64,000 bases of DNA from an uncultured Spirochaetota bacterium (GTDB lineage Bacteria > Spirochaetota > Spirochaetia > SZUA-6 > Fen-1364). Positions 1 through 64,000 of the stretch are shown here, in pieces. Numbering within the stretch: the first letter of the stretch is position 1; every line of letters starts with the position of its first letter. The notes under the pieces are model-generated. The model was given only the letters and a program-made list of their open reading frames with translations. It was not told where the DNA came from and did not search any database. The position numbers and the translations under genes were made by a program. Location of the stretch: NCBI GenBank assembly GCA_963745235.1, contig CAVUXE010000053.1:288001-352000 (forward strand), in the 5' to 3' direction.

Positions 1-311
1 TGTTTGAGCGACAGCAGCAGGGGATGGAGCTGAAAACGGCGTTGGATGCGCTGGTGGCCCGCGTCCAGGAACACACCCGCACCGAAGAAGGCTTCCTCCT
101 GAAAAACCACGTTGCCGGCTTCAAGGACCATCACATGCGCCACACCACATTCCTGGCCGGGCTGGTGGACCTGCGGGACCGGGCGCAGCAGGAAGGTTTT
201 GTCATGGCGCCGGACGTCGCGGAACTTTTGATGGAATATTTCGTTGCTCATATTCTCACCGTGGATGGGAGCTATTCCAATCTGGCTCAAAGGCGAGCAC
301 TGACTCGCTGA
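1..311 (+). CDS. Hemerythrin-domain protein, 3' part (frame open to the window edge)
   Basis: Iron-ligand pattern H-x3-EE (EHTRTEE), HHMRH and H-x4-D (AHILTVD). The frame has no stop upstream of ATG 24, so the gene likely starts before the window. Confidence 0.7.
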   Translation, partial: FERQQQGMELKTALDALVARVQEHTRTEEGFLLKNHVAGFKDHHMRHTTFLAGLVDLRDRAQQEGFVMAPDVAELLMEYFVAHILTVDGSYSNLAQRRALTR

Positions 312-333
312 TGTGCGCACCAAGGAGAGATCG

Positions 334-696
334 ATGACTGGCTTGGACAAGGAGAGTGTTCTCCGCTATCGAAAGACCGTCCAGTCCCTGGTTCCGCGGT
401 TTGTGCCCGCGGGGAAGTCCGTGGACGGAGTGCTGGAAGAGCTCGCTGAAAAGTGGAACCCTCTTTTCGATTCCCGGCAGAGACAGGACCTCGTGGAGGA
501 CGTGAATGCGCTCGTGCGGGACTTCCTGCGCCCCCTGCGGCAGAGCTTCGTCCAGAGGTGTCCCGACCCGGACAGGATCCGCGGCCTTGCCGAGCAGCTT
601 TCGCGAAGCGGGAGCCTCGCAAGGATCGCGAAGAAGGATGCCCTCGTGCGCTACCTCGAGCTCTACGTCGTGCGATGTCTCGACACCATGAAGTGA
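334..696 (+). CDS. Hypothetical helical protein
   Basis: ORF with AGGAG RBS before ATG 334; natural-looking amphipathic sequence; no recognised motif. Confidence 0.6.
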   Translation: MTGLDKESVLRYRKTVQSLVPRFVPAGKSVDGVLEELAEKWNPLFDSRQRQDLVEDVNALVRDFLRPLRQSFVQRCPDPDRIRGLAEQLSRSGSLARIAKKDALVRYLELYVVRCLDTMK

Positions 697-739
697 GCGG
701 GTCCTTGACAACGTCTTCCTGACTGCTACGCTCATCCGC

Positions 740-1669
740 ATGCGGAAAATGCTGTTCCTCCTTCTCTGCGCCCTGTCTATCCCGGTCCAGGGGCATGCTG
801 ACCTTTCCGTCGGGCTCATGCCCGCCATGAATTCGATCCCGCTCGTGGTGGCGGAAAAAGCGGGATTCTTCTCCGATTTCGGGGTGAACGTGCGTCTGGT
901 GCCCTTCTCCGGCCAACTCGAGCGGGAGACAGCGCTGCAGACCGGAGCAATAGACGGGACGATCTCAGACATGATCAACGCGATCCAGGCGTGGACGCAT
1001 GGCTTCGGCGCGCGAGTGACCTCCGTCAGCGAAGGGAGCTTCAGCCTGCTTTCCGCTCCGGGCTCGAAGCTCGCGACCATGGCGGACCTGCGTCGGCCGG
1101 GCGGCAGCGTGAAGACCGGCCTCCTGCAAAGCAGCATCGTGAACTACCTCACGCAGCGGATGATGGAGTCCAACGGCGCGGACCCGAAGCGGATCGAGCT
1201 CGTGCCGATTGTCGCCCTTCCCGCCCGGCTCGAAATGCTCCTTGCGGGGAGGATCGACGCGGCCTGCCTTCCTGAGCCGCTTGCCACCGTGGCGCTCGCC
1301 CGGGGAGCCCACCGGCTCGCTGACACCGAGGAGATGGGAACCACCCCCGGGGTCATCCTCTTCACGGCGAAGGCACTGGCCGAAAAGTCCAGCGAGGTCG
1401 CCCGTTTCTATCGCGCATACGACAGGGCGGTGGCGGAGATAAACGCCAACGGTGAATCGTATCGAGGCGCCATCGTGGCCGGGTGCGAGTTTCCGCCCGC
1501 CGCGCGGGACCTGATGCGGATTCCGCGCTTCCGCCGGTCTTTCACACCGACCGAAGCTCAGGTCTCCGATGTCACGGCGTGGATGAAGGAGAACGGACTG
1601 ATATCGGCTGGACCGCGCTACGAGGAAATCGTCGTCCGGGGGTTTGCGGCGGATGCTGGAGATCAGTAA
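740..1669 (+). CDS. ABC transporter substrate-binding protein, NitT/TauT (SsuA-like) family
   Basis: Signal peptide; 'PLVVAEKAGFF' and 'GRIDAACLPEP' are typical of the family; adjacent ATPase and permease. Confidence 0.85.
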   Translation: MRKMLFLLLCALSIPVQGHADLSVGLMPAMNSIPLVVAEKAGFFSDFGVNVRLVPFSGQLERETALQTGAIDGTISDMINAIQAWTHGFGARVTSVSEGSFSLLSAPGSKLATMADLRRPGGSVKTGLLQSSIVNYLTQRMMESNGADPKRIELVPIVALPARLEMLLAGRIDAACLPEPLATVALARGAHRLADTEEMGTTPGVILFTAKALAEKSSEVARFYRAYDRAVAEINANGESYRGAIVAGCEFPPAARDLMRIPRFRRSFTPTEAQVSDVTAWMKENGLISAGPRYEEIVVRGFAADAGDQ

Positions 1670-2392
1670 CTGCTCAGCCGGATACGATGGGAAACAGGTC
1701 TTTCACGACGTCAGCCTTTCAGTTTCCGGGGAAAAACCGGCTGCATCATCGGACCCAGCGGCTGCGGGAAGACAACCCTCCTCATGCTGGCAGCCGGGCT
1801 GAAGGGCGCGGATGCCGGCTCGGTGCGGCTTGACGGGCTGCCCGTCACCGCGGGGGACAGCCGCGTCGGGCTGATACTCCAGCACTATGGCCTTTTCCCC
1901 TGGCTCACAGTTTCCGAAAACATCGCTGTGGGTCTCCGCCTGAGGCACGTGGCGGCAGCGGCCCGGCGCAGGATGGTTGCCCGTGAGCTTTCCCGGCTCG
2001 GACTGCAGGAATGCGCGGAGCGCTACCCGAACGCGTTGAGCGGAGGGCAGCAGCAGAGGGTTGCCATTGCGCGGAGCATGACCCTGGCCCCGCGCCTGCT
2101 GCTGATGGATGAGCCGTTTTCCGCGCTGGATGCGATGACCAGGGAGTCGCTGCAGGACGTCCTCTTGCAGACGCTGGAGGACAATTCCATGACCGTGCTC
2201 CTGGTCACTCACAGCATCGAGGAGGCGGCGTACCTCGGGGGGAGAATATGGCTCCTGGCAGGTTCCCCGGCGCGGATCCAGATGTGCTTCGAGAACCCCG
2301 GCCACGGAGCGCCGGGGTACAGGACTGACCCGTCGTTCTTTCGCCTGTGCGCGGAGATCCGGCGGCACCTGGAGCGCAGCCAGTGCGTTTGA
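1653..2392 (+). CDS. NitT/TauT ABC ATP-binding protein, frameshifted near 1725-1738
   Basis: ATG 1653 gives MLEISNCSAGYDGKQVFHDVSLSV; Walker A (GPSGCGKT), LSGGQQQR and LLLMDEPF lie in another frame after TTCCGGGGAAAAACCGG. Confidence 0.85.
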
Positions 2393-3138
2393 TGGCGCGC
2401 GCGCGTCTGCTGCCGGGGATCCTGGGGCTGACCGGCCTCGTTGCGGCATGGTGGGTGCTCTCCGTCTGTCTTCCCCCGGGCTTCGTCCCCGGTCCTCTCT
2501 CGGTTGCCGTCCGCTTCATCCAACTCGCCCCGACAGTGCTCTGGGTGCACGCGCTGGTCAGCGTGGGCAGGATGGGGGCCGCGGTGGCCCTTGCCCTTCT
2601 CACCGGCGTTCCCGCCGGTATTGCGCTGGGACGCGTGCGGTCGCTTGACCGGTTGTTTTCCCCCGTGGCCTACGTCCTGTACCCGGTCCCCAAGATCGCC
2701 CTGCTGCCCGTCGTCATGCTGCTGTTCGGGCTCGGCAACCTGTCGAAGGCAGTGGTCGTCTATCTCGTCCTCTTCTTCCAGGTTCTCCTGTCCAGCCGTG
2801 ACGGCGCGCGCGAGATACCGTCCCCGTACATCCTGTCCCTTCGATCACTCGGCGCGAACCGCTGGCAGACCCTCCGGTACGGCATCTGGCCCGCGCTGTT
2901 GCCGGGGCTGCTTTCGTCCCTTCGTGTCGGAACGGGGACGGCCCTGGCCGTCCTGTTCTTTGCGGAGACTTTCGGGACATCGCTCGGGCTGGGCTGGTTC
3001 GTCATGGAGTGCTGGATGCGGATGTCGTACGTGGACATGTTCGCGGGGATCATGTGCCTGGGGCTCGTCGGGCTCGGGCTCTTTCTGGGGATCGATCTGC
3101 TCCAGCGGACTCTGTGCAGGTGGCAGCGGAAGGTCTGA
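2392..3138 (+). CDS. NitT/TauT ABC permease
   Basis: TGATG coupling to the ATPase; 'YPVPKIALLP', 'SLGA' EAA-like loop, 'AETFG...GLG'. Confidence 0.88.
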   Translation: MARARLLPGILGLTGLVAAWWVLSVCLPPGFVPGPLSVAVRFIQLAPTVLWVHALVSVGRMGAAVALALLTGVPAGIALGRVRSLDRLFSPVAYVLYPVPKIALLPVVMLLFGLGNLSKAVVVYLVLFFQVLLSSRDGAREIPSPYILSLRSLGANRWQTLRYGIWPALLPGLLSSLRVGTGTALAVLFFAETFGTSLGLGWFVMECWMRMSYVDMFAGIMCLGLVGLGLFLGIDLLQRTLCRWQRKV

Positions 3139-3149
3139 GGCACGCGTTC

Positions 3150-4322
3150 TCAGACCCGTTGCTCATTCACGAAAAAGGAAACCCTGGTTCCTTTGCCAGG
3201 GGAAGACTGGACGTCGATCTTTCCCCCGACCGCCCGCGCTCTTTCTCTCATGCTGAGCAGCCCCAGGGACAGAGGGCGGTCCTCCCGGCTGAATCCGCTG
3301 CCGTCGTCCTGCACCTGCACGGAAAGCCGGCCGCCGTCACGGTCCACTGACACACTCACGCTGGAAGGCTGCGCATGGCGCGCGGCGTTCGTCAGCGCTT
3401 CCTGCACGATCCGGTAAGCGGCAAGGGAGACCTCGAAGGACTGGCCGTCGAACGTCCCTGTCGCGGCGAAGGTGACAGGGATGCGCGTGCGTCCCGTGAA
3501 CTCCGCGATCATTTCCTGGACTGCCCCGGGGAGGCCGATGCGCTTCAGCTCCGTCGGCGACAGCGACGCGGAGAGGGCCCTGATCTCTCGGAGTATCTTC
3601 CCGGCGACATCGCCCAGCTGATCGATCTGCTCAGCGTCCAGCGCGGCGCCTGCCTGGCGCGCCTGGCTCAGGATGATGGAAAGGTAGGTGAGCTGCTGGC
3701 CGGCATCGTCGTGGAGCGCCTCCGCCACTGTCTGCCGCTCTCTTTCCTGGAGCTTGATGAGGCCGTCGGTGAGCTCGCGAAGCTCCTTTTCCGTTCGTTT
3801 GCGCTCCGTGATGTCCACAAGAGTCATGCGAAGCTCATCTGCCCCGGTGTCACAGGTGAAATCCACCTTGACCCACGCGCGGGCGCCGCCGGCGTGAACG
3901 AGGAGGGCATCGAAGGAGCGGGCGGTCCCTGATGCGCGGGCCTCCGCGGCCACCCGGAAGAATGTGCTGCGAAAGCTTTCCTCCAGGTACGAGGAGAACC
4001 GGCGGGTCGGCGGGGAAGGCCTTGGAATCCCGAGAATCTTCGACGCGGCGATGTTCGCCTGGGTGATGAGGTTGTGCCTGTCCAGCGTGAGGTATCCCAC
4101 GGGCGCGTTGTCGTAGAGCGACATGTAGCGGTCCCGCATTCTCTGAAGCTCATCCTCGGTGTGGCGCAGCTCTTCGACCTGCAGCTCGAGCTCCACCTGG
4201 TGCACGCGCAGCTCGTGCAGGGCCTCGAGGTACGTCGCATCCGGGGGCGCCGCCGGGCTCTCCGCTACGATCTTTTCCGCCCGCGTGCGCAGCGTCCTCC
4301 TGCCGGACTTCTTCGGTTTCAT
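3150..4322 (-). CDS. PAS-domain sensor histidine kinase (HisKA_3, NarX/UhpB type)
   Basis: 'ERQTVAEALHDDAGQ' H-box, 'QEALTNAARHA' N-box, 'DDGSGF' G1, PAS 'LYDNAPVGY'. Confidence 0.9.
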   Translation of the reverse strand: MKPKKSGRRTLRTRAEKIVAESPAAPPDATYLEALHELRVHQVELELQVEELRHTEDELQRMRDRYMSLYDNAPVGYLTLDRHNLITQANIAASKILGIPRPSPPTRRFSSYLEESFRSTFFRVAAEARASGTARSFDALLVHAGGARAWVKVDFTCDTGADELRMTLVDITERKRTEKELRELTDGLIKLQERERQTVAEALHDDAGQQLTYLSIILSQARQAGAALDAEQIDQLGDVAGKILREIRALSASLSPTELKRIGLPGAVQEMIAEFTGRTRIPVTFAATGTFDGQSFEVSLAAYRIVQEALTNAARHAQPSSVSVSVDRDGGRLSVQVQDDGSGFSREDRPLSLGLLSMRERARAVGGKIDVQSSPGKGTRVSFFVNEQRV

Positions 4323-6805
4323 GGCGGGGTGATGTGCTCGCTGATGTCGATGAAGGAAAGCACGACCCCGGCAATCGCGTCGTGGGCGGTGCGATAGGGA
4401 TGAAGCCGCATCGAATACCAGTGCCCGTCCCCGGTCTGCACCACTTTGCGATACGGGATGAGAGAATCCAGCACTTTCTGCGCGTGCTCGACCAGGTCTT
4501 CCCCCCGGAGGCTGGATGTCACGTGGCCCAGGGGCCTGCCCACGTCCGTGCTGATCAGGTTGAAGATCCGCGTCGCGTCCGGCGTGTAGCGCTTGATCTG
4601 CAGGGCGTTGTCGAGGAAGATCGTCGCGATGTCGCTGCTGTTGAGGAGGTTCATCATGTCATCGTTGATGACCGAGAGCTCCTCGATGGTGTTCTGGTAT
4701 TCGTTGTTCACCGTCAGGAGCTCCTCGTTGACGGATTGCAGCTCCTCCCGCGACGTCTCCAGCTCCTCGTTGGCGCTCTGCAGCTCTTCGTTGGTGGACT
4801 GGTACTCCTCGTTGGCGGACCGCAGCTCCTCGTTGGCCGTCTCCAGCTCCTCGATGGTGCTCTTGAGGCTCTCCCGCGTGTACTGCAGCTCCGCTTCCAT
4901 CTGGCGTATCCGCGAGTCGCCGGTGCCTTTTTTCACCGTCCCGCGGCTCTCCGGGATCGAAAGCGACTCGCTGAAGCTGACGACGGCGAACCCCTGCCTC
5001 TCCGGGATCCCGACGATGGGCTGCACGGAAATGCGCGTGAGATAGACGGCGCCGCCGCGCCTGATCCGCACGCCATCCCGCACGATGGGGTTCTTCTGCG
5101 CGCTCGCCTCGATGAGCGCGGAGGAGAGAGCGCCGCGGAGCTCCGGGCGTGCCATGTCCATGATGCTCATGTTGGGCTCCCCCTGAGCGAGCTCGAGGAA
5201 CCTGTTTGTCTCCCCGTGGACATAGACGATGCGGAAGGCGGAGTCCACGAGGACGGAGGGGACAAGCGCCTGCAGGAGGGACCTCTCGGACAGGCTCCCC
5301 GCGAGCGCCTCCGGGCTCCGCGGCTGTGCAACGGAAAGATCGAGCCACGACTGATGGACGGGTATCGGAATGCGAATGTCCGACGACCCCTGTCTCCCGT
5401 AGATTTTCCACTTGCTGTCCAGCACGCGGAAGTAATCGGCGTATTCGCCTATCGTTTCCGCGGTTCCCAGGAAGAGAATGCCTTCGTTGCCCAGGGAATA
5501 GTGCAGCAGGGGAATGAGGCGGCGTTGGAGGTCCGAGCCGAGGTAGATGAGCACATTGCGCACGGAGATCAGGTCCATGCGTGAAAAGGGCGGATCGTTG
5601 GTGACGTCCTGCACCGCAAAGACGAGCTTCTCCCGCAGCTCTTTTCTGACCTGCAGCTGGTTGTCGCTGCGGGTGAAGAAGCGGCGGATCCGCTCATCGC
5701 TGACGTCCTGCGCAATGGTCGCCGGGTACATGCCTGCCCGCGCGGTGGAAATGGCGTCCGGATCGATGTCGGTGCCGAACACCTGGATCTCCATGAACTT
5801 GCCCAGCTCTTCCACGCATTCCTGCAGGAGGATGGCGAGGGAAAACGGCTCCTCCCCCGTCGAACAGCCCGCGGCCCATGCCCGCACGGTGTCCCCGTCT
5901 TTTCGCGCCGACAGCCGCTCCAGCACCAGCTTCTTCAGCACATCGAATGCCGGCGCATCGCGGAAGAATTGCGTGACGTTGATGAGGAGGTCCTTGAACA
6001 AGGTCTCTGTTTCCTCAGGACTTCCCCCAAGAAGCTCGGTGTACTCGTGGAGAGACTCGATGCGGTTCACGTTCATCCGCCTCTCGAGGCGTCTCGTGAG
6101 GGTGGAGGCCTTGTAACCGGAGAAGTCCCGCCTGGTGCGCAGCCGTATGATGGAGAGGATCTTCTGCATGTCGCTGGATTGCATCTCCACTGCCTGGCGG
6201 CGCCTTTCCGCGCCGACCCCGTGGCGTACATACCCCATGAGGGCGGAAGGCATGTCCGCGGGCGCGCCCACGAAATCCGCGGCGCCGCTCGCAATTGCCG
6301 CGCGCGGCATGCCGTCATACCGGGCGGTGACCGGATCCTGCACGATGATCATGCCGAGCTCCGCCTTGATGGCCGCTGCCCCGAGAGCGCCGTCCCTGCC
6401 CGTGCCCGACAGGATGATGCCGATGGCCCGCTCCCTCAACTCTTTCGCGAGGGACTGGAAGAAGACGTCAATGAGAGAGAGCTCCGGTTGGTCGACGCGG
6501 TCCCGGAGCCTGAGCCCCCGCCCCTGCAGCGTCATGGTTTTTGTCGGCGGCATCACGTAGACATGGTCCGGCTCCACCTGCTCCTCTTCAGCCTCCGTGA
6601 CCGGCAACGCCGTGCGCCGGCCCAGCAGAGCCGCCATGGCGCTGGGGTGGGTGGGATCGAGGTGCTGGATTATGACGAATGCAATTCCGGGCCGGGCCGG
6701 GACAGCGCTGAAGAAATGCTCGAGCGCCTCCAGGCCGCCGGCGGAAGCGCCAATGCCGACGATGGGAAAATCCGTTCCTGGGCCACTCTTCCTCTTCCCA
6801 GCCAC
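4319..6805 (-). CDS. CheB methylesterase-CheR methyltransferase-coiled coil-PAS fusion (CheBR)
   Basis: CheB GASAGG/QHL/GRDG; CheR 'VTQFFRD' and 'AAGCSTGEE'; NEEL heptads; C-terminal PAS; GTG 6805 follows a GGAGG RBS. Confidence 0.92.
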   Translation of the reverse strand: MAGKRKSGPGTDFPIVGIGASAGGLEALEHFFSAVPARPGIAFVIIQHLDPTHPSAMAALLGRRTALPVTEAEEEQVEPDHVYVMPPTKTMTLQGRGLRLRDRVDQPELSLIDVFFQSLAKELRERAIGIILSGTGRDGALGAAAIKAELGMIIVQDPVTARYDGMPRAAIASGAADFVGAPADMPSALMGYVRHGVGAERRRQAVEMQSSDMQKILSIIRLRTRRDFSGYKASTLTRRLERRMNVNRIESLHEYTELLGGSPEETETLFKDLLINVTQFFRDAPAFDVLKKLVLERLSARKDGDTVRAWAAGCSTGEEPFSLAILLQECVEELGKFMEIQVFGTDIDPDAISTARAGMYPATIAQDVSDERIRRFFTRSDNQLQVRKELREKLVFAVQDVTNDPPFSRMDLISVRNVLIYLGSDLQRRLIPLLHYSLGNEGILFLGTAETIGEYADYFRVLDSKWKIYGRQGSSDIRIPIPVHQSWLDLSVAQPRSPEALAGSLSERSLLQALVPSVLVDSAFRIVYVHGETNRFLELAQGEPNMSIMDMARPELRGALSSALIEASAQKNPIVRDGVRIRRGGAVYLTRISVQPIVGIPERQGFAVVSFSESLSIPESRGTVKKGTGDSRIRQMEAELQYTRESLKSTIEELETANEELRSANEEYQSTNEELQSANEELETSREELQSVNEELLTVNNEYQNTIEELSVINDDMMNLLNSSDIATIFLDNALQIKRYTPDATRIFNLISTDVGRPLGHVTSSLRGEDLVEHAQKVLDSLIPYRKVVQTGDGHWYSMRLHPYRTAHDAIAGVVLSFIDISEHITPP

Positions 6806-6946
6806 GTTTCCTCCCTCAGCCAAGAGAGCCGGCAATTCCAAGCGTACCACATCACGGCGGGGATTGAAAGCGGAGTTTCCCTGTGGCAGGGCCGAAAGGA
6901 CCGCGGCGACCGAGGGACGGAAGCGCTGGGGTCGGGCCGCAAAGGG

Positions 6947-8086
6947 TCAGCCGCGATAGGACCGTCGGTATGCTCCTGGCGTGACCCCCTGGGAGCCGCG
7001 GAACGCCGCGTAGAATCGCTGCGCGTTCGCGAAGCCTGTCTCCGCCGCGATTGCCGCGACCGTCAAGGTGGTGTCGCGAAGCAGTCTGCGAGCCGCGTCA
7101 AGCCGCTGCTTGATGATTTCCTGGTGGATACTCCTGCCGACGGCTTTTCTGAACCTCTTCTCGAGGGTCCGCCGGGAGGAGGGCACGGACAGCACAACGG
7201 CACCGACGCTCCGAGGCCCCGCTGCGGTTCCGTGGATGAGCCGCATGGCCTCGTCCACCAGGGGATCTCCCGTTGTGATTGTCCTGGTCGATGCCCGCTC
7301 CACTACTTCCCGAGGCGAAACCAGGATGGGCGCCGAGCGCATCTGCCTGCCGGCCATGAATCCGTCCAGGGCTTCCGCTGCCTCCCAGCCGATGCGCTCC
7401 AGGTCCAGCGAAATGCTGGAAAGGGGCGGCACGGACAGCTCGCACAGAATGTCTTCGTTGTCCACGCCAAGGATCGCGACATCCGCCGGCACCTGCAGGC
7501 CCAGGCGCCTGCACGCAGCGCCCGCCTTCAGCCCCGCCGTGTCGTTGCAGGCGAACAGGGCCACCGGCTTACGAAGCCCGCGCAGCCATTCGTCGAAACG
7601 CCGCGACTCGCGCAGGCTCTCCCACCAGGCGAGGGGCCGCTCAAAAACTGAAACGCGTGACGGGGCGACCACGCTCCTGAACCCCTCCCGCCGTGCCTGC
7701 GACCAGCCCACTCTCCCGACCCCGCAGAAAGCGCAGGCGACGACTCCCAGGGTCTTCAGGTGCCGCCCGGCAAGAGCGCCGGTAGCAGCGTCGTCATTGC
7801 AGACCTGGCGGAAAGCCGGTCTTCCCCACGCCCCCGCGACGTCCACCACCGGGATGCCGCGGGCGGCCAGCTGGTCCGCGTGCCTGCTGGACTCGATGCG
7901 CGCCACCAGCCCGTCACCGTCCCATCGCTCCAGGGATCCCAGGGACTGGAACATCCAGCCGTAGCCGTACAGATCCCAGTCCGGCCTTCCACGCGCGAAG
8001 CGCACCACCCCCCGCGCAATCCCGTGCTCGAAGTGGTCAATGAGGCCCATGAACAGCCCGACGCGCCGCCGCCTGTGTCCCCGCAT
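6947..8086 (-). CDS. XylR-type regulator (periplasmic-binding-fold sensor plus C-terminal AraC HTH)
   Basis: 'KPVALFACND', 'VAILGVDNE', 'LSSI', 'SRRTLEKRF', 'IAAETGF'. Confidence 0.88.
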   Translation of the reverse strand: MRGHRRRRVGLFMGLIDHFEHGIARGVVRFARGRPDWDLYGYGWMFQSLGSLERWDGDGLVARIESSRHADQLAARGIPVVDVAGAWGRPAFRQVCNDDAATGALAGRHLKTLGVVACAFCGVGRVGWSQARREGFRSVVAPSRVSVFERPLAWWESLRESRRFDEWLRGLRKPVALFACNDTAGLKAGAACRRLGLQVPADVAILGVDNEDILCELSVPPLSSISLDLERIGWEAAEALDGFMAGRQMRSAPILVSPREVVERASTRTITTGDPLVDEAMRLIHGTAAGPRSVGAVVLSVPSSRRTLEKRFRKAVGRSIHQEIIKQRLDAARRLLRDTTLTVAAIAAETGFANAQRFYAAFRGSQGVTPGAYRRSYRG

Positions 8087-8097
8087 TCACCCTCTCT

Positions 8098-8134
8098 TAC
8101 GCAAAACGTGATAAAGTATACGCAATTTGGACAC
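8098..8134. promoter_or_regulatory. Putative XylR/AraC operator (TACGCAA direct repeat, 21-bp period)
   Basis: TACGCAA at 8098 and 8119 in the divergent intergenic region. Confidence 0.5.
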
Positions 8135-8180
8135 CCCCGCAAGGCTGATCCGGGATACGATGGCGGGTGGAGGAGCAGAG

Positions 8181-9188
8181 ATGGACAGGAACGAGCTCAT
8201 CGTGGTGGCAGGCGCGGGCGGCTTCATTGCCGGCGCCCTGGTCAGCTATTTTCATGACCGCGGTTTTGCCAGGATCAGGGCGGTGGACAAGAAGCCTCTT
8301 TCCCAATGGTACCAGCGCACCCCAGGCGTGGAGAACCTCTGCCTGGACCTGAGCCAGGAGGACAATTGCCGCACGGCAGTTGCAGGGGCTGCGGAGGTCT
8401 ACAACCTGGCCGCTGACATGGGCGGCATGGGCTTCATTGAACGCCACCGCGTGGAATGCCTGCGCAGCGTCCTGATCAACACGCACCTTGTCGAGTCGGC
8501 GTGGAAAGCAGGAGCGCAGCGCTACTTCTTCTCCTCCTCCGCGTGCGCGTACAACACCGATCTGCAGAAAGACCCGAATGTGCGCGCGTTGAAGGAGACC
8601 GACGCGTATCCGGCCATGGCGGAGCGCGGCTACGGCTGGGAAAAGCTCATATCGGAGATCTTCTGCCAGGAGTACAGCGCGGAAAGGGGCCTTGCAACCT
8701 TCATCGCCCGGTTCCACAACGTGTACGGGCCGTTCGGCACCTGGGACGGCGGCCGGGAGAAAGCGCCGGCTGCAATCTGCCGCAAGGTCATTGAGGCGAA
8801 GGATCGCAACGCGAAAGAGATCATGATCTGGGGGGACGGCACGCAGACTCGCAGCTTCATGTACATCGACGATTGCACGAAGGGAATCGACACCATCATG
8901 CACTGCGACGCGCTTCGCGCCACGCCGATCAACCTCGGGTCCTCGGAGCTGGTCTCCATCAACGACCTGGTGGGCATTGTCGAGACCATTGGAGGCGTGA
9001 AGCTCACCCGCCGCTATGATCCGACGGCACCCCGCGGAGTGGCGGGCCGCAACAGCGACAACACGATGATCCACAAGGTCCTCGGTTGGGAGCCGGATAC
9101 CTCGCTCAAGGACGGCCTGGCAAAGACCTACCGCTGGATCGAGCAGCAGTACGGCGATCGCAAGGCCGGAAAGCACACGGTGAGCTAG
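8181..9188 (+). CDS. NAD-dependent NDP-sugar epimerase, GDP-mannose 3,5-epimerase-like
   Basis: GAGGFIA, 'NLAADMGGMGFI', 'SSSACAY', YGWEK, 'GGREKAPAA', 'GVAGRNSDN'. Confidence 0.85.
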   Translation: MDRNELIVVAGAGGFIAGALVSYFHDRGFARIRAVDKKPLSQWYQRTPGVENLCLDLSQEDNCRTAVAGAAEVYNLAADMGGMGFIERHRVECLRSVLINTHLVESAWKAGAQRYFFSSSACAYNTDLQKDPNVRALKETDAYPAMAERGYGWEKLISEIFCQEYSAERGLATFIARFHNVYGPFGTWDGGREKAPAAICRKVIEAKDRNAKEIMIWGDGTQTRSFMYIDDCTKGIDTIMHCDALRATPINLGSSELVSINDLVGIVETIGGVKLTRRYDPTAPRGVAGRNSDNTMIHKVLGWEPDTSLKDGLAKTYRWIEQQYGDRKAGKHTVS

Positions 9189-9192
9189 GGCC

Positions 9193-9984
9193 ATGGCGAA
9201 GGAGCTGGGCCAGATCATCGGACCCATGCCATATCGCATGGCGTTCGCAGGCGGTTGGATCGACCAGCCTTTTGTCTCCCGGCTGAACCCCGAGCCCCCG
9301 GGCTCAATGGTGACCGTGGCCGTCGAGCCCACCTTCCGCTGGATGGACCGATGCGGCATGGCAACCTCCACCCGCGGCGTTGCGCTTCGTCACTGGGGGG
9401 GCCGAATGCCGCGCGGGGACCCGCGGCGGCTCGTGCGGGAGCTCTACGAAGCGGAAAACAAGGGAAAGGCCGACCCTTCCGGAAGCCAGGACATGGTGGG
9501 CCTGCTGTATCCGGGCATCTGTCGGCTGGACTACGACGCATCCGCTGAGGGGGGCGTGTTCCCTGTCGAGATCGAGACATGTACCGATCCGGCTGTCGCC
9601 CGCTGGCTGGAGCGGACCATCAAGGTTCTTCCCGTGGCTCCGCGACCTGCCGACTACGAGCCGCTGGCGGCGCAGAACCTCGACCCTGCGTGGATCGCCA
9701 GGCTGGGGAAATCCGGACGCGCCTGCTGGGATGCCATTCTTGGCATGGACGCGGCCGGTCTTGGCGAATCGATGAACGAGTGCATGAGATGCTGGGAGGC
9801 CCTGCTTCCCCACGTGGTGCGGCCTCCGGGCTCCTCCATCGACCTGACGGGGCTTCTCGCTTACTACCAGGGTATCAGCCATGGCGCCATGTTCTCAGGG
9901 TGCGGCGGCGGATATTTCTACGTCGTCAGCGAGGCTCCCGTGCCCGGCACGTTCCCGGTGCAGGTCCGTGCTCGGACCCCGTAA
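9193..9984 (+). CDS. GHMP-kinase-like protein (short, degenerate ATP loop)
   Basis: 'PYRMAFAGGWID', 'SGSQD' and 'GAMFSGCGGG' resemble HddA-type GHMP motifs. Confidence 0.6.
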   Translation: MAKELGQIIGPMPYRMAFAGGWIDQPFVSRLNPEPPGSMVTVAVEPTFRWMDRCGMATSTRGVALRHWGGRMPRGDPRRLVRELYEAENKGKADPSGSQDMVGLLYPGICRLDYDASAEGGVFPVEIETCTDPAVARWLERTIKVLPVAPRPADYEPLAAQNLDPAWIARLGKSGRACWDAILGMDAAGLGESMNECMRCWEALLPHVVRPPGSSIDLTGLLAYYQGISHGAMFSGCGGGYFYVVSEAPVPGTFPVQVRARTP

Positions 9985-9989
9985 CCGCC

Positions 9990-11732
9990 TCACGCTCCTC
10001 CCCACAGCCTGCGAAGCAGGTGGGCGGCCATCTTCGGCCGTCGGTCCCGCGTGAAGACGCCCTTGAGGTTCATGCCGCCGAACCGGTGGACGGCCTGGCC
10101 GGTCTTGAAGTCGGCCAGGTTCCACACGTGGTGACCGACGACCCAGGGCTTTGAGCGCAGGACCTCGATGTAGCGCTCCAGGAACTGCACCTGGTACTCC
10201 TCGGAGAACATTTCCGGCGGCTCGGCGTGCCATCCAGCCACCGTGTCTGCGCCGAACTCCGAGAGAATGATCGGCTTTCCAAACTTGGCGTGCAGGGCAT
10301 CGAGCTCCTGGGAGAGACGCGCGCATCCCTCCTCGATTCTTCCCCCCTCCGTGTACCAGCCATAGTAGCGGTTGAGGCAGAGAAGGTCGCAGAATGCAAA
10401 AGCTTCCTCGTCGGTCCCGACATGACTCACCACGGTGACGGGCCGCGACGTATCAAGAGACCTCGCAACATCTATGAGACTGCGAAGGAACGGCCCCGCG
10501 GCCGGCCTTCGCGAGTGCGGCTCATTGGCGACGCTCCAGGCGATGACAGAGGGGTGGTTCCTGTCACGCTGGATCAGGTCGCGAAGGTAGGCGGCGCACA
10601 GCTCTTGCCTTCGGTCCAGGCCTTCTTCAGCAAAGAACAGCCCGACAGCGGGAATCTCGTCGATCACGAGGAAACCCAGCCGGTCTGCAAGATCCATCAT
10701 CTCCTCGGAATAGGGATAGTGCGTCGTTCGAAAGGAGTTCGCCCCTGTCCAGCGCATGATGTCGAAGTCCCGCACGATCAGGGGCGGGAGGATGCCGCGT
10801 CCGGTGACGGGGAAATCTTCGTGTCGTCCGAACCCCTTGAGAAGAATCGGAGCGCCGTTCAGAAGCAGGCTGTCTCCGCGTACCTCCACGGTGCGGATGC
10901 CGACAGGAAGCGCATACGAATCAAATGCGGCGTCGCCGCGAAGAAGAGTGATATCGAGCTCGTAGAGGTTCGGGGATTCGCAGGACCAGAGGGAGGGGTT
11001 CCTCACGCGGACCTCCACGGCCGCTTTGCCGGAGGAAATATCCGCGTCAGCGCCGAGAATCGCGCCCTGTCCGGCCAGCGTTACCCGCGCCTTTGTCCCC
11101 TGGCCTTTGCCCGCCGCGAGCCTCACCTCCAGGGACGCCCCGGCGTCCGACAGTGATGTGTGGACTTCTATTGCCGTGAGACCGGTCCTGGGCACCAGGC
11201 AGAGACGCACGGGTCGATGAATCCCGCAGAACGGGAAAAAGTCGAAGGAACCGTTCGGATACGGGGGGGTGGAGGGAAAGCCGTCCAGGGGATTCTGCGG
11301 TACCTCGCCGGGCGGGACCCGGTCCATGGCCAGTGTCCCGTCCACGCGGACCACAAGTACGTTGCGCCCCGGCTGAACTGCTTTCGTAACATCGAAGGAA
11401 AAGGGCAGGTGACCGCCTTCGTGCTCACCGAGCTCCCTGCCGTTGAGCCAGACCTTTGCCAGGTAATTCACCGAATCGAATCTCAGGAGAAGCTGCCCTT
11501 CGCCCCATGCAGCCGGTACCGTGAATGCCGTCGAATACCAGGCCGGCCCCAGAAAATCTCGAAGCCCCGCGAGCTGATCGTTCCAGCTTGCGGGAACCGC
11601 GATAGGGACGCCGCCAGGGAAGCCCTGGCTCCAGCCCGTTCCTGTCCCGCTGTCCTGAGGGTCCGGGAGAAAATCCCAGAACCCCGACAGGTCAATGAGC
11701 TGGCGGAACTGGTTGACGCGCGGGTACAGCAT
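9990..11732 (-). CDS. uidA: Beta-glucuronidase, GH2
   Basis: WSVANEP acid/base, SEFGAD nucleophile, GUS-specific NxKG (NLKG), 'NSFRTTHYPY'. Confidence 0.9.
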   Translation of the reverse strand: MLYPRVNQFRQLIDLSGFWDFLPDPQDSGTGTGWSQGFPGGVPIAVPASWNDQLAGLRDFLGPAWYSTAFTVPAAWGEGQLLLRFDSVNYLAKVWLNGRELGEHEGGHLPFSFDVTKAVQPGRNVLVVRVDGTLAMDRVPPGEVPQNPLDGFPSTPPYPNGSFDFFPFCGIHRPVRLCLVPRTGLTAIEVHTSLSDAGASLEVRLAAGKGQGTKARVTLAGQGAILGADADISSGKAAVEVRVRNPSLWSCESPNLYELDITLLRGDAAFDSYALPVGIRTVEVRGDSLLLNGAPILLKGFGRHEDFPVTGRGILPPLIVRDFDIMRWTGANSFRTTHYPYSEEMMDLADRLGFLVIDEIPAVGLFFAEEGLDRRQELCAAYLRDLIQRDRNHPSVIAWSVANEPHSRRPAAGPFLRSLIDVARSLDTSRPVTVVSHVGTDEEAFAFCDLLCLNRYYGWYTEGGRIEEGCARLSQELDALHAKFGKPIILSEFGADTVAGWHAEPPEMFSEEYQVQFLERYIEVLRSKPWVVGHHVWNLADFKTGQAVHRFGGMNLKGVFTRDRRPKMAAHLLRRLWGGA

Positions 11733-11818
11733 CCGAATCCTCCTAAGGCCGGGGAAGGCCGGTGCGGGTGAAGGTCACCGTCGCCAGCACTCTACCACCT
11801 TCGAGAACGAGGAGGCAA

Positions 11819-11846
11819 CGATTATGGGGCGGCGATTATGGGGCGG
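11819..11846. repeat. Perfect 14-bp tandem duplication (CGATTATGGGGCGG x2)
   Basis: Copies at 11819-11832 and 11833-11846; the second spans the stop codon of the minus-strand lipoprotein gene. Confidence 0.85.
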
Positions 11847-12975
11847 GGTCCACGCCTCCCAGCAGGAAGCGTGCGCCGTTCTGAGGATCGAACGAACGGA
11901 CTGTCGGAGTGGCGTTATCCATCCAGAGGTCCGCGCCCGTGGATGTCTCGGCGCCCGCCGGAGCCGCGTCCAGGTCATAAAGGTACGTGCCACGACACGT
12001 CGCAGCGGTATTTGTGGCCAGAATGCTGCCGCCAGGATTGTACGTGGTGAACCGGAATCCCATGCCATTGTTCCCGTCTATGTTGTTGTTCGTCACCACC
12101 AGTTTGCCGTAATTGCCGCTGCTCGTGATGTACAGGAAGATCTGTCCGACCGGTATCTGGCTCCCGTTGCTGTTGTTGATTGTGCTGGACGTCATCTGTG
12201 AGCTCTCCAGCGCGATCTCCGGCCAGGTGATGGTGGCGTACGAGGTCAGGTTGTCGACCGTGTATGCGCCGTTTGACGTGACGCTGTCGATCATCTGGCC
12301 ATGAATGGCCACGGCCGCAATGGCGCCAGGCATCGCAAGCGATATTGCCCCCGAGTATTGGGTAGTGCCAGGCTGGCCAGGAACGGGAAGCGGCGCGGGA
12401 CCGGTCCCGCTTGCCGTTGTGTAGTAGATCGTGGAACCCGCCGTTGCCGACGAGAGGGTTACACTCACGGGAGTCCTGACGTAGGCCCCGGCGGGAGGAC
12501 TCAAGACGGGCGCAGCCGCCTGCGGATACTGCACTGTCACCTTTGCACTCGATACCGTGCTTGGCATCATGTTCGGGCCAATGGCAATTGCCTTGATGGT
12601 CATGGCAATTGAAGAATTGGAGACCGTCGGGCTGGCCAGGGAAACCGTTATGCTGGAGGAATACTTGTTCGTCGTGGAGGAGCGCGGGTCGGGGTTCGAC
12701 CCATCCGTGGTGTAGTAGATCACCGAGCCCACCGTGCTCGTCTGAAGAGTGATCTGCGTGTCAGCCGTGGTTGTGGCAGTCCCTCCGCTTTGAAGCGTAC
12801 CGCTTCCGCCGCTCGAGGAGTAGGAAACGCCTGGCGCAGCAGTGATGGACGGAGTTGACGGGTCCACCGTTCCCGAGTTGCCCGACCATCCCTGGCGTGT
12901 GTACTGGAACGGCTGTGGACATCCGATGACGGCCGCCAGGAACGCAAGGGCAATCAGGCCCCGCAGCGCCCGCAC
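11836..12975 (-). CDS. Lipoprotein A: two CHB_HEX_C/Fn3-associated Ig-like repeats plus unique C-terminal domain
   Basis: Lipobox AVIG-C; 'IYYTTDGS' repeats; start probably GTG 12975 (ORF open to 13029). Confidence 0.75.
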   Translation of the reverse strand: MRALRGLIALAFLAAVIGCPQPFQYTRQGWSGNSGTVDPSTPSITAAPGVSYSSSGGSGTLQSGGTATTTADTQITLQTSTVGSVIYYTTDGSNPDPRSSTTNKYSSSITVSLASPTVSNSSIAMTIKAIAIGPNMMPSTVSSAKVTVQYPQAAAPVLSPPAGAYVRTPVSVTLSSATAGSTIYYTTASGTGPAPLPVPGQPGTTQYSGAISLAMPGAIAAVAIHGQMIDSVTSNGAYTVDNLTSYATITWPEIALESSQMTSSTINNSNGSQIPVGQIFLYITSSGNYGKLVVTNNNIDGNNGMGFRFTTYNPGGSILATNTAATCRGTYLYDLDAAPAGAETSTGADLWMDNATPTVRSFDPQNGARFLLGGVDPAP

Positions 12976-13088
12976 TGCTGTGCGTTTCTCAGGAGGGATG
13001 TCGGTCGTTGACCTGCACATTTCTTCCATATTAAGACCGCCGCTGCGATTATTGTATTGTATCCCGGCGCGCGCGGGAATTCCACTAA

Positions 13089-13640
13089 TTAGTGCGGGTT
13101 TGCCGGCGGATCACCGACCTGCGAGGCCGGAAACACCGGCCCTTCGGCGGGGGAAAGGAGGAATACCGTGGCGCCGGCCGGGACCTCCATCGGTCCATCC
13201 CGAGCCCCGTTCACCACGACACGCCCGGATTCCGCGGTCAACGCTCCGTCCCTCAGGGCGGCTGAGCCGTTCTCGATATGAATTACCATCCCTCGAAACT
13301 GGATCTCGTAGACAACGCTCCCGGAATCCACCTTCACGCCGCCGGATTCCAGTGACAGCCGAACCGCTGCAGGCCCCACGTCGAGCACCGTGAGATGGGT
13401 GAGCTGCTCGACGGTCACGACGCTGTCGTTGTACCCCAGCGTCGCGGTTGCGGCGAGCCAGGAGGTCACAACGGCGCCGGCCGGCAGCTGTCGCCCGACG
13501 ACCGCCTGGCGCCATCCCAGGTTCGTGAGGAGAGCTTCCACGAACCCGTTGGATTGCTGGACTTCGAGGACCAGGTCCTGGGCGCCCGCCGACGAAAGCC
13601 CGACCAGCAGGACCGAGGCAGCGATTGCGAGCATTTTCAC
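13089..13640 (-). CDS. Secreted FecR-like beta-domain protein
   Basis: Signal peptide; 'GFVE...W..AVVG..L..G.VV.S....ATL...S.V.V...T.L.V' pattern resembles the FecR domain; GTGA coupling. Confidence 0.55.
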   Translation of the reverse strand: MKMLAIAASVLLVGLSSAGAQDLVLEVQQSNGFVEALLTNLGWRQAVVGRQLPAGAVVTSWLAATATLGYNDSVVTVEQLTHLTVLDVGPAAVRLSLESGGVKVDSGSVVYEIQFRGMVIHIENGSAALRDGALTAESGRVVVNGARDGPMEVPAGATVFLLSPAEGPVFPASQVGDPPANPH

Positions 13641-14905
13641 AGGGACATCCCGGCTTCCAGCCGAAGGTACGGGAGGATCATGGTTGCCGCGATCAACGCC
13701 CCGCCGCGGGCCTGGAGGCGAATGCCGTCCATGGGCGAAAGTCCGGCGGAAACCTCCAGCTCCGTGCCCACGTAGGGCCCCCCGAGGGAAAAACTGTACG
13801 CAGGAGACTGCGACTCGCTGGGACGCAGGAGCAGGCGGGTGGTGAAAGCCGGAAGAAGGACTGCACTCGCGGGGGCCGCCGGCAAGGCCGCATCGATCCC
13901 CAGCTCCAGACGAACGATGTCGCTCAGGCCGACGGAGTAGGAATCACTCACGGGAGGTCCCGCAAGGGCCGGGAATCCCGCAAGCGGCCCGCCCGGGCTG
14001 CTTGCCCAGAGCACTGAGAACCATGCCTCGTGGAGGAAGCTGACGGGGACCCGCCAGGCAACCAGCTCCCGAATCAGGAGGCCCACGCCCGCCGACGCCG
14101 CGGAAGGCACCGCGACACCTGTGACGAGCGCGCTTTCCTGGCGGAACCCCTGCGCAATGGGTCCGCTTACCTGCAGCCCGGCATACCAGCTGTCGAACGT
14201 GGAAGAGCCGCCGCGGAAGTCCTTCTGGCCGATCCCGAACAGGCCGATCCGCTGCCCGGCGAACGGGTTGTCCGTCTCCAGGCGCAGGACAGCCAGGCCC
14301 CGCGGAGGGGCGAAGTAGATCGAGCTGTCGGCAAGATCCGCTTCGTCCTGCGCCGTGAAGAGGATGCGGTTCAGCCGCTTGTCCAGAAGCCCCAGGTATC
14401 CGACGCCGAGGGAACCGTAGAAGCCCTGGAACCGGGCTTCGAACATGAGGCCGTCAGCGAGCTGGCTCGGGTAGAGGGCCGTCGGGTTGTCCAGAAGAAG
14501 CCCCGTGGGCTCATCCAGGGGAATCCGGCCCGCGCTGGCGCGAAGCCACAACCCGATGAGCCGGGGCGGCGGAAGCTCGAAGGTGATCCGGCTCACCGTC
14601 GGGTAGGCGGTCACCGCCGCGACAGAGGGCGAGCCGGATGCAATCTGCTGCGGCGCGTAGCGCAGCTGACCGCTCAGCGAGTAGCTCATGAGCCCGCGCC
14701 CGGCCGCGTGGGCAACCTCGAAGCCCAGGGAGAACGCGTCCTGGGAGTCAATGGCAGGCCCGGCGCCTGCGCTGGCCAACGTGCCAATTGTCTGAAGCGA
14801 TGCGCCCCAGCCGAAAGTCGGCTGCGCTTGCGCAGCCGCAACGGCGGCCGGCAGCGCAAGGAGCAGCAAGGGAAGGCAGTGCCGGCGGAAAGACCCCGCG
14901 CTCAC
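13637..14905 (-). CDS. Predicted outer-membrane beta-barrel protein, function unknown
   Basis: Signal peptide; alternating hydrophobic strands throughout; terminal strand YLRLEAGMSL. Confidence 0.55.
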   Translation of the reverse strand: MSAGSFRRHCLPLLLLALPAAVAAAQAQPTFGWGASLQTIGTLASAGAGPAIDSQDAFSLGFEVAHAAGRGLMSYSLSGQLRYAPQQIASGSPSVAAVTAYPTVSRITFELPPPRLIGLWLRASAGRIPLDEPTGLLLDNPTALYPSQLADGLMFEARFQGFYGSLGVGYLGLLDKRLNRILFTAQDEADLADSSIYFAPPRGLAVLRLETDNPFAGQRIGLFGIGQKDFRGGSSTFDSWYAGLQVSGPIAQGFRQESALVTGVAVPSAASAGVGLLIRELVAWRVPVSFLHEAWFSVLWASSPGGPLAGFPALAGPPVSDSYSVGLSDIVRLELGIDAALPAAPASAVLLPAFTTRLLLRPSESQSPAYSFSLGGPYVGTELEVSAGLSPMDGIRLQARGGALIAATMILPYLRLEAGMSL

Positions 14906-15348
14906 CGTTTCTCCTCGACTACTCGACGCAGGAGCATGAGGGCATCCACACCGCTTACCGGGTTGCCGGGCCGGGCGCGCCGCGGGATCAGGCCCCGGGC
15001 CTGGAGCTCGTCGAACGCCGAACGGGGTCCCGGGAAAAGGCCATACGCTACGCTGCCGCGCAGGTCGAAGAGCTGGGTGATCAGAAACGCATAGCCGCCA
15101 TACGTGATGGGTGATTCGTCAGGGGCAGACGGAAGCCGTATTCCGAGCTTCTGGAGCGTTGTCCTGGCTTCTTCTGGACTGATCTCCGGACGGAGGCTGC
15201 CGGATGTCGCGCCGACCAGCCGGATCGAGCTCCCGATGGTAAGCCATTCCTCCCCCGCTGCCGTATGCAGGATTGTGCCGTACTGTGCGAAGAGATTGGC
15301 GCTGACTGCGGTGAGGAGAGCGACCACGGCGAGCACGACACGCTTCAT
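14902..15348 (-). CDS. Small secreted protein, weakly SLH-like
   Basis: Signal peptide (..LFA-Q); 'PITYGGYAFLI' and 'VSGVDALMLLRR' resemble S-layer-homology helices. Confidence 0.5.
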   Translation of the reverse strand: MKRVVLAVVALLTAVSANLFAQYGTILHTAAGEEWLTIGSSIRLVGATSGSLRPEISPEEARTTLQKLGIRLPSAPDESPITYGGYAFLITQLFDLRGSVAYGLFPGPRSAFDELQARGLIPRRARPGNPVSGVDALMLLRRVVEEKR

Positions 15349-15449
15349 CCGCGGCAGTGTATCCCGGAGCTTTTCTTTTCGCAACCAGCGGCTCTGTTTG
15401 ACTCCGGTGGCCTATTCCAGTACAACTTATGAGAAGGGAGCGGAGGGAC

Positions 15450-17636
15450 ATGGCGGACAAGCGCGCGGATTTTCCCGCCCTCGACAACGAGGCGGGCATC
15501 ACTCCAGTCGAACGGGATGAGATCAGGACGCACATCGAGAAAGTCGCCACGGAAAACCGCATCCCGGTCGAGGCGGCGCAGTTCTCCCTCACCGGTGCCC
15601 GACGCGGCCTCCTCCTTCCTTTCATCGTGAACGCCGGCGCCGCCGTGGTGATCGTGGCGGTCATTCTGGTGATCACTCTGGTATTCCACAGGGACGAGCG
15701 AAGGCTGCAGACGCAGGCCACGCAGTATGCCAGCGTGGAGGGGAAGCTCATCCGTGAGCTCCGCCAGCAGTCCACGCAGGAGCTGAGCTCGAAAGAGAGG
15801 GAGATCGAGGAGGTCAGAAACAAGGTCCGCGAGCTGGAGCAGCAGCAGAAGACCCTCGCAGAAACCTATGCGCAGAAGCTGAAGGCAAAAGAAGAGGAGC
15901 TGCGCCAGAAGCAGTCCCAGGACATAGTAACGGAGCGCGCCCGGCTGGTCTCGCAGGGGGTGAGCACGAACGACCTGCAGGTCCGCATGGCGAAGTTCGA
16001 AGCCGAGCGCAAGGCCTACTACGAGCAGCAGCTTGCCGAATACAGAAAGAGCCTGGACGCGGAGCGGGCGCAGTTGGCGGCGGACATCATCCGCCTGCGC
16101 GCGGAGTACGCAACCCGACTCCAGCAGCTGGAGAAAGAGCGGCTCCAGATCGCGACTGACTACCAGCAGCGGGAGACAGCCCTTCGCGTCCAGCTGGAGC
16201 AGAAGACCCAGGTGCTTGAGCGGTTGCGGTCGCAGGGCAGCGTCAACCTCGGGGCCGCTCAGCGGGAGCTGGAGCAGCTGGGGCAGAAGCAGGAGAGCGT
16301 CCAGGCGGTGGAGAACCAGATCGACGGCCAGATCGGACGTATCAACCAGGACATCGGCGCCGGCCAGACCGACGCCGCCCTCAGCGAGGTGCGCGCCCTC
16401 CAGGCCTATCTACGACAGGGAAGTGTCCGCTCGGTTCCGCAGCTCGCAGACAGGGTCACCTCTGAATCCTTCCTCCTTGAGCAGCTCGGGACCTTCCTGG
16501 AGGATCGCCTGAAGGCTCAGTCCCAGTCTACCGGTCAACCCCTCACGGCCGAGCTGGAGCAGCTCGGGAAGATCCACACCCTTTCCCAGCAGGCCGCCGC
16601 AGCCGCCGGCCCCGCCCGGCTTGACGCGTATCGCCAGCTGGTTGCTTCCCTGCCGGAGATGCAGAGCGCAACGTCCGCGCTCGTGGATGCCGCGGTCTCT
16701 CTGGCCGCGGACGATCTGCAGAAGAAAATGCATGACGAAACGGAAAAGAACACGACGGCGGCTGTCTCCCTGATGAGGACCGGCGACTATGCAGGCGCCC
16801 TTGACCAGTACAAGGCGGCCCTCAATGATACCCCGGCCCTCGCCCCGGAATCCTCGCGGCTTCTCACGGACCTCCTCTTCCTCGGGTACCACATCTCCGA
16901 CTACACGCGCACCGGCCAGAAGACAGCCGGCACGGATGAGCTGGCCGCCCAGGCGGGCATTGACCTGCAGGCCGAACGCGAGGCGTTTCTCAAGGCCACC
17001 GGAAGCGCGGTTGGCGAGCAGGCGGCGAACGCACGCGCCGCGGCGGACCAGCAGGTCACCGCTGCCGCGGCCACAGAGGAGCAGAAGCTGAGAAGCCAGC
17101 TGGCTGACGCGCAGTCGCACATTTCCCGGCTGGAGGCGCAGCGGACCCAGGCAGACGCGCAGCACTCCGCGGAGATCGACGCGATTGCAGCGCACCTGAA
17201 GACGACCCGCCAGGACCTCTCGCGCCGCCTGGATGACCTTCTGGCCTTCGAGGGCGAGGTGAATGCCGCCCGCGCGGCGTATACGACATACGTGGCGCAG
17301 GAGAAAACAGCGCGGTCCGCAAACCCGCAGGACCCGGCCACCGCCTCGCGACAGGAGCTCAACAAGTTCCTTCGGGCCCAGCCCGTGCGCACCCTCTTCT
17401 CCGACGTGGCGGACAGGGTCAACGCGCTGTACTCCGTGACGCAGAGCGCCGGGTCCACCGCCGCGCTCGCCGACGCCGCTGACATCATCACGAACGTGGC
17501 CAGACAGCCGACGCTCAAGGCAAGCAGGCAGGAGCTGCAGTTCGAGATCCAGAACGCGCAGAGCAACGACCGCCTGGCCGCCATCCTGACCGCCGTTGAC
17601 GGAGTGCTCGCAAAGGCGCAGGGCAAGAGTCAGTAG
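15450..17636 (+). CDS. Single-TM membrane-anchored long coiled-coil protein
   Basis: GGAGG RBS; one hydrophobic helix (LLLPFIVNAGAAVVIVAVILVITLVF); about 650 aa of E/Q/A/L/R-rich heptads with a TPR-like segment (GDYAGALDQYKAAL). Confidence 0.75.
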   Translation: MADKRADFPALDNEAGITPVERDEIRTHIEKVATENRIPVEAAQFSLTGARRGLLLPFIVNAGAAVVIVAVILVITLVFHRDERRLQTQATQYASVEGKLIRELRQQSTQELSSKEREIEEVRNKVRELEQQQKTLAETYAQKLKAKEEELRQKQSQDIVTERARLVSQGVSTNDLQVRMAKFEAERKAYYEQQLAEYRKSLDAERAQLAADIIRLRAEYATRLQQLEKERLQIATDYQQRETALRVQLEQKTQVLERLRSQGSVNLGAAQRELEQLGQKQESVQAVENQIDGQIGRINQDIGAGQTDAALSEVRALQAYLRQGSVRSVPQLADRVTSESFLLEQLGTFLEDRLKAQSQSTGQPLTAELEQLGKIHTLSQQAAAAAGPARLDAYRQLVASLPEMQSATSALVDAAVSLAADDLQKKMHDETEKNTTAAVSLMRTGDYAGALDQYKAALNDTPALAPESSRLLTDLLFLGYHISDYTRTGQKTAGTDELAAQAGIDLQAEREAFLKATGSAVGEQAANARAAADQQVTAAAATEEQKLRSQLADAQSHISRLEAQRTQADAQHSAEIDAIAAHLKTTRQDLSRRLDDLLAFEGEVNAARAAYTTYVAQEKTARSANPQDPATASRQELNKFLRAQPVRTLFSDVADRVNALYSVTQSAGSTAALADAADIITNVARQPTLKASRQELQFEIQNAQSNDRLAAILTAVDGVLAKAQGKSQ

Positions 17637-17651
17637 AGGCGGGGCGCGTTT

Positions 17652-18914
17652 CTAGAAGTCCAGCCTCAGTCCCAGGTACACGTTGCGCAGGTCGAAGAGC
17701 CCCCACGGCAGGATGATGTACCCCGGCACCTGCCCGCTGGGGAAGCTGTTGGCAACGAAGGACAGGTTGATGAACTGCTGCGGGTTGGACGCGAGGATGA
17801 AGGCCGGCTGGTAGTCGGCCACGAACCGCAGACGCCGGGAAGGCGAGTACTCCGCGCCAAGGCTGAGAGTGATGGCGCCCGGCGCAGCCTGCGTGTCGAT
17901 GGCAAAGCTGGGCGCGGGGGGATGTGAGAACCGCAGGTATCCCCCCGCCGCCACGAAGAAGCGAAGCAGGCTCTCCGCCGGAGACACGTACAGGCCGACG
18001 TCCAGTCCCGCCTGGCTCAACGGGGAACCGACCACGACGACGCTCGGCGAGTTGTCAATGGGATAGAATCCGAACAGCTCCGTGGTGACGCCAAGACGCA
18101 CGAAGACCTGCGCAGGCAGGACATACCACCAGAAGCGCACCCCGGGGAACTGGAAGCTGCTCAGCGCGACCTCGGTCCCGAAGCGCGGCTTGGCCACCTG
18201 GTTGAGGCTGAGGGAGACCGGCTCGATCCCCAGGAACAGGGGCTGATCCACGTCATAGTACCCACCGGCTCGGGCTTTCATCGTGAACGAGGAGGGGTAG
18301 GGGATCTTCTGCTCCAGCGTGCCGCTCTTGTCGATGCGATAGGGTCCGCCGGGAACGCCGGTCAGCTCGGTGCCGGGCACACCGTGCACCGTGAGGGTGG
18401 TCACGTCAACGATGCGGCTGTACGAGGTCTTGATAGTCTCCACCATCTTGTCCCAGAACCCGTGGGAAATGGTGCGGGAGTCAACGACAAAGCCGGGGCG
18501 GATGATCTGCGAGCCGAATGCCTGCTGACGGAGGATGTCGTAGGTCTCCACCTGGATGGTGAGATTGCTGAATCCACCGCTTTCCGACACGGCAAGCCAG
18601 CAGTCGGCGTTGATGCGCCTCGCGAGCTCTTCTTTCGCCTCGGGAGTCTGCGGCACCGTCTCGTCCGGGGATTCCAGGAGGACGACGTCGGGGTTTGCTT
18701 CCGTGGCTGCCGCCAGGATGGAGTTGTAGAGAAGGAACCTTTCCGTCGTCGAAAGAGTGCCCGGCTCCGCGTCGAACAGGTAGATCATGAACCGCGGCCT
18801 CCCGAACGCCGTCGAGGTGGAGGCTTGCGTGTTCTCCTGCGCCTGCTGCGCTCCCGCGGCAACCGCGCACAGAGAGAGGAGGAGCAGGGAAAGGCCCGGC
18901 CAGCGCCGCTTCAC
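17652..18914 (-). CDS. Predicted outer-membrane protein: alpha/beta N-domain, PEGA-like middle, C-terminal small barrel
   Basis: Signal peptide; 'KARAGGYYD' PEGA-like motif; C-terminal beta-signal YLGLRLDF; TAGTG coupling. Confidence 0.6.
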   Translation of the reverse strand: MKRRWPGLSLLLLSLCAVAAGAQQAQENTQASTSTAFGRPRFMIYLFDAEPGTLSTTERFLLYNSILAAATEANPDVVLLESPDETVPQTPEAKEELARRINADCWLAVSESGGFSNLTIQVETYDILRQQAFGSQIIRPGFVVDSRTISHGFWDKMVETIKTSYSRIVDVTTLTVHGVPGTELTGVPGGPYRIDKSGTLEQKIPYPSSFTMKARAGGYYDVDQPLFLGIEPVSLSLNQVAKPRFGTEVALSSFQFPGVRFWWYVLPAQVFVRLGVTTELFGFYPIDNSPSVVVVGSPLSQAGLDVGLYVSPAESLLRFFVAAGGYLRFSHPPAPSFAIDTQAAPGAITLSLGAEYSPSRRLRFVADYQPAFILASNPQQFINLSFVANSFPSGQVPGYIILPWGLFDLRNVYLGLRLDF

Positions 18915-19999
18915 TACCACCACCTCCTGTAGCGCGTGAGGATGCGCGAGGCGGGGTCGAAGCGGTACATGTATTGATTCAGCCCGGCCGTCTGCGGAAT
19001 GAGGAAAGCGTAGTGCCTGCTGAGGGAACGGTCACCGACGATCTGCAGCGGGCTCCCGAGCCATGCCAGGGCGCCCGTGGGCGTCCAGGTGTACCGCGTC
19101 ATCCATCCGTCCCGCTGGACCATGAAGATTCCCCCGGCATCCGCGGACAGCTGGGGCCTGTCCACCGTCACCGCCAGGGGCCATGCACCCGCCCCGACCG
19201 GCCAGCTCGGTGCGCCTGGCAGCAGCACGGCGGTGCCGGTGGTGGCGGCAGCACCCGTCATCCGTGCAGCGAGGATCCGGCCCTGGGCCGGCTCGGAAAA
19301 GACAAAGGTGATTTCATCCGTGGCGCTGTCGTACGAAAGCCCCAGGAGCTGGTATCCGAGGTTCGCATAGTTCGGGTCCGACGTGGAGGGGCGGGAAGCC
19401 GAGGGGATGATGGCAAGCGCGCCCTGGGTTACAATCGTCCAGGTCGGGTTGTTGTAGATGGTGTAGTTGAGGTCAAAGCTCCCATATTGACCGGCCGGAG
19501 TCGCAAAAACATACGTATAGGGCCCAGTCGGCACGATAAACGCGAACCCTCCCAGGGGAGGGGGCGGGTTGAGCGAGCCGACGGAAGTGGCGCCGCCGTT
19601 CGGGCTGAGAACCATGTATCCGGTCAGGACATTGCCGTCATGCGCGTACGCGTAGGGCCTGCTGAAGTAATCAAGCGTGGTGGGGGTGCCCGCAGTGCCG
19701 AGGACGTTGAGGTCCTGGTCCATGAAGATGAGCTTTCCCTTGTAGTTGAATCCGAGGGAGGGGTCGCTGGAGGGCGGCTCCACGAGGAGAAGAACGCGCG
19801 GGGACAGCCCTGCCGTGTCCACCACCTCCAGGTCATACGTGACCGGAGAGGCGCCCCCGGTGATTGCGTCCACGCGGCTGCCCAGGTCAATCGAAATGTC
19901 AGTCTTGTCGACGAACCCGGGAAACGGACTGACGGTGAACAACTCGCACCCGGCCAGCAGGATGAGAGGGAGCAGAAGGGCGGACCGCCGGGTCACCAT
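18914..19999 (-). CDS. Lipoprotein C, all-beta, function unknown
   Basis: Lipobox LLAG-C after MVTRR; overlaps both neighbouring genes. Confidence 0.7.
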   Translation of the reverse strand: MVTRRSALLLPLILLAGCELFTVSPFPGFVDKTDISIDLGSRVDAITGGASPVTYDLEVVDTAGLSPRVLLLVEPPSSDPSLGFNYKGKLIFMDQDLNVLGTAGTPTTLDYFSRPYAYAHDGNVLTGYMVLSPNGGATSVGSLNPPPPLGGFAFIVPTGPYTYVFATPAGQYGSFDLNYTIYNNPTWTIVTQGALAIIPSASRPSTSDPNYANLGYQLLGLSYDSATDEITFVFSEPAQGRILAARMTGAAATTGTAVLLPGAPSWPVGAGAWPLAVTVDRPQLSADAGGIFMVQRDGWMTRYTWTPTGALAWLGSPLQIVGDRSLSRHYAFLIPQTAGLNQYMYRFDPASRILTRYRRWW

Positions 20000-21195
20000 G
20001 ACTTGCGAACTCCAATGGTCAGAGGAGGGATCCCGAAGGGCGTGCGGATCCACGTCCTTCCCAGGAGGTTGTAGTCCACGCCCAGCGCGTAGTGCAGCTC
20101 AGGGCGGAAGAAGACCTTCACCGGCCCCAGCGCGAGCTCCGCGGTCGGGTCCCCCGCCAGGATGTACCAGTCCAGATAGTCCCGTCCGCCGAGCCCCGCC
20201 ACGTTGGTCACGATGACACCGAGACCAAGAGAAATGTGAAGCCTGAAAATGGAAGTGTAGGGAAAGATGATGTACGTCCCAAGCTGCGCGTTGGTGTCGT
20301 AATGACGGACAAGGGTGGTGGAGATGCTGTTCACGTCCAGTGACCGGTACGCCTCGACCCCCAGAAAAAGGGAATCCGGGATGATATGGATCCTGCCGCC
20401 AATCCCGACCCCCATGGCCTCTCCGAAGCTCCACGCAAGGTCCGCGTCGAAACGGGTCTCCGGGCGCAGCGGGGGCAGGCGAATGCTCACCTGGGGTGAA
20501 TCCAGCTTGTAGGTGCCGGAAAAGCTGTGGTATCCATCCTTGTGCACCCGGACCGGGATGGTTGAGCCGATCTCGAACTGGGTATAGGGAACGACGAGCA
20601 CGCCGCCGGCAATCTTTCCCGCCTCCCGGTCCAGCAGTACGACGCTGCTGCCCTCAGGAGGGCCGCTCACCTCGATGCGCTCCACGATCCCCGTGGGGGG
20701 CTCGACCTGGTAGCCGCCGCGGACGTAGCGCTGGATGGCGGGCTCGAACTGCTTCACGGCTTCCGAGACGCTGTCGAAAAGGGTGAGGCCTTTGCGCGCT
20801 GTCGTGAGGACCCCGCCAAGCATCGTGCGGACGGTGGGGTCATAGAGCGCGAACTGAATGATCAGCGTGTCACCCTGGACCAGGTAGAACGCGGCAACCA
20901 CGACATTTGCCCCGGCTGCATTCACACCGCGCAGGAGGTACGACACTCGCTCCTCGTCCGGGAGACGCGGCTGCTGAGGGCCTGTTCCAAGGGCAAGCCG
21001 GCCCGGCGCCACGGCAATCCCCGCGTTCTGCAGCGTGGTGCCGAGCCCGGTGGCAATGATATCTTCGACAAGCGGATCCGCGGCGCCGGCGGAGAGCGGC
21101 ACGATGAAAAGCGCGGCGGTACGGGCCTGGTCTGCCGCGAAGAGAAGAGTCGGGAGAATTGCCAGCAGGGAGACCAGGAGGGCCCGCTTTCTCAT
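19993..21195 (-). CDS. Predicted outer-membrane protein, likely paralog of 17652..18914
   Basis: Signal peptide; 'LIIQFALYD' vs 'LTIQVETYD'; 'RVHKDGYHS' PEGA-like; 'TRFDADLAWSF' vs 'PRFGTEVALSSF'; terminal W. Confidence 0.6.
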   Translation of the reverse strand: MRKRALLVSLLAILPTLLFAADQARTAALFIVPLSAGAADPLVEDIIATGLGTTLQNAGIAVAPGRLALGTGPQQPRLPDEERVSYLLRGVNAAGANVVVAAFYLVQGDTLIIQFALYDPTVRTMLGGVLTTARKGLTLFDSVSEAVKQFEPAIQRYVRGGYQVEPPTGIVERIEVSGPPEGSSVVLLDREAGKIAGGVLVVPYTQFEIGSTIPVRVHKDGYHSFSGTYKLDSPQVSIRLPPLRPETRFDADLAWSFGEAMGVGIGGRIHIIPDSLFLGVEAYRSLDVNSISTTLVRHYDTNAQLGTYIIFPYTSIFRLHISLGLGVIVTNVAGLGGRDYLDWYILAGDPTAELALGPVKVFFRPELHYALGVDYNLLGRTWIRTPFGIPPLTIGVRKSW

Positions 21196-21207
21196 CGCTG
21201 GCTCGCG

Positions 21208-22867
21208 CTACTTCGTTTCCATGATCTCCACGCCATCCCAGTCGGGAGCGGGAGGATCGGCGGCCATGCGCTCGCAGCGCTCGACAAACATGCCGGCCAG
21301 GAAATCTTCCGGCAGCAGCGCGCCAACCTCCCGGAATCCGCGGGCCGCCTCCTGAAAGCTGCGCGTGTAATACAGCTCCATGGAATCGTTGTGCAGGCGG
21401 ATGGCCCGCTCCTCCCGTTCGGAGGGGTCCTTGCGGACGGCGTAAATGCGGATGCCGCCGCGCCTGCCCTTGACCGCCACGGAGTCCACGATCCGGCTGG
21501 CCACGGCCCCGTCGATCTTCTCCTTCAGCATCTCGGTGATCAGGAGCGGCTGATGGTAGCGCTTGGTCAGCCCTTCCAGGCGGGAAGCAACGTTGACCAT
21601 GTCTCCAATCACCGTGTAGTCCATCTTTCTCTCCGTGCCGATGTTGCCCACCGTGACCGTCCCGTAGTTGATGCCGACGCCGATACGAAACTCCGGCTCA
21701 CCGAGGGACCGCTGTCCCTGGTTGAACTGCTCCAGGGAGTCCAGCATCTCGATGCCGGACAGCACCGACTGCAGAGCGTCGTCCTCATGGGGCACCGGTG
21801 CGCCGAAGAACGCCATGATTGCGTCCCCGATGTACTTGTCGATGATCCCTCCGCGGTTCATGATGATGTCCACCATCACGGAAAAGTAACGGTTGAGGCC
21901 CGCAACCAGGAGGCCGGGGTCCATCCCCTCCGACATCGTGGTGAAGCTGCGGATATCGGAGAAAAGAACGGACAGGATCCGGTTTTCCCCGACCAGCATG
22001 GACTCCGGGTTGGCGAACAGCCGGTCGATGAGCTCCTGCGGCACGTACTTCTGGAAGATATGGCGGATCTTCATCTCCTTCTTCTGGGAGACAACCGCCT
22101 CGAACGCGTAGCGCTTGATGCGCTCGTACGCCTTCTCGAGCTCTCCGACCATCACGTTGAACGTCTGGGACATCTCCCCGATCTCGTCGCTGTAGTCGAC
22201 CTGGACGCGCGCGCTGAGGTCGTTCGAGCTGATGATCTGCTTGATCGTCGCCGGCCGTCCGCGCCAGCGGACCGGTGAGATGGCGCACGAAGACGAAGAC
22301 CAGGGCCAGCGCGACAATGCACGCGCCAAGGGTCAGGAAGACCGTCTGCCACGTGATGCGCGAGACATCGCTGTAGAAGGCGGAGCGGACCTCCGTGGTG
22401 AAGACGGTCCAGCCGAACGGCTCGAAGGCGAAGCGCGTAGCCACCCGCGGGACCCCGCCGATGGTTATGGTCAGCAGGGACCGGTCCCCAGGCGCGACCG
22501 GCGACGTGAGGGCCTTCTTTTCCGCGTCCGTGAGCGACATCCTGGCCGTTGCCATCACGACGTTCCCGTCGTGGTCGAGGGCAAAGACGAGCTCGCTGTC
22601 GCTGAGCAGGAGCGTCCGCGCGTACGCCTCGATGCCGGCCTGCGCCGCCTGGACCATGTCCTGCCGCCCGCCCAGGTCGTTCTCCACGAGGATCCGCCAC
22701 TGGCTTTCCATGTACTGGGAGAGCTGGTCGGTCTTGAAGTTCAGGAACGTGACGATGACGCGCGTCACGGCGTTCCGCGCCAGGGAGGATGCGGCGATCC
22801 CGCCGATCACGAGTCCGGCGACGAGGAGAGGGAGCACGATGGCTATGATCTTCGTTCGAATTTTCAC
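21208..22867 (-). CDS. Membrane class III adenylyl cyclase (2 TM, periplasmic sensor, HAMP, cyclase, TPR-like tail); frameshift near 22250
   Basis: FSDIRSFT, DKYIGD and DYTVIGDMVNVASRLE motifs (K/T pair indicates ATP specificity). The N-half from GTG 22867 switches frame at LARTA/ATIKQ inside the HAMP domain. Confidence 0.88.
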
Positions 22868-23027
22868 ATGGCCCCCGGGCCGCATACTACCACAAGCGGT
22901 CTGTTCTGTCATCGTGAAAAGAACTGGTGAGGTTGAAACCGGCTTCCTGGAGCGGTAGATTCCTATGTACGAAACGTGGTATGCGCAGCCATTCACGAGG
23001 GCGAAACGAAGATGAGGTGGTGGCGTC

Positions 23028-25151
23028 GTGCCGTGGATGAGAAACGCGCTTCTCATCCTCCTTGGCACCGCGCTGGCCGGATGCCCCCTGCCCTACCAGT
23101 ACACCCGCGCGGGCTGGGTGGGCAACGCAAGCACAGTGGATCCCTCCACCCCGAGCATCAGCGGTATTCCGCGCATCACGTACACCCAGTCATCCGGGAG
23201 CGGCGGCACCATAGTCACGGGCGGTACCGCAACGACGTCCTCTGATACGATGATCACTCTTGTGAGCGACACCACGGGTGCCGTGATCTACTACACCACG
23301 GACGGCACCACCCCGGATCCGCGCTCCTCGCAGACCAGCCGGTTCAATCCCGGGTCTCCGATCCTGCTTTCGGTCCCCAGTCCGTCCCCGACTGATTCGT
23401 CCGCATCGATCTCCCTCAAGGCCGCCGCTATCGGGCCGAACATGAAGCCCAGCCCCGTGATGAGCGCCGGGGTGACGGTCCAGTATCCGCAGGCCGCGGC
23501 GCCTGTCTTCTCCCCCGCGGGCGGCTCCTACACGACTGACCAGAGCCTTGTCATGACCAGCGCGACCCCGGGGGCCGTCATCTACTACACGTTGGTGAAC
23601 GGGCCGGGCCCCGCGCCCGCGCCTGTCCCTGGTCAGGCCGGCACCCTGCAGTATAGCGGCCCCGTCACGCTCACCGGGCCAGCAAGCTCGTATACGATCT
23701 CTGCGATAGCCACTGTCAGCCAGATGATTGCCAGCGCGCAGGCGAGCGCATCCTACTCGATCTTCTACCCGGGGCTTGCCACACCGACGTTCAATCCGCC
23801 GGCCGGGACATATTCCAACGACCAGACGGTGACCGTTACGAGCGGCGCCGGTTCAACGATCTGGTACACCACGGACGGAAGCGCGCCCGCGGTCGGAACC
23901 TCGCCAAGCATACCCTCGGGGGGAGCGATCACCCTGACAGGCGGAGCTCCCGGGACCGGCGTCGCCTCCGTGCACGCGCTTGCAACGCAGACCGGGTTTG
24001 CAGACTCTCCGTCGGTGACCGCGAGCTACCTCTTCCAGGCCGCCGCGCCAGTGCCGTCGCCGGGCGGCGGCACGTTCTTCAACGACCTGACTGGGGTGGC
24101 AGGGGTGTTCATGGGCACGGTGACAAACGGCGCTGCAATCTACTACACGACTGACGGCAGCACGCCCACAACGTCTTCCACGCAGTACACCGGGGCAATC
24201 CAGATAACGGCCAGCACGACGGTGAAGGCGATTGCAGCCAGGGCGGACTACCTCAACTCCACTGTGACCAGTAACACATACACGCTTCAGGCGGCGGTGC
24301 CCGCCTTCAGCGCGGCCGGCGGCACCTACTCATCTGCCCTTTCAGTCAGCATAACCGAAACAACATCCGGCGCGTCCGTGTATTACACGACGGACGGTTC
24401 CACGCCCACGACTTCTTCCACCCTTTACAGCGGTTCCATTTCCATGCCGAACGGGCTTGCAACGCAGTTGAGCGCCATCGCCGTGAAACCCAACTACCTC
24501 ACGAGCGGCGTCGACACCGTGACCTACGTCGTCCTGATCCCGCCCTCGGGGCTTGCGCTGGGAGTCGCCTCAGGCACCACCATGTCCGCATCCTGGAGCG
24601 CGGTGCCGGCAGGTCCGTTGAGCAACTACGTGCTCGTGAGGGGAACGGAGCCCACGTTCACGGTGAGCCCGCAGACCATGACGGTGGCGGGCACAAGCTT
24701 CACTGACTCAGGCCTGTCCCCATCCTCGCAGTACTACTATGAAGTCAAGGCCGCCTACACGGGCGGGTCCAGCACGTATTCCGGGTCGCAGCAGGGATAC
24801 ACGCTCAGCCTGACAGGGGACCCGTCAGTCGTCAACCAGGACATTTCGTCGTACACGCCGCCCTCGACCTATGGCTCCTATTACTACGTCAGTGGTACAA
24901 GCTTTGCCACGACACCGACCGGCCCCGTGCTGCGCGAAGGCGGCTTCACGTTCGTTCCCTATGGGAAAGACACCGACAATGACATCCAGGTGGTGCTCGT
25001 CTGCTTCAATTCGAGCGGCGCGGAGGTCAATCAGTGGACCATCCCGGGAACGCGGTACGTCTGGTCCATGACCGAGTCCCTGGGGATCGTGACGATCGTT
25101 GGTCAATCAAATGTGGCGGTGACGATCCCCTGGGCGACCATCAAGCAGTAG
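23028..25151 (+). CDS. Lipoprotein B: five CHB_HEX_C/Fn3-associated repeats, one Fn3 domain, unique C-terminal domain
   Basis: Lipobox ALAG-C; five 'I(Y/W)YT' repeat units; Fn3 'SFTDSGLSPSSQYYYEVKA'. Confidence 0.8.
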   Translation: MPWMRNALLILLGTALAGCPLPYQYTRAGWVGNASTVDPSTPSISGIPRITYTQSSGSGGTIVTGGTATTSSDTMITLVSDTTGAVIYYTTDGTTPDPRSSQTSRFNPGSPILLSVPSPSPTDSSASISLKAAAIGPNMKPSPVMSAGVTVQYPQAAAPVFSPAGGSYTTDQSLVMTSATPGAVIYYTLVNGPGPAPAPVPGQAGTLQYSGPVTLTGPASSYTISAIATVSQMIASAQASASYSIFYPGLATPTFNPPAGTYSNDQTVTVTSGAGSTIWYTTDGSAPAVGTSPSIPSGGAITLTGGAPGTGVASVHALATQTGFADSPSVTASYLFQAAAPVPSPGGGTFFNDLTGVAGVFMGTVTNGAAIYYTTDGSTPTTSSTQYTGAIQITASTTVKAIAARADYLNSTVTSNTYTLQAAVPAFSAAGGTYSSALSVSITETTSGASVYYTTDGSTPTTSSTLYSGSISMPNGLATQLSAIAVKPNYLTSGVDTVTYVVLIPPSGLALGVASGTTMSASWSAVPAGPLSNYVLVRGTEPTFTVSPQTMTVAGTSFTDSGLSPSSQYYYEVKAAYTGGSSTYSGSQQGYTLSLTGDPSVVNQDISSYTPPSTYGSYYYVSGTSFATTPTGPVLREGGFTFVPYGKDTDNDIQVVLVCFNSSGAEVNQWTIPGTRYVWSMTESLGIVTIVGQSNVAVTIPWATIKQ

Positions 25152-25372
25152 GACTTCCGGCCCGCCCCGGCATCAGGGGTCTCATGTCGACGTGCGCATA
25201 ACGCCTCGACGCGAAGTCGCAGCGCGCGCGAAAGACCCAGGATAGGTAATATAGCCTACTCTGAAATTCGGCCTTTGTCCGCTTTTGGCGGCCAGGCAGG
25301 TCGGGATAGTCTGATTTCTGGCGCGAGCTCATGAGTAGCAGGCGCCGGGAGACTTTCGAGAGGAGGCACTCA

Positions 25373-26623
25373 ATGCAGAAGAGGGTTTTGTTCGTCTTCA
25401 TGGCTGTCGCCTGCTGTCTGTTGCTTGCCATGCCGGCGTTCAGCCAGAAGGTAAAGCTCACCGTCTGGGTCATCGATCTTCCCGACGATGACCCGTCTCA
25501 CGCCTACTCCAAGGCTTTGTCCACGGGCTTCCAGGCTGCCAACCCGGACATCGATCTGGAGTATGTCCCCCTGGGAAACGATCCCCTCAAGGACAAGACG
25601 AAAGTCGCCATGGCGACCAACACCGGCCTTCCCGACATCTTCCAGACCTGGGGCGGGTCCGTCATGGGAGCCTACGCCGATGCCGGCAGGTTGCTCGATT
25701 TGACATCTGACCTGAAGTCGGTTCCGGGAAGCTCGGCCGCGGCGTCTGCCATGACCTGGAAGGGCAGGATCTACGGCGTGGCCCCGTTCTTCGCCATTGC
25801 GGGTCTTTTTGTCAACGAAGGTATTTTCAAGGACAACAACCTGGAAGTCCCCACGTCGGTCGCGGATCTGGCAAAGGTCGCGGACGCCATCAAGGCAGCG
25901 GGGATCCAGCCCTTCGCCTGCGGCGCCAAGGACAAGTGGCCCACCCTCGCGTTGTACATGTACCTGACGGACCGCTTTGGCGGGGACATCTTCACGAAGG
26001 CCGCTGCAAGAAAGGCCCGGTTCGACAGCGACCCGTTCGTCAAGGCCGCCCAGCTGTACCAGGACTGGGTGAAGAAGGGCTACTTCGGAGACCAGCCGCT
26101 GGGTGAAGCCTACGGAGACGCCCAGCAGCTCATGGCAACGGGAAAGGCGGCCATGCAGGTCTCTGGCTCATGGCTGTGCTCCAACTACGCGAGCAAAGAC
26201 TTCACGGACCAGACCATCGGGTTCTATCCGTTCCCGATCATCCGGGGCGGCAAGGGTCTTGCAACTGACGTGATGGGCATGACCGACATCGGCTATGCCG
26301 CAACCAAGCAGGCCGCAGCCAAGAGGGCCGCGGTGGTGCGCTTCATGAAGTACGCAATGAGCCCGGACGCCGCGCAGGCTGACCCGGGACGCGTGACGTC
26401 GGTGCCGGGTGTGAAGGCCCCCTCCCACTTGACGGAGATGGCTTCTGCAGTGTTCGGAAAGGCCAAGTTGGTCCAGTTCTGGTGGGACCAGAACCTGCCT
26501 CCGGCGGTCACCACGCCGCTCAATGAAACCATCCAGACCTTCTTCCTTCCGGATACTGACGTCAAGGCTTCTCTCACCAAGTTCGAGCAACTGGCGACGG
26601 AGAACATGGGACCGGTCAAGTAA
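25373..26623 (+). CDS. Carbohydrate ABC substrate-binding protein (CUT1, probably xylo-oligosaccharides)
   Basis: AGGAGG RBS; signal peptide; 'LPDIFQTWGG' and 'GKAAMQVSGSW'; next to GH10/GH43. Confidence 0.88.
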   Translation: MQKRVLFVFMAVACCLLLAMPAFSQKVKLTVWVIDLPDDDPSHAYSKALSTGFQAANPDIDLEYVPLGNDPLKDKTKVAMATNTGLPDIFQTWGGSVMGAYADAGRLLDLTSDLKSVPGSSAAASAMTWKGRIYGVAPFFAIAGLFVNEGIFKDNNLEVPTSVADLAKVADAIKAAGIQPFACGAKDKWPTLALYMYLTDRFGGDIFTKAAARKARFDSDPFVKAAQLYQDWVKKGYFGDQPLGEAYGDAQQLMATGKAAMQVSGSWLCSNYASKDFTDQTIGFYPFPIIRGGKGLATDVMGMTDIGYAATKQAAAKRAAVVRFMKYAMSPDAAQADPGRVTSVPGVKAPSHLTEMASAVFGKAKLVQFWWDQNLPPAVTTPLNETIQTFFLPDTDVKASLTKFEQLATENMGPVK

Positions 26624-26629
26624 GCATCA

Positions 26630-26677
26630 GGACCGACCCAGCGGTGACGGCGCGGCGCGCCGTCACCCGCTCGGTCC
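26630..26677 (+). terminator. Intercistronic stem-loop after the SBP gene (mRNA stabiliser or attenuator)
   Basis: GGTGACGGCGC/GCGCCGTCACC stem (26643-26667) extended by GGACCGA/TCGGTCC; no U-tract. Confidence 0.6.
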
Positions 26678-26777
26678 GCTTGCTGGAAAGGTCTTGTCGC
26701 GCCTTGACTCACCAGCCCCTCTTACCTCAAGAATGACCGGAGAAGATGCCGCGCGCAAGGAAGGAATGGAGGCGGGT

Positions 26778-27710
26778 ATGAGCGATCTTGTGCAGGCGAT
26801 GACGATTCCCACCGGGCGTCGCAGAAAACGGGACCTGCATCGCAGCGCGTTCGTCTTTCTCCTGCTTTTGCCGGCCGTCGCCGCGCTTCTGTTCTTCATG
26901 TATTTCCCCATCGAGGAAACGTTCCGGCTCTCGTTCACCAGGGCTACAGGTATGGGGGACGCCACGTACATCGGGCTTCAGAATTACATCCGGCTGTTCG
27001 GGGACGAACAGTTCCAGGCCGGTCTTCTGCACGTCTTCGCCTGGGCGTTCTTCAGCGTCATCATCCAGGTCCCGCTGGCTTTCCTGATCGCTTTCTACCT
27101 CATCGGCTACCGCAACCGGGTGACCAAATCTCTTCGCGCTATATTTTACATGGCCAGCATCCTTCCCTCCGCGGTCACGGCAATGATCGGGCGGTTCGTG
27201 TTCTCTCCGAAGAACGGCATCATCCCCACCCTGGCCGCGGCGCTGAAGCTGCCCCTCATTTCCCGCATTGATTTTCTTGGGGACCCGCACATTGCGTTCT
27301 GGACAATCTTCATCGTGGCCACATGGACGTATACGGGATTCTACATCGTCTACCTGATGGCCCGCATAGAGCAGATCCCAATGGAAATCCGGGAAGCCGC
27401 CGAAATGGACGGCGCTACGGGATGGCGGTACGCGTGGCACATCGTTGTGCCCATCGTCTCCTATCCCCTGCAGATCATCTGCATCCTTTGCATCGTGGGA
27501 AGCATGAAGGTTTTCGACCTTCCCTTCATGATCACTGGCGGCGGACCGGGCAACGCGACAATGACGCTGGGGATCATCCTCTACAACAGAGGCTTCGTGG
27601 ACTGGCAGTATGGGACCGCCTCCGCGGTGGGAGTCATCATCCTGGTGTGCTCCCTGGTGTTCACCATCGTGCAGTTCTCCCTTCAGAGAAGGGAGGGAGC
27701 CGAGTCATGA
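26778..27710 (+). CDS. Carbohydrate ABC permease (MalF-like)
   Basis: 'IGLQNY'; EAA motif 'EAAEMDGA'. Confidence 0.9.
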   Translation: MSDLVQAMTIPTGRRRKRDLHRSAFVFLLLLPAVAALLFFMYFPIEETFRLSFTRATGMGDATYIGLQNYIRLFGDEQFQAGLLHVFAWAFFSVIIQVPLAFLIAFYLIGYRNRVTKSLRAIFYMASILPSAVTAMIGRFVFSPKNGIIPTLAAALKLPLISRIDFLGDPHIAFWTIFIVATWTYTGFYIVYLMARIEQIPMEIREAAEMDGATGWRYAWHIVVPIVSYPLQIICILCIVGSMKVFDLPFMITGGGPGNATMTLGIILYNRGFVDWQYGTASAVGVIILVCSLVFTIVQFSLQRREGAES

Positions 27711-28576
27711 GCAGCAACAACCCCTCTCTCACCGACACTTCCTCCGGTCGAACCAGCAAGCTCCCGGAAGTCGGCGTCACGGTGGTCCTGGTCCTCCTGG
27801 CGGCCTTGGTCATCCTGCCGCTCATCATTCCTTTCTTCTTCGTTTTCAAGACTCGCCTGGAATTCAACTATCACCCCTGGGCGCTTCCCAAGGCCATTCG
27901 GTGGGACAACTTCATCCTGGCCTGGCAGGGCATCCGGTTGGACAGGGGCATGTTCAACACTCTCAGAGTCTGCCTGGGCGCCATTGTGTGCACCATCCCT
28001 CTTTCGGCCATGGCTGGCTATGTCTTTGCCCGATACCGAAGCACAATCACCGAAATCGTGTTCTATTTCATCCTCGGGGGTTTCTTCGTGCCTGTCCAGA
28101 TGGTGCTCATTCCCCTGGTCAAGATGAGCGCGGCCATCGGGATTGCCAACACCCTGCCTGGCGTCTTCCTGCCCATGGCGGCCTTCGGCGTGTCTTTCTG
28201 GACAATGATCTACCGATCCTTTTTCCGGGACCTTCCCGGAGAGCTTGCGGATGCTGCGCGGATCGACGGCTCCGGCCACACCGGTACTTTTTTCCGCATC
28301 ATGCTGCCGCTGGCCCAGCCCGCCACCATCCTGGCGGTTATTCTCGTGTTCATAGCGGCGTGGAGCGACTACCTGCTCAGCCTTGTGATGCTGAACAGCC
28401 CTGACCTGTTCACCATGCAGCTGCGGACGTGGCAATTCACGGGACAGTACGGGGTTGACCACATGCCGCGCTACGCGGCCGCCGCGGTCATGTCCGCGGC
28501 GCCGACGGTGATCCTCTACATCATTGGCCACCGATGGGTGCTCCGCGGGACTCTTGCAGGGGCGCTGAAGGGCTGA
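27707..28576 (+). CDS. Carbohydrate ABC permease (MalG-like)
   Basis: ATGA coupling; 'ELADAARIDG'. Confidence 0.9.
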   Translation: MSSNNPSLTDTSSGRTSKLPEVGVTVVLVLLAALVILPLIIPFFFVFKTRLEFNYHPWALPKAIRWDNFILAWQGIRLDRGMFNTLRVCLGAIVCTIPLSAMAGYVFARYRSTITEIVFYFILGGFFVPVQMVLIPLVKMSAAIGIANTLPGVFLPMAAFGVSFWTMIYRSFFRDLPGELADAARIDGSGHTGTFFRIMLPLAQPATILAVILVFIAAWSDYLLSLVMLNSPDLFTMQLRTWQFTGQYGVDHMPRYAAAAVMSAAPTVILYIIGHRWVLRGTLAGALKG

Positions 28577-28608
28577 AAAAAACCGCGGCGGGTTTCCGCA
28601 GCCACGGT
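28576..28608 (-). terminator. Putative intrinsic terminator for the GH10 gene
   Basis: Minus-strand stem ACCGTGGC/GCCGCGGT followed by a T-run. Confidence 0.5.
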
Positions 28609-28626
28609 CATCTGCCAGGTGGTCAT

Positions 28627-29772
28627 CTACCACTTTGCCACTGCCCAGAATGCCGGCTTGGGTTTCTGGGAAGTATCGAACAGCAATGGCCAGTTCTTCC
28701 TCCCGGCCACGGGGAAGGAATCCAGCCAGGTGTGGTCATCCGCAATGCCCCAGAACGTCACTCCGGTGAGCCTTCCCGGCTGGCCGGCCCGGGAGGACCC
28801 AGGCGCTCCTGATTCGTCGCGAAAGACTTTGAAAAGAGCGCCGTACTGCGCCGCCTGTCTGCGTGCCAGGTCCGGAGGCAGAGCGGCCAGGGAAGAATTG
28901 TCTCCCCACCCGAAGACGGAGAGGTCAAGCTCCGTGATCTGGACCTGCACGCCCAGGGACGCAAAACGCTCAATCGCATCCCGGATGGTCCCTGCATCGG
29001 GACCGAAGATCGACCAGTGGCCCTGGATGCCCACGCCGTCCACCAGGCCCTTCTCCTTCAGCGCCTTGACCAGTTTCACCGCTGCCTCCAGCTTGGCTCC
29101 GCTTTCGATGTTGTAATCGTTGTAGAACAGCAAGGCAGAGGGATCCGCCTGGCGCGCGAACTCGAAAGCCTCCTCGATGTAGTCCGGTATCCCGTCCCCG
29201 TTCTCATCCGCGCCGGCCGCCTTGAACCAGGGGCTGTCCGTACGCCAGCCGCCGTCGTCGGACAGCGCCTCGTTGACAACGTCCCAGCAGTAGACCTGGC
29301 CCTTATAGCGCGTGAGCAGAGTGGTAATGTGATCCTTCATCCTGTCCAGGACGTCCGTGCGGGTGGCTGGTCCTTTGTCTCCCCGGAAGACCATCCAGGG
29401 AACCTGCTGGTGCCAGACGAGCGTGTGTCCCCTCACGCGCATTCCGTGCGCCTTGGCAAACGCCACAATCGCGTCTGCTCCAAGGAAATTGTAGGCCGAG
29501 GGCGCGTTGCCGCGCCGCGGGTGGATGCGTTCCCATTTCATGTCGTTCTCCGCCACAAGGCTGTTTACCTGCGTTGCCAGCAGGTTCTCCTGGGTGACGA
29601 GAGTCTGTGGATCCACGGCAGCGCCGATGGGAAAGAACTGCTGATAGAGAGAGGCGAGTGAAGGCACGGCAGCGTCATTGGACGCGCCCGGGGCTTGACT
29701 GCCAGACTGCGCGTCAAGGCGGGAGACACACACGCCAAGAAGGAGTGCCAGGACAGAAGGGATCCTCTTCAT
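28627..29772 (-). CDS. Endo-1,4-beta-xylanase, GH10, with signal peptide
   Basis: ENDMKW, RGHTLVWH, WDVVNEA (acid/base), QITELD (nucleophile). Confidence 0.92.
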   Translation of the reverse strand: MKRIPSVLALLLGVCVSRLDAQSGSQAPGASNDAAVPSLASLYQQFFPIGAAVDPQTLVTQENLLATQVNSLVAENDMKWERIHPRRGNAPSAYNFLGADAIVAFAKAHGMRVRGHTLVWHQQVPWMVFRGDKGPATRTDVLDRMKDHITTLLTRYKGQVYCWDVVNEALSDDGGWRTDSPWFKAAGADENGDGIPDYIEEAFEFARQADPSALLFYNDYNIESGAKLEAAVKLVKALKEKGLVDGVGIQGHWSIFGPDAGTIRDAIERFASLGVQVQITELDLSVFGWGDNSSLAALPPDLARRQAAQYGALFKVFRDESGAPGSSRAGQPGRLTGVTFWGIADDHTWLDSFPVAGRKNWPLLFDTSQKPKPAFWAVAKW

Positions 29773-29926
29773 CAGTCCACTATACCTTCTGCCTCGGACA
29801 CGAAGTATCGGTAATACCACCTATTAGCGAATGCATGTTTTATCCTCTTTCGGCTGCCGGCTGGTCCGTATACCGTGGGACGGTGACGTACGATTCGCAC
29901 GCTTGGGCGCAAAGGCACGGAACAGA

Positions 29927-31520
29927 ATGACCCGCTCTCCCCGCATGATCAGAAACCCTGTGCTCCGGGGTTTCTGCCCGGATCCCTCCATCTTGCGAGT
30001 AGGGGACGACTATTACATTGCCACCTCAACGTTTGAATGGTTCCCCGGCGTCTGCGTGTATCATTCCCGCGACCTGGAGCACTGGCGCATCGTCTCCCGT
30101 CCGCTTGACCGGACGAGTCTCCTCGACATGAGAGGAGATCCGAACTCGGGAGGAGTCTGGGCTCCGTGCCTGAGCTGGGTGGAAGGCCGGTTCCACATCG
30201 TGTACACGGACATGAAGCGCTGGACGGGACAGATCAAAGACTGCCACAACTACCTCACCACGGCGCCGACAATCGAAGGTCCTTGGACCGACCCAGTCTA
30301 TCTGAACAGCTCCGGGTTCGACGCGTCTCTGTTCCACGACACAGATGGCCGTTCCTGGCTGACGAACGTGCTCTGGGACTACCGGCCTTCCCACAACCCC
30401 TTCGGCGGAATCGTGCTCCAGGAGTACTGCCGCAAAGACAGCCGCCTGGTCGGCGAACCGCAGCGCATCTTCTCGGGGACGCAGTTGGGGCTGGTGGAGG
30501 GGCCGCACCTCTACCGCCGGGGAAACTGGTACTACCTGGTGACGGCGGAAGGAGGGACCTTTGCAACGCACGCGGTGAGCGTTGCAAGATCTGCGACAAT
30601 TCAAGGCCCCTTCGAGGTCATGCCGGGAAATCCCCTCCTCACCTCCGCGCATGATCCGTCCCTGGACCAGCAGAGCGCCGGCCACGGGAGCCTGGTTGAG
30701 ACGCAGGACGGCGAATGGGTTCTTGCGCACCTGGTCCGCCCGGCCCCGCGCAAAAGGCAGGTCCATCCTCGGGCGGGAGACCGCGCTGCAGCTTCTTGAA
30801 TGGACCCCGGACGGCTGGCCCCGACTCACGCGCGGCGGCCGGGCCCCGGCGGACACCTTCCCTGCTCCCGACCTGCCGGCCTGCCCATGGGAACCGGAGA
30901 AATCCGTCTATCATTTCGATGAGCCGGTCCTGGGCAAGCCTTACCAGTCCCTGCGGATTCCGCTGGACAACTCCTTGATGAGCCTGACGGAACGGCCGGG
31001 CTTCCTGCGATTGAAAGGGGCGGAAAGCATCTTTTCCAACTTCCGGCAATCCCTGGTGGGTAGGCGGATTGCCTCCTTCCGGGTCCGGGCGGCGACATGC
31101 GTGGAGTTCCAGCCCCGGTCATTCCAGAACCTCGCGGGACTGGCGGCGTTCTACAGCACGGAAAGCTTCTACTATCTTTACATCACTCGGTCCGCTCACG
31201 CTTCCAAGTGCCTGGGCCTCATGCAGTGTGAGCGCGGTCTGCTTTCTTTTGCGGTGGAAAAGGAAGTCCCTGTCGAAAACTGGAATCGGGTTCACCTGAG
31301 CTTCGCGCTTGACCATGAGAGGCTTCAATTCTCTTTTTCCCCGGACGGCGCGGCATGGACAAAGATCGGCTGGGAGATGGACGCATCCATCCTCTCCGAC
31401 GAGCACGCCAATCCGTGCGGTTTCACTGGCGCTTTCGTGGCCTTGTGCTGCCAGGATCTGACAGGCCACGGCCTTCACGCGGACTTCGATTTCCTGGAGT
31501 ACGTAGAGCTCGACAGCTAG
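29927..31520 (+). CDS. GH43 beta-xylosidase/arabinofuranosidase; frameshift near 30734
   Basis: 'NPVLRGFCPDPS', 'ATSTFEWFPG', 'GVWAP', 'EGPH'; the C-terminal beta-sandwich ('GRETALQ...GFTGAFV') is in another frame. Confidence 0.9.
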
Positions 31521-31528
31521 CAGACAGC

Positions 31529-31900
31529 CTACGAAACGTGCAGATTGCCCGCGCGACGCAGCGATTGAGATTCGTGGAGCTTGTGTGTGAAGTTCTGTAT
31601 CTCGCGAAGCACGGCCAGGAGCCCTTTGCCCATCTCGCTCAGCGAATACGTGACGGATTGCCGGTCGAAAGTGGCCTCCCTCCTGTCCAGCATCCCCGAT
31701 GACTCGAGGTGCTTGAGGCGCTTGGTCAGCGTCACCGAATTGGCATCCCCCAGGGCGCGCTGCAGCTCGGTGAACCGCAGCTCACCGGAACGCAGAAAAT
31801 CTATGATCCGCAGGGTCGTGTAGTCTCCGAGGAGCTTCAGGATCTCAGCCTGGCAGTGCTCCTCCGGAGAGCCGTTCCTGCGGCCGGTCGTCTCCTTCAT
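31529..31900 (-). CDS. HxlR-family winged-helix regulator
   Basis: 'LRFTELQRAL', 'TLTKRLKHLE', 'VTYSLSEMG'; conserved N-terminal Cys. Confidence 0.85.
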   Translation of the reverse strand: MKETTGRRNGSPEEHCQAEILKLLGDYTTLRIIDFLRSGELRFTELQRALGDANSVTLTKRLKHLESSGMLDRREATFDRQSVTYSLSEMGKGLLAVLREIQNFTHKLHESQSLRRAGNLHVS

Positions 31901-31985
31901 GGAGACAAATATACCGCATCTCTGCAAAAAAGTGTTGCCTAAGAAAATTAAGCACTATATCTTATGAAGCAGTTAAGGAGACGAT

Positions 31986-32921
31986 ATGAAAGCGGTTCAG
32001 ATCTCACAGTATGGCGATGCAGGTGTTCTCACCGTGGCGACGGATGCCCCGAAACCCGCGGTCGGTGACGGCAAGGTCCTCCTGGAGGTGCATGCGGCAA
32101 GCATCAACCCGGTGGACAGCATGATCCGCCTGGGGTACATGGCGAAAATGGCGCCCCTTTCCTTCCCTGCCACGCTGGGTACGGATGTGGCCGGCGTGGT
32201 GGTGGAGGTGGGGTCCGGCGCGGGGGACTTCAAGAAGGGAGACAAGGTGTTCGGCATGGCGAGCCTCCTGGCGGGGGCCAGCGGCGCGTTCGCCCAATAT
32301 GCAACTGTCCCGGCGGGCCTGCTGGCGCGGATCCCCGCTGGTCTTGACTTCACGCAGGCAGCCGCCCTGCCGCTCACCGGGGTGAGCGCGCTGGAAGTCA
32401 TCGATGAGAAGTTGAAGGCGGGAAAAGGCAGCAGGATCCTGATTCACGGCGGAGCGGGCGGGATCGGGACAATCGCAATCCAACTGGCAAAACACCGGGG
32501 AGCTTTTGTCGCGACCACCGTCTTTGGGGACGCCGTGGACTACGTGCGGGAGCTGGGCGCGGGCACGGTGATCGACTTCCAGAAGGAAGCGTTCGAAAAA
32601 GTCCTGAGCGGATACGACTTCGTCTTCGACACGGTTGCCGGGGAAACCTACAAGAAGTCATTTGCCGTGCTGAAGCGGGGAGGGACCATCATCTCCATGC
32701 TGGAGCAGCCGGATGCGGAGCTCGCCGCGAAATATGGCGTCACGGCCCTTTATCAAATGACGCAGGTCACCACTGCGAGGCTCAATTCCCTTGCGGAGCT
32801 TGTGAAGAACAAGACCGTCACGGTGCACGTGGACCGGGTCTTCCCCGTGGAAAAGGTGAAGGAGGCTTTCCTTGCAAGGGAAGGCGGAAAAGTGCGCGGC
32901 AAAGTCGTTCTGAGCCTATGA
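31986..32921 (+). CDS. MDR-family NADPH:quinone oxidoreductase-like protein
   Basis: 'AASINPVD', 'HGGAGGIG', 'GKVVL'; no Zn-binding Cys cluster. Confidence 0.88.
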   Translation: MKAVQISQYGDAGVLTVATDAPKPAVGDGKVLLEVHAASINPVDSMIRLGYMAKMAPLSFPATLGTDVAGVVVEVGSGAGDFKKGDKVFGMASLLAGASGAFAQYATVPAGLLARIPAGLDFTQAAALPLTGVSALEVIDEKLKAGKGSRILIHGGAGGIGTIAIQLAKHRGAFVATTVFGDAVDYVRELGAGTVIDFQKEAFEKVLSGYDFVFDTVAGETYKKSFAVLKRGGTIISMLEQPDAELAAKYGVTALYQMTQVTTARLNSLAELVKNKTVTVHVDRVFPVEKVKEAFLAREGGKVRGKVVLSL

Positions 32922-33541
32922 CACGGACGACCCCCGTGTTCACGACCCCCGCTTCGGAGCAGGCGCTCCAGCGGGTGGTCATAGGGCTCAAAGGGCGCAA
33001 CGTGGAGGCGGTGATCGTCGACACAGCCGACGAAGCGCGAAGACTCGTGTCGGAGAGGCTGCCCCAGGGGGCGGAGGTCTATTCCGGCAAGTCGAAGACA
33101 CTGCAGGACGCCGGGATCATGGACATGGTCCAGGATCCGCGCACCTACGATGCGCTTCGGCCGCGCTTGCTGAAAATGGACCGGCAGACGCAGGCCCGTG
33201 AGATCCGCAAGCTGATCGCGGCCCCGGATTTCATGCTGGGGAGCGTGAACGCCGTCACCGAAGACGGCATCCTGGTTGCCGCCTCGGCGACGGCAAGCCA
33301 GCTCGGTCCGTACGCCTATACGTCAGGGAAATTGATCCTGGTGATAGGAAGTCAGAAAGTCGTGCCCGACCTGGAAACGGCGCTGCGACGGATCAGAGAA
33401 TACGTTCTCCCATGGGAGGACCAGCAGGTGCGCGCGCTGGTTCCGACCGGATCATTCGTCGGGAAGATCCTGATCATCGAGCGGGAGTGGATCACCGGCC
33501 GCGTGGAGGTGATCCTCGTGCGGAATCCGATCGGGATGTAG
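32918..33541 (+). CDS. LUD-domain (LutC/YkgG-like) protein
   Basis: 'LGSVNAVTEDG...SATASQ', 'IGSQKVVPDL'; ATGA coupling. Confidence 0.75.
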   Translation: MTRTTPVFTTPASEQALQRVVIGLKGRNVEAVIVDTADEARRLVSERLPQGAEVYSGKSKTLQDAGIMDMVQDPRTYDALRPRLLKMDRQTQAREIRKLIAAPDFMLGSVNAVTEDGILVAASATASQLGPYAYTSGKLILVIGSQKVVPDLETALRRIREYVLPWEDQQVRALVPTGSFVGKILIIEREWITGRVEVILVRNPIGM

Positions 33542-33570
33542 GAGCGTACGTCGTGTGAGGAGGGCCCATC

Positions 33571-33957
33571 ATGGCTTCACGAGCTGAGTACATTCCCGGC
33601 GTCTGCAACATCGGGGCGGCTGAAATCACCAGACGCATCAGGGGCGGGTGGACAGGGCTTGCCGTGACCGTCGTTCTCTGGGCGGTTTTCTTCGTCTTCC
33701 GTGTCCCCGGTCCCTGGAGATTGTTTCTTTTCCTTCCGGCAGCAACTGGCGCCGCCGGCTTTCTCCAGGCCGCCTTCCATTTCTGCGCCAATTTCGGGAT
33801 GCGCGGAGTATTCAACTTCGGCCCCGAGGCGGGAAAGACAGACACCGTAGAGCAGGCTGAGTTCAGGCGCAAGGACCGCAGGAAGGCGGGCCTGATCTCG
33901 CTTGCCTCGGCGCTGATCGGAATTGTGATAGCCGTTGCGGGGTTCCTGGTTCCCTAG
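33571..33957 (+). CDS. Small membrane protein
   Basis: GGAGG RBS; 'YIPGVCNIG..E..RR' N-terminus; three hydrophobic segments. Confidence 0.7.
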   Translation: MASRAEYIPGVCNIGAAEITRRIRGGWTGLAVTVVLWAVFFVFRVPGPWRLFLFLPAATGAAGFLQAAFHFCANFGMRGVFNFGPEAGKTDTVEQAEFRRKDRRKAGLISLASALIGIVIAVAGFLVP

Positions 33958-35261
33958 ATGTACCCCACGGCCTTCGCCTTTGCGGCGAGGTCCCCCCGGA
34001 AGTCGGGGTGCGCAACCGAGATCAGCTCTCGAACACGCTCGCGCACCGTGCGGCCGCGGAGACGCGCAATGCCGTGCTCGGTCACAACGATGTCGACGTT
34101 GGACCTGTGCAGCGTCACGGCGGTGCCTTCGGGGAGTGTAGGTACTATTGTGGATACTTTCCCCCCCTTCGCGGTGCTGTAGCACGCAATGATCGATTTG
34201 CCCGCCCCGTCCAGCCCTTCGACGGAACCGATTGCCGTATCAGATTGACCGCCTGTCCCCGAATACTGGGTCGTGCCAATGGATTCACTGGCAACCTGTC
34301 CGGTGAGGTCGACCATGAGGCACGTGTTGACGGACACCATCCTGGTGTTCTGCCGTATGACCGCGGGGTCATTGACCCATCTCCCGCGCTCGAACTGAAC
34401 GGCCACATTGTCATCCAGCCAGTCGTAGAGCTTGCGTGATCCCATCGCGAAGCAGCAGACGAACTTCCCCTTGAGGAGCCCCTTGCACTGGTTGGTGAGG
34501 ACTCCCATCTCGTACAGCTCCATCATGGAGTCCACCATCATCTCCGTGTGGACCCCCAGGTTGTGCTTTTCCCGCAGGGCAAGCGCGGCCGCGTTGGGGA
34601 TTCCGCCGATTCCCAGCTGAATGGTGCTGCCGTCCTCCACGAGCTCTGCGATGTGTCCGCCGATGGCGAGGTCCGTCTCCGAGGGAGACGGGGAGGGGAG
34701 GGACGGCACTTCCTGGTCGTGCTCCACAAAAAGGTCCGCGGCGGAGACGTGCACCTGCGTGTCCCCGAACGTGCGCGGAAGCCGCGGATTCACTTCCAGG
34801 ACGACGGTCCCGGCCGCTTCGATGACGTCCTTCTCATAGGTGATCCCGAGGGAAAGGGAGACGTACCCATGGCCGTCGGGCGGAGTGCAGGTGCCAAAGA
34901 AGACGTCCGGGCTGTGCGCGTGGATCCGGTCAAGGGCGGCGCGATGGAGCATGTTCGGCACGTACGTCACCGTCCCGGTTCCCGCCCGAAGCGCCTCCCG
35001 CGACCCGGGGGCATGGAACCAGGAGGCAAGCTCGAAGTGCCCGCGCATCTCGGGCCGCATGTAGAAATCATACGGCTTGAGCGTGAGCACGGAGAAGACC
35101 CGCACATCCTCCACCCTGTCCGCCACGATATGGAATCGGGACATGCAGCCCTGGGGCTCCGAGGCGCATTGCGCCACGATGACGTCGTTGCCGCTTTGAA
35201 TCCGGCAGACCGCCGTGTCGATGTCGACGAGCTTCTTTTTGTACTCGTCTTTCCACTGCAT
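33954..35261 (-). CDS. Acetyl-CoA hydrolase/transferase family (4-hydroxybutyrate CoA-transferase-like)
   Basis: 'IQLGIGGIP', 'GVHTEM', 'DLTGQ', 'SGTGGQ.D', 'VVTEHG', 'AHPDFR'. Confidence 0.9.
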   Translation of the reverse strand: MQWKDEYKKKLVDIDTAVCRIQSGNDVIVAQCASEPQGCMSRFHIVADRVEDVRVFSVLTLKPYDFYMRPEMRGHFELASWFHAPGSREALRAGTGTVTYVPNMLHRAALDRIHAHSPDVFFGTCTPPDGHGYVSLSLGITYEKDVIEAAGTVVLEVNPRLPRTFGDTQVHVSAADLFVEHDQEVPSLPSPSPSETDLAIGGHIAELVEDGSTIQLGIGGIPNAAALALREKHNLGVHTEMMVDSMMELYEMGVLTNQCKGLLKGKFVCCFAMGSRKLYDWLDDNVAVQFERGRWVNDPAVIRQNTRMVSVNTCLMVDLTGQVASESIGTTQYSGTGGQSDTAIGSVEGLDGAGKSIIACYSTAKGGKVSTIVPTLPEGTAVTLHRSNVDIVVTEHGIARLRGRTVRERVRELISVAHPDFRGDLAAKAKAVGYI

Positions 35262-35272
35262 ATTCCGCCTCC

Positions 35273-36283
35273 TTAGAGCATGATCAGGTTTGCCCCGACC
35301 GCCAGGCCCGCGCCGGAAGCGACAAGGACCAGCGCGTCTCCCTTCTTCACCGTGCCTTCGCCCCGGGCCGTGTGCAGGGCCATGGGGACGCATGCGGACC
35401 CCGTGTAACCGTAACGGTCCATGACGCAGGTCGTCTTGCGGACGGGAAGCCCGAGGATCCCCATGACCTCGTGGATGACCGACCTGTTGATCTGCGTGAA
35501 AAGGAGGTGGTCCACCTGCTCCAGGGGCCATCCGGCCTTGTCCAGGAGCCGGTGCACGAGGGGCGGCCAGAGCTTCACGTTGCGGTCTCCCGGGAGCTTC
35601 TGCAGCAGCTCCAGCCCCCAGGTCCCGGCCTCTAGGATCTCCCGCGTGATCGGCGTGCGGGTGCCGCCGGCATAGACGCCGACGTAGTTCCATTGCGTAC
35701 CGTCGGCCTTGAGAACTCCTTCCACGTATCCACGGGAGCCATCGCGATCCTCCCGGCGGAGCAGGACCGCGCCGGCCCCGTCAGCGAAGATGGTCCAGCC
35801 GAACTCGTCGCCCGGCCGCAGGTAGGCCGGCATGTTGTAGACGCCGACCACGAGGGCGTAGCGAATCGAAGGATCAGTCATCATCATCCGTGCCACGGCG
35901 TCCAGCGCCGTCACGAAGCTCGCGCAGGAGGCGCCGACGTCGAAGGCCCCGGATTCCATTTCCCCGCCTTGCAGTCTTCCCTGGAGAAGGATCGAGGTGG
36001 CCGGAGAGATATGCTCAGGGGTGTCCGTGGCGACGACAAAGAGGTGCACCTCGCTTGCCGCCACCCCCGCGTCACGGAGGGCCGCCCGGGCAGCTTTCTC
36101 CGCAAAGTCCGCCGTGGATTCGCGGATGCCGCGCAGCCTCGCGATGTGCCTGGCCCGGATGCCGATTTTCGATTCCAGCCGCCCCGCGTCGAAGGAGATG
36201 CCCGTCAGGCGCGCGAGCTCCTGGTTGTCGATCGGATCACCCGGCACATAGAGCCCGGTCCCGACGATTCGCGCCGTGGCCAT
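35273..36283 (-). CDS. KAS III (FabH-fold) protein A, non-canonical active site
   Basis: GASCASF (Cys), FADGAGA, 'FTQIN' and 'YGYTGSA' at the His/Asn positions. Confidence 0.85.
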   Translation of the reverse strand: MATARIVGTGLYVPGDPIDNQELARLTGISFDAGRLESKIGIRARHIARLRGIRESTADFAEKAARAALRDAGVAASEVHLFVVATDTPEHISPATSILLQGRLQGGEMESGAFDVGASCASFVTALDAVARMMMTDPSIRYALVVGVYNMPAYLRPGDEFGWTIFADGAGAVLLRREDRDGSRGYVEGVLKADGTQWNYVGVYAGGTRTPITREILEAGTWGLELLQKLPGDRNVKLWPPLVHRLLDKAGWPLEQVDHLLFTQINRSVIHEVMGILGLPVRKTTCVMDRYGYTGSACVPMALHTARGEGTVKKGDALVLVASGAGLAVGANLIML

Positions 36284-36294
36284 ACGCCCTCCTT

Positions 36295-37428
36295 TCAATC
36301 CAGCCAGTCGGAGAACCCCCGCGAAAGGTAGCCCCCGATGGCTTCCACCGCCGCACGCGCGTTCAACGGAGTCATTTCGAAGGCGGCTTCGATGCCGGAA
36401 TAATGGGCTATGCCGAGGAGGAACTCGATTGCCGTCCCCTGGTCGGCATCACCGTTGCCTTCGGGGTTCTTTCGGTACCCGTCCACGAAATGGCCGTAGT
36501 ATTCCCGCACGGCCGCGGGGAGCACGAACTCCGCCTCGCGCACGATGGGATAGCAGTCCCTGTCCAGGGTGAGGTACACGAGCCAGAGCCACAGGCCCCG
36601 CAGCTCGCGCTCCAGCCGGTTGAGGGGAGAGCCATCGCTCGCCGCTATATTGCGGGAGATGAAGGAGCGCACGTCGTGGCTCAGCATGCGGATGAGCTCC
36701 GCGAAGTACGTCTCCTTGGACTCGAAGTGGCTGTAGAAGGCGCCGACGGACAGCTCGGCCAGGTCGGTGATCTCGTGGATATTCGTCTCGAAGAAGCCCT
36801 TTTCGCCAAAGAGCCGCTTGCCCGAACGGAGGAGCCGCTCGCGGGCATTCGCCTCCAGCGCGACGGGGTGGGGAGTGGCGGTCCCCCCGAAAACCCTGGT
36901 GGCGTCGAAGGTCATTCCGCGGAAAAGGCCCCTGCAGAGGATCTCGGGGAGGTCCTCGAACCGAATGACCACGCCGTGAAGGGCGCTTCGAATGGCGCAG
37001 AAGCGCAGTCCACCGAGAGCAAACAGATACTCGGCCAGCCCGATCTCCCGTCCGAGGGCGAAGCTCAGGCTCTGCTGGTAGATCGCCATCAGCCTTCGTT
37101 CGTACTCGAAGAAGCGGTATTGCCCTTCACGAAACACGGCGACGAGCCGCGAGTGGTCGCAAGAGAAGCTGACGACCGCCCGGGCAAGAGACTGGATGCG
37201 ATCTGTCTTGCACGAGCCTCCCGGCGCGGACACGGCGTTTCGGATCATTTGCAGCACCTGCTCGAGGATCCTTCGAAAGAGCGCCTCCTTGCCGTCGAAA
37301 TACCGGTAGAAAACGCCATTGGAAAGCCCGGCTCCCCGACAGATGGCGGCGACCGACACGGTTCCGTACCACTTATGCGAGAACAGCTCAACTGCTGACT
37401 CGATCAAGCGATCTTCGGTGCCCGGCAT
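36295..37428 (-). CDS. Tandem double TetR-family regulator
   Basis: Two HTH units ('ICRGAGLSNGVFYRYFDGKEAL' and 'ITDLAELSVGAFYSHFESKE') in 377 aa. Confidence 0.85.
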   Translation of the reverse strand: MPGTEDRLIESAVELFSHKWYGTVSVAAICRGAGLSNGVFYRYFDGKEALFRRILEQVLQMIRNAVSAPGGSCKTDRIQSLARAVVSFSCDHSRLVAVFREGQYRFFEYERRLMAIYQQSLSFALGREIGLAEYLFALGGLRFCAIRSALHGVVIRFEDLPEILCRGLFRGMTFDATRVFGGTATPHPVALEANARERLLRSGKRLFGEKGFFETNIHEITDLAELSVGAFYSHFESKETYFAELIRMLSHDVRSFISRNIAASDGSPLNRLERELRGLWLWLVYLTLDRDCYPIVREAEFVLPAAVREYYGHFVDGYRKNPEGNGDADQGTAIEFLLGIAHYSGIEAAFEMTPLNARAAVEAIGGYLSRGFSDWLD

Positions 37429-37443
37429 CAGACCGTCCGATCC

Positions 37444-37586
37444 GTGAGAGCCGATTCACTCACAACCGTCATCCTATCCTATCTATTGCGCAAAAACAAT
37501 AGAAAAGTTGCCATTGTTAGATCAAATAGAGCTTGACAACTCGACATGTGTGCAATAAGAATGGTGAGAGGCGATTCGGTTGTCAC
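37444..37586. promoter_or_regulatory. Divergent promoter region with two putative TetR operators and an inverted repeat
   Basis: GTGAGAG(C/G)CGATTC at 37444 and 37564; TCTATTG-N8-CAATAGA at 37482-37503; TTGACA at 37533. Confidence 0.55.
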
Positions 37587-37607
37587 TGGAGAAAAGGGGC
37601 ACCGCAG

Positions 37608-38615
37608 ATGCATGTCGGCATCATTGGGCACGGCACCTGGCTTCCATCCACTTTCATGAGCGCGGAGGATATCTCTGCGGCAACCGGCATTCCACAAGAT
37701 GTCATCGCCTTGAAGTTCGGCGTCAGGCGCAAGCCGGTTTCCTCTCCCGGTGAGACCACCGCCGCCCTGGGTCTCCATGCCGCGCGACGCGCCCTCGCTG
37801 ACGCGGGTATTTCCGGCTCAGAGGTGGACCTGGTGATCTGGTGCGGCGCACAGCACAAGGACTATCCGTGCTGGCTTGCCGGCCTTTATGTAGCAGACCA
37901 GATTGGCGCGAAAAACGCGTGGAGCTTCGACATGGAGGCCATGTGCGGTTCCATGATGGCCGCGCTGGATATCGCAAAATCCCTCATCATTGCGCGGGGG
38001 GACCTGGAAACGGTGCTTCTCGTTTCCGGGTACAGGAACAATGATCTCATCGACCTGAAAGAGCCTGCCACCCGGTTCATGCTCGACATCGGATCCGGCG
38101 CCTCGGCCCTGGTCCTGAGAAAGAATGCCGGACGAAACGCGGTCCTCGCTTCGGCATTTCGCGGGGACGGATCCTTCTCCGAGATGTGCGTCGTACCGAC
38201 CCTGGGCTCGAGGGCATGGCCTCCGTCCCCGGGGGATGAATCGCGCGCCCATTTCATCGTGCCTGACGAGGAAGCGTTCAAGAAGAAGCTGAACGATCTG
38301 ACTCTTCCCAACTTCTATGCGGTCATCCGGGAGTCTCTCCAGCGCTCGGGGGCCCGGGCAATAGACTATCTTGCGATCCTTCATTTCAAACGCAGCGCTC
38401 ATGGCGCGGTGCTCAAGGAGCTCGGCCTCGGGCCGGCCAACACAACCTACCTGGAAGACTACGGCCACCTGGGGCAGAACGACCAGGTCCTCTCCCTGGA
38501 GCTGGGGCTGGCCGCAGGCAAGGTTCGTGACGGCTCCACGGTGGTCTTTGTGGGCGCGGGCCTGGGATTCGTCTGGGCAGCGACAGTGATCACGTGGGGA
38601 CCCTTCAAGGAATAG
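37608..38615 (+). CDS. KAS III (FabH-fold) protein B, Cys-His-His type
   Basis: 'MEAMCGS' (Cys), 'ILHFKRS' (His), 'YGHLGQND', 'GAGLGFVW'. Confidence 0.85.
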   Translation: MHVGIIGHGTWLPSTFMSAEDISAATGIPQDVIALKFGVRRKPVSSPGETTAALGLHAARRALADAGISGSEVDLVIWCGAQHKDYPCWLAGLYVADQIGAKNAWSFDMEAMCGSMMAALDIAKSLIIARGDLETVLLVSGYRNNDLIDLKEPATRFMLDIGSGASALVLRKNAGRNAVLASAFRGDGSFSEMCVVPTLGSRAWPPSPGDESRAHFIVPDEEAFKKKLNDLTLPNFYAVIRESLQRSGARAIDYLAILHFKRSAHGAVLKELGLGPANTTYLEDYGHLGQNDQVLSLELGLAAGKVRDGSTVVFVGAGLGFVWAATVITWGPFKE

Positions 38616-38623
38616 GAGACGTC

Positions 38624-39361
38624 ATGCGTCTGGATGGAAAAGTGTGCATGGTCACCGGCGGCGCCCGGGGGATCGGCAAAGGGGTGGTGGAGACATTCGT
38701 CAGGGAAGGGGCTCGGCGCGTCTGGGCCCTGGACGTGAACGAGAGCGAGCTCGCCGCGCTTGAAAAAGGCGCCCTTTCCGTCACGGGCGTCGCCGTGGAT
38801 GTGACGAGCTCCGCCGCGGTGAACGCCGTTGTGGAGCGCGTCAGGACCGAGTCAGGCGGAATAGACGTCCTTGTGAACAACGCCGGCATAACGCGGGATG
38901 CAATGATCCACAAGATGAGCGACGCTGATTGGGATGCCGTGGTAAACGTCAACTTAAAAGGCGTGTTCTTCGTGACGCGCGCGGTGGCGCCGCTCATGAT
39001 GGAGGCGGGCCGGGGATCCATTGTCAGCATCAGCTCCATCGTGGGCCTTGACGGCAATATCGGGCAGACCAACTACGCCGCGACAAAAGGCGGCGTTGTC
39101 GCAATGACAAAGGGATGGGCCAGGGAGTTCGTTCGAAAGGGAGCAAAGATACGCGTCAACGCGGTGTCTCCCGGCTACACCCGCACTCCCATGATTGCCT
39201 CTGTGCCTGAGAAGGTCCTGGAGCCCATCATCGCCAGGACACCGCTGGGAAGACTCGCGGAGATCCGCGACATCGCGCATGCGGTCCTTTTTCTTGCCAG
39301 CGATGAGTCTGAGTTCATCACGGGCCAGGTACTCCGCGTGGACGGCGGCCTGGTCCTGTAG
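38624..39361 (+). CDS. SDR 3-oxoacyl reductase (FabG/PhaB-like)
   Basis: TGGARGIG, NNAGITRD, GNIGQTNYAATK. Confidence 0.88.
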   Translation: MRLDGKVCMVTGGARGIGKGVVETFVREGARRVWALDVNESELAALEKGALSVTGVAVDVTSSAAVNAVVERVRTESGGIDVLVNNAGITRDAMIHKMSDADWDAVVNVNLKGVFFVTRAVAPLMMEAGRGSIVSISSIVGLDGNIGQTNYAATKGGVVAMTKGWAREFVRKGAKIRVNAVSPGYTRTPMIASVPEKVLEPIIARTPLGRLAEIRDIAHAVLFLASDESEFITGQVLRVDGGLVL

Positions 39362-39399
39362 AGCCGGGGACGCCCAGGCGCCCCAAAAGGAGGAGCGAT

Positions 39400-40605
39400 A
39401 TGAGGAAGGCTTTCGTGGCTGTCGCATGCTTTGCGCTGCTTGCAGTCGCAGCGTTCGGGCAGGGCGTCATCAAGCTGGGTGCCAACTGGCCCCTTGCTGA
39501 CGTGAGCGGTCTGGAGTGCTCCAAGGCAGCCCAGCTTGCGGTAGATGAGATCAACAAGGCCGGGGGCGTCCTGGGAAAGCAGCTCCAGCTGGTGGTGGTG
39601 GATGACGAGGGGAAGGGAGACAAGGGCGTGGCCGCCATAGAGAAGCTCGTCACCGTGGACAAGGTGGACGTCCTGCTGGGCGGGATTGCTTCCGGCGTCG
39701 CCGTGGCCCAGGTCCCGACACTGAAGAAGTACCAGATGGTCACTGTCGCCACAGGGGCGGCTGCAAGCGCAAGCGTGGAAAAAGCCCTTGGACCGAGCCC
39801 CGGCTCCGACTGGTATTTCCATCTCCATCCGTGGGACTACGACCAGGGCCAGAGCTACTATGAGGGCTGGGACGCCATCCAGAAGAAGTACCCGAACGTG
39901 GTCATCAGGAGGATCTTTCTTGCCTACGAGGAGGGAGCTTTCGGAAAGTCGTCCTTCGATGCTTCCAAGGCCCTGTTCGGCTCCCGCTACACCTTTGACG
40001 GCGCTTCGTTCAAGAGCGCCCTCCAGGGCGGCTCGGACTATTCCTCCGTGCTGGAGGCGGCCAAGGATTTCAATCCGGACCTGTTCCTCTGGGCCGGTTA
40101 CGCGCAGGATGCGCTGCCCCTCCTGGAGCAGTCCAAGGCAATGAAGTTCTCCCCGCCCATCTACCTCGGGGCTCCTCCCGCATGGCCCGTTGACATGGGG
40201 AAGTCTCCCCTTGCGGAAGACATCATGCTGTACGGCATGTGGGCGCCATCGATCAATGACATCAGCCCGGCGAGCAGGAAGTTCTACGACGCCTACGTTG
40301 CCGCAACCGGCTCCGCGCCGACAAGCTACTTCGCCGCCCTCTCCTACAGCGCTGTCTACATCATCGCTGACGCGGTGAAGCGCGCCGGTGGAACAGACGC
40401 GGCCAGGCTCATTCCCGCGCTGGAAAAAACGAGGTATGTGTCTCCCCTCGGTCAGACAATCACTTTCACGCCCTCGAACATCATCAAGCACCAGGGCATC
40501 AAGAACCAGAAGATCCTCCAATGGCAGGACGGCCGCCAGGAAGTGATCTGGCCGTTCGAAGTCCAGTCCCGGGCCCTCGTGTATCCCCTTCCCCCGTGGA
40601 AGTAG
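39400..40605 (+). CDS. Liv/HAAT-family ABC substrate-binding protein
   Basis: Signal peptide; 'LAVDEINKAGGVLGKQL', 'EKLVTVDKV'. Confidence 0.88.
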   Translation: MRKAFVAVACFALLAVAAFGQGVIKLGANWPLADVSGLECSKAAQLAVDEINKAGGVLGKQLQLVVVDDEGKGDKGVAAIEKLVTVDKVDVLLGGIASGVAVAQVPTLKKYQMVTVATGAAASASVEKALGPSPGSDWYFHLHPWDYDQGQSYYEGWDAIQKKYPNVVIRRIFLAYEEGAFGKSSFDASKALFGSRYTFDGASFKSALQGGSDYSSVLEAAKDFNPDLFLWAGYAQDALPLLEQSKAMKFSPPIYLGAPPAWPVDMGKSPLAEDIMLYGMWAPSINDISPASRKFYDAYVAATGSAPTSYFAALSYSAVYIIADAVKRAGGTDAARLIPALEKTRYVSPLGQTITFTPSNIIKHQGIKNQKILQWQDGRQEVIWPFEVQSRALVYPLPPWK

Positions 40606-40606
40606 C

Positions 40607-41563
40607 ATGAGGATCGTTGTGACCCGGCCGCGCGTCGGGCCGGGTCGGATGTGGCAGGTCGTCCTCTGGACCGCCCTTGCGGCGGCGGGGACGGCCGCCG
40701 TCCTTCTGTGGAAGCCGACAGCCCTCGTGTACGGCGTTCAGCGCGCCGGCCTCTACGCGGCGGTTGCCATTCCCATGGCCCTCGTCCTCGGCATCGTCCA
40801 CATCGTCAACCTCGCCCACGGAGAGCTCATGATGGTGGCCGCCTACCTTGCCTACTTTGCCGCCCGTCTCCTCGGCCTGGACCCCTTCGTGGCCCTTGTT
40901 CCCGTGGCTCTCGTCATGGCTGTCCTGGGCCTCCTGCTGTACCAGGTTACCATCAGGCATTCCCTCAAAGCGCCGGAGCTCAACCAGCTGATCCTCACGT
41001 TCGGGCTCGGGATTGCCCTGAGCCAGATGGTGAACCTCCTGTTCACCTCGCAGTCGTGGAAGCTCTCCCTGGACTATGTGTCGGCTTCCGCGACCGTCGG
41101 AAACATCAGCTTCGGAGTGTTCGACTTCGTCTATGCAGGCGCCGCCATCGCGATCGCGCTGGGGCTGCGGCTTTTCCTGACCCGCACGCGTCTCGGGAAA
41201 GCCGCCCTCGCGGTGGGCCAGAATCCGCGTGGGGCGGCAATCGTCGGGATCGATGTCGGCAGGACCTATGCATTCGTTTTTGCCCTGGCCGTAGGCTTGA
41301 TCGGCGCCGTGGGCTCGATCTTCCTCGCGAAGCAGGCGATTTTCCCCCTGGTGGGCGGCCCGTACACCATGAAGTCCTTCTGCCTCGTGGCCATGGCGGG
41401 GGTGGGCAACATCGTCGGCATCCTTTACTGCAGCCTGGCCCTGGGGCTGTCGGAAAGCATCATCAACAGCATCAGGGGCTACGCGGGATGGTCGAACGTG
41501 GTTTTCTTCGCGATCATCATCGTGACCATCCTGGTCCGCTCCTTCCGGGAGAGGAAAGCATGA
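40607..41563 (+). CDS. LivH-like permease
   Basis: 'IVNLAHGE', 'TRLGKA...QN..GA..VGI'. Confidence 0.88.
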   Translation: MRIVVTRPRVGPGRMWQVVLWTALAAAGTAAVLLWKPTALVYGVQRAGLYAAVAIPMALVLGIVHIVNLAHGELMMVAAYLAYFAARLLGLDPFVALVPVALVMAVLGLLLYQVTIRHSLKAPELNQLILTFGLGIALSQMVNLLFTSQSWKLSLDYVSASATVGNISFGVFDFVYAGAAIAIALGLRLFLTRTRLGKAALAVGQNPRGAAIVGIDVGRTYAFVFALAVGLIGAVGSIFLAKQAIFPLVGGPYTMKSFCLVAMAGVGNIVGILYCSLALGLSESIINSIRGYAGWSNVVFFAIIIVTILVRSFRERKA

Positions 41564-42513
41564 CCCTTGCCGTCAGGCGGCTTCTCCCCCTCGCCGTTAT
41601 TGCAGTCGCTGTCCTCTTTCCTTTCGTCTCCGGCCCCTACCCCCTTGCCGTCGCGCAGAGCATCCTCATTTACATGGCCCTGGCGGTGAGCTGGGACATG
41701 CTGCTGAGGTCGGGCCAGATCTCCTTCGGCATCGCCGGCTTTTTCGGCATTGGCGCGTATGCCTCCGCCATAACCACGCTCGCCGTCCGCGCATCGCCCG
41801 TCATCTCCATCCTGCTTGCCGGGGCATGCTCCGCCGGAGTCGCGTTTGTCCTCGGCTTCGTCATCCTACGACTCAGGAAGGTGTATTTCGCCATCACGAC
41901 GCTGGCGCTCGCGGAGATCTTTCGGGTGATCGTCCACAACTGGGGAGACTTCACCGGCGGTCCGGAAGGCCTTGTCCTTCCGTCCCTGATCTTCAAGGGA
42001 GATTCGCGGGCCCTCTTCTGGATAGCCCTCGGCGGCGTGCTCCTTGCCTGCGGCTTGTCGGCGTGGTTTCAGCGCTCCCGGTTGAGGTTCGCCCTGACGG
42101 CAATCCGCAACAACGAAGTGAGCGCGCGCTCAAGCGGGATCGACATATTCAAGTACCTGATGATTGCCTTCGTGACGTCCTCTTTCATCCAGGGGATTGT
42201 CGGCGGCATCCAGGTCCAGCTCTATGGCTACGCTTCGCCGGATTCCGTGTTCGACGCCAACTACACCCTGCTCCCCCTGGCGATGGCGTTGCTGGGGGGG
42301 ATCTACAGCACGCCCGGTCCGGTGCTTGGCGCTGTCCTTCTGGGCGTTGCCGCGGAGTACCTCAAGCTGAAGATCCCGTACGGGCACCTCGTCGTGTACG
42401 GGATCATCATCGTCCTGGTCATTCTTCTTCTGCCGGATGGGCTCTACGGCCAGTACCGCAGAAGCGTCAGGGACAGGGCCCGCACGGCGCGCGGCGGAAC
42501 GGCCCATGCCTGA
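41560..42513 (+). CDS. LivM-like permease
   Basis: 'GQISFG..GFFGIGAY', 'YFAITTLA', 'TGGPEG', 'AIRNNE'. Confidence 0.88.
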   Translation: MTLAVRRLLPLAVIAVAVLFPFVSGPYPLAVAQSILIYMALAVSWDMLLRSGQISFGIAGFFGIGAYASAITTLAVRASPVISILLAGACSAGVAFVLGFVILRLRKVYFAITTLALAEIFRVIVHNWGDFTGGPEGLVLPSLIFKGDSRALFWIALGGVLLACGLSAWFQRSRLRFALTAIRNNEVSARSSGIDIFKYLMIAFVTSSFIQGIVGGIQVQLYGYASPDSVFDANYTLLPLAMALLGGIYSTPGPVLGAVLLGVAAEYLKLKIPYGHLVVYGIIIVLVILLLPDGLYGQYRRSVRDRARTARGGTAHA

Positions 42514-43225
42514 CCTCCAGACCTTCGGGCTGACCCGGCATTTCGGGGGACTTGTCGCGGTCAACAACGTTTCCTTCACCCTCGATTGCGGGGAGATACT
42601 GGGGGTCATCGGGCCAAACGGCGCGGGGAAGACCACGTTCATCAACCTCGTGTCAGGCGTCTATGCGCCGTCGAGCGGGCGCATCCACTTCCAAGGGCGG
42701 GATATCACGGGCCTGCCGGCCCACAAGCGCGCGCAGATGGGCATTTCCCGAACATTTCAGATCATTCACCCCCTGGAGAACCTCGACGTGCTGGAAAACG
42801 TGATGCTGGGGTTCATCTTCAGCCGGCGCATGGGACTGAGAGAGGCGCGACGATCCGCGGAGACGTTGTGCGGCTCTCTCGGACTGGGAGACCTGTCCCG
42901 GGATGTCTCCCAGATCACGATGCTGGAAACCAAGAAGATGGAGATTGCCCATGCCCTCGCAAGCGGGCCTTCCATCCTGTTCCTGGACGAGGTCATGGCC
43001 GGGCTCAACGTCGACGAAACCAGGGAGATCGTCCAGCTGGTCCAGAGGGTGACGAGAGAGCACAACATCGGAGTGGGTGTCGTGGAGCACGTCATGAGCG
43101 TGATCCGGGACCTGACTCACCGCGTGATCGTCCTGGAGGCTGGAGAGATCATTGCCGCCGGACCCTACGAGGAGGTTGCGAAGAATCCGAGGGTCATCGC
43201 TGCCTACCTGGGAGGGGCCGCATAG
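42506..43225 (+). CDS. LivG-like ABC ATPase
   Basis: 'FGGLVAV', GPNGAGKT, 'LDEVMAGL', 'VIAAYLG'. Confidence 0.9.
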   Translation: MPDLQTFGLTRHFGGLVAVNNVSFTLDCGEILGVIGPNGAGKTTFINLVSGVYAPSSGRIHFQGRDITGLPAHKRAQMGISRTFQIIHPLENLDVLENVMLGFIFSRRMGLREARRSAETLCGSLGLGDLSRDVSQITMLETKKMEIAHALASGPSILFLDEVMAGLNVDETREIVQLVQRVTREHNIGVGVVEHVMSVIRDLTHRVIVLEAGEIIAAGPYEEVAKNPRVIAAYLGGAA

Positions 43226-44149
43226 ATGCTCCAGATCAGGGATTTGGAGGTCAGCTATGGGAGGATCCCCGTCCTGCGGGGCGTGAGCCTGACAGTCGGC
43301 AACGAATCCGTCGGGTTGTTCGGACCGAACGGGGCAGGGAAAACCACGCTGATCAACGCGATCATGGGCTTTCTCCGTCCGCGGGCCGGCACAGCCACGG
43401 TGGATGGTCAGGACCTCACGGCGCTGCGCACGCACCAGATTGCCAGGGCAGGGATCGCTCTTGTGCCGCAGGAGCGCGAGCTTTTCCCCGGCATGTCCGT
43501 TGGAGACAACCTGGAGCTCGGCGCTGTCTACATCCCTCGCGCGCGGGCCGTCATGGAGAAGCAGAGGGAAACCGTGCTCGGGCTGTTTCCCGTTCTGCGG
43601 GAGCGCTACAGGCAGCTTGCAGGGACCCTGTCCGGAGGGCAGCAGCGAATGGTCGCCATTGGCCGGGCGCTCATGGCGAATCCGAGGCTTCTCATCCTGG
43701 ACGAGCCGTCTCTTGGTCTCCAGCCGTCAATCGTGTCAGAGGTCTTCGAGAAGCTCGCGCAGCTCAAGGCAACGGTCTCCATCCTCGTCACTGAGCAGAA
43801 CGTCAGGGAAAGCCTGCGGGCCGTGGACCGCGGGTATGTGCTGGAGAACGGGTCAATAGCCCTCCAGGACAGCGCGGAGGGATTGTCGAACAACCCGCAC
43901 GTGATCGCGTCATACCTGGGGATCTGGCAATGCCGAGCAACGGGACCACGAAGGGCGTCGTCGAAGCCGGGGGAGCGCGCATCTCGTACGGGGGGCGCGG
44001 CACGGGTGTTCCGGTTGTGCTCATACACGGAAACACCGGCTCGAGCAGGTGGTTCCAGCGGGTCATGGACGTGCCTGGCTGCAGGACGATTGCCCTCGAC
44101 ATGCCGAACTTCGGACACTCGGGTCCACTGCCTCACGAGCCCTCCATAG
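43226..44149 (+). CDS. LivF-like ABC ATPase (homology ends near 43925; no stop until 44149)
   Basis: GPNGAGKT, LSGGQQRM, DEPSLGL, 'VIASYLGI'. Confidence 0.85.
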   Translation: MLQIRDLEVSYGRIPVLRGVSLTVGNESVGLFGPNGAGKTTLINAIMGFLRPRAGTATVDGQDLTALRTHQIARAGIALVPQERELFPGMSVGDNLELGAVYIPRARAVMEKQRETVLGLFPVLRERYRQLAGTLSGGQQRMVAIGRALMANPRLLILDEPSLGLQPSIVSEVFEKLAQLKATVSILVTEQNVRESLRAVDRGYVLENGSIALQDSAEGLSNNPHVIASYLGIWQCRATGPRRASSKPGERASRTGGAARVFRLCSYTETPARAGGSSGSWTCLAAGRLPSTCRTSDTRVHCLTSPP

Positions 44150-44730
44150 ACCGCTACGCAGACGCCGTGACGGCTTTCCTCAGCGCGCTGGGGATAGACA
44201 GGCCGGTCCTGGTGGGGCATTCCCTCGGAGGGGCGGTGACCATCTCCCTTGCCGTTCGCGGTCCGACGCTTTTCCGCGGGCTCATGCTGGTGGATTCCGC
44301 CGCGCCCTCCGGCCTGGCGACGCCTGAAGCTCGCTATCCCTTCATCGAATCGATGCGGACCAACCGCGAGATTCTGGCAGCGGCGCTTTCCGCGGTGGCG
44401 CCGACCCTGAAAGACCAGGGCTTCTTCGCCGCCCTCGTGGATGACGCAACGCTGATGGCTGCCCCCGCCTGGATCGGGAACGCCCGCGCCCTGAGCCTCT
44501 TCGACTATCGGGGCAGGTGCGGCGCCTTCACCGCTCCCGTGCTGGTGGTGTGGGGGCGAAAGGATGTGATCGTCACGGAAGCCATGGCCCGGGAAACGGC
44601 CCAGGCCTTCCCGAACGCCCGGCTCCTGGTACTGGAAGGGGTGGGCCATTCCGTGGTGGCGGAGGATCCTCCCTGCTTCGTGAGCCTCCTGTCGGATTTC
44701 GTATCCGGATTGGGAAAGGATGACGCATGA
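43930..44730 (+). CDS. Alpha/beta-fold hydrolase (esterase)
   Basis: 'HGNTGSS' oxyanion region, GHSLGG nucleophile elbow, 'WGRKD', 'GVGH'. Confidence 0.88.
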   Translation: MPSNGTTKGVVEAGGARISYGGRGTGVPVVLIHGNTGSSRWFQRVMDVPGCRTIALDMPNFGHSGPLPHEPSIDRYADAVTAFLSALGIDRPVLVGHSLGGAVTISLAVRGPTLFRGLMLVDSAAPSGLATPEARYPFIESMRTNREILAAALSAVAPTLKDQGFFAALVDDATLMAAPAWIGNARALSLFDYRGRCGAFTAPVLVVWGRKDVIVTEAMARETAQAFPNARLLVLEGVGHSVVAEDPPCFVSLLSDFVSGLGKDDA

Positions 44731-45990
44731 GCCGTGTCAGCATTATCGGAGCGTACAACACGAAGTTCGGCAGCTTCGTGAGGCGAAACAAGGAGACGGG
44801 AGAAGTGGCTGACCTGGCTTCCCTCTACGACCTGATGATGGAGGCCGGGCGGGGCGCGCTGAAAGATGCGGGGGTCTCAGGCAAGGACGTGGACGGTGTG
44901 TGGGTCGGCAGCTGCGCGCCAGGGCTGTTCGCCAACCAGGAGCACGTTGCCGCTATCGCGCCCGAGATCGATCCCGAGGGGCTTCGTTTCAAGCCAATGA
45001 CGCGCTGTGAAGACGCCTGCGCGTCGGGCTCGGTGGCCCTCTACAACGCGGTGTACGCCGTGGAATCAGGCCGGGCGCGGATTGCCCTGGTGCTCGGCGT
45101 GGAAAAGATGAACCTCCTCGATACCCGGGGCGTCACGCACGCTCTGGCTACCTGCTCATACTGGCCCGAGGAAGGCGCCCGGGCAGTCACGTTCCCTTGC
45201 CTCTTCGCGGAGTACGCAAAGGGCTATGCCGCCCGCCACGGGCTTTCAGGGGATCTTCTCAGGCGCATGCTCGCCTCCGTCACGGCCCTCGCGTATCGCA
45301 ACGGACTGGACAACCCCCTGGCCCATTTCGGGAGGGGAGGCCCGTCGGAGAAGATGCAGCTGCTGACCGCGCAGTCCGTGCTGGACCTTCCCGAGGAGAG
45401 GAACCCCGTGATTGCCGAGCCTCTCCGGCTGCACGATTGCTCCCTCATATCCGACGGCGCTGCCGCCGTTGTGATCATGGAGAGCCGGGCAGCCGCGCGC
45501 CGGGGACGCGCGGCAGTGGAGATCTCCGGCATAGGGCACGTCAACGAGCGCATTGCGCTCTCCGCGCGGGAAGGCATGCACGAGCTGACCGCGGGCAAAG
45601 AGGCGGCGCGCCGCGCGTTCGCGGAGGCCGGCGTCGGCATCTCGGACGTGCAGATTGCCGAGGTCCATGACTGCTTCACGATCAACCAGCTCCTGTGCAC
45701 CGAGGCGCTCGGCCTGTCAGCGGACGGCCGCGCGGGTTACGACTACATGGAGGGCAGGTTCGGCAGAGAGGACGCGGAATGCTGCGTCAATCTCTCCGGC
45801 GGCCTGAAGGCGAAAGGGCATCCGGTGGGAGCCACCGGCGTCTCCATGCACGCCCTTGTCTACCGGCAGCTCATCGGGACAGCCTGCCGGGGCCGCTCCC
45901 GGCCGGGGGCAGCCGGAGATCGGCGTGACCTTCAATGTCGGCGGATCAGGCGTCACCAACTGCGTCTCAGTCCTGCGAAGACGAAGGTAG
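44727..45990 (+). CDS. SCP2-type thiolase (acetyl-CoA acyltransferase); frameshift near 45878
   Basis: 'EDACASGS' Cys, HDCF, GHPVGATG; the true C-terminus 'FNVGGSGVTNCVSVL' is in a shifted frame ending at TAG 45990. Confidence 0.88.
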
Positions 45991-46009
45991 GGGCTCTCAA
46001 GGCAGGGGC

Positions 46010-46849
46010 TCAGTAGTACTCGATTGACCTGTACTCGACTTCAACGGCCGTGTACGGTCCCTTGCCCTGGAGCTCCTTGGTCACTTTTCTGATCCAATTC
46101 CCCGCCGCGTCCAGTGAGTACTCATACTGGCGTTTCCACACGAGAGCTCCGTCCGCGGAGTATTTCTCTGCCTCTGTTTCGTTGCCCTGGGAGTCGTAGG
46201 TCGATCTGCGCTCGAGAACATTCGTTGCCCCGTATTGCTCGGAAACCCTCAGCCTGCCCTCACTGTCATACGTGTAGGCGCTGTCCTCCGAGATTGCAGC
46301 GTTGGAGTCGTACGCTATCCACTCCCGGGGGTGCCCGTTGCTGTCATAACTGTAGACCCATTTGCCGAGTGACGAGCCATCCGAGGCGAAGTGCTCTATT
46401 TCGATGTTCCTGCCCCGCGCATCGTATCCGTACACGGATTGTTCCTGGAGGGAACCGTCAGGGCCATACGTCGCGGACGTTGATTTCACGCCGGCAGCCG
46501 AATAGGTGTACACCAGCTTCAGGGACGTCTGCCCGTCCGCAAGCCTGCACTCGGTGGAGGTCCTTTTTCCCGGGCTGTCGTAGGCGAAATGGAAGGTCCA
46601 CAGGGGCAATCCGCTCGAGCTGAAATGCAGCTCTTCGGTCTTTTCTCCCGCAGGGGTGTACCAGGCCGTCTGGACCGGCCGCCTCCTGGCTTCCGACGCT
46701 GCACCGGCTTTCTGCAGCACCTCCGCTCTCTCCACGGCCACGCTTTTCACCTTGCCCTGCAAGCCGTCTTCCTCCCAGCTGCTTGGCTGGGGGAAGACGA
46801 GGGCGGCCGCTGCGAGGCCAATGACAGTCACGAAGATGGTGGTCTTCAT
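46010..46849 (-). CDS. Secreted YD-repeat protein
   Basis: Signal peptide; 'GLQGKVKSV' start; seven ~26-aa YDxxG repeats; 'DAAGNWIRK...YRSIEYY' end. Confidence 0.75.
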   Translation of the reverse strand: MKTTIFVTVIGLAAAALVFPQPSSWEEDGLQGKVKSVAVERAEVLQKAGAASEARRRPVQTAWYTPAGEKTEELHFSSSGLPLWTFHFAYDSPGKRTSTECRLADGQTSLKLVYTYSAAGVKSTSATYGPDGSLQEQSVYGYDARGRNIEIEHFASDGSSLGKWVYSYDSNGHPREWIAYDSNAAISEDSAYTYDSEGRLRVSEQYGATNVLERRSTYDSQGNETEAEKYSADGALVWKRQYEYSLDAAGNWIRKVTKELQGKGPYTAVEVEYRSIEYY

Positions 46850-46985
46850 CTGGACCTGTTGTTCGAGCAGATCATAGTATCAATTTCTTCACAAGGCAAA
46901 GGCGGTGGAAAGCCCGCAGGAACCGGGCGGGAAGGCGTGCCGTGTTGAAAGCGCGGCGTGCAAGCGCCGGCGTGAAAGCGTGGCG

Positions 46986-47040
46986 TTGACAACGGGCGGG
47001 GCCGCGGATAGAGTCCGGGAGCATATCATCATAACGATAT
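46986..47040 (+). promoter_or_regulatory. Sigma70-type promoter plus putative GntR/HutC operator
   Basis: TTGACA(46986)-N17-TAGAGT(47009); imperfect palindrome ATATCATCATAACGATAT (47023-47040) resembling the HutC GT.TA.AC core. Confidence 0.65.
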
Positions 47041-47101
47041 ATCAATCTCTGGTGGAATGCGGGCAGCGGTCACGGGAAAACGGTGACCGACAGGGGGCGG
47101 T

Positions 47102-48248
47102 ATGACGAGGATTCCCGTCGGGGTCATTGGACTGGGTTTCATTGGTCCGGCACACGTGGAGGCCCTGCGGAGGCTCCCCAACGCGGAGGTCGTGGCCATT
47201 GCCCGGCTCGGATGAGGCCTCGGCCAGGGCGAAGGCGGAAGCTCTTGGAGTGGCCAGGGCATACGGTGACTACCGGAAGCTTCTGGCATCGGACGACATC
47301 AGCGTGGTGCATGTCTGCACGCCGAACCACCTGCACTTCGAGATGTCGAAGCAGGCGCTGAACGCGGGCAAGCACGTCGTTTGCGAAAAGCCGCTCGCCG
47401 TGGAGTCCCGGGAAGCCGCGGAGCTGGCGGAGCTCGCGGCGAAGAAGAACCTCGTCAACGCCGTGCACTTCAATGTCCGCTACTACCCCCTCATGCGCCA
47501 GGTGAAGCTGATGGCGGAGAAGGGGGAGATCGGGGACATTTTCTCCGTGCACGGCAGCTACCTGCAGGACTGGCTGTTCTACGCGACGGACTACAACTGG
47601 CGCCTGGAGCCGAAGCTTTCCGGGAAGTCGCGCGCCGTGGCGGACATCGGATCGCACTGGATGGACCTGATCGAGCACATCTCGGGCCTGCGCATCGCCG
47701 AGGTGTTCGCTGATTTCGCGACGTTTCACACGACCCGCAAGAAGCCCCTGAAGCCGGTGGAGACGTATGCCGGCAAGATCCTCACGCCGGCAGACTACTC
47801 CGACATGCCTGTCACGACGGAAGACTACGCGACTCTCCTCTTCCGCTTCGAAGGAGGCGCCCATGGAGCCCTCACGGTGAGCCAGGTGTCGGCGGGGAGG
47901 AAGAACAGGATTTCCTTTGAGATCGACGGGTCCCGCAGGGCGGTTGCCTGGGAATCCGAGAGTCCGAACAGCATCTGGATCGGTCGACGTGACGGGAACA
48001 ATGAAGTGCTGATGAAGGACCCGTCGCTCGTGTATCCCGAGGTGCGGTCTCTCATCAGCTTCCCGGGCGGCCACAACGAGGCGTTCCCGGACACATCCAA
48101 GCAGCTGTTCCGGGAGGTCTATGACTTCCTGGCGGCCGGGGCAAAGGGAAGGCCGACATTCCCGACCTTCGCGGACGGTCTGCGCGAGCTCATCCTCTGT
48201 GAGAAAGCTCTCGCCAGCAAGGATACGGGCGCCTGGGTGCGCGTGTGA
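47102..48248 (+). CDS. Gfo/Idh/MocA oxidoreductase; frameshift near 47203
   Basis: [15 protein letters not shown] from ATG 47102; CEKP and 'DIGSHW' lie in the next frame. Confidence 0.88.
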
Positions 48249-48264
48249 GAAAGGAGCAGGTTCC

Positions 48265-49185
48265 ATGATGAAGCTGGGTTTCGTGAGCGCCATCCTTCCC
48301 GAGCTGAGCTTCGAGGAAGTCGTCACCTTCGCGGCGAATGAAGGTTTCTCCTGCGTGGAGCTGATGTGCTGGCCGCACGGAAAGGCGGAGAGGCGGTATG
48401 CGGGGGTGACGCACGTGGACGTTGACGCCCTGGGGGCATCGGAGGCGGCCCGCATGCGGGCGTACCTCGCGGAGAAAAAGGTCTCGATCTCGGGGCTGGG
48501 CTACTATCCCAACCCGCTGGATCCGGACGAAAAGGCCGCGGCGTACTATCGCGAACACCTGAAGAAAGTGATCACGGCGGCCGCCCGTCTTGGCGTGGAT
48601 GTCGTGAATACGTTCATTGGCCGGGATCCCGCACGGCCGCTTGAAGAGAACTTCCGGAAGTTCACTTCGGTGTGGCCGGAGCTCGTGCGCTTCGCGGAAA
48701 CGCAGAAGGTGAGGATTGCCATAGAGAACTGCCCCATGCTTTTCACCAGCGATGAGTGGCCGGGGGGCAAGAATCTTGCGATCTCGCCGGCCGTCTGGAG
48801 ACGGATGTTCTCCGAGATTCCGTCGAAGAGCTTCGGCCTCAACCTGGACCCATCCCATCTCCTGTGGCAGCAGGTCGACTACGTGAAGCCGATCTATGAG
48901 TTTGCAGAGCGCATCTTCCACGTGCATGTGAAGGATGCCAAGGTCCGTCGGGACAAGCTTGACGAGGTCGGCATCCTCGCCACCCCGCTGGAGTTCCACG
49001 CGCCCAAGCTCCCCGGCCTCGGGGAAGTGGCGTGGGGAAAGTTCATCTCCGCCCTGACCGATATCGGCTTCCGGGGCGGCGCCTGCATCGAGGTGGAGGA
49101 CCGCTCCTTCGAGGACAGCCTTGACAACCGCAAGGCGGCGCTCACGTTGAGCGGGCGATACATGAGGCAGTTCGTGGCAGGATAG
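48265..49185 (+). CDS. Sugar phosphate isomerase/epimerase (xylose-isomerase-like TIM barrel)
   Basis: 'AIENCPM', 'LNLDPSH', 'HVHVKD', 'IEVED' metal ligands. Confidence 0.88.
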
Positions 49186-49188
49186 CCG

Positions 49189-49983
49189 GTGAGCGCACGC
49201 GACATGCGGTCTGCCGCCGACAGGGATGGAGTGCCGAAGTACGTCCAGCTGGCGCAGATCGTGCGGGAGAAGATCACCCGCCGGCAGTACAAGGCCGGGG
49301 ACAGGATTCCAACCGAAGCGGAGCTCGGGGACACCTACCGCATGAGCCGCATCACCGTTCGACAGGCCATCGACAGGCTGGAGAGGGACGGTCTGCTGGA
49401 AAGGCGCCAGGGGCGCGGCACGTACGTTCTGCCGCAGAAGCTCAAGCGCAACATTGCCAAGGTCTACAGCTTCACCAGTGACATGCGGCGGCTGGGGCTG
49501 AAGCCGAGCTCCCGGGTCCTGGCGCTCACGGCGGAGGAGGCGTCGGCCGCGGACGCTCTTTCCCTGCAGCTCCCTGCGGCCAACCGAAGGGTCACCCGTC
49601 TTGCGCGCGTCCGGATGGCCAATGACCTCCCCGTCCTTCTGGAGACGACACTGGTTCCGGAGTACCTTTGTCCGGACCTGCTGGAGAAGGACTTTTCGAA
49701 CGCCTCGCTCTACAGGATCCTCGCGGCAGAGAGACGGCTCATGCCGCATCACGCCGAGGAGACCTACGAGGCAATCATCCTGAAGCGACGTGACGCGCAG
49801 CTGCTGGAATGCTCATCCCGCGGCGCGCAGCCCGCATTCGCAATCCAGCGGCTGACGTACCTCGAGAACGGGCTTCCCATCGAGCTGACGCGGTCGGTGG
49901 GCAGGGGAGACCGCCTGACCCTGGCTATCAACATGACCTCCGAGCAGGCGGACATCCAGCGGAGAGTCGATTTCTCGCAGTGA
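49189..49983 (+). CDS. GntR-family (HutC/UTRA) regulator
   Basis: 'PTEAEL', 'SRITVRQA', 'QGRGTYV', UTRA domain. Confidence 0.92.
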   Translation: MSARDMRSAADRDGVPKYVQLAQIVREKITRRQYKAGDRIPTEAELGDTYRMSRITVRQAIDRLERDGLLERRQGRGTYVLPQKLKRNIAKVYSFTSDMRRLGLKPSSRVLALTAEEASAADALSLQLPAANRRVTRLARVRMANDLPVLLETTLVPEYLCPDLLEKDFSNASLYRILAAERRLMPHHAEETYEAIILKRRDAQLLECSSRGAQPAFAIQRLTYLENGLPIELTRSVGRGDRLTLAINMTSEQADIQRRVDFSQ

Positions 49984-50001
49984 CTGCGAAGGAGTGGTTC
50001 C

Positions 50002-50850
50002 ATGAGCCTCGAGCAGCTTTTCGACGTGAAGGGGAAGACCGCCGTGATCACCGGGGGAGGCGGTGCGCTCCCCGGGACCCTCGCCTCGGCGCTTGCGGAG
50101 CTGGGGGTCCGGGTGGCGGTGCTGGACCTCAATGAGAAGAACGCAGAGGCCCGCGCAGAATCGATCCGCGCGGGAGGCGGGGAGTCGCAGGCGTTCACCT
50201 GCAGCGTCCTGCGGGAGGAGGAGCTCGAAAGGTCCCGGGAGAAAGTGGAAGGGCTGTGGGGGCCGCCCGACTTCCTGATCAACGGCGCGGGAGGCAACAG
50301 CCCGAAGGCAAGCACGACGCAGGAGTTCATGGAGCCCGCGGACCTGGACCGCGGCGACTGCCTGAGCTTCTTCAGCATGCGCATGGAGGATTTCCAGGCA
50401 TCCTTCGGGTTGAACTTCACGGGGACCCTTCTTCCGACGCGGGTGTTCGCCCGCGCAATGGTGCGCCGCGGCAGCGGCTCCATTCTCAACATCGCCTCCA
50501 TGGCGGGGATCACGCCGCTCACCAAGGTGGTGGCCTATTCCGCCGCGAAAGCCGCCGTGGCCAATTTCACGAAGTGGCTCGCCGTGCATCTCTCCCATAC
50601 GGGGGTGCGCGTGAATGCCCTGGCTCCCGGGTTTTTCATGACGGAACAGCTGAGATTTCTCCACATCGACCAGGCAACCGGGCAGTACACCCCGCGCGCG
50701 CAGAAGACGGTGGCGCATACCCCCTTGGGACGCTACGGTGAGCCCGCGGAGCTGGTGGGCACGACGGTGTGGCTGCTCTCCGGCGCGTCGCGCTTCGTCA
50801 CCGGCGACGTGATCCCCGTGGACGGCGGATACTCTTCATACACGATTTAG
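50002..50850 (+). CDS. SDR oxidoreductase, D-mannonate oxidoreductase-like
   Basis: 'TGGGG.L', 'NGAGGNSP.A.T', 'PLTKVVAYSAAK'. Confidence 0.8.
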   Translation: MSLEQLFDVKGKTAVITGGGGALPGTLASALAELGVRVAVLDLNEKNAEARAESIRAGGGESQAFTCSVLREEELERSREKVEGLWGPPDFLINGAGGNSPKASTTQEFMEPADLDRGDCLSFFSMRMEDFQASFGLNFTGTLLPTRVFARAMVRRGSGSILNIASMAGITPLTKVVAYSAAKAAVANFTKWLAVHLSHTGVRVNALAPGFFMTEQLRFLHIDQATGQYTPRAQKTVAHTPLGRYGEPAELVGTTVWLLSGASRFVTGDVIPVDGGYSSYTI

Positions 50851-50859
50851 GAGGGATGT

Positions 50860-51717
50860 ATGAGCGATCGGAAGGGCTACTCGCCTCCGAATGAAATGCC
50901 ACGGCGGCCGATAGCAAGCGTGCTGACGGGTCAAAAGGCGCTCGTGACCGGGGCGAGCAAGGGGGTGGGGGCAGGCATCGCCGTCGCCCTTGCGCAGGCG
51001 GGCGCGGATGTCCTCCTGAACTACAACAGCGACCGCGCGGGTGCCGAGCAGACCGCGGATGAGGTCCGCGCGGCCGGCCGAACGGCTGTCCTCTGCAAGG
51101 CGGACGTCGGGAACGAGGGAGAAGTCATCTCCATGTTCCGCGCCATGACGGAGCAGCTGGGGCGGATCGACATCCTCATCAACAACGCCGGCCTCCAGCG
51201 AAACGCGCCGTTCGACCAGATGACCATGGCCGACTGGCAGACGGTTATCGGCACGAACCTCACCGGCCAGTTTCTCTGCGCCCGGGAGGCGGTGCGCTGC
51301 TTCAAGCGGCAGGGCATCGACAGGAGCATCTCGTACGCCCTGGGCAAGATCATCTGCATCAGCTCCGTTCACGATGTCATCCCGTGGGCCGGCCACGTCA
51401 ACTACGCAACGGCGAAAGGCGGGATCATGCTCATGATGAAAAGCATGGCGCAGGAGCTGGCGCCGCTGCGCATCCGGATCAACAGCCTCTCTCCGGGCGC
51501 GATCCGCACGCCCATGAACGTGGAAAAGCTCACGAGCCCCGAGGAGTTCGAGCGTCAGCTCCTGAAGTTCATCCCGTACAAGCGCATCGGCGAGCCGGAG
51601 GACTGCGGGCGTGCCGCTGTCTGGCTTGCCTCGGATGATTCGGACTATGTCCATGGGGCCACGTTGTACCTGGACGGCGGCATGACCTTGTACCCGGAGT
51701 TCGCCCATGGCGGGTGA
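50860..51717 (+). CDS. SDR oxidoreductase, glucose 1-dehydrogenase-like
   Basis: 'NNAGLQ', 'SSVH..IPWAGHVNYATAKGG', 'PGAIRTP.N', 'DGGMTLYP'. Confidence 0.85.
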   Translation: MSDRKGYSPPNEMPRRPIASVLTGQKALVTGASKGVGAGIAVALAQAGADVLLNYNSDRAGAEQTADEVRAAGRTAVLCKADVGNEGEVISMFRAMTEQLGRIDILINNAGLQRNAPFDQMTMADWQTVIGTNLTGQFLCAREAVRCFKRQGIDRSISYALGKIICISSVHDVIPWAGHVNYATAKGGIMLMMKSMAQELAPLRIRINSLSPGAIRTPMNVEKLTSPEEFERQLLKFIPYKRIGEPEDCGRAAVWLASDDSDYVHGATLYLDGGMTLYPEFAHGG

Positions 51718-52895
51718 GCTCCCCTCAGCGCGGCGCACGCGCCTGCTCCAGGTCATGGCGGCGGAGAAGCTGGACGCCATCGTCTGCCGGCTGCCGGAAA
51801 ATGTCCTTCTCCTGACCGGCTACTGGCCGATCTGCGGCTGGGCTTTCGCGGTCCTGTCCTCGCAGGGAGAGGCCGTCTGCATTGTGCCCGGACACCGAGG
51901 AACGGGAAGCCCGGGATGAGCTGTCGGACTGTGCCCTTGCCTCATATGCTTTCGGCACAAAAGAGCCGGTCGACCAGCTCCAGGAGATCCGCGCGGCCCT
52001 GGAGTCGACATCCGCGGGCAGACGCTGGCGCAGGGTCGGATGGGAGGAAAGCTTCGAAACGGCCGCTCCTGCCTGGAACGCCGCGGAGTCCTTGCTTCCG
52101 GCCGGACCGACTCGCCGCGTGCTGGAAGGAGTTTTCGCTCGGGAAAATCTGGTGGACGTCACCCGGGTCCTGGAAATCGAGAAGGCCGCAAAGACCCCGG
52201 CTGAGGCGGAGAAAGTAGCGCGATCCGCCCGAATTTCATGCATCGGAATGACGGAGTTCTGCAAAACCGTGGATGCCGGGAGGAGCGGCGTGGAGCTTGC
52301 TGCCGCCGTGGAGTCTGCAATCATGAGGGAAGGGACGGGGTTCGACGACGCCCGGCGCGTGCGGGCGTTTGCGCAGGTGGCCACGGGCCCCGAGGAGACC
52401 TTCCGTGCCTGGAGACCGGCGGAGATAACGACGACGCGCAGGCTGCGGGAAGGGGATATCGCCTTGCTGGAGCTTGCCGTCGTTGCGGACGGCTACTGGT
52501 GCGACAGGACGCGCGCGAGGGTTGCCGGAAGGGCCAGTGAGCGCCAGAAGGAGATCAACCAGATCGTAAGCCGAGGCCAGAAGGCGGCAATCTCCGTCGT
52601 TCGGCCGGGCGTTTCAGGTCGGGAGGTTGATGAAGCGGGGCGGAGTGAGATCCGTGCCGCAGGGCAGGACAGGGCGTTCGTTCACATCACCGGGCATGGT
52701 CTGGGCTTCCGCTACCACGAGGCCATGCCCTTCCTTGCATCCTGGAGCACCGATGTGCTGCGGGAAGGGATGATTCACAGCGTGGAGCCGGGAATCTACC
52801 TGTCTGATTTCGGCGGCATACGCATCGAGGATGACGTGCTGGTCACCCCGCAGGGCGCACAGGTCCTGGGCCCTTTCCCAACTGACCTGGACTGA
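51707..52895 (+). CDS. M24 (Xaa-Pro peptidase/creatinase) family protein; frameshift near 51890
   Basis: N-domain 'PENVLLLTGY'; catalytic 'GYWCDRTR', 'HITGHGLG..HE', 'EPG', 'RIED' in the next frame. Confidence 0.85.
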
Positions 52896-52911
52896 AACGC
52901 TTTCCGACGGT

Positions 52912-53541
52912 CTACTCTGCGAGCGCAAGGAACTGCGACAGGATGCGTTCAGTGATGCCCCAGATCGGGCCCTTAGGAGACGGGAAGGCAGGAAACTCAA
53001 GCGCACCGTTTTTGTCTTCCCATCGCACCGAAGCGGACCGCCCGCTGCCGCGGAGCGCCGCAAGGGGCATCCAGAACGCTTCCTCGACCTCTTCCGGCTG
53101 GGGGCGAGGGATGGCTTCCGGCGGTACGAGTGCGACGAATGGTGCAACTGTAATGGAAGGAATGCGAACGCTCACGGAGCGGAGCGTTGGCAATCTGCCG
53201 AGCACTCTGCCGCCTTGGCGGGCATCGATTCCCACTTCTTCCAAAGCTTCCCGCATGGCGATTTCGAGCAGACTGGCGTCCTTTTCCTCAGCCCGACCGC
53301 CAGGGAATGCCAGGTGCCCTGACCAGGGATCCCCCGTGCGAATGGCACGCTTGATGAAAAGGATCTCGGCGGGATCTCCTGATGCGTCGCTGCCTGCGTC
53401 CCCGCCTGCCGGACGAAGGAGGAGCGTGACCGCCGCGTGGGTTACACCCGCTTCGGCGGCCGGCACCTTTTGCAGATCCGCAGGGTCGAGCCTCGCCGCT
53501 ATCCGTCGAAGGAACGCGTCGAAAGAAGGATCAAGGGCCAC
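52912..53541 (-). CDS. NUDIX CoA pyrophosphatase (NudL/PCD1-like)
   Basis: 'WSGHLAFPGG', 'REALEEVG', 'IWGIT'. Confidence 0.88.
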   Translation of the reverse strand: MALDPSFDAFLRRIAARLDPADLQKVPAAEAGVTHAAVTLLLRPAGGDAGSDASGDPAEILFIKRAIRTGDPWSGHLAFPGGRAEEKDASLLEIAMREALEEVGIDARQGGRVLGRLPTLRSVSVRIPSITVAPFVALVPPEAIPRPQPEEVEEAFWMPLAALRGSGRSASVRWEDKNGALEFPAFPSPKGPIWGITERILSQFLALAE

Positions 53542-53710
53542 GGGGCTACTCTATCAACTCATTCTCGCATTTCCCAGACGGGGCCGGCTCATACCTTTGA
53601 AAGACGACACCCGTGGAAAGCGTGATGGGGAGTTGCCGCGCCGGCCTTCAAGAGCCGCCCTTCCAACGCCGTGGTTGCCGCCGTATCCGTTCATTCCGAT
53701 ATTGAACCTC

Positions 53711-54289
53711 ATGAATGGATTCGATTCCGCCTACCTGGGTACGCCGCCGTGGGACATCGGCAGACCGCAGGTGGAGATCGTAGACCTTGAGGAGAAAGGC
53801 GGGATCCGCGGGTCTGTCCTGGACTGCGGATGCGGGACTGGGGAAAACGCGCTGTATCTGACCGGCAAAGGCCATGAGGTGTGGGGCATCGATGCCGCCC
53901 CCAACGCCATCCGCAAGGCAGAGGCCAAGGCCCGGGCCCGAGGCAGCGCAACCAGGTTCCTGGTTGTTGACGCCCTGGACTTGAAGGGTCTAGGACGCAC
54001 GTTTGACAATGTCATCGACTGCGGGCTGTTTCACGTTTTTTCGGATCCGGACAGGGAGCGCTACGTGTCCAGCCTCACCGCTGCTACGGCCCCTGGCGCG
54101 AAGCTTGTGCTCTTGTGCTTCAGCGACCTGCAGCCGGGGGACTACGGCCCTCGAAGGGTAAGGAAAGAAGAGATCCAGAAGGCCTTCGAGAAAGGGTGGC
54201 GTGTCCAGGAAATTCTGGCCGCCGCCTTTGAGACGAATATGGGGCCGGACCGGGTGAAGGCCTGGCTCAGCGTGATCATTCGAGAGTGA
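53711..54289 (+). CDS. Class I SAM-dependent methyltransferase
   Basis: 'PPWDIGRPQ', 'VLDCGCGTG', 'DCGLFH'. Confidence 0.88.
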   Translation: MNGFDSAYLGTPPWDIGRPQVEIVDLEEKGGIRGSVLDCGCGTGENALYLTGKGHEVWGIDAAPNAIRKAEAKARARGSATRFLVVDALDLKGLGRTFDNVIDCGLFHVFSDPDRERYVSSLTAATAPGAKLVLLCFSDLQPGDYGPRRVRKEEIQKAFEKGWRVQEILAAAFETNMGPDRVKAWLSVIIRE

Positions 54290-54303
54290 CGGAGGGGACG
54301 CGA

Positions 54304-56511
54304 ATGGGTGCAGGTTCGATCACCGGTGCGGTCCGGGCAGCAGGGCTGCAGATCGATGAAGGCCTCTTCCGCTGCGTACGGGATGAGATTGCTCCCGCCA
54401 CGGGGGTGGACGTCGAGCGGTTCTGGAGCTCCCTGGCGGAGATCGTGCGGGACCTCGGCCCGCGCAACGCAGCGCTCTTGAAGAAGAGGGACCGGCTCCA
54501 GGAGAGCATAGACGACTGCCTCGGCGGGCTCAAAGGCCGTCGGATCGACCCGGAAGAGTATGAAAGCCTGCTCAGGAAAATCGGCTACCTGGTTCCTGAC
54601 GGCGCAGATTTTCAGGTGGGCACCGCCGGCGTGGATCGCGAGATTTCCGAGCTCGCCGGCCCCCAGCTCGTCGTCCCCTTGGACAACGCGCGCTACGCGC
54701 TGAACGCCGCAAATGCCCGCTGGGGAAGCCTCTTCGATGCATTGTATGGAACAGACGTGATTCCTCTGGACAGCGGAGCGCTGAGAGGGCCCGGCTACAA
54801 CCCCGTCCGAGGGGCACGGGTGATCGCGTACGTCGATGACTTTCTCGACAGGACCTTTCCCTTGAAGGAGGGAAGTCATGCGAACGTGCGGCGGTACTTC
54901 CTTCGCGACGCAGGAGGGAGAACGAGTCTGTTCGCTTCCGCGGGAGAGCATGGCGAGGTCCCGATCCGCGACTCGGAGAAGCTCGTCGGCTGTCGCCTGA
55001 GCGGCAATGAGCTGACCTGCATCCTCCTTGAAAACCATGGCCTCCACGTCGAGATCCACATCGACCGGGAGCACCCGGTGGGCAGGGCCCACCACGCGGG
55101 CGTCCAGGACGTCATGCTCGAGGCCGCATTGACGACCATCCAGGACTGCGAGGATTCCGTCTCGGCAGTCGACGCCGCGGACAAGGTTGCCGTCTATCGC
55201 AACTGGTGCGGAATCATGAAGGGGACGCTCGAAGCCACGTTCCAGAAGGGCGGAAGGACGCTGACGCGGCGGCTCAATCCCGACAGGAGCTATCGCGCCG
55301 TTGATGGGCAACCGGTGACCCTCCCGGGGCGAAGCCTTCTCCTCGTGAGAAACGTCGGCATCCACATGTACACGGATGCCGTGATGGATGCGAGCAGGCG
55401 CGCAATTCCCGAGGGCTTCCTGGATGCCATGATCACCTCCCTCGCGGCGCTTCACGATCTGCGGGGGCCGCGGCGGGGCGCAAACAGCCGGTCGGGGAGC
55501 ATCTACATCGTCAAGCCGAAGCTGCATGGCCCGGAAGAAGTTGCCGCCACGGGGGACCTTTTCAGCCGCGTGGAAGACACCCTGGGACTGGATCGGAACA
55601 CCTTGAAAATCGGGGTCATGGACGAGGAGCGCCGCACCACGGTCAACCTCAAGGAATGCATCCGGGCGGCCCGCGAGCGGGTCGTGTTCATCAATACCGG
55701 GTTTCTCGATCGGACGGGGGACGAGATCCACACCAGCATGAAGCTGGGCGCCGTCCTGCCGAAAGAGGAAATCAAGAGCCAGCCGTGGATCAAAGCGTAC
55801 GAGGACTGGAACGTGGACACGGGCATTTCCGTGGGACTGCCCGGACGCGCCCAGATCGGCAAGGGCATGTGGACCATGCCGGACGAGATGAGAGCAATGA
55901 TGGAGGCAAAGATTGCTCACCCGCTCGCCGGGGCAAGCACGGCGTGGGTGCCGTCTCCTACGGCCGCCACCCTCCACGCCCTGCACTACCACACGGTGGA
56001 CGTGGCGCAGCGGCAGAGAGAGATCGCCTCGAGGAGCCCGGCGCGGCTTTTCGACATCCTCACTCCGCCCGTTCTTGGCGGGCGCCGCCTGACGGCAGCG
56101 CAGGTCCGGGAAGAGCTGGAAAACAACGCCCAAGGGGTGCTCGGGTACGTCGTGCGTTGGGTGGAGATGGGGATTGGATGCTCGAAGGTCCCCAACATTC
56201 GGGACGTGGCCCTGATGGAAGACCGGGCCACCCTGCGGATCTCCAGCCAGCACATAGCCAGCTGGCTGAGGCATTCCGTCGTCACGCGGGACCAGGTGGA
56301 GGAAACGTTCAAACGGATGGCCGTCGTCGTAGATCGCCAGAACAGCGCTGATCCGCGCTACCAGCCCATGGCGACGGATTTTCCGGGCAGCCCCGCTTTC
56401 AAGGCGGCCCTCGACCTGGTATTCACCGCGGAAGCCTCGGCAAACGGGTATACAGAAGAGGTGCTGCACGCGCGGCGCAAAGAGGTCAAGTCCCGCGAGA
56501 GGTCTCCGTGA
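54304..56511 (+). CDS. glcB: Malate synthase G
   Basis: 'AGPQLVVP', 'NARWGSL', 'RNVG', 'VKPKLHGP', 'MDEERRT', 'INTGFLDRTGD', 'LMEDRATLRISSQ'. Confidence 0.95.
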   Translation: MGAGSITGAVRAAGLQIDEGLFRCVRDEIAPATGVDVERFWSSLAEIVRDLGPRNAALLKKRDRLQESIDDCLGGLKGRRIDPEEYESLLRKIGYLVPDGADFQVGTAGVDREISELAGPQLVVPLDNARYALNAANARWGSLFDALYGTDVIPLDSGALRGPGYNPVRGARVIAYVDDFLDRTFPLKEGSHANVRRYFLRDAGGRTSLFASAGEHGEVPIRDSEKLVGCRLSGNELTCILLENHGLHVEIHIDREHPVGRAHHAGVQDVMLEAALTTIQDCEDSVSAVDAADKVAVYRNWCGIMKGTLEATFQKGGRTLTRRLNPDRSYRAVDGQPVTLPGRSLLLVRNVGIHMYTDAVMDASRRAIPEGFLDAMITSLAALHDLRGPRRGANSRSGSIYIVKPKLHGPEEVAATGDLFSRVEDTLGLDRNTLKIGVMDEERRTTVNLKECIRAARERVVFINTGFLDRTGDEIHTSMKLGAVLPKEEIKSQPWIKAYEDWNVDTGISVGLPGRAQIGKGMWTMPDEMRAMMEAKIAHPLAGASTAWVPSPTAATLHALHYHTVDVAQRQREIASRSPARLFDILTPPVLGGRRLTAAQVREELENNAQGVLGYVVRWVEMGIGCSKVPNIRDVALMEDRATLRISSQHIASWLRHSVVTRDQVEETFKRMAVVVDRQNSADPRYQPMATDFPGSPAFKAALDLVFTAEASANGYTEEVLHARRKEVKSRERSP

Positions 56512-57537
56512 TCACGGCGTGACGGATCGGCCCTGTGCCGCTGATTGCCGGATCAGGTCTATCGTCTCCATGACTGCCAGCACCTGGTCACGCGTGATGG
56601 GAAGCTCCTTCGAGCTGCGGACTGCCTCCGCAAACGCGTCGTAGAAGGCATCCGTCAGCTCGGAGCCCGAGATGTCGTAATGCCGGACTTCCGGCACGCC
56701 GTTGAACTCTGTTGCGAGCTCCGCCTGCTGCCAGCTGTCCACGGCTTCACCCCTGACCAGGAGCGTTCCCCTCGTTCCCACCACGGTCCATCGTGGAAGC
56801 GGGATGCGGTGGTTGTTTGAGGCTTCGATCCTGCAGCTCAACCCGTTCCTGAAGGCAAGCTCTGCCCAGAAGTGATCGTCCACCTCGTCCGTCCAGACCT
56901 TCCCGCCCGACCACGCCGACACGGAGGCGAGGGGGGACCGGGCCAGCATCAGCACCTGGTCAACGAGGTGCGGCGCCCAGTCGTTGAGCATCCCGCCTCC
57001 GAACTTCCTTTTGAGGCGCCACGGGTTGTCCATTCCCTGGGCTCCCCATCCGGCCCACCCGGAGGAAAAGCTCGCGCGCCGGGACTCGATCCTGTAGACG
57101 CTTCCCAGGAGGCCCTCCGCCATTGCCCTCTGCACGAGAAGGAAGTCACGGTCCCAACGCCGGCTCTGGTGGGGCAGCACGGAGAGACCGCGGCCTGCCG
57201 CCGCCTGGTAGATCTCCGCGGCCTCCTGGTAGGACAGGGCAATCGGCTTCTCAATGATCACGTTCTTGCCCGCCCTCAGCGCGGCGAGGGCCCAGGAGTA
57301 ATGCTGGTCGGAGGTGGTGGCGATCACGATCCATCGAACGCCGCCGTCACTGATGAGGTCCTCATGCCGGGGGTAGGTCTTCACGGCGAAGCGCCGCCGC
57401 GCCTCCTCGGTCTGCCGCGGGGCCCTGCTGCTCACCGCGGCAAGGCGGAGGCCGGGCGTGGATGATATGCGCTCGCAATGAAAAAGCCCTATCCGGCCGA
57501 CTCCCAGGACTCCGACAGGAATGTCGTCACTCATCAT
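56512..57537 (-). CDS. Gfo/Idh/MocA oxidoreductase
   Basis: GVGRIG, IEKP, 'HQSRRWDRDF', 'GGGMLNDWAPH'. Confidence 0.88.
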   Translation of the reverse strand: MMSDDIPVGVLGVGRIGLFHCERISSTPGLRLAAVSSRAPRQTEEARRRFAVKTYPRHEDLISDGGVRWIVIATTSDQHYSWALAALRAGKNVIIEKPIALSYQEAAEIYQAAAGRGLSVLPHQSRRWDRDFLLVQRAMAEGLLGSVYRIESRRASFSSGWAGWGAQGMDNPWRLKRKFGGGMLNDWAPHLVDQVLMLARSPLASVSAWSGGKVWTDEVDDHFWAELAFRNGLSCRIEASNNHRIPLPRWTVVGTRGTLLVRGEAVDSWQQAELATEFNGVPEVRHYDISGSELTDAFYDAFAEAVRSSKELPITRDQVLAVMETIDLIRQSAAQGRSVTP

Positions 57538-58762
57538 GCCTTCCCTCCGGAAGCGGACCCTGGGCAACCCTGTCGGAGAGCGCCTTGTCGATGGACAGCA
57601 GGGCCACACCGACTGCCTCGTCGTTCTCCGTGTACCGTGCGAAGCTTGTCCCGAAGTCCAGGCGGGCTTCCAGGGGCGCTCGCTCGCGGATGCGCCTGTT
57701 CATCGGCTCCGCCAGAGACTCACTCAGCGCCGCGGCATCTCCGCTCACGATGATGCGGGGAGGGTTCACCATTTTCATGACCAGCGAGCAGGCCTCCCCC
57801 AGCGCCGCGCCCGCTTCCTGGAGCACCTGCTCCGCCAGGCGGTCGTGCGCCGCCGCTGCTTCCCCGATGGCGGAAAGAGACGGAGTCTCGCCGGCCTCCA
57901 CGCGAGCCCGAAGCGTGGTGACAACGCCCTCCAGGATTCTTGCCCGAAGCGAGGAAAGGATTCCTGCTCCGGATGCCACCGTCTCCAGGCACCCGGTGTC
58001 GCCGCAGACGCATCGCTTGTCATTCCCCTGCAGCGCCACATGCCCGATTTCACCCGCCACCCCGTGACGGCCCCGGTAAAGCCTGCCGTCCAGGACGAGG
58101 GCCGACCCCAGACCTTCACCCATGTAGAGAAGCGCAAAGTCCTCTCGCGGGGAGCCCCCCTGGCGGCGCATCTCGCCGAAGGCCACGGAGCGGGCGTGAT
58201 CCTCCACGATAACGGGCACCCTCAGGTCGGAGAACCGGGCGGGGACGTTGACGTTGCGAAATGGTCCATACTGAAGCCCTGAGAGCCAGACCCCCCGCTC
58301 CGTGTCCACCCTGCCGAGCACGGAAATGCCCAGCGCGACGAAACGAGCCGGCTCGAGGCGGGAAATCGCATCACGGACACCGGCGCGGACCCTTGCAAGC
58401 ACGCCGAGCAGTTCCTGCTCCTCGAACGCGCCTGTTGGGGTCGGCAGGCTGATGTTTTCAAGGATGTCTCCCGCGCCCGAGACCACGGAAATGCGGCACA
58501 TGCCGACCTTCAGGGCCGCACCCACGGCATAGAGCGCGCCAGGGGAGATGGAGTAGATGAAGGATGGCCTTCCCTGACCCTGGGGAGTCTCCTCCCGTGA
58601 AGCGATGAAGCCCAGGTCACGAAGCTCCTGGATGGCTGCCGTGCTCCGTCCCTTGCTCAGCCCGGTCTCGTTGAGGATGGATGCCCGCGTCGCCTGCGTG
58701 AGTGAGAAAATTGCCCGCAGCGTGAGCGCAGCATCGTGTGTCAGGTTGTCCAACACCGGCAT
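57527..58762 (-). CDS. ROK-family transcriptional regulator
   Basis: N-terminal HTH with 'GRP'; 'GVAGEIGH'; 'CVCGDTGCLE'. Confidence 0.9.
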   Translation of the reverse strand: MPVLDNLTHDAALTLRAIFSLTQATRASILNETGLSKGRSTAAIQELRDLGFIASREETPQGQGRPSFIYSISPGALYAVGAALKVGMCRISVVSGAGDILENISLPTPTGAFEEQELLGVLARVRAGVRDAISRLEPARFVALGISVLGRVDTERGVWLSGLQYGPFRNVNVPARFSDLRVPVIVEDHARSVAFGEMRRQGGSPREDFALLYMGEGLGSALVLDGRLYRGRHGVAGEIGHVALQGNDKRCVCGDTGCLETVASGAGILSSLRARILEGVVTTLRARVEAGETPSLSAIGEAAAAHDRLAEQVLQEAGAALGEACSLVMKMVNPPRIIVSGDAAALSESLAEPMNRRIRERAPLEARLDFGTSFARYTENDEAVGVALLSIDKALSDRVAQGPLPEGRHDE

Positions 58763-58870
58763 GTTCGTCCCTCGTGAAGGATATTCCATCGGACGGCCCT
58801 GAGCAAGCGATGGGCAAGGAAAAAGTCCAAAGGTCGCTATCAAGGCTTGGAACTGTCCAAGGACGGGATA

Positions 58871-58947
58871 AATTAACCCCTTGCGGGAAAAACTAATTCC
58901 TTTGCGATGCACTATCCGCATGAATATTATTCAACAGGAACTAATTC
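58871..58947. promoter_or_regulatory. AT-rich putative ROK operator region
   Basis: AACTAATTC at 58891 and 58939; imperfect palindrome ATTATTC-AACAG-GAACTAAT. Confidence 0.4.
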
Positions 58948-59011
58948 TGGCAGGTTGCTGCTGTGTCACTTTGAGGAAGCGGCAGCTCCGCGCCATTGAG
59001 GGAGGCAAGCC

Positions 59012-60295
59012 ATGAGGTTCAGATCGACGGCTCTTGTGGTTTTGTTCGTCCTTGCAGGCCTGTGCCTTGCGTGGTCCGGCGGGAAGCAGGAGGGTGCCGG
59101 AGGCAGCACGGGAAACAAGGTCTCCATCACGTGGGACTTGTGGTGGATTCCAGAGTGGGGCCAGGCCAACGTGGACTGGATCATCTCCAATTTCGAGAAG
59201 ATGCATCCAGACATCACGGTGTCCACGATTTCTTCCCCGTATGACCCCTACCGGGACAAGCTGCAGACCCTGATGCAGTCAGGGAGCACTCCGGACGTGT
59301 TCGGCACCGAATCACAGTGGATCCCCGCCCTGTCGAAGCTCGGCACTGTCAAGGACCTCGGTCCCATCCTGGACTCGGACCCCAGCTTCAAGTCGGAGAT
59401 ACCCGCCTCCGCCATCATCCACTACGCAGGCGTAGTCCGCATGATCTACTACTACGAGATGGGATACCACTTCGCCTACAATGTCGACCTGGCGCAGAAA
59501 ATCGGAGCGCCGCTTCCGGACTCCTGGCAGGGGCTGAAGGACTGGCTGGCCGCCGTCAAGTCCAGCGGCGTGGCGCAGTACGGCCTGGCGCTTCAATTCA
59601 ATCCCAAGGACGCCGACCACGTCATGGGCAGGCTCGTGTTCACCCCGCTTCGGCAGCTCGGCGGAAAGCTTCTCAACGATGACGGCTCGGCGGCGTTCAA
59701 TTCCGATCTCGGCGTCCAAGTCTTGGAGTACTGGAAGAGCCTTATCGACGCCGGCCTGGTCTTTCCGGATCCGGTGGCCACCACTGAAAACACCATGTAC
59801 GACATGATGGCCAGCAGCACGCTGCCGATGCAGCTCAACGGGCCGTGGGTCGCATCCACCGTCCACCAGAGCAACCCGAGCGTGAAGGTTGCCTACCTGC
59901 CGCCGTTCAAGGAGGAGGTTGCCAACGGCACCTTCCTTGCAGGAAGCGGGCTCGGTCTTTCCAACAACAGCAAGCAGCCAGCGGCGGCCCTGGAGTTCTT
60001 CAAATACCTTTGGAGCGAACCGGTCACCTCCAAGCTCATTGCCTCGGTTCACCTGCCTTTCACCAACGTGAAGGCCCTGGCCGGCCCGGATGTTGCGAAG
60101 GACCCGATTCTCGGACCCGAGGTGCAGATGCTCTCCAATCCCAACTCGGTGTCGATCAACCCCTTCCCCAACATGGAGCAGGCGCAGGAAGCTCTGGCGA
60201 ACGAGGTTGCCAACTATATCCTGGGGAAGAAGTCCGCAAAGCAGGCGCTGGATGATGCGGCAGCAACCTGGGACAAGTTGAGAACGCAGGAGTGA
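59012..60295 (+). CDS. Carbohydrate ABC substrate-binding protein (CUT1)
   Basis: GGAGG RBS; signal peptide; 'FEKMHPDITV', 'PDV', 'MQLNGPW'. Confidence 0.88.
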   Translation: MRFRSTALVVLFVLAGLCLAWSGGKQEGAGGSTGNKVSITWDLWWIPEWGQANVDWIISNFEKMHPDITVSTISSPYDPYRDKLQTLMQSGSTPDVFGTESQWIPALSKLGTVKDLGPILDSDPSFKSEIPASAIIHYAGVVRMIYYYEMGYHFAYNVDLAQKIGAPLPDSWQGLKDWLAAVKSSGVAQYGLALQFNPKDADHVMGRLVFTPLRQLGGKLLNDDGSAAFNSDLGVQVLEYWKSLIDAGLVFPDPVATTENTMYDMMASSTLPMQLNGPWVASTVHQSNPSVKVAYLPPFKEEVANGTFLAGSGLGLSNNSKQPAAALEFFKYLWSEPVTSKLIASVHLPFTNVKALAGPDVAKDPILGPEVQMLSNPNSVSINPFPNMEQAQEALANEVANYILGKKSAKQALDDAAATWDKLRTQE

Positions 60296-60321
60296 GGCAG
60301 GGGCCCCCGGCCCCGGTCCCC

Positions 60322-60360
60322 GGGAGGGAAACGCTCGCGCGTGGACGTTTCCCTCTCTTT
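60322..60360 (+). terminator. Intercistronic hairpin after the SBP gene
   Basis: GAGGGAAACG/CGTTTCCCTC stem followed by TCTTT. Confidence 0.55.
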
Positions 60361-60380
60361 GTGATGGTGAAAGGCGGCAT

Positions 60381-61289
60381 GTGAGGACACGTTCGAGGCG
60401 GGCGAGGGCCGGGCGCGATCTCCGCGGAGCGTGGTTTGTCCTGCCGTCGGTGATCTTCCTGGCGTGCGTGGTGCTGTACCCCCTGGCGCAGATTTTTCCG
60501 TGGAGCCTCGATACGTGGTCCGAGCAGTCGCACTCGTTTGTCTATGTCGGGCTGCGCGAGTTCCAGCGGCTCTTTGCCCAGGCCGAGTTCTGGCACTCCA
60601 TCAGGATCACTTTCCAGTTCACCGTCCTGGTTGTTGCAGGGCATCTCGTCATTGCCTGGGTGCTCGCGGAGGTGTTGAACTCCCGGCTGTGGCCAACCAA
60701 CATGCTTCGCAACCTGGTGCGGTCCGTGCTCCTCCTTCCGTGGATTTTCTCCGTGTCCGCCGCTGCCCTGATCTGGGGGGCGCTCTATCATCCCATCGGC
60801 TTCACCTCGTGGTACACGAGCCACCTTCTGGGCGTGACGAGCGTCGGCTTTCTGAGCAACACGAGCCTTGTCCTCTTTTCCGTTGTCTTCGTGATCCTGT
60901 GGAAGTTCTATCCCTTGTACATGCTCATGATCCTGGGCGGCCTGGAGTCTCTTCCCCAGGAAGTATTCGAGGCCGCGCGGGTGGATGGGGTGAGCGGGCG
61001 ACAGTCCTTCATCCACATCACGCTCCCGCTCATGCGCGGGCTCACCGGTACGGTGATCCTGGTGGATTTCATCACGACCTTCATCCATTTCGATCTTGTG
61101 TGGATCATGACCAAGGGCGGTCCCGTGGACGCCACCTATCTTGCAAGTTTCTTCCTCTACGAGCGGGGTCTCCAGACGGCCAGCTTCGGATACGCGTCGG
61201 CGATCGGAGTCTTCATTGCGCTGGTGATCGGCGTTCTCATGTACCTCTATATCCTCTTCTTCTACGGGCGAGAGGCGGAGGGGCAGTGA
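60381..61289 (+). CDS. Carbohydrate ABC permease
   Basis: 'EAARVDG', 'MTKGGP'. Confidence 0.9.
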   Translation: MRTRSRRARAGRDLRGAWFVLPSVIFLACVVLYPLAQIFPWSLDTWSEQSHSFVYVGLREFQRLFAQAEFWHSIRITFQFTVLVVAGHLVIAWVLAEVLNSRLWPTNMLRNLVRSVLLLPWIFSVSAAALIWGALYHPIGFTSWYTSHLLGVTSVGFLSNTSLVLFSVVFVILWKFYPLYMLMILGGLESLPQEVFEAARVDGVSGRQSFIHITLPLMRGLTGTVILVDFITTFIHFDLVWIMTKGGPVDATYLASFFLYERGLQTASFGYASAIGVFIALVIGVLMYLYILFFYGREAEGQ

Positions 61290-62119
61290 TGCGCGCAGGG
61301 AGATCCGCCCGAGGGCCGCTTTTCGGCCTTCTGGTCGTTGTGATCCTCGTTCTTTCCGTCTTCCCGGTTCTCTACGCTTTTTTCACCGCGCTGACCCCGG
61401 CACGGGAGCTTTTCGTCCTGCCGCCGAAGATCCTGCCCCGGCACTGGACCCTGGATCCTTACGGCGCGGTCTTCCAGCACCGCGAATACCTGCGGTATTT
61501 CCTGAACTCCCTGGTGATTGCCGGCGGAACGACAGCCCTTTGCCTGATCCTTGCCAGCCTTGCCGGGTACGGCTTTTCGCGATTCTGGATTCCCGCCAAG
61601 CGCGTTGTCCTGGCGGCCATCCTCCTTCTGGAGATGTTCCCCGGAGTGATCCTCCTTACCCCGTACTACCGCCTGTCGCAGGACCTGCACATCTATGACA
61701 CCTACATCGTCCTGGTCCTCATTGACAGCGGGCTCGTTCTTCCCATCTCCATCTGGCTGCTCAAGAACTTCTTCGACACGGTGCCCGCGTCCATGGAAGA
61801 ATCCGCCATGATGGACGGCTCGAGCAGGCTCCAGGCGCTGGTGTACGTGATAGCGCCCCTTGCTCGGCCCGGGCTGATTGCCGTGGCCATCATGGCGTTC
61901 CTCACCGCGTGGAACGAGTTCATGTTCGCGCTGATCCTCACCAACAGCCCGACGGTCAGCCCGCTCACCTACGGCCTGGCGGAGCTCTTCGGCCAGTACA
62001 ACGTGCAGCGGAACATCGTCATGGCCATCACCATGCTTTCAGTTTTTCCGCTGCTTCTGATCTTCATCTTCCTCCAACGACACCTCGTACGCGGGATCAT
62101 GGGAGGAAGCGGCAAGTGA
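61289..62119 (+). CDS. Carbohydrate ABC permease
   Basis: 'EESAMMDG', 'AWNEF'; TGATG coupling. Confidence 0.9.
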   Translation: MRAGRSARGPLFGLLVVVILVLSVFPVLYAFFTALTPARELFVLPPKILPRHWTLDPYGAVFQHREYLRYFLNSLVIAGGTTALCLILASLAGYGFSRFWIPAKRVVLAAILLLEMFPGVILLTPYYRLSQDLHIYDTYIVLVLIDSGLVLPISIWLLKNFFDTVPASMEESAMMDGSSRLQALVYVIAPLARPGLIAVAIMAFLTAWNEFMFALILTNSPTVSPLTYGLAELFGQYNVQRNIVMAITMLSVFPLLLIFIFLQRHLVRGIMGGSGK

Positions 62120-62138
62120 TCTCCAAAGGGGGAAGCCT

Positions 62139-63001
62139 GTGGACACCGCACTGACGGTCAATTCCCTGCTCGGGCACCCGGGGGATGCCCGGCTCCTGAT
62201 CCTCAACGTGGATGATTTCGGCATGTGCCACGCGATGAACGAGGCAGCCCTTCGGATGTTTCGAGAGGGGGTGGCAACGTCGACCACGCTCATGGCGCCC
62301 TGTCCGTGGGCAGTGCAGGCCATGGCCCTTCTCCATGAGAATCCTGACATCCACTTCGGCGTGCACCTCACGGCCATCAGCGAGCAGCCAAGGTACCGCT
62401 GGGGGCCGCTTTCGTCCCACGACACGGTGCCGTCCCTGGTGGACAAGGACGGCTTCTTCCCCTCGGAGGACGTCATCAAGGAGTTCATTGCCCGGGTGAA
62501 GCTGACGGAGCTGGAGAAAGAGTTCCGAAAACAGGTCGAAACCATTCTCGGGGCCGGGCTGCACCCCACGCACCTGGACAGCCACTGCGACGTTCATGTG
62601 CGGCGGGATGACGTCTTCCAGATGGTGAAAGGACTTGCCAGTGAGTATGGCCTTGCCCTGCGGGTGAGCGGCTCTCGATTCTCGGAGCCTCTCATTGGCG
62701 AAGGGTATGCGGTCAACACAAGCGATGTCCTGGACAGTACGAAGGTGAAGCTTTCCGAAAAGCGCGACACCTATCTCCGGCTGCTCCGCGAGCTTCCCGC
62801 GGGGCTGTCCGAATGGGCCCTCCACCCCGGGTGCCGGACGCCGAGCTGGAAGCAGTGACTCCGTCGTGGCAGGCGCGGGCCAAGGACCTCGAGTTTTTCA
62901 CTTCGAAGGAAGCTCGAGAGGCAATAAAGAAGGAGGGCATCGTGCTTCTCGGCTACGAGCCCCTTCAGAAGCTGTGGCAGGCCCACGGCGCAAAGCGATA
63001 G
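62139..63001 (+). CDS. ChbG/YdjC-family deacetylase; frameshift near 62830
   Basis: 'NVDDFGM', 'GVHL', 'THLDSH', 'HPG'; the C-terminus 'DAEL...R..DLEFF' is in a shifted frame. Confidence 0.85.
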
Positions 63002-63044
63002 GGCGGGCCGAAGCGCGCCACGGCTCCGCAGCGAGGAGGTCAGC

Positions 63045-64000
63045 ATGCCTGGTCCCGGCGCCTACCTGGCGGGAAACGAAGAGCTCGAAGAGGTCCTGGA
63101 TGTTCTCAAGAGCGGGTACCTCTCCCGCTACGGGGAAGATTCCAACCCGGCCTTCAAGCAGAAAGTCTACCGTTTCGAAAGGGAGTTCGCCGCGAAGATC
63201 GGGGTTGCCCACGCCGTGGCAGTGAGCTCGGGAACGGGAGCCCTCATGTGCGCCCTGAAAGCCCTGGGGGTCGGTCCGGGGGATGAGGTGCTCGTCCCCG
63301 GCTATACCTTTATCGCTTCCATTTCCGCCGTCATTGAGGTGGGAGCCACTCCGGTGCTGACGGAGATCGATGAGTCTCTCACCATGGACCCGCAGGACGC
63401 TGAAGGCAGGATTACCGGCAAGACGCGGGCGGTCATCCCGGTCCACATGCTGGGAAACCCGAGCGCCATGGACCGGATCCTCGCGCTCGCGAAGCGCCGC
63501 AAAATCGCCGTGGTGGAGGATTGCTGCCAGGCCGTCGGGGGAAGATACCAGGGGAAGCGACTGGGCACCTTCGGCGACGCGGGGGCGTTTTCCTTCAACA
63601 TCTTCAAGGTCATCAACTCCGGTGACGGTGGCCTCGTGGCGACAGACAACCAGGCCTTGTACGAGAGGGCTTTCGGATACCATGACCAGGGGCACATGCC
63701 CCTTCGAAAGGGCGTGGAGATCGGCAAGCGCAGCCTGATCGGCGTGAACATGCGCATGAACGAGCTGACCGGCGCTTTTCTCCTCGGGCAGCTTCGCAAG
63801 CTGGACGGGATCCTCGAGAAGCTGCGCGTGAGCAAGGAGGCTTTCAAATCCAGGATCAGGTCCGCCGGGATTGACGGGCTTTCTTTCCGCACGATCAACG
63901 ACAGTGGAGAATGCTGCACGCTCCTCGTGGTGCAATTCTCCTCCGCGGCGGCCGCGCGGGCGGTTGCGAAGAAGCTTGGGACAAAGACCATGGAGAACAG
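63045..64000 (+). CDS. DegT/DnrJ/EryC1/StrS PLP aminotransferase (runs off the window; absent from the ORF track)
   Basis: GAGGAGG RBS; MPGPGAY...SSGTGAL...VEDCCQA...FSFNIFK (PLP lysine)...GDGG. Confidence 0.92.
   Translation, partial: MPGPGAYLAGNEELEEVLDVLKSGYLSRYGEDSNPAFKQKVYRFEREFAAKIGVAHAVAVSSGTGALMCALKALGVGPGDEVLVPGYTFIASISAVIEVGATPVLTEIDESLTMDPQDAEGRITGKTRAVIPVHMLGNPSAMDRILALAKRRKIAVVEDCCQAVGGRYQGKRLGTFGDAGAFSFNIFKVINSGDGGLVATDNQALYERAFGYHDQGHMPLRKGVEIGKRSLIGVNMRMNELTGAFLLGQLRKLDGILEKLRVSKEAFKSRIRSAGIDGLSFRTINDSGECCTLLVVQFSSAAAARAVAKKLGTKTMEN

Follow-up and report, generated by a model that had tools for sequence, protein, structure and literature searches.

The window, the whole stretch of 64,000 nucleotides analyzed here, contains 12 closely spaced genes at 33954-46016, which form two divergent operons. 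The genes and the regulatory features predicted between the operons are as follows.

33954..35261, minus strand: CoA-transferase of the 4-hydroxybutyrate / butyryl-CoA:acetate CoA-transferase family, 435 aa (AcetylCoA_hydro/AcetylCoA_hyd_C)
35273..36283, minus strand: KAS III-A, 336 aa, FabH fold, with Cys/Thr/Tyr replacing Cys/His/Asn
36295..37428, minus strand: tandem TetR-family regulator, 377 aa, two TetR_N stretches
37445..37457, plus strand: putative operator copy 1, TGAGAGCCGATTC, in the TetR-operon leader; core invariant in 10/10 spacers
37533..37561, plus strand: promoter-like boxes TTGACA, 17 nt, TAAGAA, predicted for the plus operon by reading the sequence
37565..37577, plus strand: putative operator copy 2, TGAGAGGCGATTC, just 3' of the plus-operon -10 box; invariant in 10/10 spacers
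37608..38615, plus strand: KAS III-B of the NCBIfam PRK06840 family, 335 aa, FabH fold, Cys + LHFKRS + YGHLGQND
38594 (GTG) or 38624 (ATG)..39361, plus strand: SDR, FabG/PhaB-like, NAD-type (adh_short_C2)
39400..40605, plus strand: periplasmic binding protein with a signal peptide (Peripla_BP_6)
40607..41563, plus strand: LivH-like permease (Pfam BPD_transp_2, 96.6 bits)
41560..42513, plus strand: LivM-like permease (Pfam BPD_transp_2, 131.6 bits)
about 42437..43225, plus strand: LivG-like ATPase (Pfam ABC_tran + BCA_ABC_TP_C)
43226..about 43933, plus strand: LivF-like ATPase (Pfam ABC_tran + BCA_ABC_TP_C)
43930..44730, plus strand: serine alpha/beta hydrolase, predicted cytoplasmic, 266 aa (Abhydrolase_1, GHSLG box)
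44727..46016, plus strand: SCP2/archaeal-type thiolase, 429 aa (Thiolase_N + Thiolase_C_1)

All the genes named in a preliminary description of this DNA were recovered in the ORF list and by Pfam and NCBIfam profiles. Its minus-strand gene order was corrected to tandem TetR, KAS III-A, and CoA-transferase in the direction of transcription, and the thiolase gene, which it had ended at 45990, extends to 46016. The CoA-transferase ORF, first called at 579 aa, was over-extended; similarity begins at residue 145-147, which leaves 435 aa. The LivF frame remains open to 44149, running on past ...SYLGI, where such proteins usually end, and into the hydrolase gene. The intergenic gaps are 0-40 nt with the sole exception of the regulatory spacer (180 nt), and the locus therefore has no room for a gene encoding ACP, FabD, FabZ, or a ligase, as had been claimed. 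Xylan-degrading genes surround the window.

The same 12 genes were found in the same order in nine other related genomes, completely in seven and with the contig ending inside the set in two. The genes flanking the set differ among these genomes; the conservation of the neighborhood, proposed earlier as a check, is therefore more than chance. Close copies of KAS III-A (E 1e-89 or better, 75-100% identical) were present in 10 of the 41 relatives searched (G000 included); those of G017 and G021 were each split into two parts. The KAS III-A query matched 40 of the 41 genomes, but in 30 of them the match was no more than a remote FabH-like protein (24-35% identical). Judging from these comparisons, the unit is an accessory island.

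Variants of the island were found in Holophagaceae, Bacillales, haloarchaea, and Thermofilum-type archaea, and the regulated unit is thus present in many anaerobic bacteria and also in archaea. The variants draw on a common stock of parts without each having all of them: the importer, one or more hydrolases, a transferase or AMP-ligase for CoA activation, a single KAS enzyme of these types or a pair, and either an NAD-type SDR or MaoC. Thermofilum-type loci have the KAS III-A type and haloarchaeal megaplasmids the KAS III-B type; either gene comes directly after the last permease gene of a Liv operon with one or more hydrolases and an AMP-ligase. The CoA-transferase gene was present in 66 of 80 related loci, with 64 near-full-length matches of 71-91% identity, and is replaced by an AMP-ligase gene in other variants. 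MaoC hydratase was found in the Holophagaceae, haloarchaeal, and Bacillales variants. The runs holding 50% or more of the sampled words were labeled soil or peat (seven runs from five studies), and three short contigs from one peat RNA library were at least 99% alike to the window at 39245-39395 and within the binding-protein gene. A literature search found no published characterization of such a locus. As anticipated in the preliminary description, such genes carry the public names '3-oxoacyl-ACP synthase' and 'branched-chain amino acid ABC transporter'.

The regulator contains a first TetR_N domain at residues 8-54 (Pfam) and a second helix-turn-helix near residues 192-278 (NCBIfam), and the tandem TetR gene was found in 70 of 80 related loci. 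The motif TGAGAGnnGATTC occurs in two copies in the divergent spacer, which are the only exact copies in the window, and was invariant in 10/10 intergenic regions from the genus and family; CTTGACA was likewise identical in the 10 aligned spacers. In 71 of 80 loci the motif was found no more than 450 nt upstream of KAS III-B, and 1.23 Mb contained only five copies elsewhere, three of them directly upstream of an AMP-ligase gene in loci without the transferase. This conserved asymmetric operator marks the regulon, and its sharing by both operons supports the view that the locus is one functional unit.

KAS III-A matched Pfam ACP_syn_III and ACP_syn_III_C and scored under all NCBIfam cut-offs (best, 185.9 vs 249). 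When it was aligned to FabH (4RYB, 2EBD, and 4DFE), Cys was retained, His was replaced by Thr (FTQIN), and Asn was replaced by Tyr (YGYTGSAC). These substitutions were found in all 14 sampled subfamily members, and His and Asn were kept in the three FabH controls. FabH identity was rejected for KAS III-A because of these residues. KAS III-B scored 415.3 bits against NF005308 (cut-off 315) and only 111 against TIGR00747 fabH (cut-off 292). It retains Cys, and has His one position past His244 and another His at the Asn274 position; FabH identity was rejected on account of the shifted His and the GHxxxxD motif. Its motifs (nucleophile, HxKRS, and GHxxxxD) were preserved in seven of seven diverse members from five lineages and were also seen in haloarchaeal and Bacillales members, two of the latter having Ser at the Cys column. 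The non-FabH active-site patterns of both types are conserved family-wide.

The AF2 models of KAS III-A and KAS III-B had pLDDT values of 96.3 and 94.9, respectively. The top Foldseek matches were FabH and BioZ for the former (TM 0.86-0.90) and FabH for the latter (TM about 0.86). The conserved non-FabH residues would permit the pair to hand acyl groups to CoA, as had been proposed, but do not demonstrate it. Retention of the three motifs across the KAS III-B family speaks for acyl transfer. The nearest folds of both models were FabH rather than ester-forming KS III relatives, which counts against the ester-degrading pathway proposed below. The triad of KAS I/II consists of Cys, His, and His, and the KAS III-B residues are reminiscent of it; decarboxylating condensation by this enzyme may thus be possible.

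The genome has its own FAS II set on contig C37 (PlsX-like, FabF, FabG, FabD, and FabH with HQAN/NTSAAS motifs) and acpP on C48 (103.7 bits vs cut-off 70.45). To our knowledge, archaea lack ACP and FAS II. Because KAS III-A and KAS III-B sit in similar importer operons in Thermofilum-type archaea and haloarchaea, respectively, the view that the locus works without ACP is supported. The separation of the locus from fatty-acid synthesis is also supported, because FAS II and acpP are encoded separately, both His and Asn are missing from 14/14 KAS III-A members, and archaeal importer operons hold both KAS types. The last two points also make it very unlikely that the KAS III pair supplies primers for fatty-acid synthesis by condensing an imported short acid, once converted to its CoA thioester, with housekeeping malonyl-ACP. 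Such priming would be compatible with the FAS II genes and acpP elsewhere in the genome, the Cys and two His of KAS III-B, and the FabH folds, but it gives no role to the NAD-type SDR, thiolase, hydrolases, and MaoC, and the island is missing from 31 of the 41 genomes.

The CoA-transferase matched AcetylCoA_hyd_C (192.8 bits) and AcetylCoA_hydro (35.1 bits) in Pfam and was under the cut-off of TIGR03948 (240.7 vs 674.8 bits). Its best solved relative was 4-hydroxybutyrate CoA-transferase 3GK7 (E 8.7e-100), and Glu238 of the 3GK7 chain was aligned with Glu of HTEM. The SDR matched adh_short_C2 (215.5 bits) and was below the cut-offs of all NCBIfam models for FabG, acetoacetyl-CoA reductase, and 3-hydroxybutyrate dehydrogenase. 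The nearest solved chains were 4NBU (E 9e-71) and 4NBT (E 1e-68), which are tabulated under 'NAD-bound dehydrogenases' in PMC5264612. Its beta-2 strand ends in Asp (ALD), a feature shared with the archaeal and Holophagaceae module SDRs, whereas the housekeeping FabG of the same genome has Ser-Arg; this cofactor motif indicates that the SDR is NAD-type. The thiolase scored under the cut-off of PRK07516 (332.9 vs 412), and its best solved relative was archaeal acetoacetyl-CoA thiolase 6ESQ_A (E 2.4e-56), with which it was aligned over the CASGS, HDCF, and GHP(V)GATG stretches. Location of the importer genes in the operon, the NAD-type SDR, and replacement of the transferase by AMP-ligase in variants bear out the earlier proposal that the locus is catabolic.

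The binding protein matched Peripla_BP_6 (169.3 bits), and its best solved relative had an E value of only 4e-18. It scored far under the cut-offs of the LivJ/K and UrtA models (59 vs 477 and 58.5 vs 492.75, respectively). The hydrolase matched Abhydrolase_1 (103.9 bits), has the serine box GHSLG, and lacks a signal peptide. Its best NCBIfam match was the scl-PHA depolymerase model NF050089 (103.6 bits vs cut-off 300), and its solved relatives were esterase 5EGN (E 2.6e-20) and, in the N-terminal half only, PHB depolymerase 8YNV (E 6e-18). None of the hydrolases tested from the window or the 80 closest loci reached this cut-off (103.6, 70.5, 42-49, 75, and 86 bits). From one to three GxSxG serine alpha/beta hydrolases, mostly without signal peptides, were found in the spirochaete, Holophagaceae, Firmicute-like, and archaeal variants whose contigs extend that far. 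This recurrence supports the earlier idea that the locus deals with esters, although an NHL-repeat protein takes the place of the hydrolase in Bacillales variants, which counts against it.

The more specific proposal that the substrates are 3-hydroxybutyrate oligomers is only suggestive. Against the low score of the window hydrolase stands a true PHA-depolymerase equivalog in a single related locus among those sampled, the Firmicute-like L133, which encodes a 298-aa hydrolase with 357 bits (cut-off 300). Its gene overlaps the start of the KAS III-A gene, and L133 also carries KAS III-B (46% identity) and the CoA-transferase (57%). C4 / 3-hydroxybutyrate chemistry is suggested by this equivalog together with the acetoacetyl-CoA-type thiolase, the 4-hydroxybutyrate/butyryl transferase family, and MaoC in variants. 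The apparent link to PHB, however, hangs on one metagenome contig, and the hydrolases score about equally on enol-lactonase models. The substrate might instead be another ester or a lactone (such as a 4-hydroxy-acid lactone, a medium-chain 3-hydroxyalkanoate ester, or a lactone from plants or humus) that is opened by the hydrolases, activated with CoA, and shortened by the SDR and thiolase. The similarity of the CoA-transferase to 4-hydroxybutyrate CoA-transferases, the best matches of Geothrix and archaeal hydrolases to 3-oxoadipate enol-lactonase models (133-138 bits vs cut-off 255.85), an additional type-B carboxylesterase in Geothrix, the soil/peat runs, and the surrounding xylan-degrading genes would fit such a substrate. 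We nevertheless consider it unlikely, given that neither 4-hydroxybutyryl-CoA dehydratase nor acyl-CoA dehydrogenase was present in any variant mapped, that the SDR, MaoC, and thiolase indicate beta-hydroxy C4-like chemistry, and that one variant has the depolymerase equivalog.

Non-decarboxylative Claisen chemistry is feasible on a FabH-like fold, as in OleA. In an otherwise unchanged pathway, with 3-hydroxyacyl compounds taken up and broken down via CoA, the FabH-like enzymes could substitute for thiolase by retro-Claisen cleavage of 3-oxoacyl-CoA, instead of opening esters. Loss of His and Asn from KAS III-A would abolish decarboxylation while keeping the acyl-Cys, OleA chains are present among the KAS III matches, and a KAS III-like gene occurs without an operon thiolase in haloarchaeal, Bacillales, and Thermofilum-type loci (the last with SDR, ligase, two hydrolases, importer, and KAS III-A). 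This role is quite improbable, however, because the window also encodes a well-conserved thiolase, as do most complete spirochaete loci (29 of 55; many contigs end early), Holophagaceae operons group KAS III-B, hydrolase, thiolase, and SDR, and Ser at the nucleophile column of the two Bacillales members fits acyl transfer better than C-C cleavage.

The OleABCD and lipstatin gene sets resemble this locus, in which an SDR, an alpha/beta hydrolase, and an activating enzyme accompany the paired KAS III paralogues. This resemblance, and autoregulator-receptor models among the TetR matches (all under cut-off), could point to biosynthesis of a small ACP-independent polyketide, beta-lactone, or signaling lipid beside an unrelated amino-acid importer. 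We regard this as the least probable explanation: the importer genes lie within the operon and are co-conserved over phyla and domains, the archaeal KAS gene immediately follows the last permease gene, both operons carry the operator, the SDR has the NAD-type motif, and OleA chains align with KAS III-A far more weakly than FabH (about 1e-17 vs 1e-37).

With a probability of roughly 0.45, we propose that the locus forms a catabolic unit, complete in itself and under repressor control, for imported small hydroxy-acid esters, most likely (R)-3-hydroxybutyrate dimers/oligomers from the PHB of other microbes. The catabolic, ACP-independent part of this reading is well supported, and 3-hydroxybutyrate esters are the best guess for the substrate. 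The ester would be brought in by the Liv-type ABC system and its bond opened in the cytoplasm, either by the serine hydrolase with water or by the two FabH-like enzymes, which would pass the acyl group from an acyl-Cys intermediate to CoA and thereby save part of the ester-bond energy as a thioester. The free acid would be activated by the CoA-transferase at the cost of acetyl-CoA, or by AMP-ligase in other variants. The NAD-dependent SDR would then convert 3-hydroxyacyl-CoA to 3-oxoacyl-CoA, which the SCP2-type thiolase would split to acetyl-CoA. The tandem TetR would act at the two asymmetric sites and keep both operons repressed until an intermediate of the pathway is present. The gene set and its synteny, the substituted active-site residues, the operator, the replacement of transferase by ligase, and the NAD-type cofactor motif are observations, whereas what the locus consumes, which way each step runs, what the KAS enzymes catalyze, and which effector the repressor senses are inferred. 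The monomer route of activation, SDR, and thiolase needs no KAS III and so leaves the core KAS enzymes unaccounted for, which counts against our proposal. PHA synthase was not found in the genome (85.7% complete), which fits scavenging.

Among known systems, the closest characterized relative of the CoA-transferase differs from this proposal in using 4-hydroxybutyrate, not 3-hydroxybutyrate, which counts against the 3-hydroxybutyrate reading. A precedent for the postulated CoA-dependent opening of esters is PhaZ1, for which PMC3430594 describes thiolysis of PHB esters to 3HB-CoA.

The locus at window positions 33954–46016 comprised 12 genes, arranged nearly without spacing in two divergent operons, as follows.

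33954–35261, minus strand: CoA-transferase of the acetyl-CoA hydrolase/transferase family, 435 amino acids
35273–36283, minus strand: KAS III-A, a FabH-like protein
36295–37428, minus strand: regulator with two TetR DNA-binding domains (Pfam and NCBIfam), 377 amino acids
37608–38615, plus strand: KAS III-B, the second FabH-like protein
After KAS III-B, plus strand: FabG/PhaB-like dehydrogenase (SDR)
Plus strand: Peripla_BP_6 binding protein with a signal peptide
Plus strand: two Liv/HAAT-type permeases and two ATPases
Plus strand: alpha/beta hydrolase with a GHSLG serine box and without a signal peptide, 266 amino acids
Plus strand: SCP2/archaeal-type thiolase, 429 amino acids

All genes named in the preliminary description were found, and its layout stood except for the order of the minus-strand genes and the end of the thiolase gene, which had been placed at 45990, 26 nt short. 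It had also listed ACP, FabD, FabZ, and a ligase as missing; inspection of ORFs and Pfam domains detected none of these genes in the locus and left no space for them. FAS II genes of the same genome (PlsX-like, FabF, FabG, FabD, and FabH) and acpP were located on two other contigs, C37 and C48, respectively. For the CoA-transferase, a 579-residue ORF was an over-extended version of the 435-residue gene. The LivF frame (43226–44149) had no stop codon after the usual ...SYLGI end and continued for about 70 low-complexity codons that overlapped the hydrolase gene; the similarity of LivF in related genomes ended at residues 233–236.

Close copies of KAS III-A (E-value of 1e-89 or better, 75–100% identical) were present in 10 of 41 related genomes, the window's genome included, and the copies in G017 and G021 were in two pieces. 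Thirty other genomes had only a FabH-like protein with 24–35% identity, and one genome gave no match. The conservation of the neighbourhood, proposed earlier as a check, was borne out by nine other genomes whose surroundings were examined: they shared the 12-gene order, which was complete in seven and cut by contig ends in two, and the genes flanking the window's locus did not recur in them. The locus is one unit and is accessory.

Both KAS III proteins contained ACP_syn_III and ACP_syn_III_C domains, had the thiolase fold, and kept the acyl-carrying Cys. We take the catalytic triad of FabH to be Cys112, His244, and Asn274 in the E. coli numbering. Alignment of KAS III-A to FabH placed Thr at the catalytic His244 position (FTQIN) and Tyr at the Asn274 position (YGYTGSAC). 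The Cys/Thr/Tyr combination was found in all 14 sampled members of the KAS III-A subfamily, and His and Asn in all three FabH controls. KAS III-A scored below every curated FabH cut-off (154.5 bits on TIGR00747, cut-off 292.1), with sequence E-values against FabH reaching 1.8e-37, and its AF2 model had a pLDDT of 96. The loss of the His/Asn pair argues against decarboxylative condensation by this protein.

In KAS III-B, the His of the LH(F/M)KRS motif was shifted to one position after the FabH His, and the YGHxGQxD motif had His at the Asn position. Both motifs were present in 7/7 members, down to 41% identity, and HxKRS, GH, and an Asp five residues further were again found in 7/7 members of a second set that included haloarchaeal and Bacillales proteins. 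The nucleophile column held Ser in the two Bacillales proteins and Cys otherwise. KAS III-B scored 111.3 bits on TIGR00747 (fabH; cut-off 292.1), with sequence E-values against FabH reaching 1.7e-23, and the pLDDT of its AF2 model was 95. It passed the NCBIfam model PRK06840 (NF005308, named '3-oxoacyl-ACP synthase') with 415.3 bits against a cut-off of 315, and our searches found no tested function for members of this family. HMG-CoA synthase was considered as an identity of KAS III-B and rejected, the match being confined to the N-terminal third. By their sequences, neither KAS III protein is a FabH, and the conserved substitutions in both families point to working enzymes with other chemistry.

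To examine the wider distribution, KAS III-B was searched in one genome per species, and the best 80 of 247 relatives were kept. By record title, these were 53 Spirochaetota, 2 'bacterium', and 25 Holophagaceae/Acidobacteria, including Geothrix fermentans DSM 14018. In these best 80 of 247 loci, KAS III-B was 66–89% identical, a CoA-transferase with 71–91% identity occurred in 66, and a tandem TetR gene occurred in 70; identities this high between phyla point to transfer and strong constraint. Four of the 14 loci lacking the CoA-transferase had an AMP-ligase instead. Of the 55 spirochaete loci, 52 also had KAS III-A, 34 the SDR, and 29 the thiolase; the importer and one or two hydrolases were further additions in this group, in which many contigs ended within the cluster. 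A MaoC hydratase was frequent in the Holophagaceae loci, which had a Liv set of their own and also contained a porin-like gene, a PcaD-like hydrolase, the transferase, TetR, and KAS III-B, followed either by a KAS III-A-type gene and a type-B carboxylesterase or by a third, membrane-anchored hydrolase and then an SCP2-type thiolase and an SDR. In Geothrix fermentans (L070, 98–949) and 12 other Holophagaceae loci, a 283-residue protein preceded the binding-protein gene; it had no family match and ended in ...NLNYWF as outer-membrane barrels do, and it may be a porin dedicated to the module in these diderm hosts.

More distant variants were found in archaea and Bacillales. The Cys/Thr/Tyr family included proteins from Thermofilum adornatum, T. 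pendens, and Infirmifilum, and Thermofilum-type metagenome contigs encoded a KAS III-A-type protein 87–100% identical to that of T. adornatum. Two of these contigs were long enough (L127 and L129) and carried, in one direction, genes for an SDR, an archaeal HTH regulator, an AMP-ligase, two serine hydrolases, LivG, LivF, LivH, LivM, the KAS III-A-type protein, and the binding protein. The haloarchaeal variant (10 records matched) was located on megaplasmids of Halobaculum limi and Salarchaeum sp. JOR-1 and contained MaoC, a hydrolase, an AMP-ligase, a regulator, a binding protein, two ATPases, and two permeases, the last permease gene overlapping a KAS III-B-type gene. The Bacillales variant, mapped in Bacillus sp. 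N5-665 and Brevibacillus laterosporus, had TetR, AMP-ligase (PRK06839), MaoC, KAS III-B (PRK06840; 555.4 bits in Bacillus sp. N5-665, cut-off 315), and an NHL-repeat protein, followed by a Liv set or by an SDR 51% identical to that of the window. The NHL-repeat proteins (621–633 residues; L212 10990–12855 in Bacillus sp. N5-665 and L213 11010–12911 in B. laterosporus) passed the ScyF model with 366 and 355 bits, respectively (cut-off 350), and occupied the place of the alpha/beta hydrolase. The ligase, KAS III-B, and SDR of Bacillales matched the consecutively numbered models PRK06839, PRK06840, and PRK06841, which suggests that the models derive from adjacent genes in a single Bacillus reference genome; the PRK06839 name, 'o-succinylbenzoate--CoA ligase', is probably a misnomer in this operon context. 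The recurring genes thus encoded an importer, one or more hydrolases, an enzyme for CoA activation, KAS III-A and/or KAS III-B, and an SDR and/or MaoC, although some variants lacked one or another of these parts.

KAS III-A and KAS III-B occurred together in 10/10 genomes of the window's own genus and family. KAS III-A was found without KAS III-B in the Thermofilum-type loci and several soil loci, and loci with KAS III-B but no KAS III-A were those of haloarchaea and Bacillales as well as 19 of the 25 from Holophagaceae in the sample, some of which were on short contigs. Since each type occurs without the other, an obligate A/B pair is unlikely, and an obligate heterodimer was rejected as a requirement.

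The regulator had two TetR_N/helix-turn-helix regions in one chain and a predicted operator in its own promoter region, as a tandem TetR does. The divergent spacer of 180 nt contained two direct copies of TGAGAGnnGATTC, at 37445 and 37565, and the core of this motif was invariant in 10/10 aligned spacers. The spacers also shared a CTTGACA box, followed after 17 nt by a −10-like box, and the second copy came directly after the latter. The motif is not palindromic, as would fit one protein chain whose two DNA-binding domains differ. In 71 of the 80 loci, the motif occurred no more than 450 nt ahead of KAS III-B, with two copies in 40, and only five copies were found elsewhere in 1.23 Mb, three of them directly upstream of an AMP-ligase gene. 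Among the loci without the motif, L048, L050, L069, L076, and L077 had the transferase directly before KAS III-B with no TetR gene between, L066 and L108 had the TetR gene, and the contigs of L073 and L093 started at KAS III-B. An exact scan of the window's genome, in which about three copies are expected by chance, gave two further copies, one inside a LacI-type ORF on contig C96 and one on contig C10. The latter, ATGAGAGTTGATTCA (G000:C10:33362), lay in a spacer of low GC content, flanked by a transposase-like ORF and a lipoprotein-like ORF of 258 residues, and may be due to chance. The scan revealed no further regulon members, the extra copies being about as many as chance gives.

The closest solved chains to the SDR were 4NBU and 4NBT, the study of which (Javidpour 2014) reportedly used acetoacetyl-CoA as the substrate. 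In the SDRs of the module (window, archaeal, and Holophagaceae), strand beta-2 ended with Asp, the usual mark of NAD(H) preference, and the FabG of the window's genome had Ser-Arg there. A table in PMC5264612 lists 4NBU and 4NBT as NAD-bound, and its reference list links them to a paper on 'NADH-dependent FabG'. The thiolase, composed of Thiolase_N and Thiolase_C_1, was closest among solved structures to the archaeal acetoacetyl-CoA thiolase 6ESQ (E-value of 2.4e-56) and scored below the curated subfamily cut-offs (332.9 versus 412). Its CASGS, HDCF, and GHP stretches aligned with the 6ESQ thiolase chain; the nucleophilic Cys, HDCF, and GHP are hallmarks of SCP2-type/archaeal thiolases. The CoA-transferase carried both domains of the acetyl-CoA hydrolase/transferase family and scored 240.7 bits on the butyryl-CoA:acetate equivalog TIGR03948 (cut-off 674.8). 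The importer had the binding protein, two permeases, and two ATPases that define a HAAT (Liv-type) system, and its binding protein gave 59.3 bits on the LivJ/K model, below the cut-off of 477. On the scl-PHA depolymerase model NF050089 (cut-off 300), the window's hydrolase gave 103.6 bits over residues 15–148 and the other hydrolases scored, apart from that of L133 described below, gave 42–109 bits. The Esterase_PHB family gave only a partial match of 21 bits, on the contig of the window but 74 kb upstream of it.

The combination of an NAD-type enzyme, an importer, ATP-free activation, and a repressor points to catabolism, and the putatively cytoplasmic serine hydrolases imply that the imported compound would still contain an ester bond. 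The catabolic, ACP-independent, and ester-centred interpretation of the preliminary description is well supported by comparative evidence; 3-hydroxybutyrate oligomers, which it gave as an example, are a probable substrate, and we put the chance that the substrate consists of 3-hydroxybutyrate esters at about 0.45. An acetoacetyl-CoA-type thiolase, a transferase of the 4-hydroxybutyrate/butyryl-CoA:acetate family, and the recurring MaoC point to a C4 beta-hydroxy compound; other esters or lactones are possible substrates as well. In a locus on a low-GC contig (L133), the order was binding protein, hydrolase, KAS III-B (46%), CoA-transferase (57%), two hydrolases, and KAS III-A (45%), and the hydrolase overlapping the start of KAS III-A matched the curated scl-PHA depolymerase equivalog over residues 1–288 of 288 with 357 bits (cut-off 300). 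L133 was the one locus of the sample with a curated PHA depolymerase adjacent to a KAS gene, and this predicted enzyme would give the module a thin but real direct link to PHB. The window's genome (85.7% complete) yielded no PHA synthase, which would fit scavenging rather than storage turnover.

In the proposed route, a short hydroxyacyl ester would be imported and its ester opened, the free acid would be activated by CoA transfer, and NAD-dependent oxidation followed by thiolysis would yield acetyl-CoA. A monomer needs no KAS III in such a route, yet a KAS III-like gene was the hallmark of all variants and should therefore serve a step specific to the imported form. We prefer the proposal that the KAS III Cys would attack the oxo-ester and that CoA would resolve the acyl-enzyme, saving a fermenter one CoA transfer per ester bond. 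This reaction would be the reverse of that of ester-forming KS III homologues and would parallel the thiolysis of PHB esters to 3HB-CoA by PhaZ1, as described in a passage of PMC3430594. The main alternative, a thiolase-like retro-Claisen cleavage by KAS III, would account for the archaeal and Bacillales operons that lack a thiolase, but it fits poorly with the loci that also hold a thiolase and with the Ser variants of KAS III-B. Fold searches with both AF2 models returned FabH-like enzymes only and did not separate these hypotheses.

Near-identical DNA was present in soil and peat metagenomes (seven runs from five studies, each containing at least half of the sampled words); habitat was read from such runs, leaving out those with a small share. 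One peat RNA library, a type of library that can contain DNA, contained three contigs of 151–165 nt, which mapped to 39245–39395 (spanning the last part of the SDR gene and the intergenic stretch ahead of the binding-protein gene) and 40161–40482 (inside the binding-protein gene); no RNA cover was found over the remainder of the locus. Elsewhere in the window, a GH43 beta-xylosidase (29831–31520) was divided between two ORFs that overlapped and differed in frame, with the GH43 domain in 29831–30799 and the GH43_C2 domain in 30582–31520, which suggests a frameshift or an assembly error. Six consecutive large ORFs (13089–21195; 160–735 residues) had a coding-like GC3 of 0.72–0.86 and no Pfam match at an E-value of 1e-5, and were flanked by genes with Fn3/CHB_HEX_C_1 repeats and adenylate cyclase. 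A single protein of 843 residues (4319–6850) fused CheB methylesterase, CheR methyltransferase, and PAS_10, and a HisKA_3 kinase gene adjoined it.

The point of interest is the reaction of the two FabH-like families. If the interpretation is true, thousands of genes named '3-oxoacyl-ACP synthase' or 'branched-chain amino acid transporter' are part of a widespread and unstudied pathway in which polyester fragments from other microbes feed archaea of hot springs and brines as well as anaerobes of peat, soil, lakes, and digesters, and the thiolase superfamily gains a function in catabolism and possibly a new reaction. It would also bear on the anaerobic fate of PHB bioplastics, and the single-chain TetR with its predicted asymmetric 13-bp site offers a compact sensor. 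The proposals are directly testable because Geothrix fermentans DSM 14018, Halobaculum species, Bacillus sp. N5-665, and Brevibacillus laterosporus are cultured carriers. The preliminary description had allowed for homologous clusters being characterised already; the full-text literature searched yielded no published characterisation of the cluster or of either KAS III subfamily, and the clusters listed in the Atlas, from several phyla, were all generic '3-oxoacyl-ACP synthase' ones.

Among known systems, classical PHB mobilisation and 3-hydroxybutyrate catabolism share with the module the hydrolase(s), CoA activation, an NAD-dependent 3-hydroxyacyl step, and an acetoacetyl-CoA-type thiolase, and L133 has the Bacillus-type scl-PHA depolymerase equivalog. 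Unlike in that system, neither a depolymerase nor an oligomer hydrolase was recognised in the window, uptake is assigned to a Liv-type ABC system, and the hallmark enzymes are two FabH-like proteins, which the textbook route does not include. The CoA-transferase resembles AbfT (3GK7) and butyryl-CoA:acetate CoA-transferase in family, full-length alignment, and the conserved position of Glu238, presumably the catalytic Glu of the family, but the partners of its gene at the window's locus differ from those of AbfT. The locus resembles the 6ESQ complex of acetoacetyl-CoA thiolase, HMG-CoA synthase, and DUF35 in its thiolase and in the N-terminal third of KAS III-B, which matches the HMG-CoA synthase chain (E-value of 1.5e-10); unlike in that complex, the locus has no space for DUF35, KAS III-B has no full-length match to HMG-CoA synthase, and a window-type thiolase is not constant in the module.

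The two KAS III proteins resemble FabH/KAS III (EC 2.3.1.180; E. coli 1HN9 and N. meningitidis 4RYB) in fold, length, the two Pfam domains, and the acyl Cys, and both AF2 models superposed on FabH at a Foldseek TM of 0.86–0.90. They differ from FabH in the Thr/Tyr replacing His244/Asn274 in KAS III-A and in the displaced His, the His for Asn, and the conserved KRS and Asp in KAS III-B. FabH works with ACP in a FAS II set, whereas KAS III-A and KAS III-B have no ACP, FabD, FabZ, or other FAS partner in the locus and sit in importer operons, including archaeal ones, and the window's genome has a separate canonical FabH besides them. CerJ (3S3L) and DpsC (4XS7/5WGC) have the thiolase fold and a nucleophile that shifts an acyl group between CoA and oxygen without forming a C–C bond; a Cys/Ser-His-Asp triad is the pattern of these KS III-like acyltransferases. 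In KAS III-B, a nucleophile (Cys, or Ser in Bacillales), a His, and an invariant Asp five residues after GH were conserved in 7/7 members, and CerJ and DpsC were among its solved relatives (E-values of about 1e-10 to 5e-11). The relationship is distant, however: FabH ranked above CerJ and DpsC by sequence and by fold, and any likeness of active sites would be one of pattern. It is conceivable, although we consider it rather doubtful, that both rewired FabH-fold families, with the signatures Cys/Thr/Tyr (A type) and Cys or Ser with HxKRS and GHxxxxD (B type), constitute a new catabolic class that would open oxo-esters with CoA instead of water and convert imported hydroxyacyl esters directly to acyl-CoA. 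If so, ester-bond energy would not be lost to fermenting bacteria and archaea, and each 3-hydroxybutyrate dimer would yield about one acetyl-CoA more than hydrolysis with subsequent CoA transfer gives. CerJ and DpsC are biosynthetic and form esters, whereas the direction proposed for KAS III-A and KAS III-B would be from ester to CoA, in catabolism.
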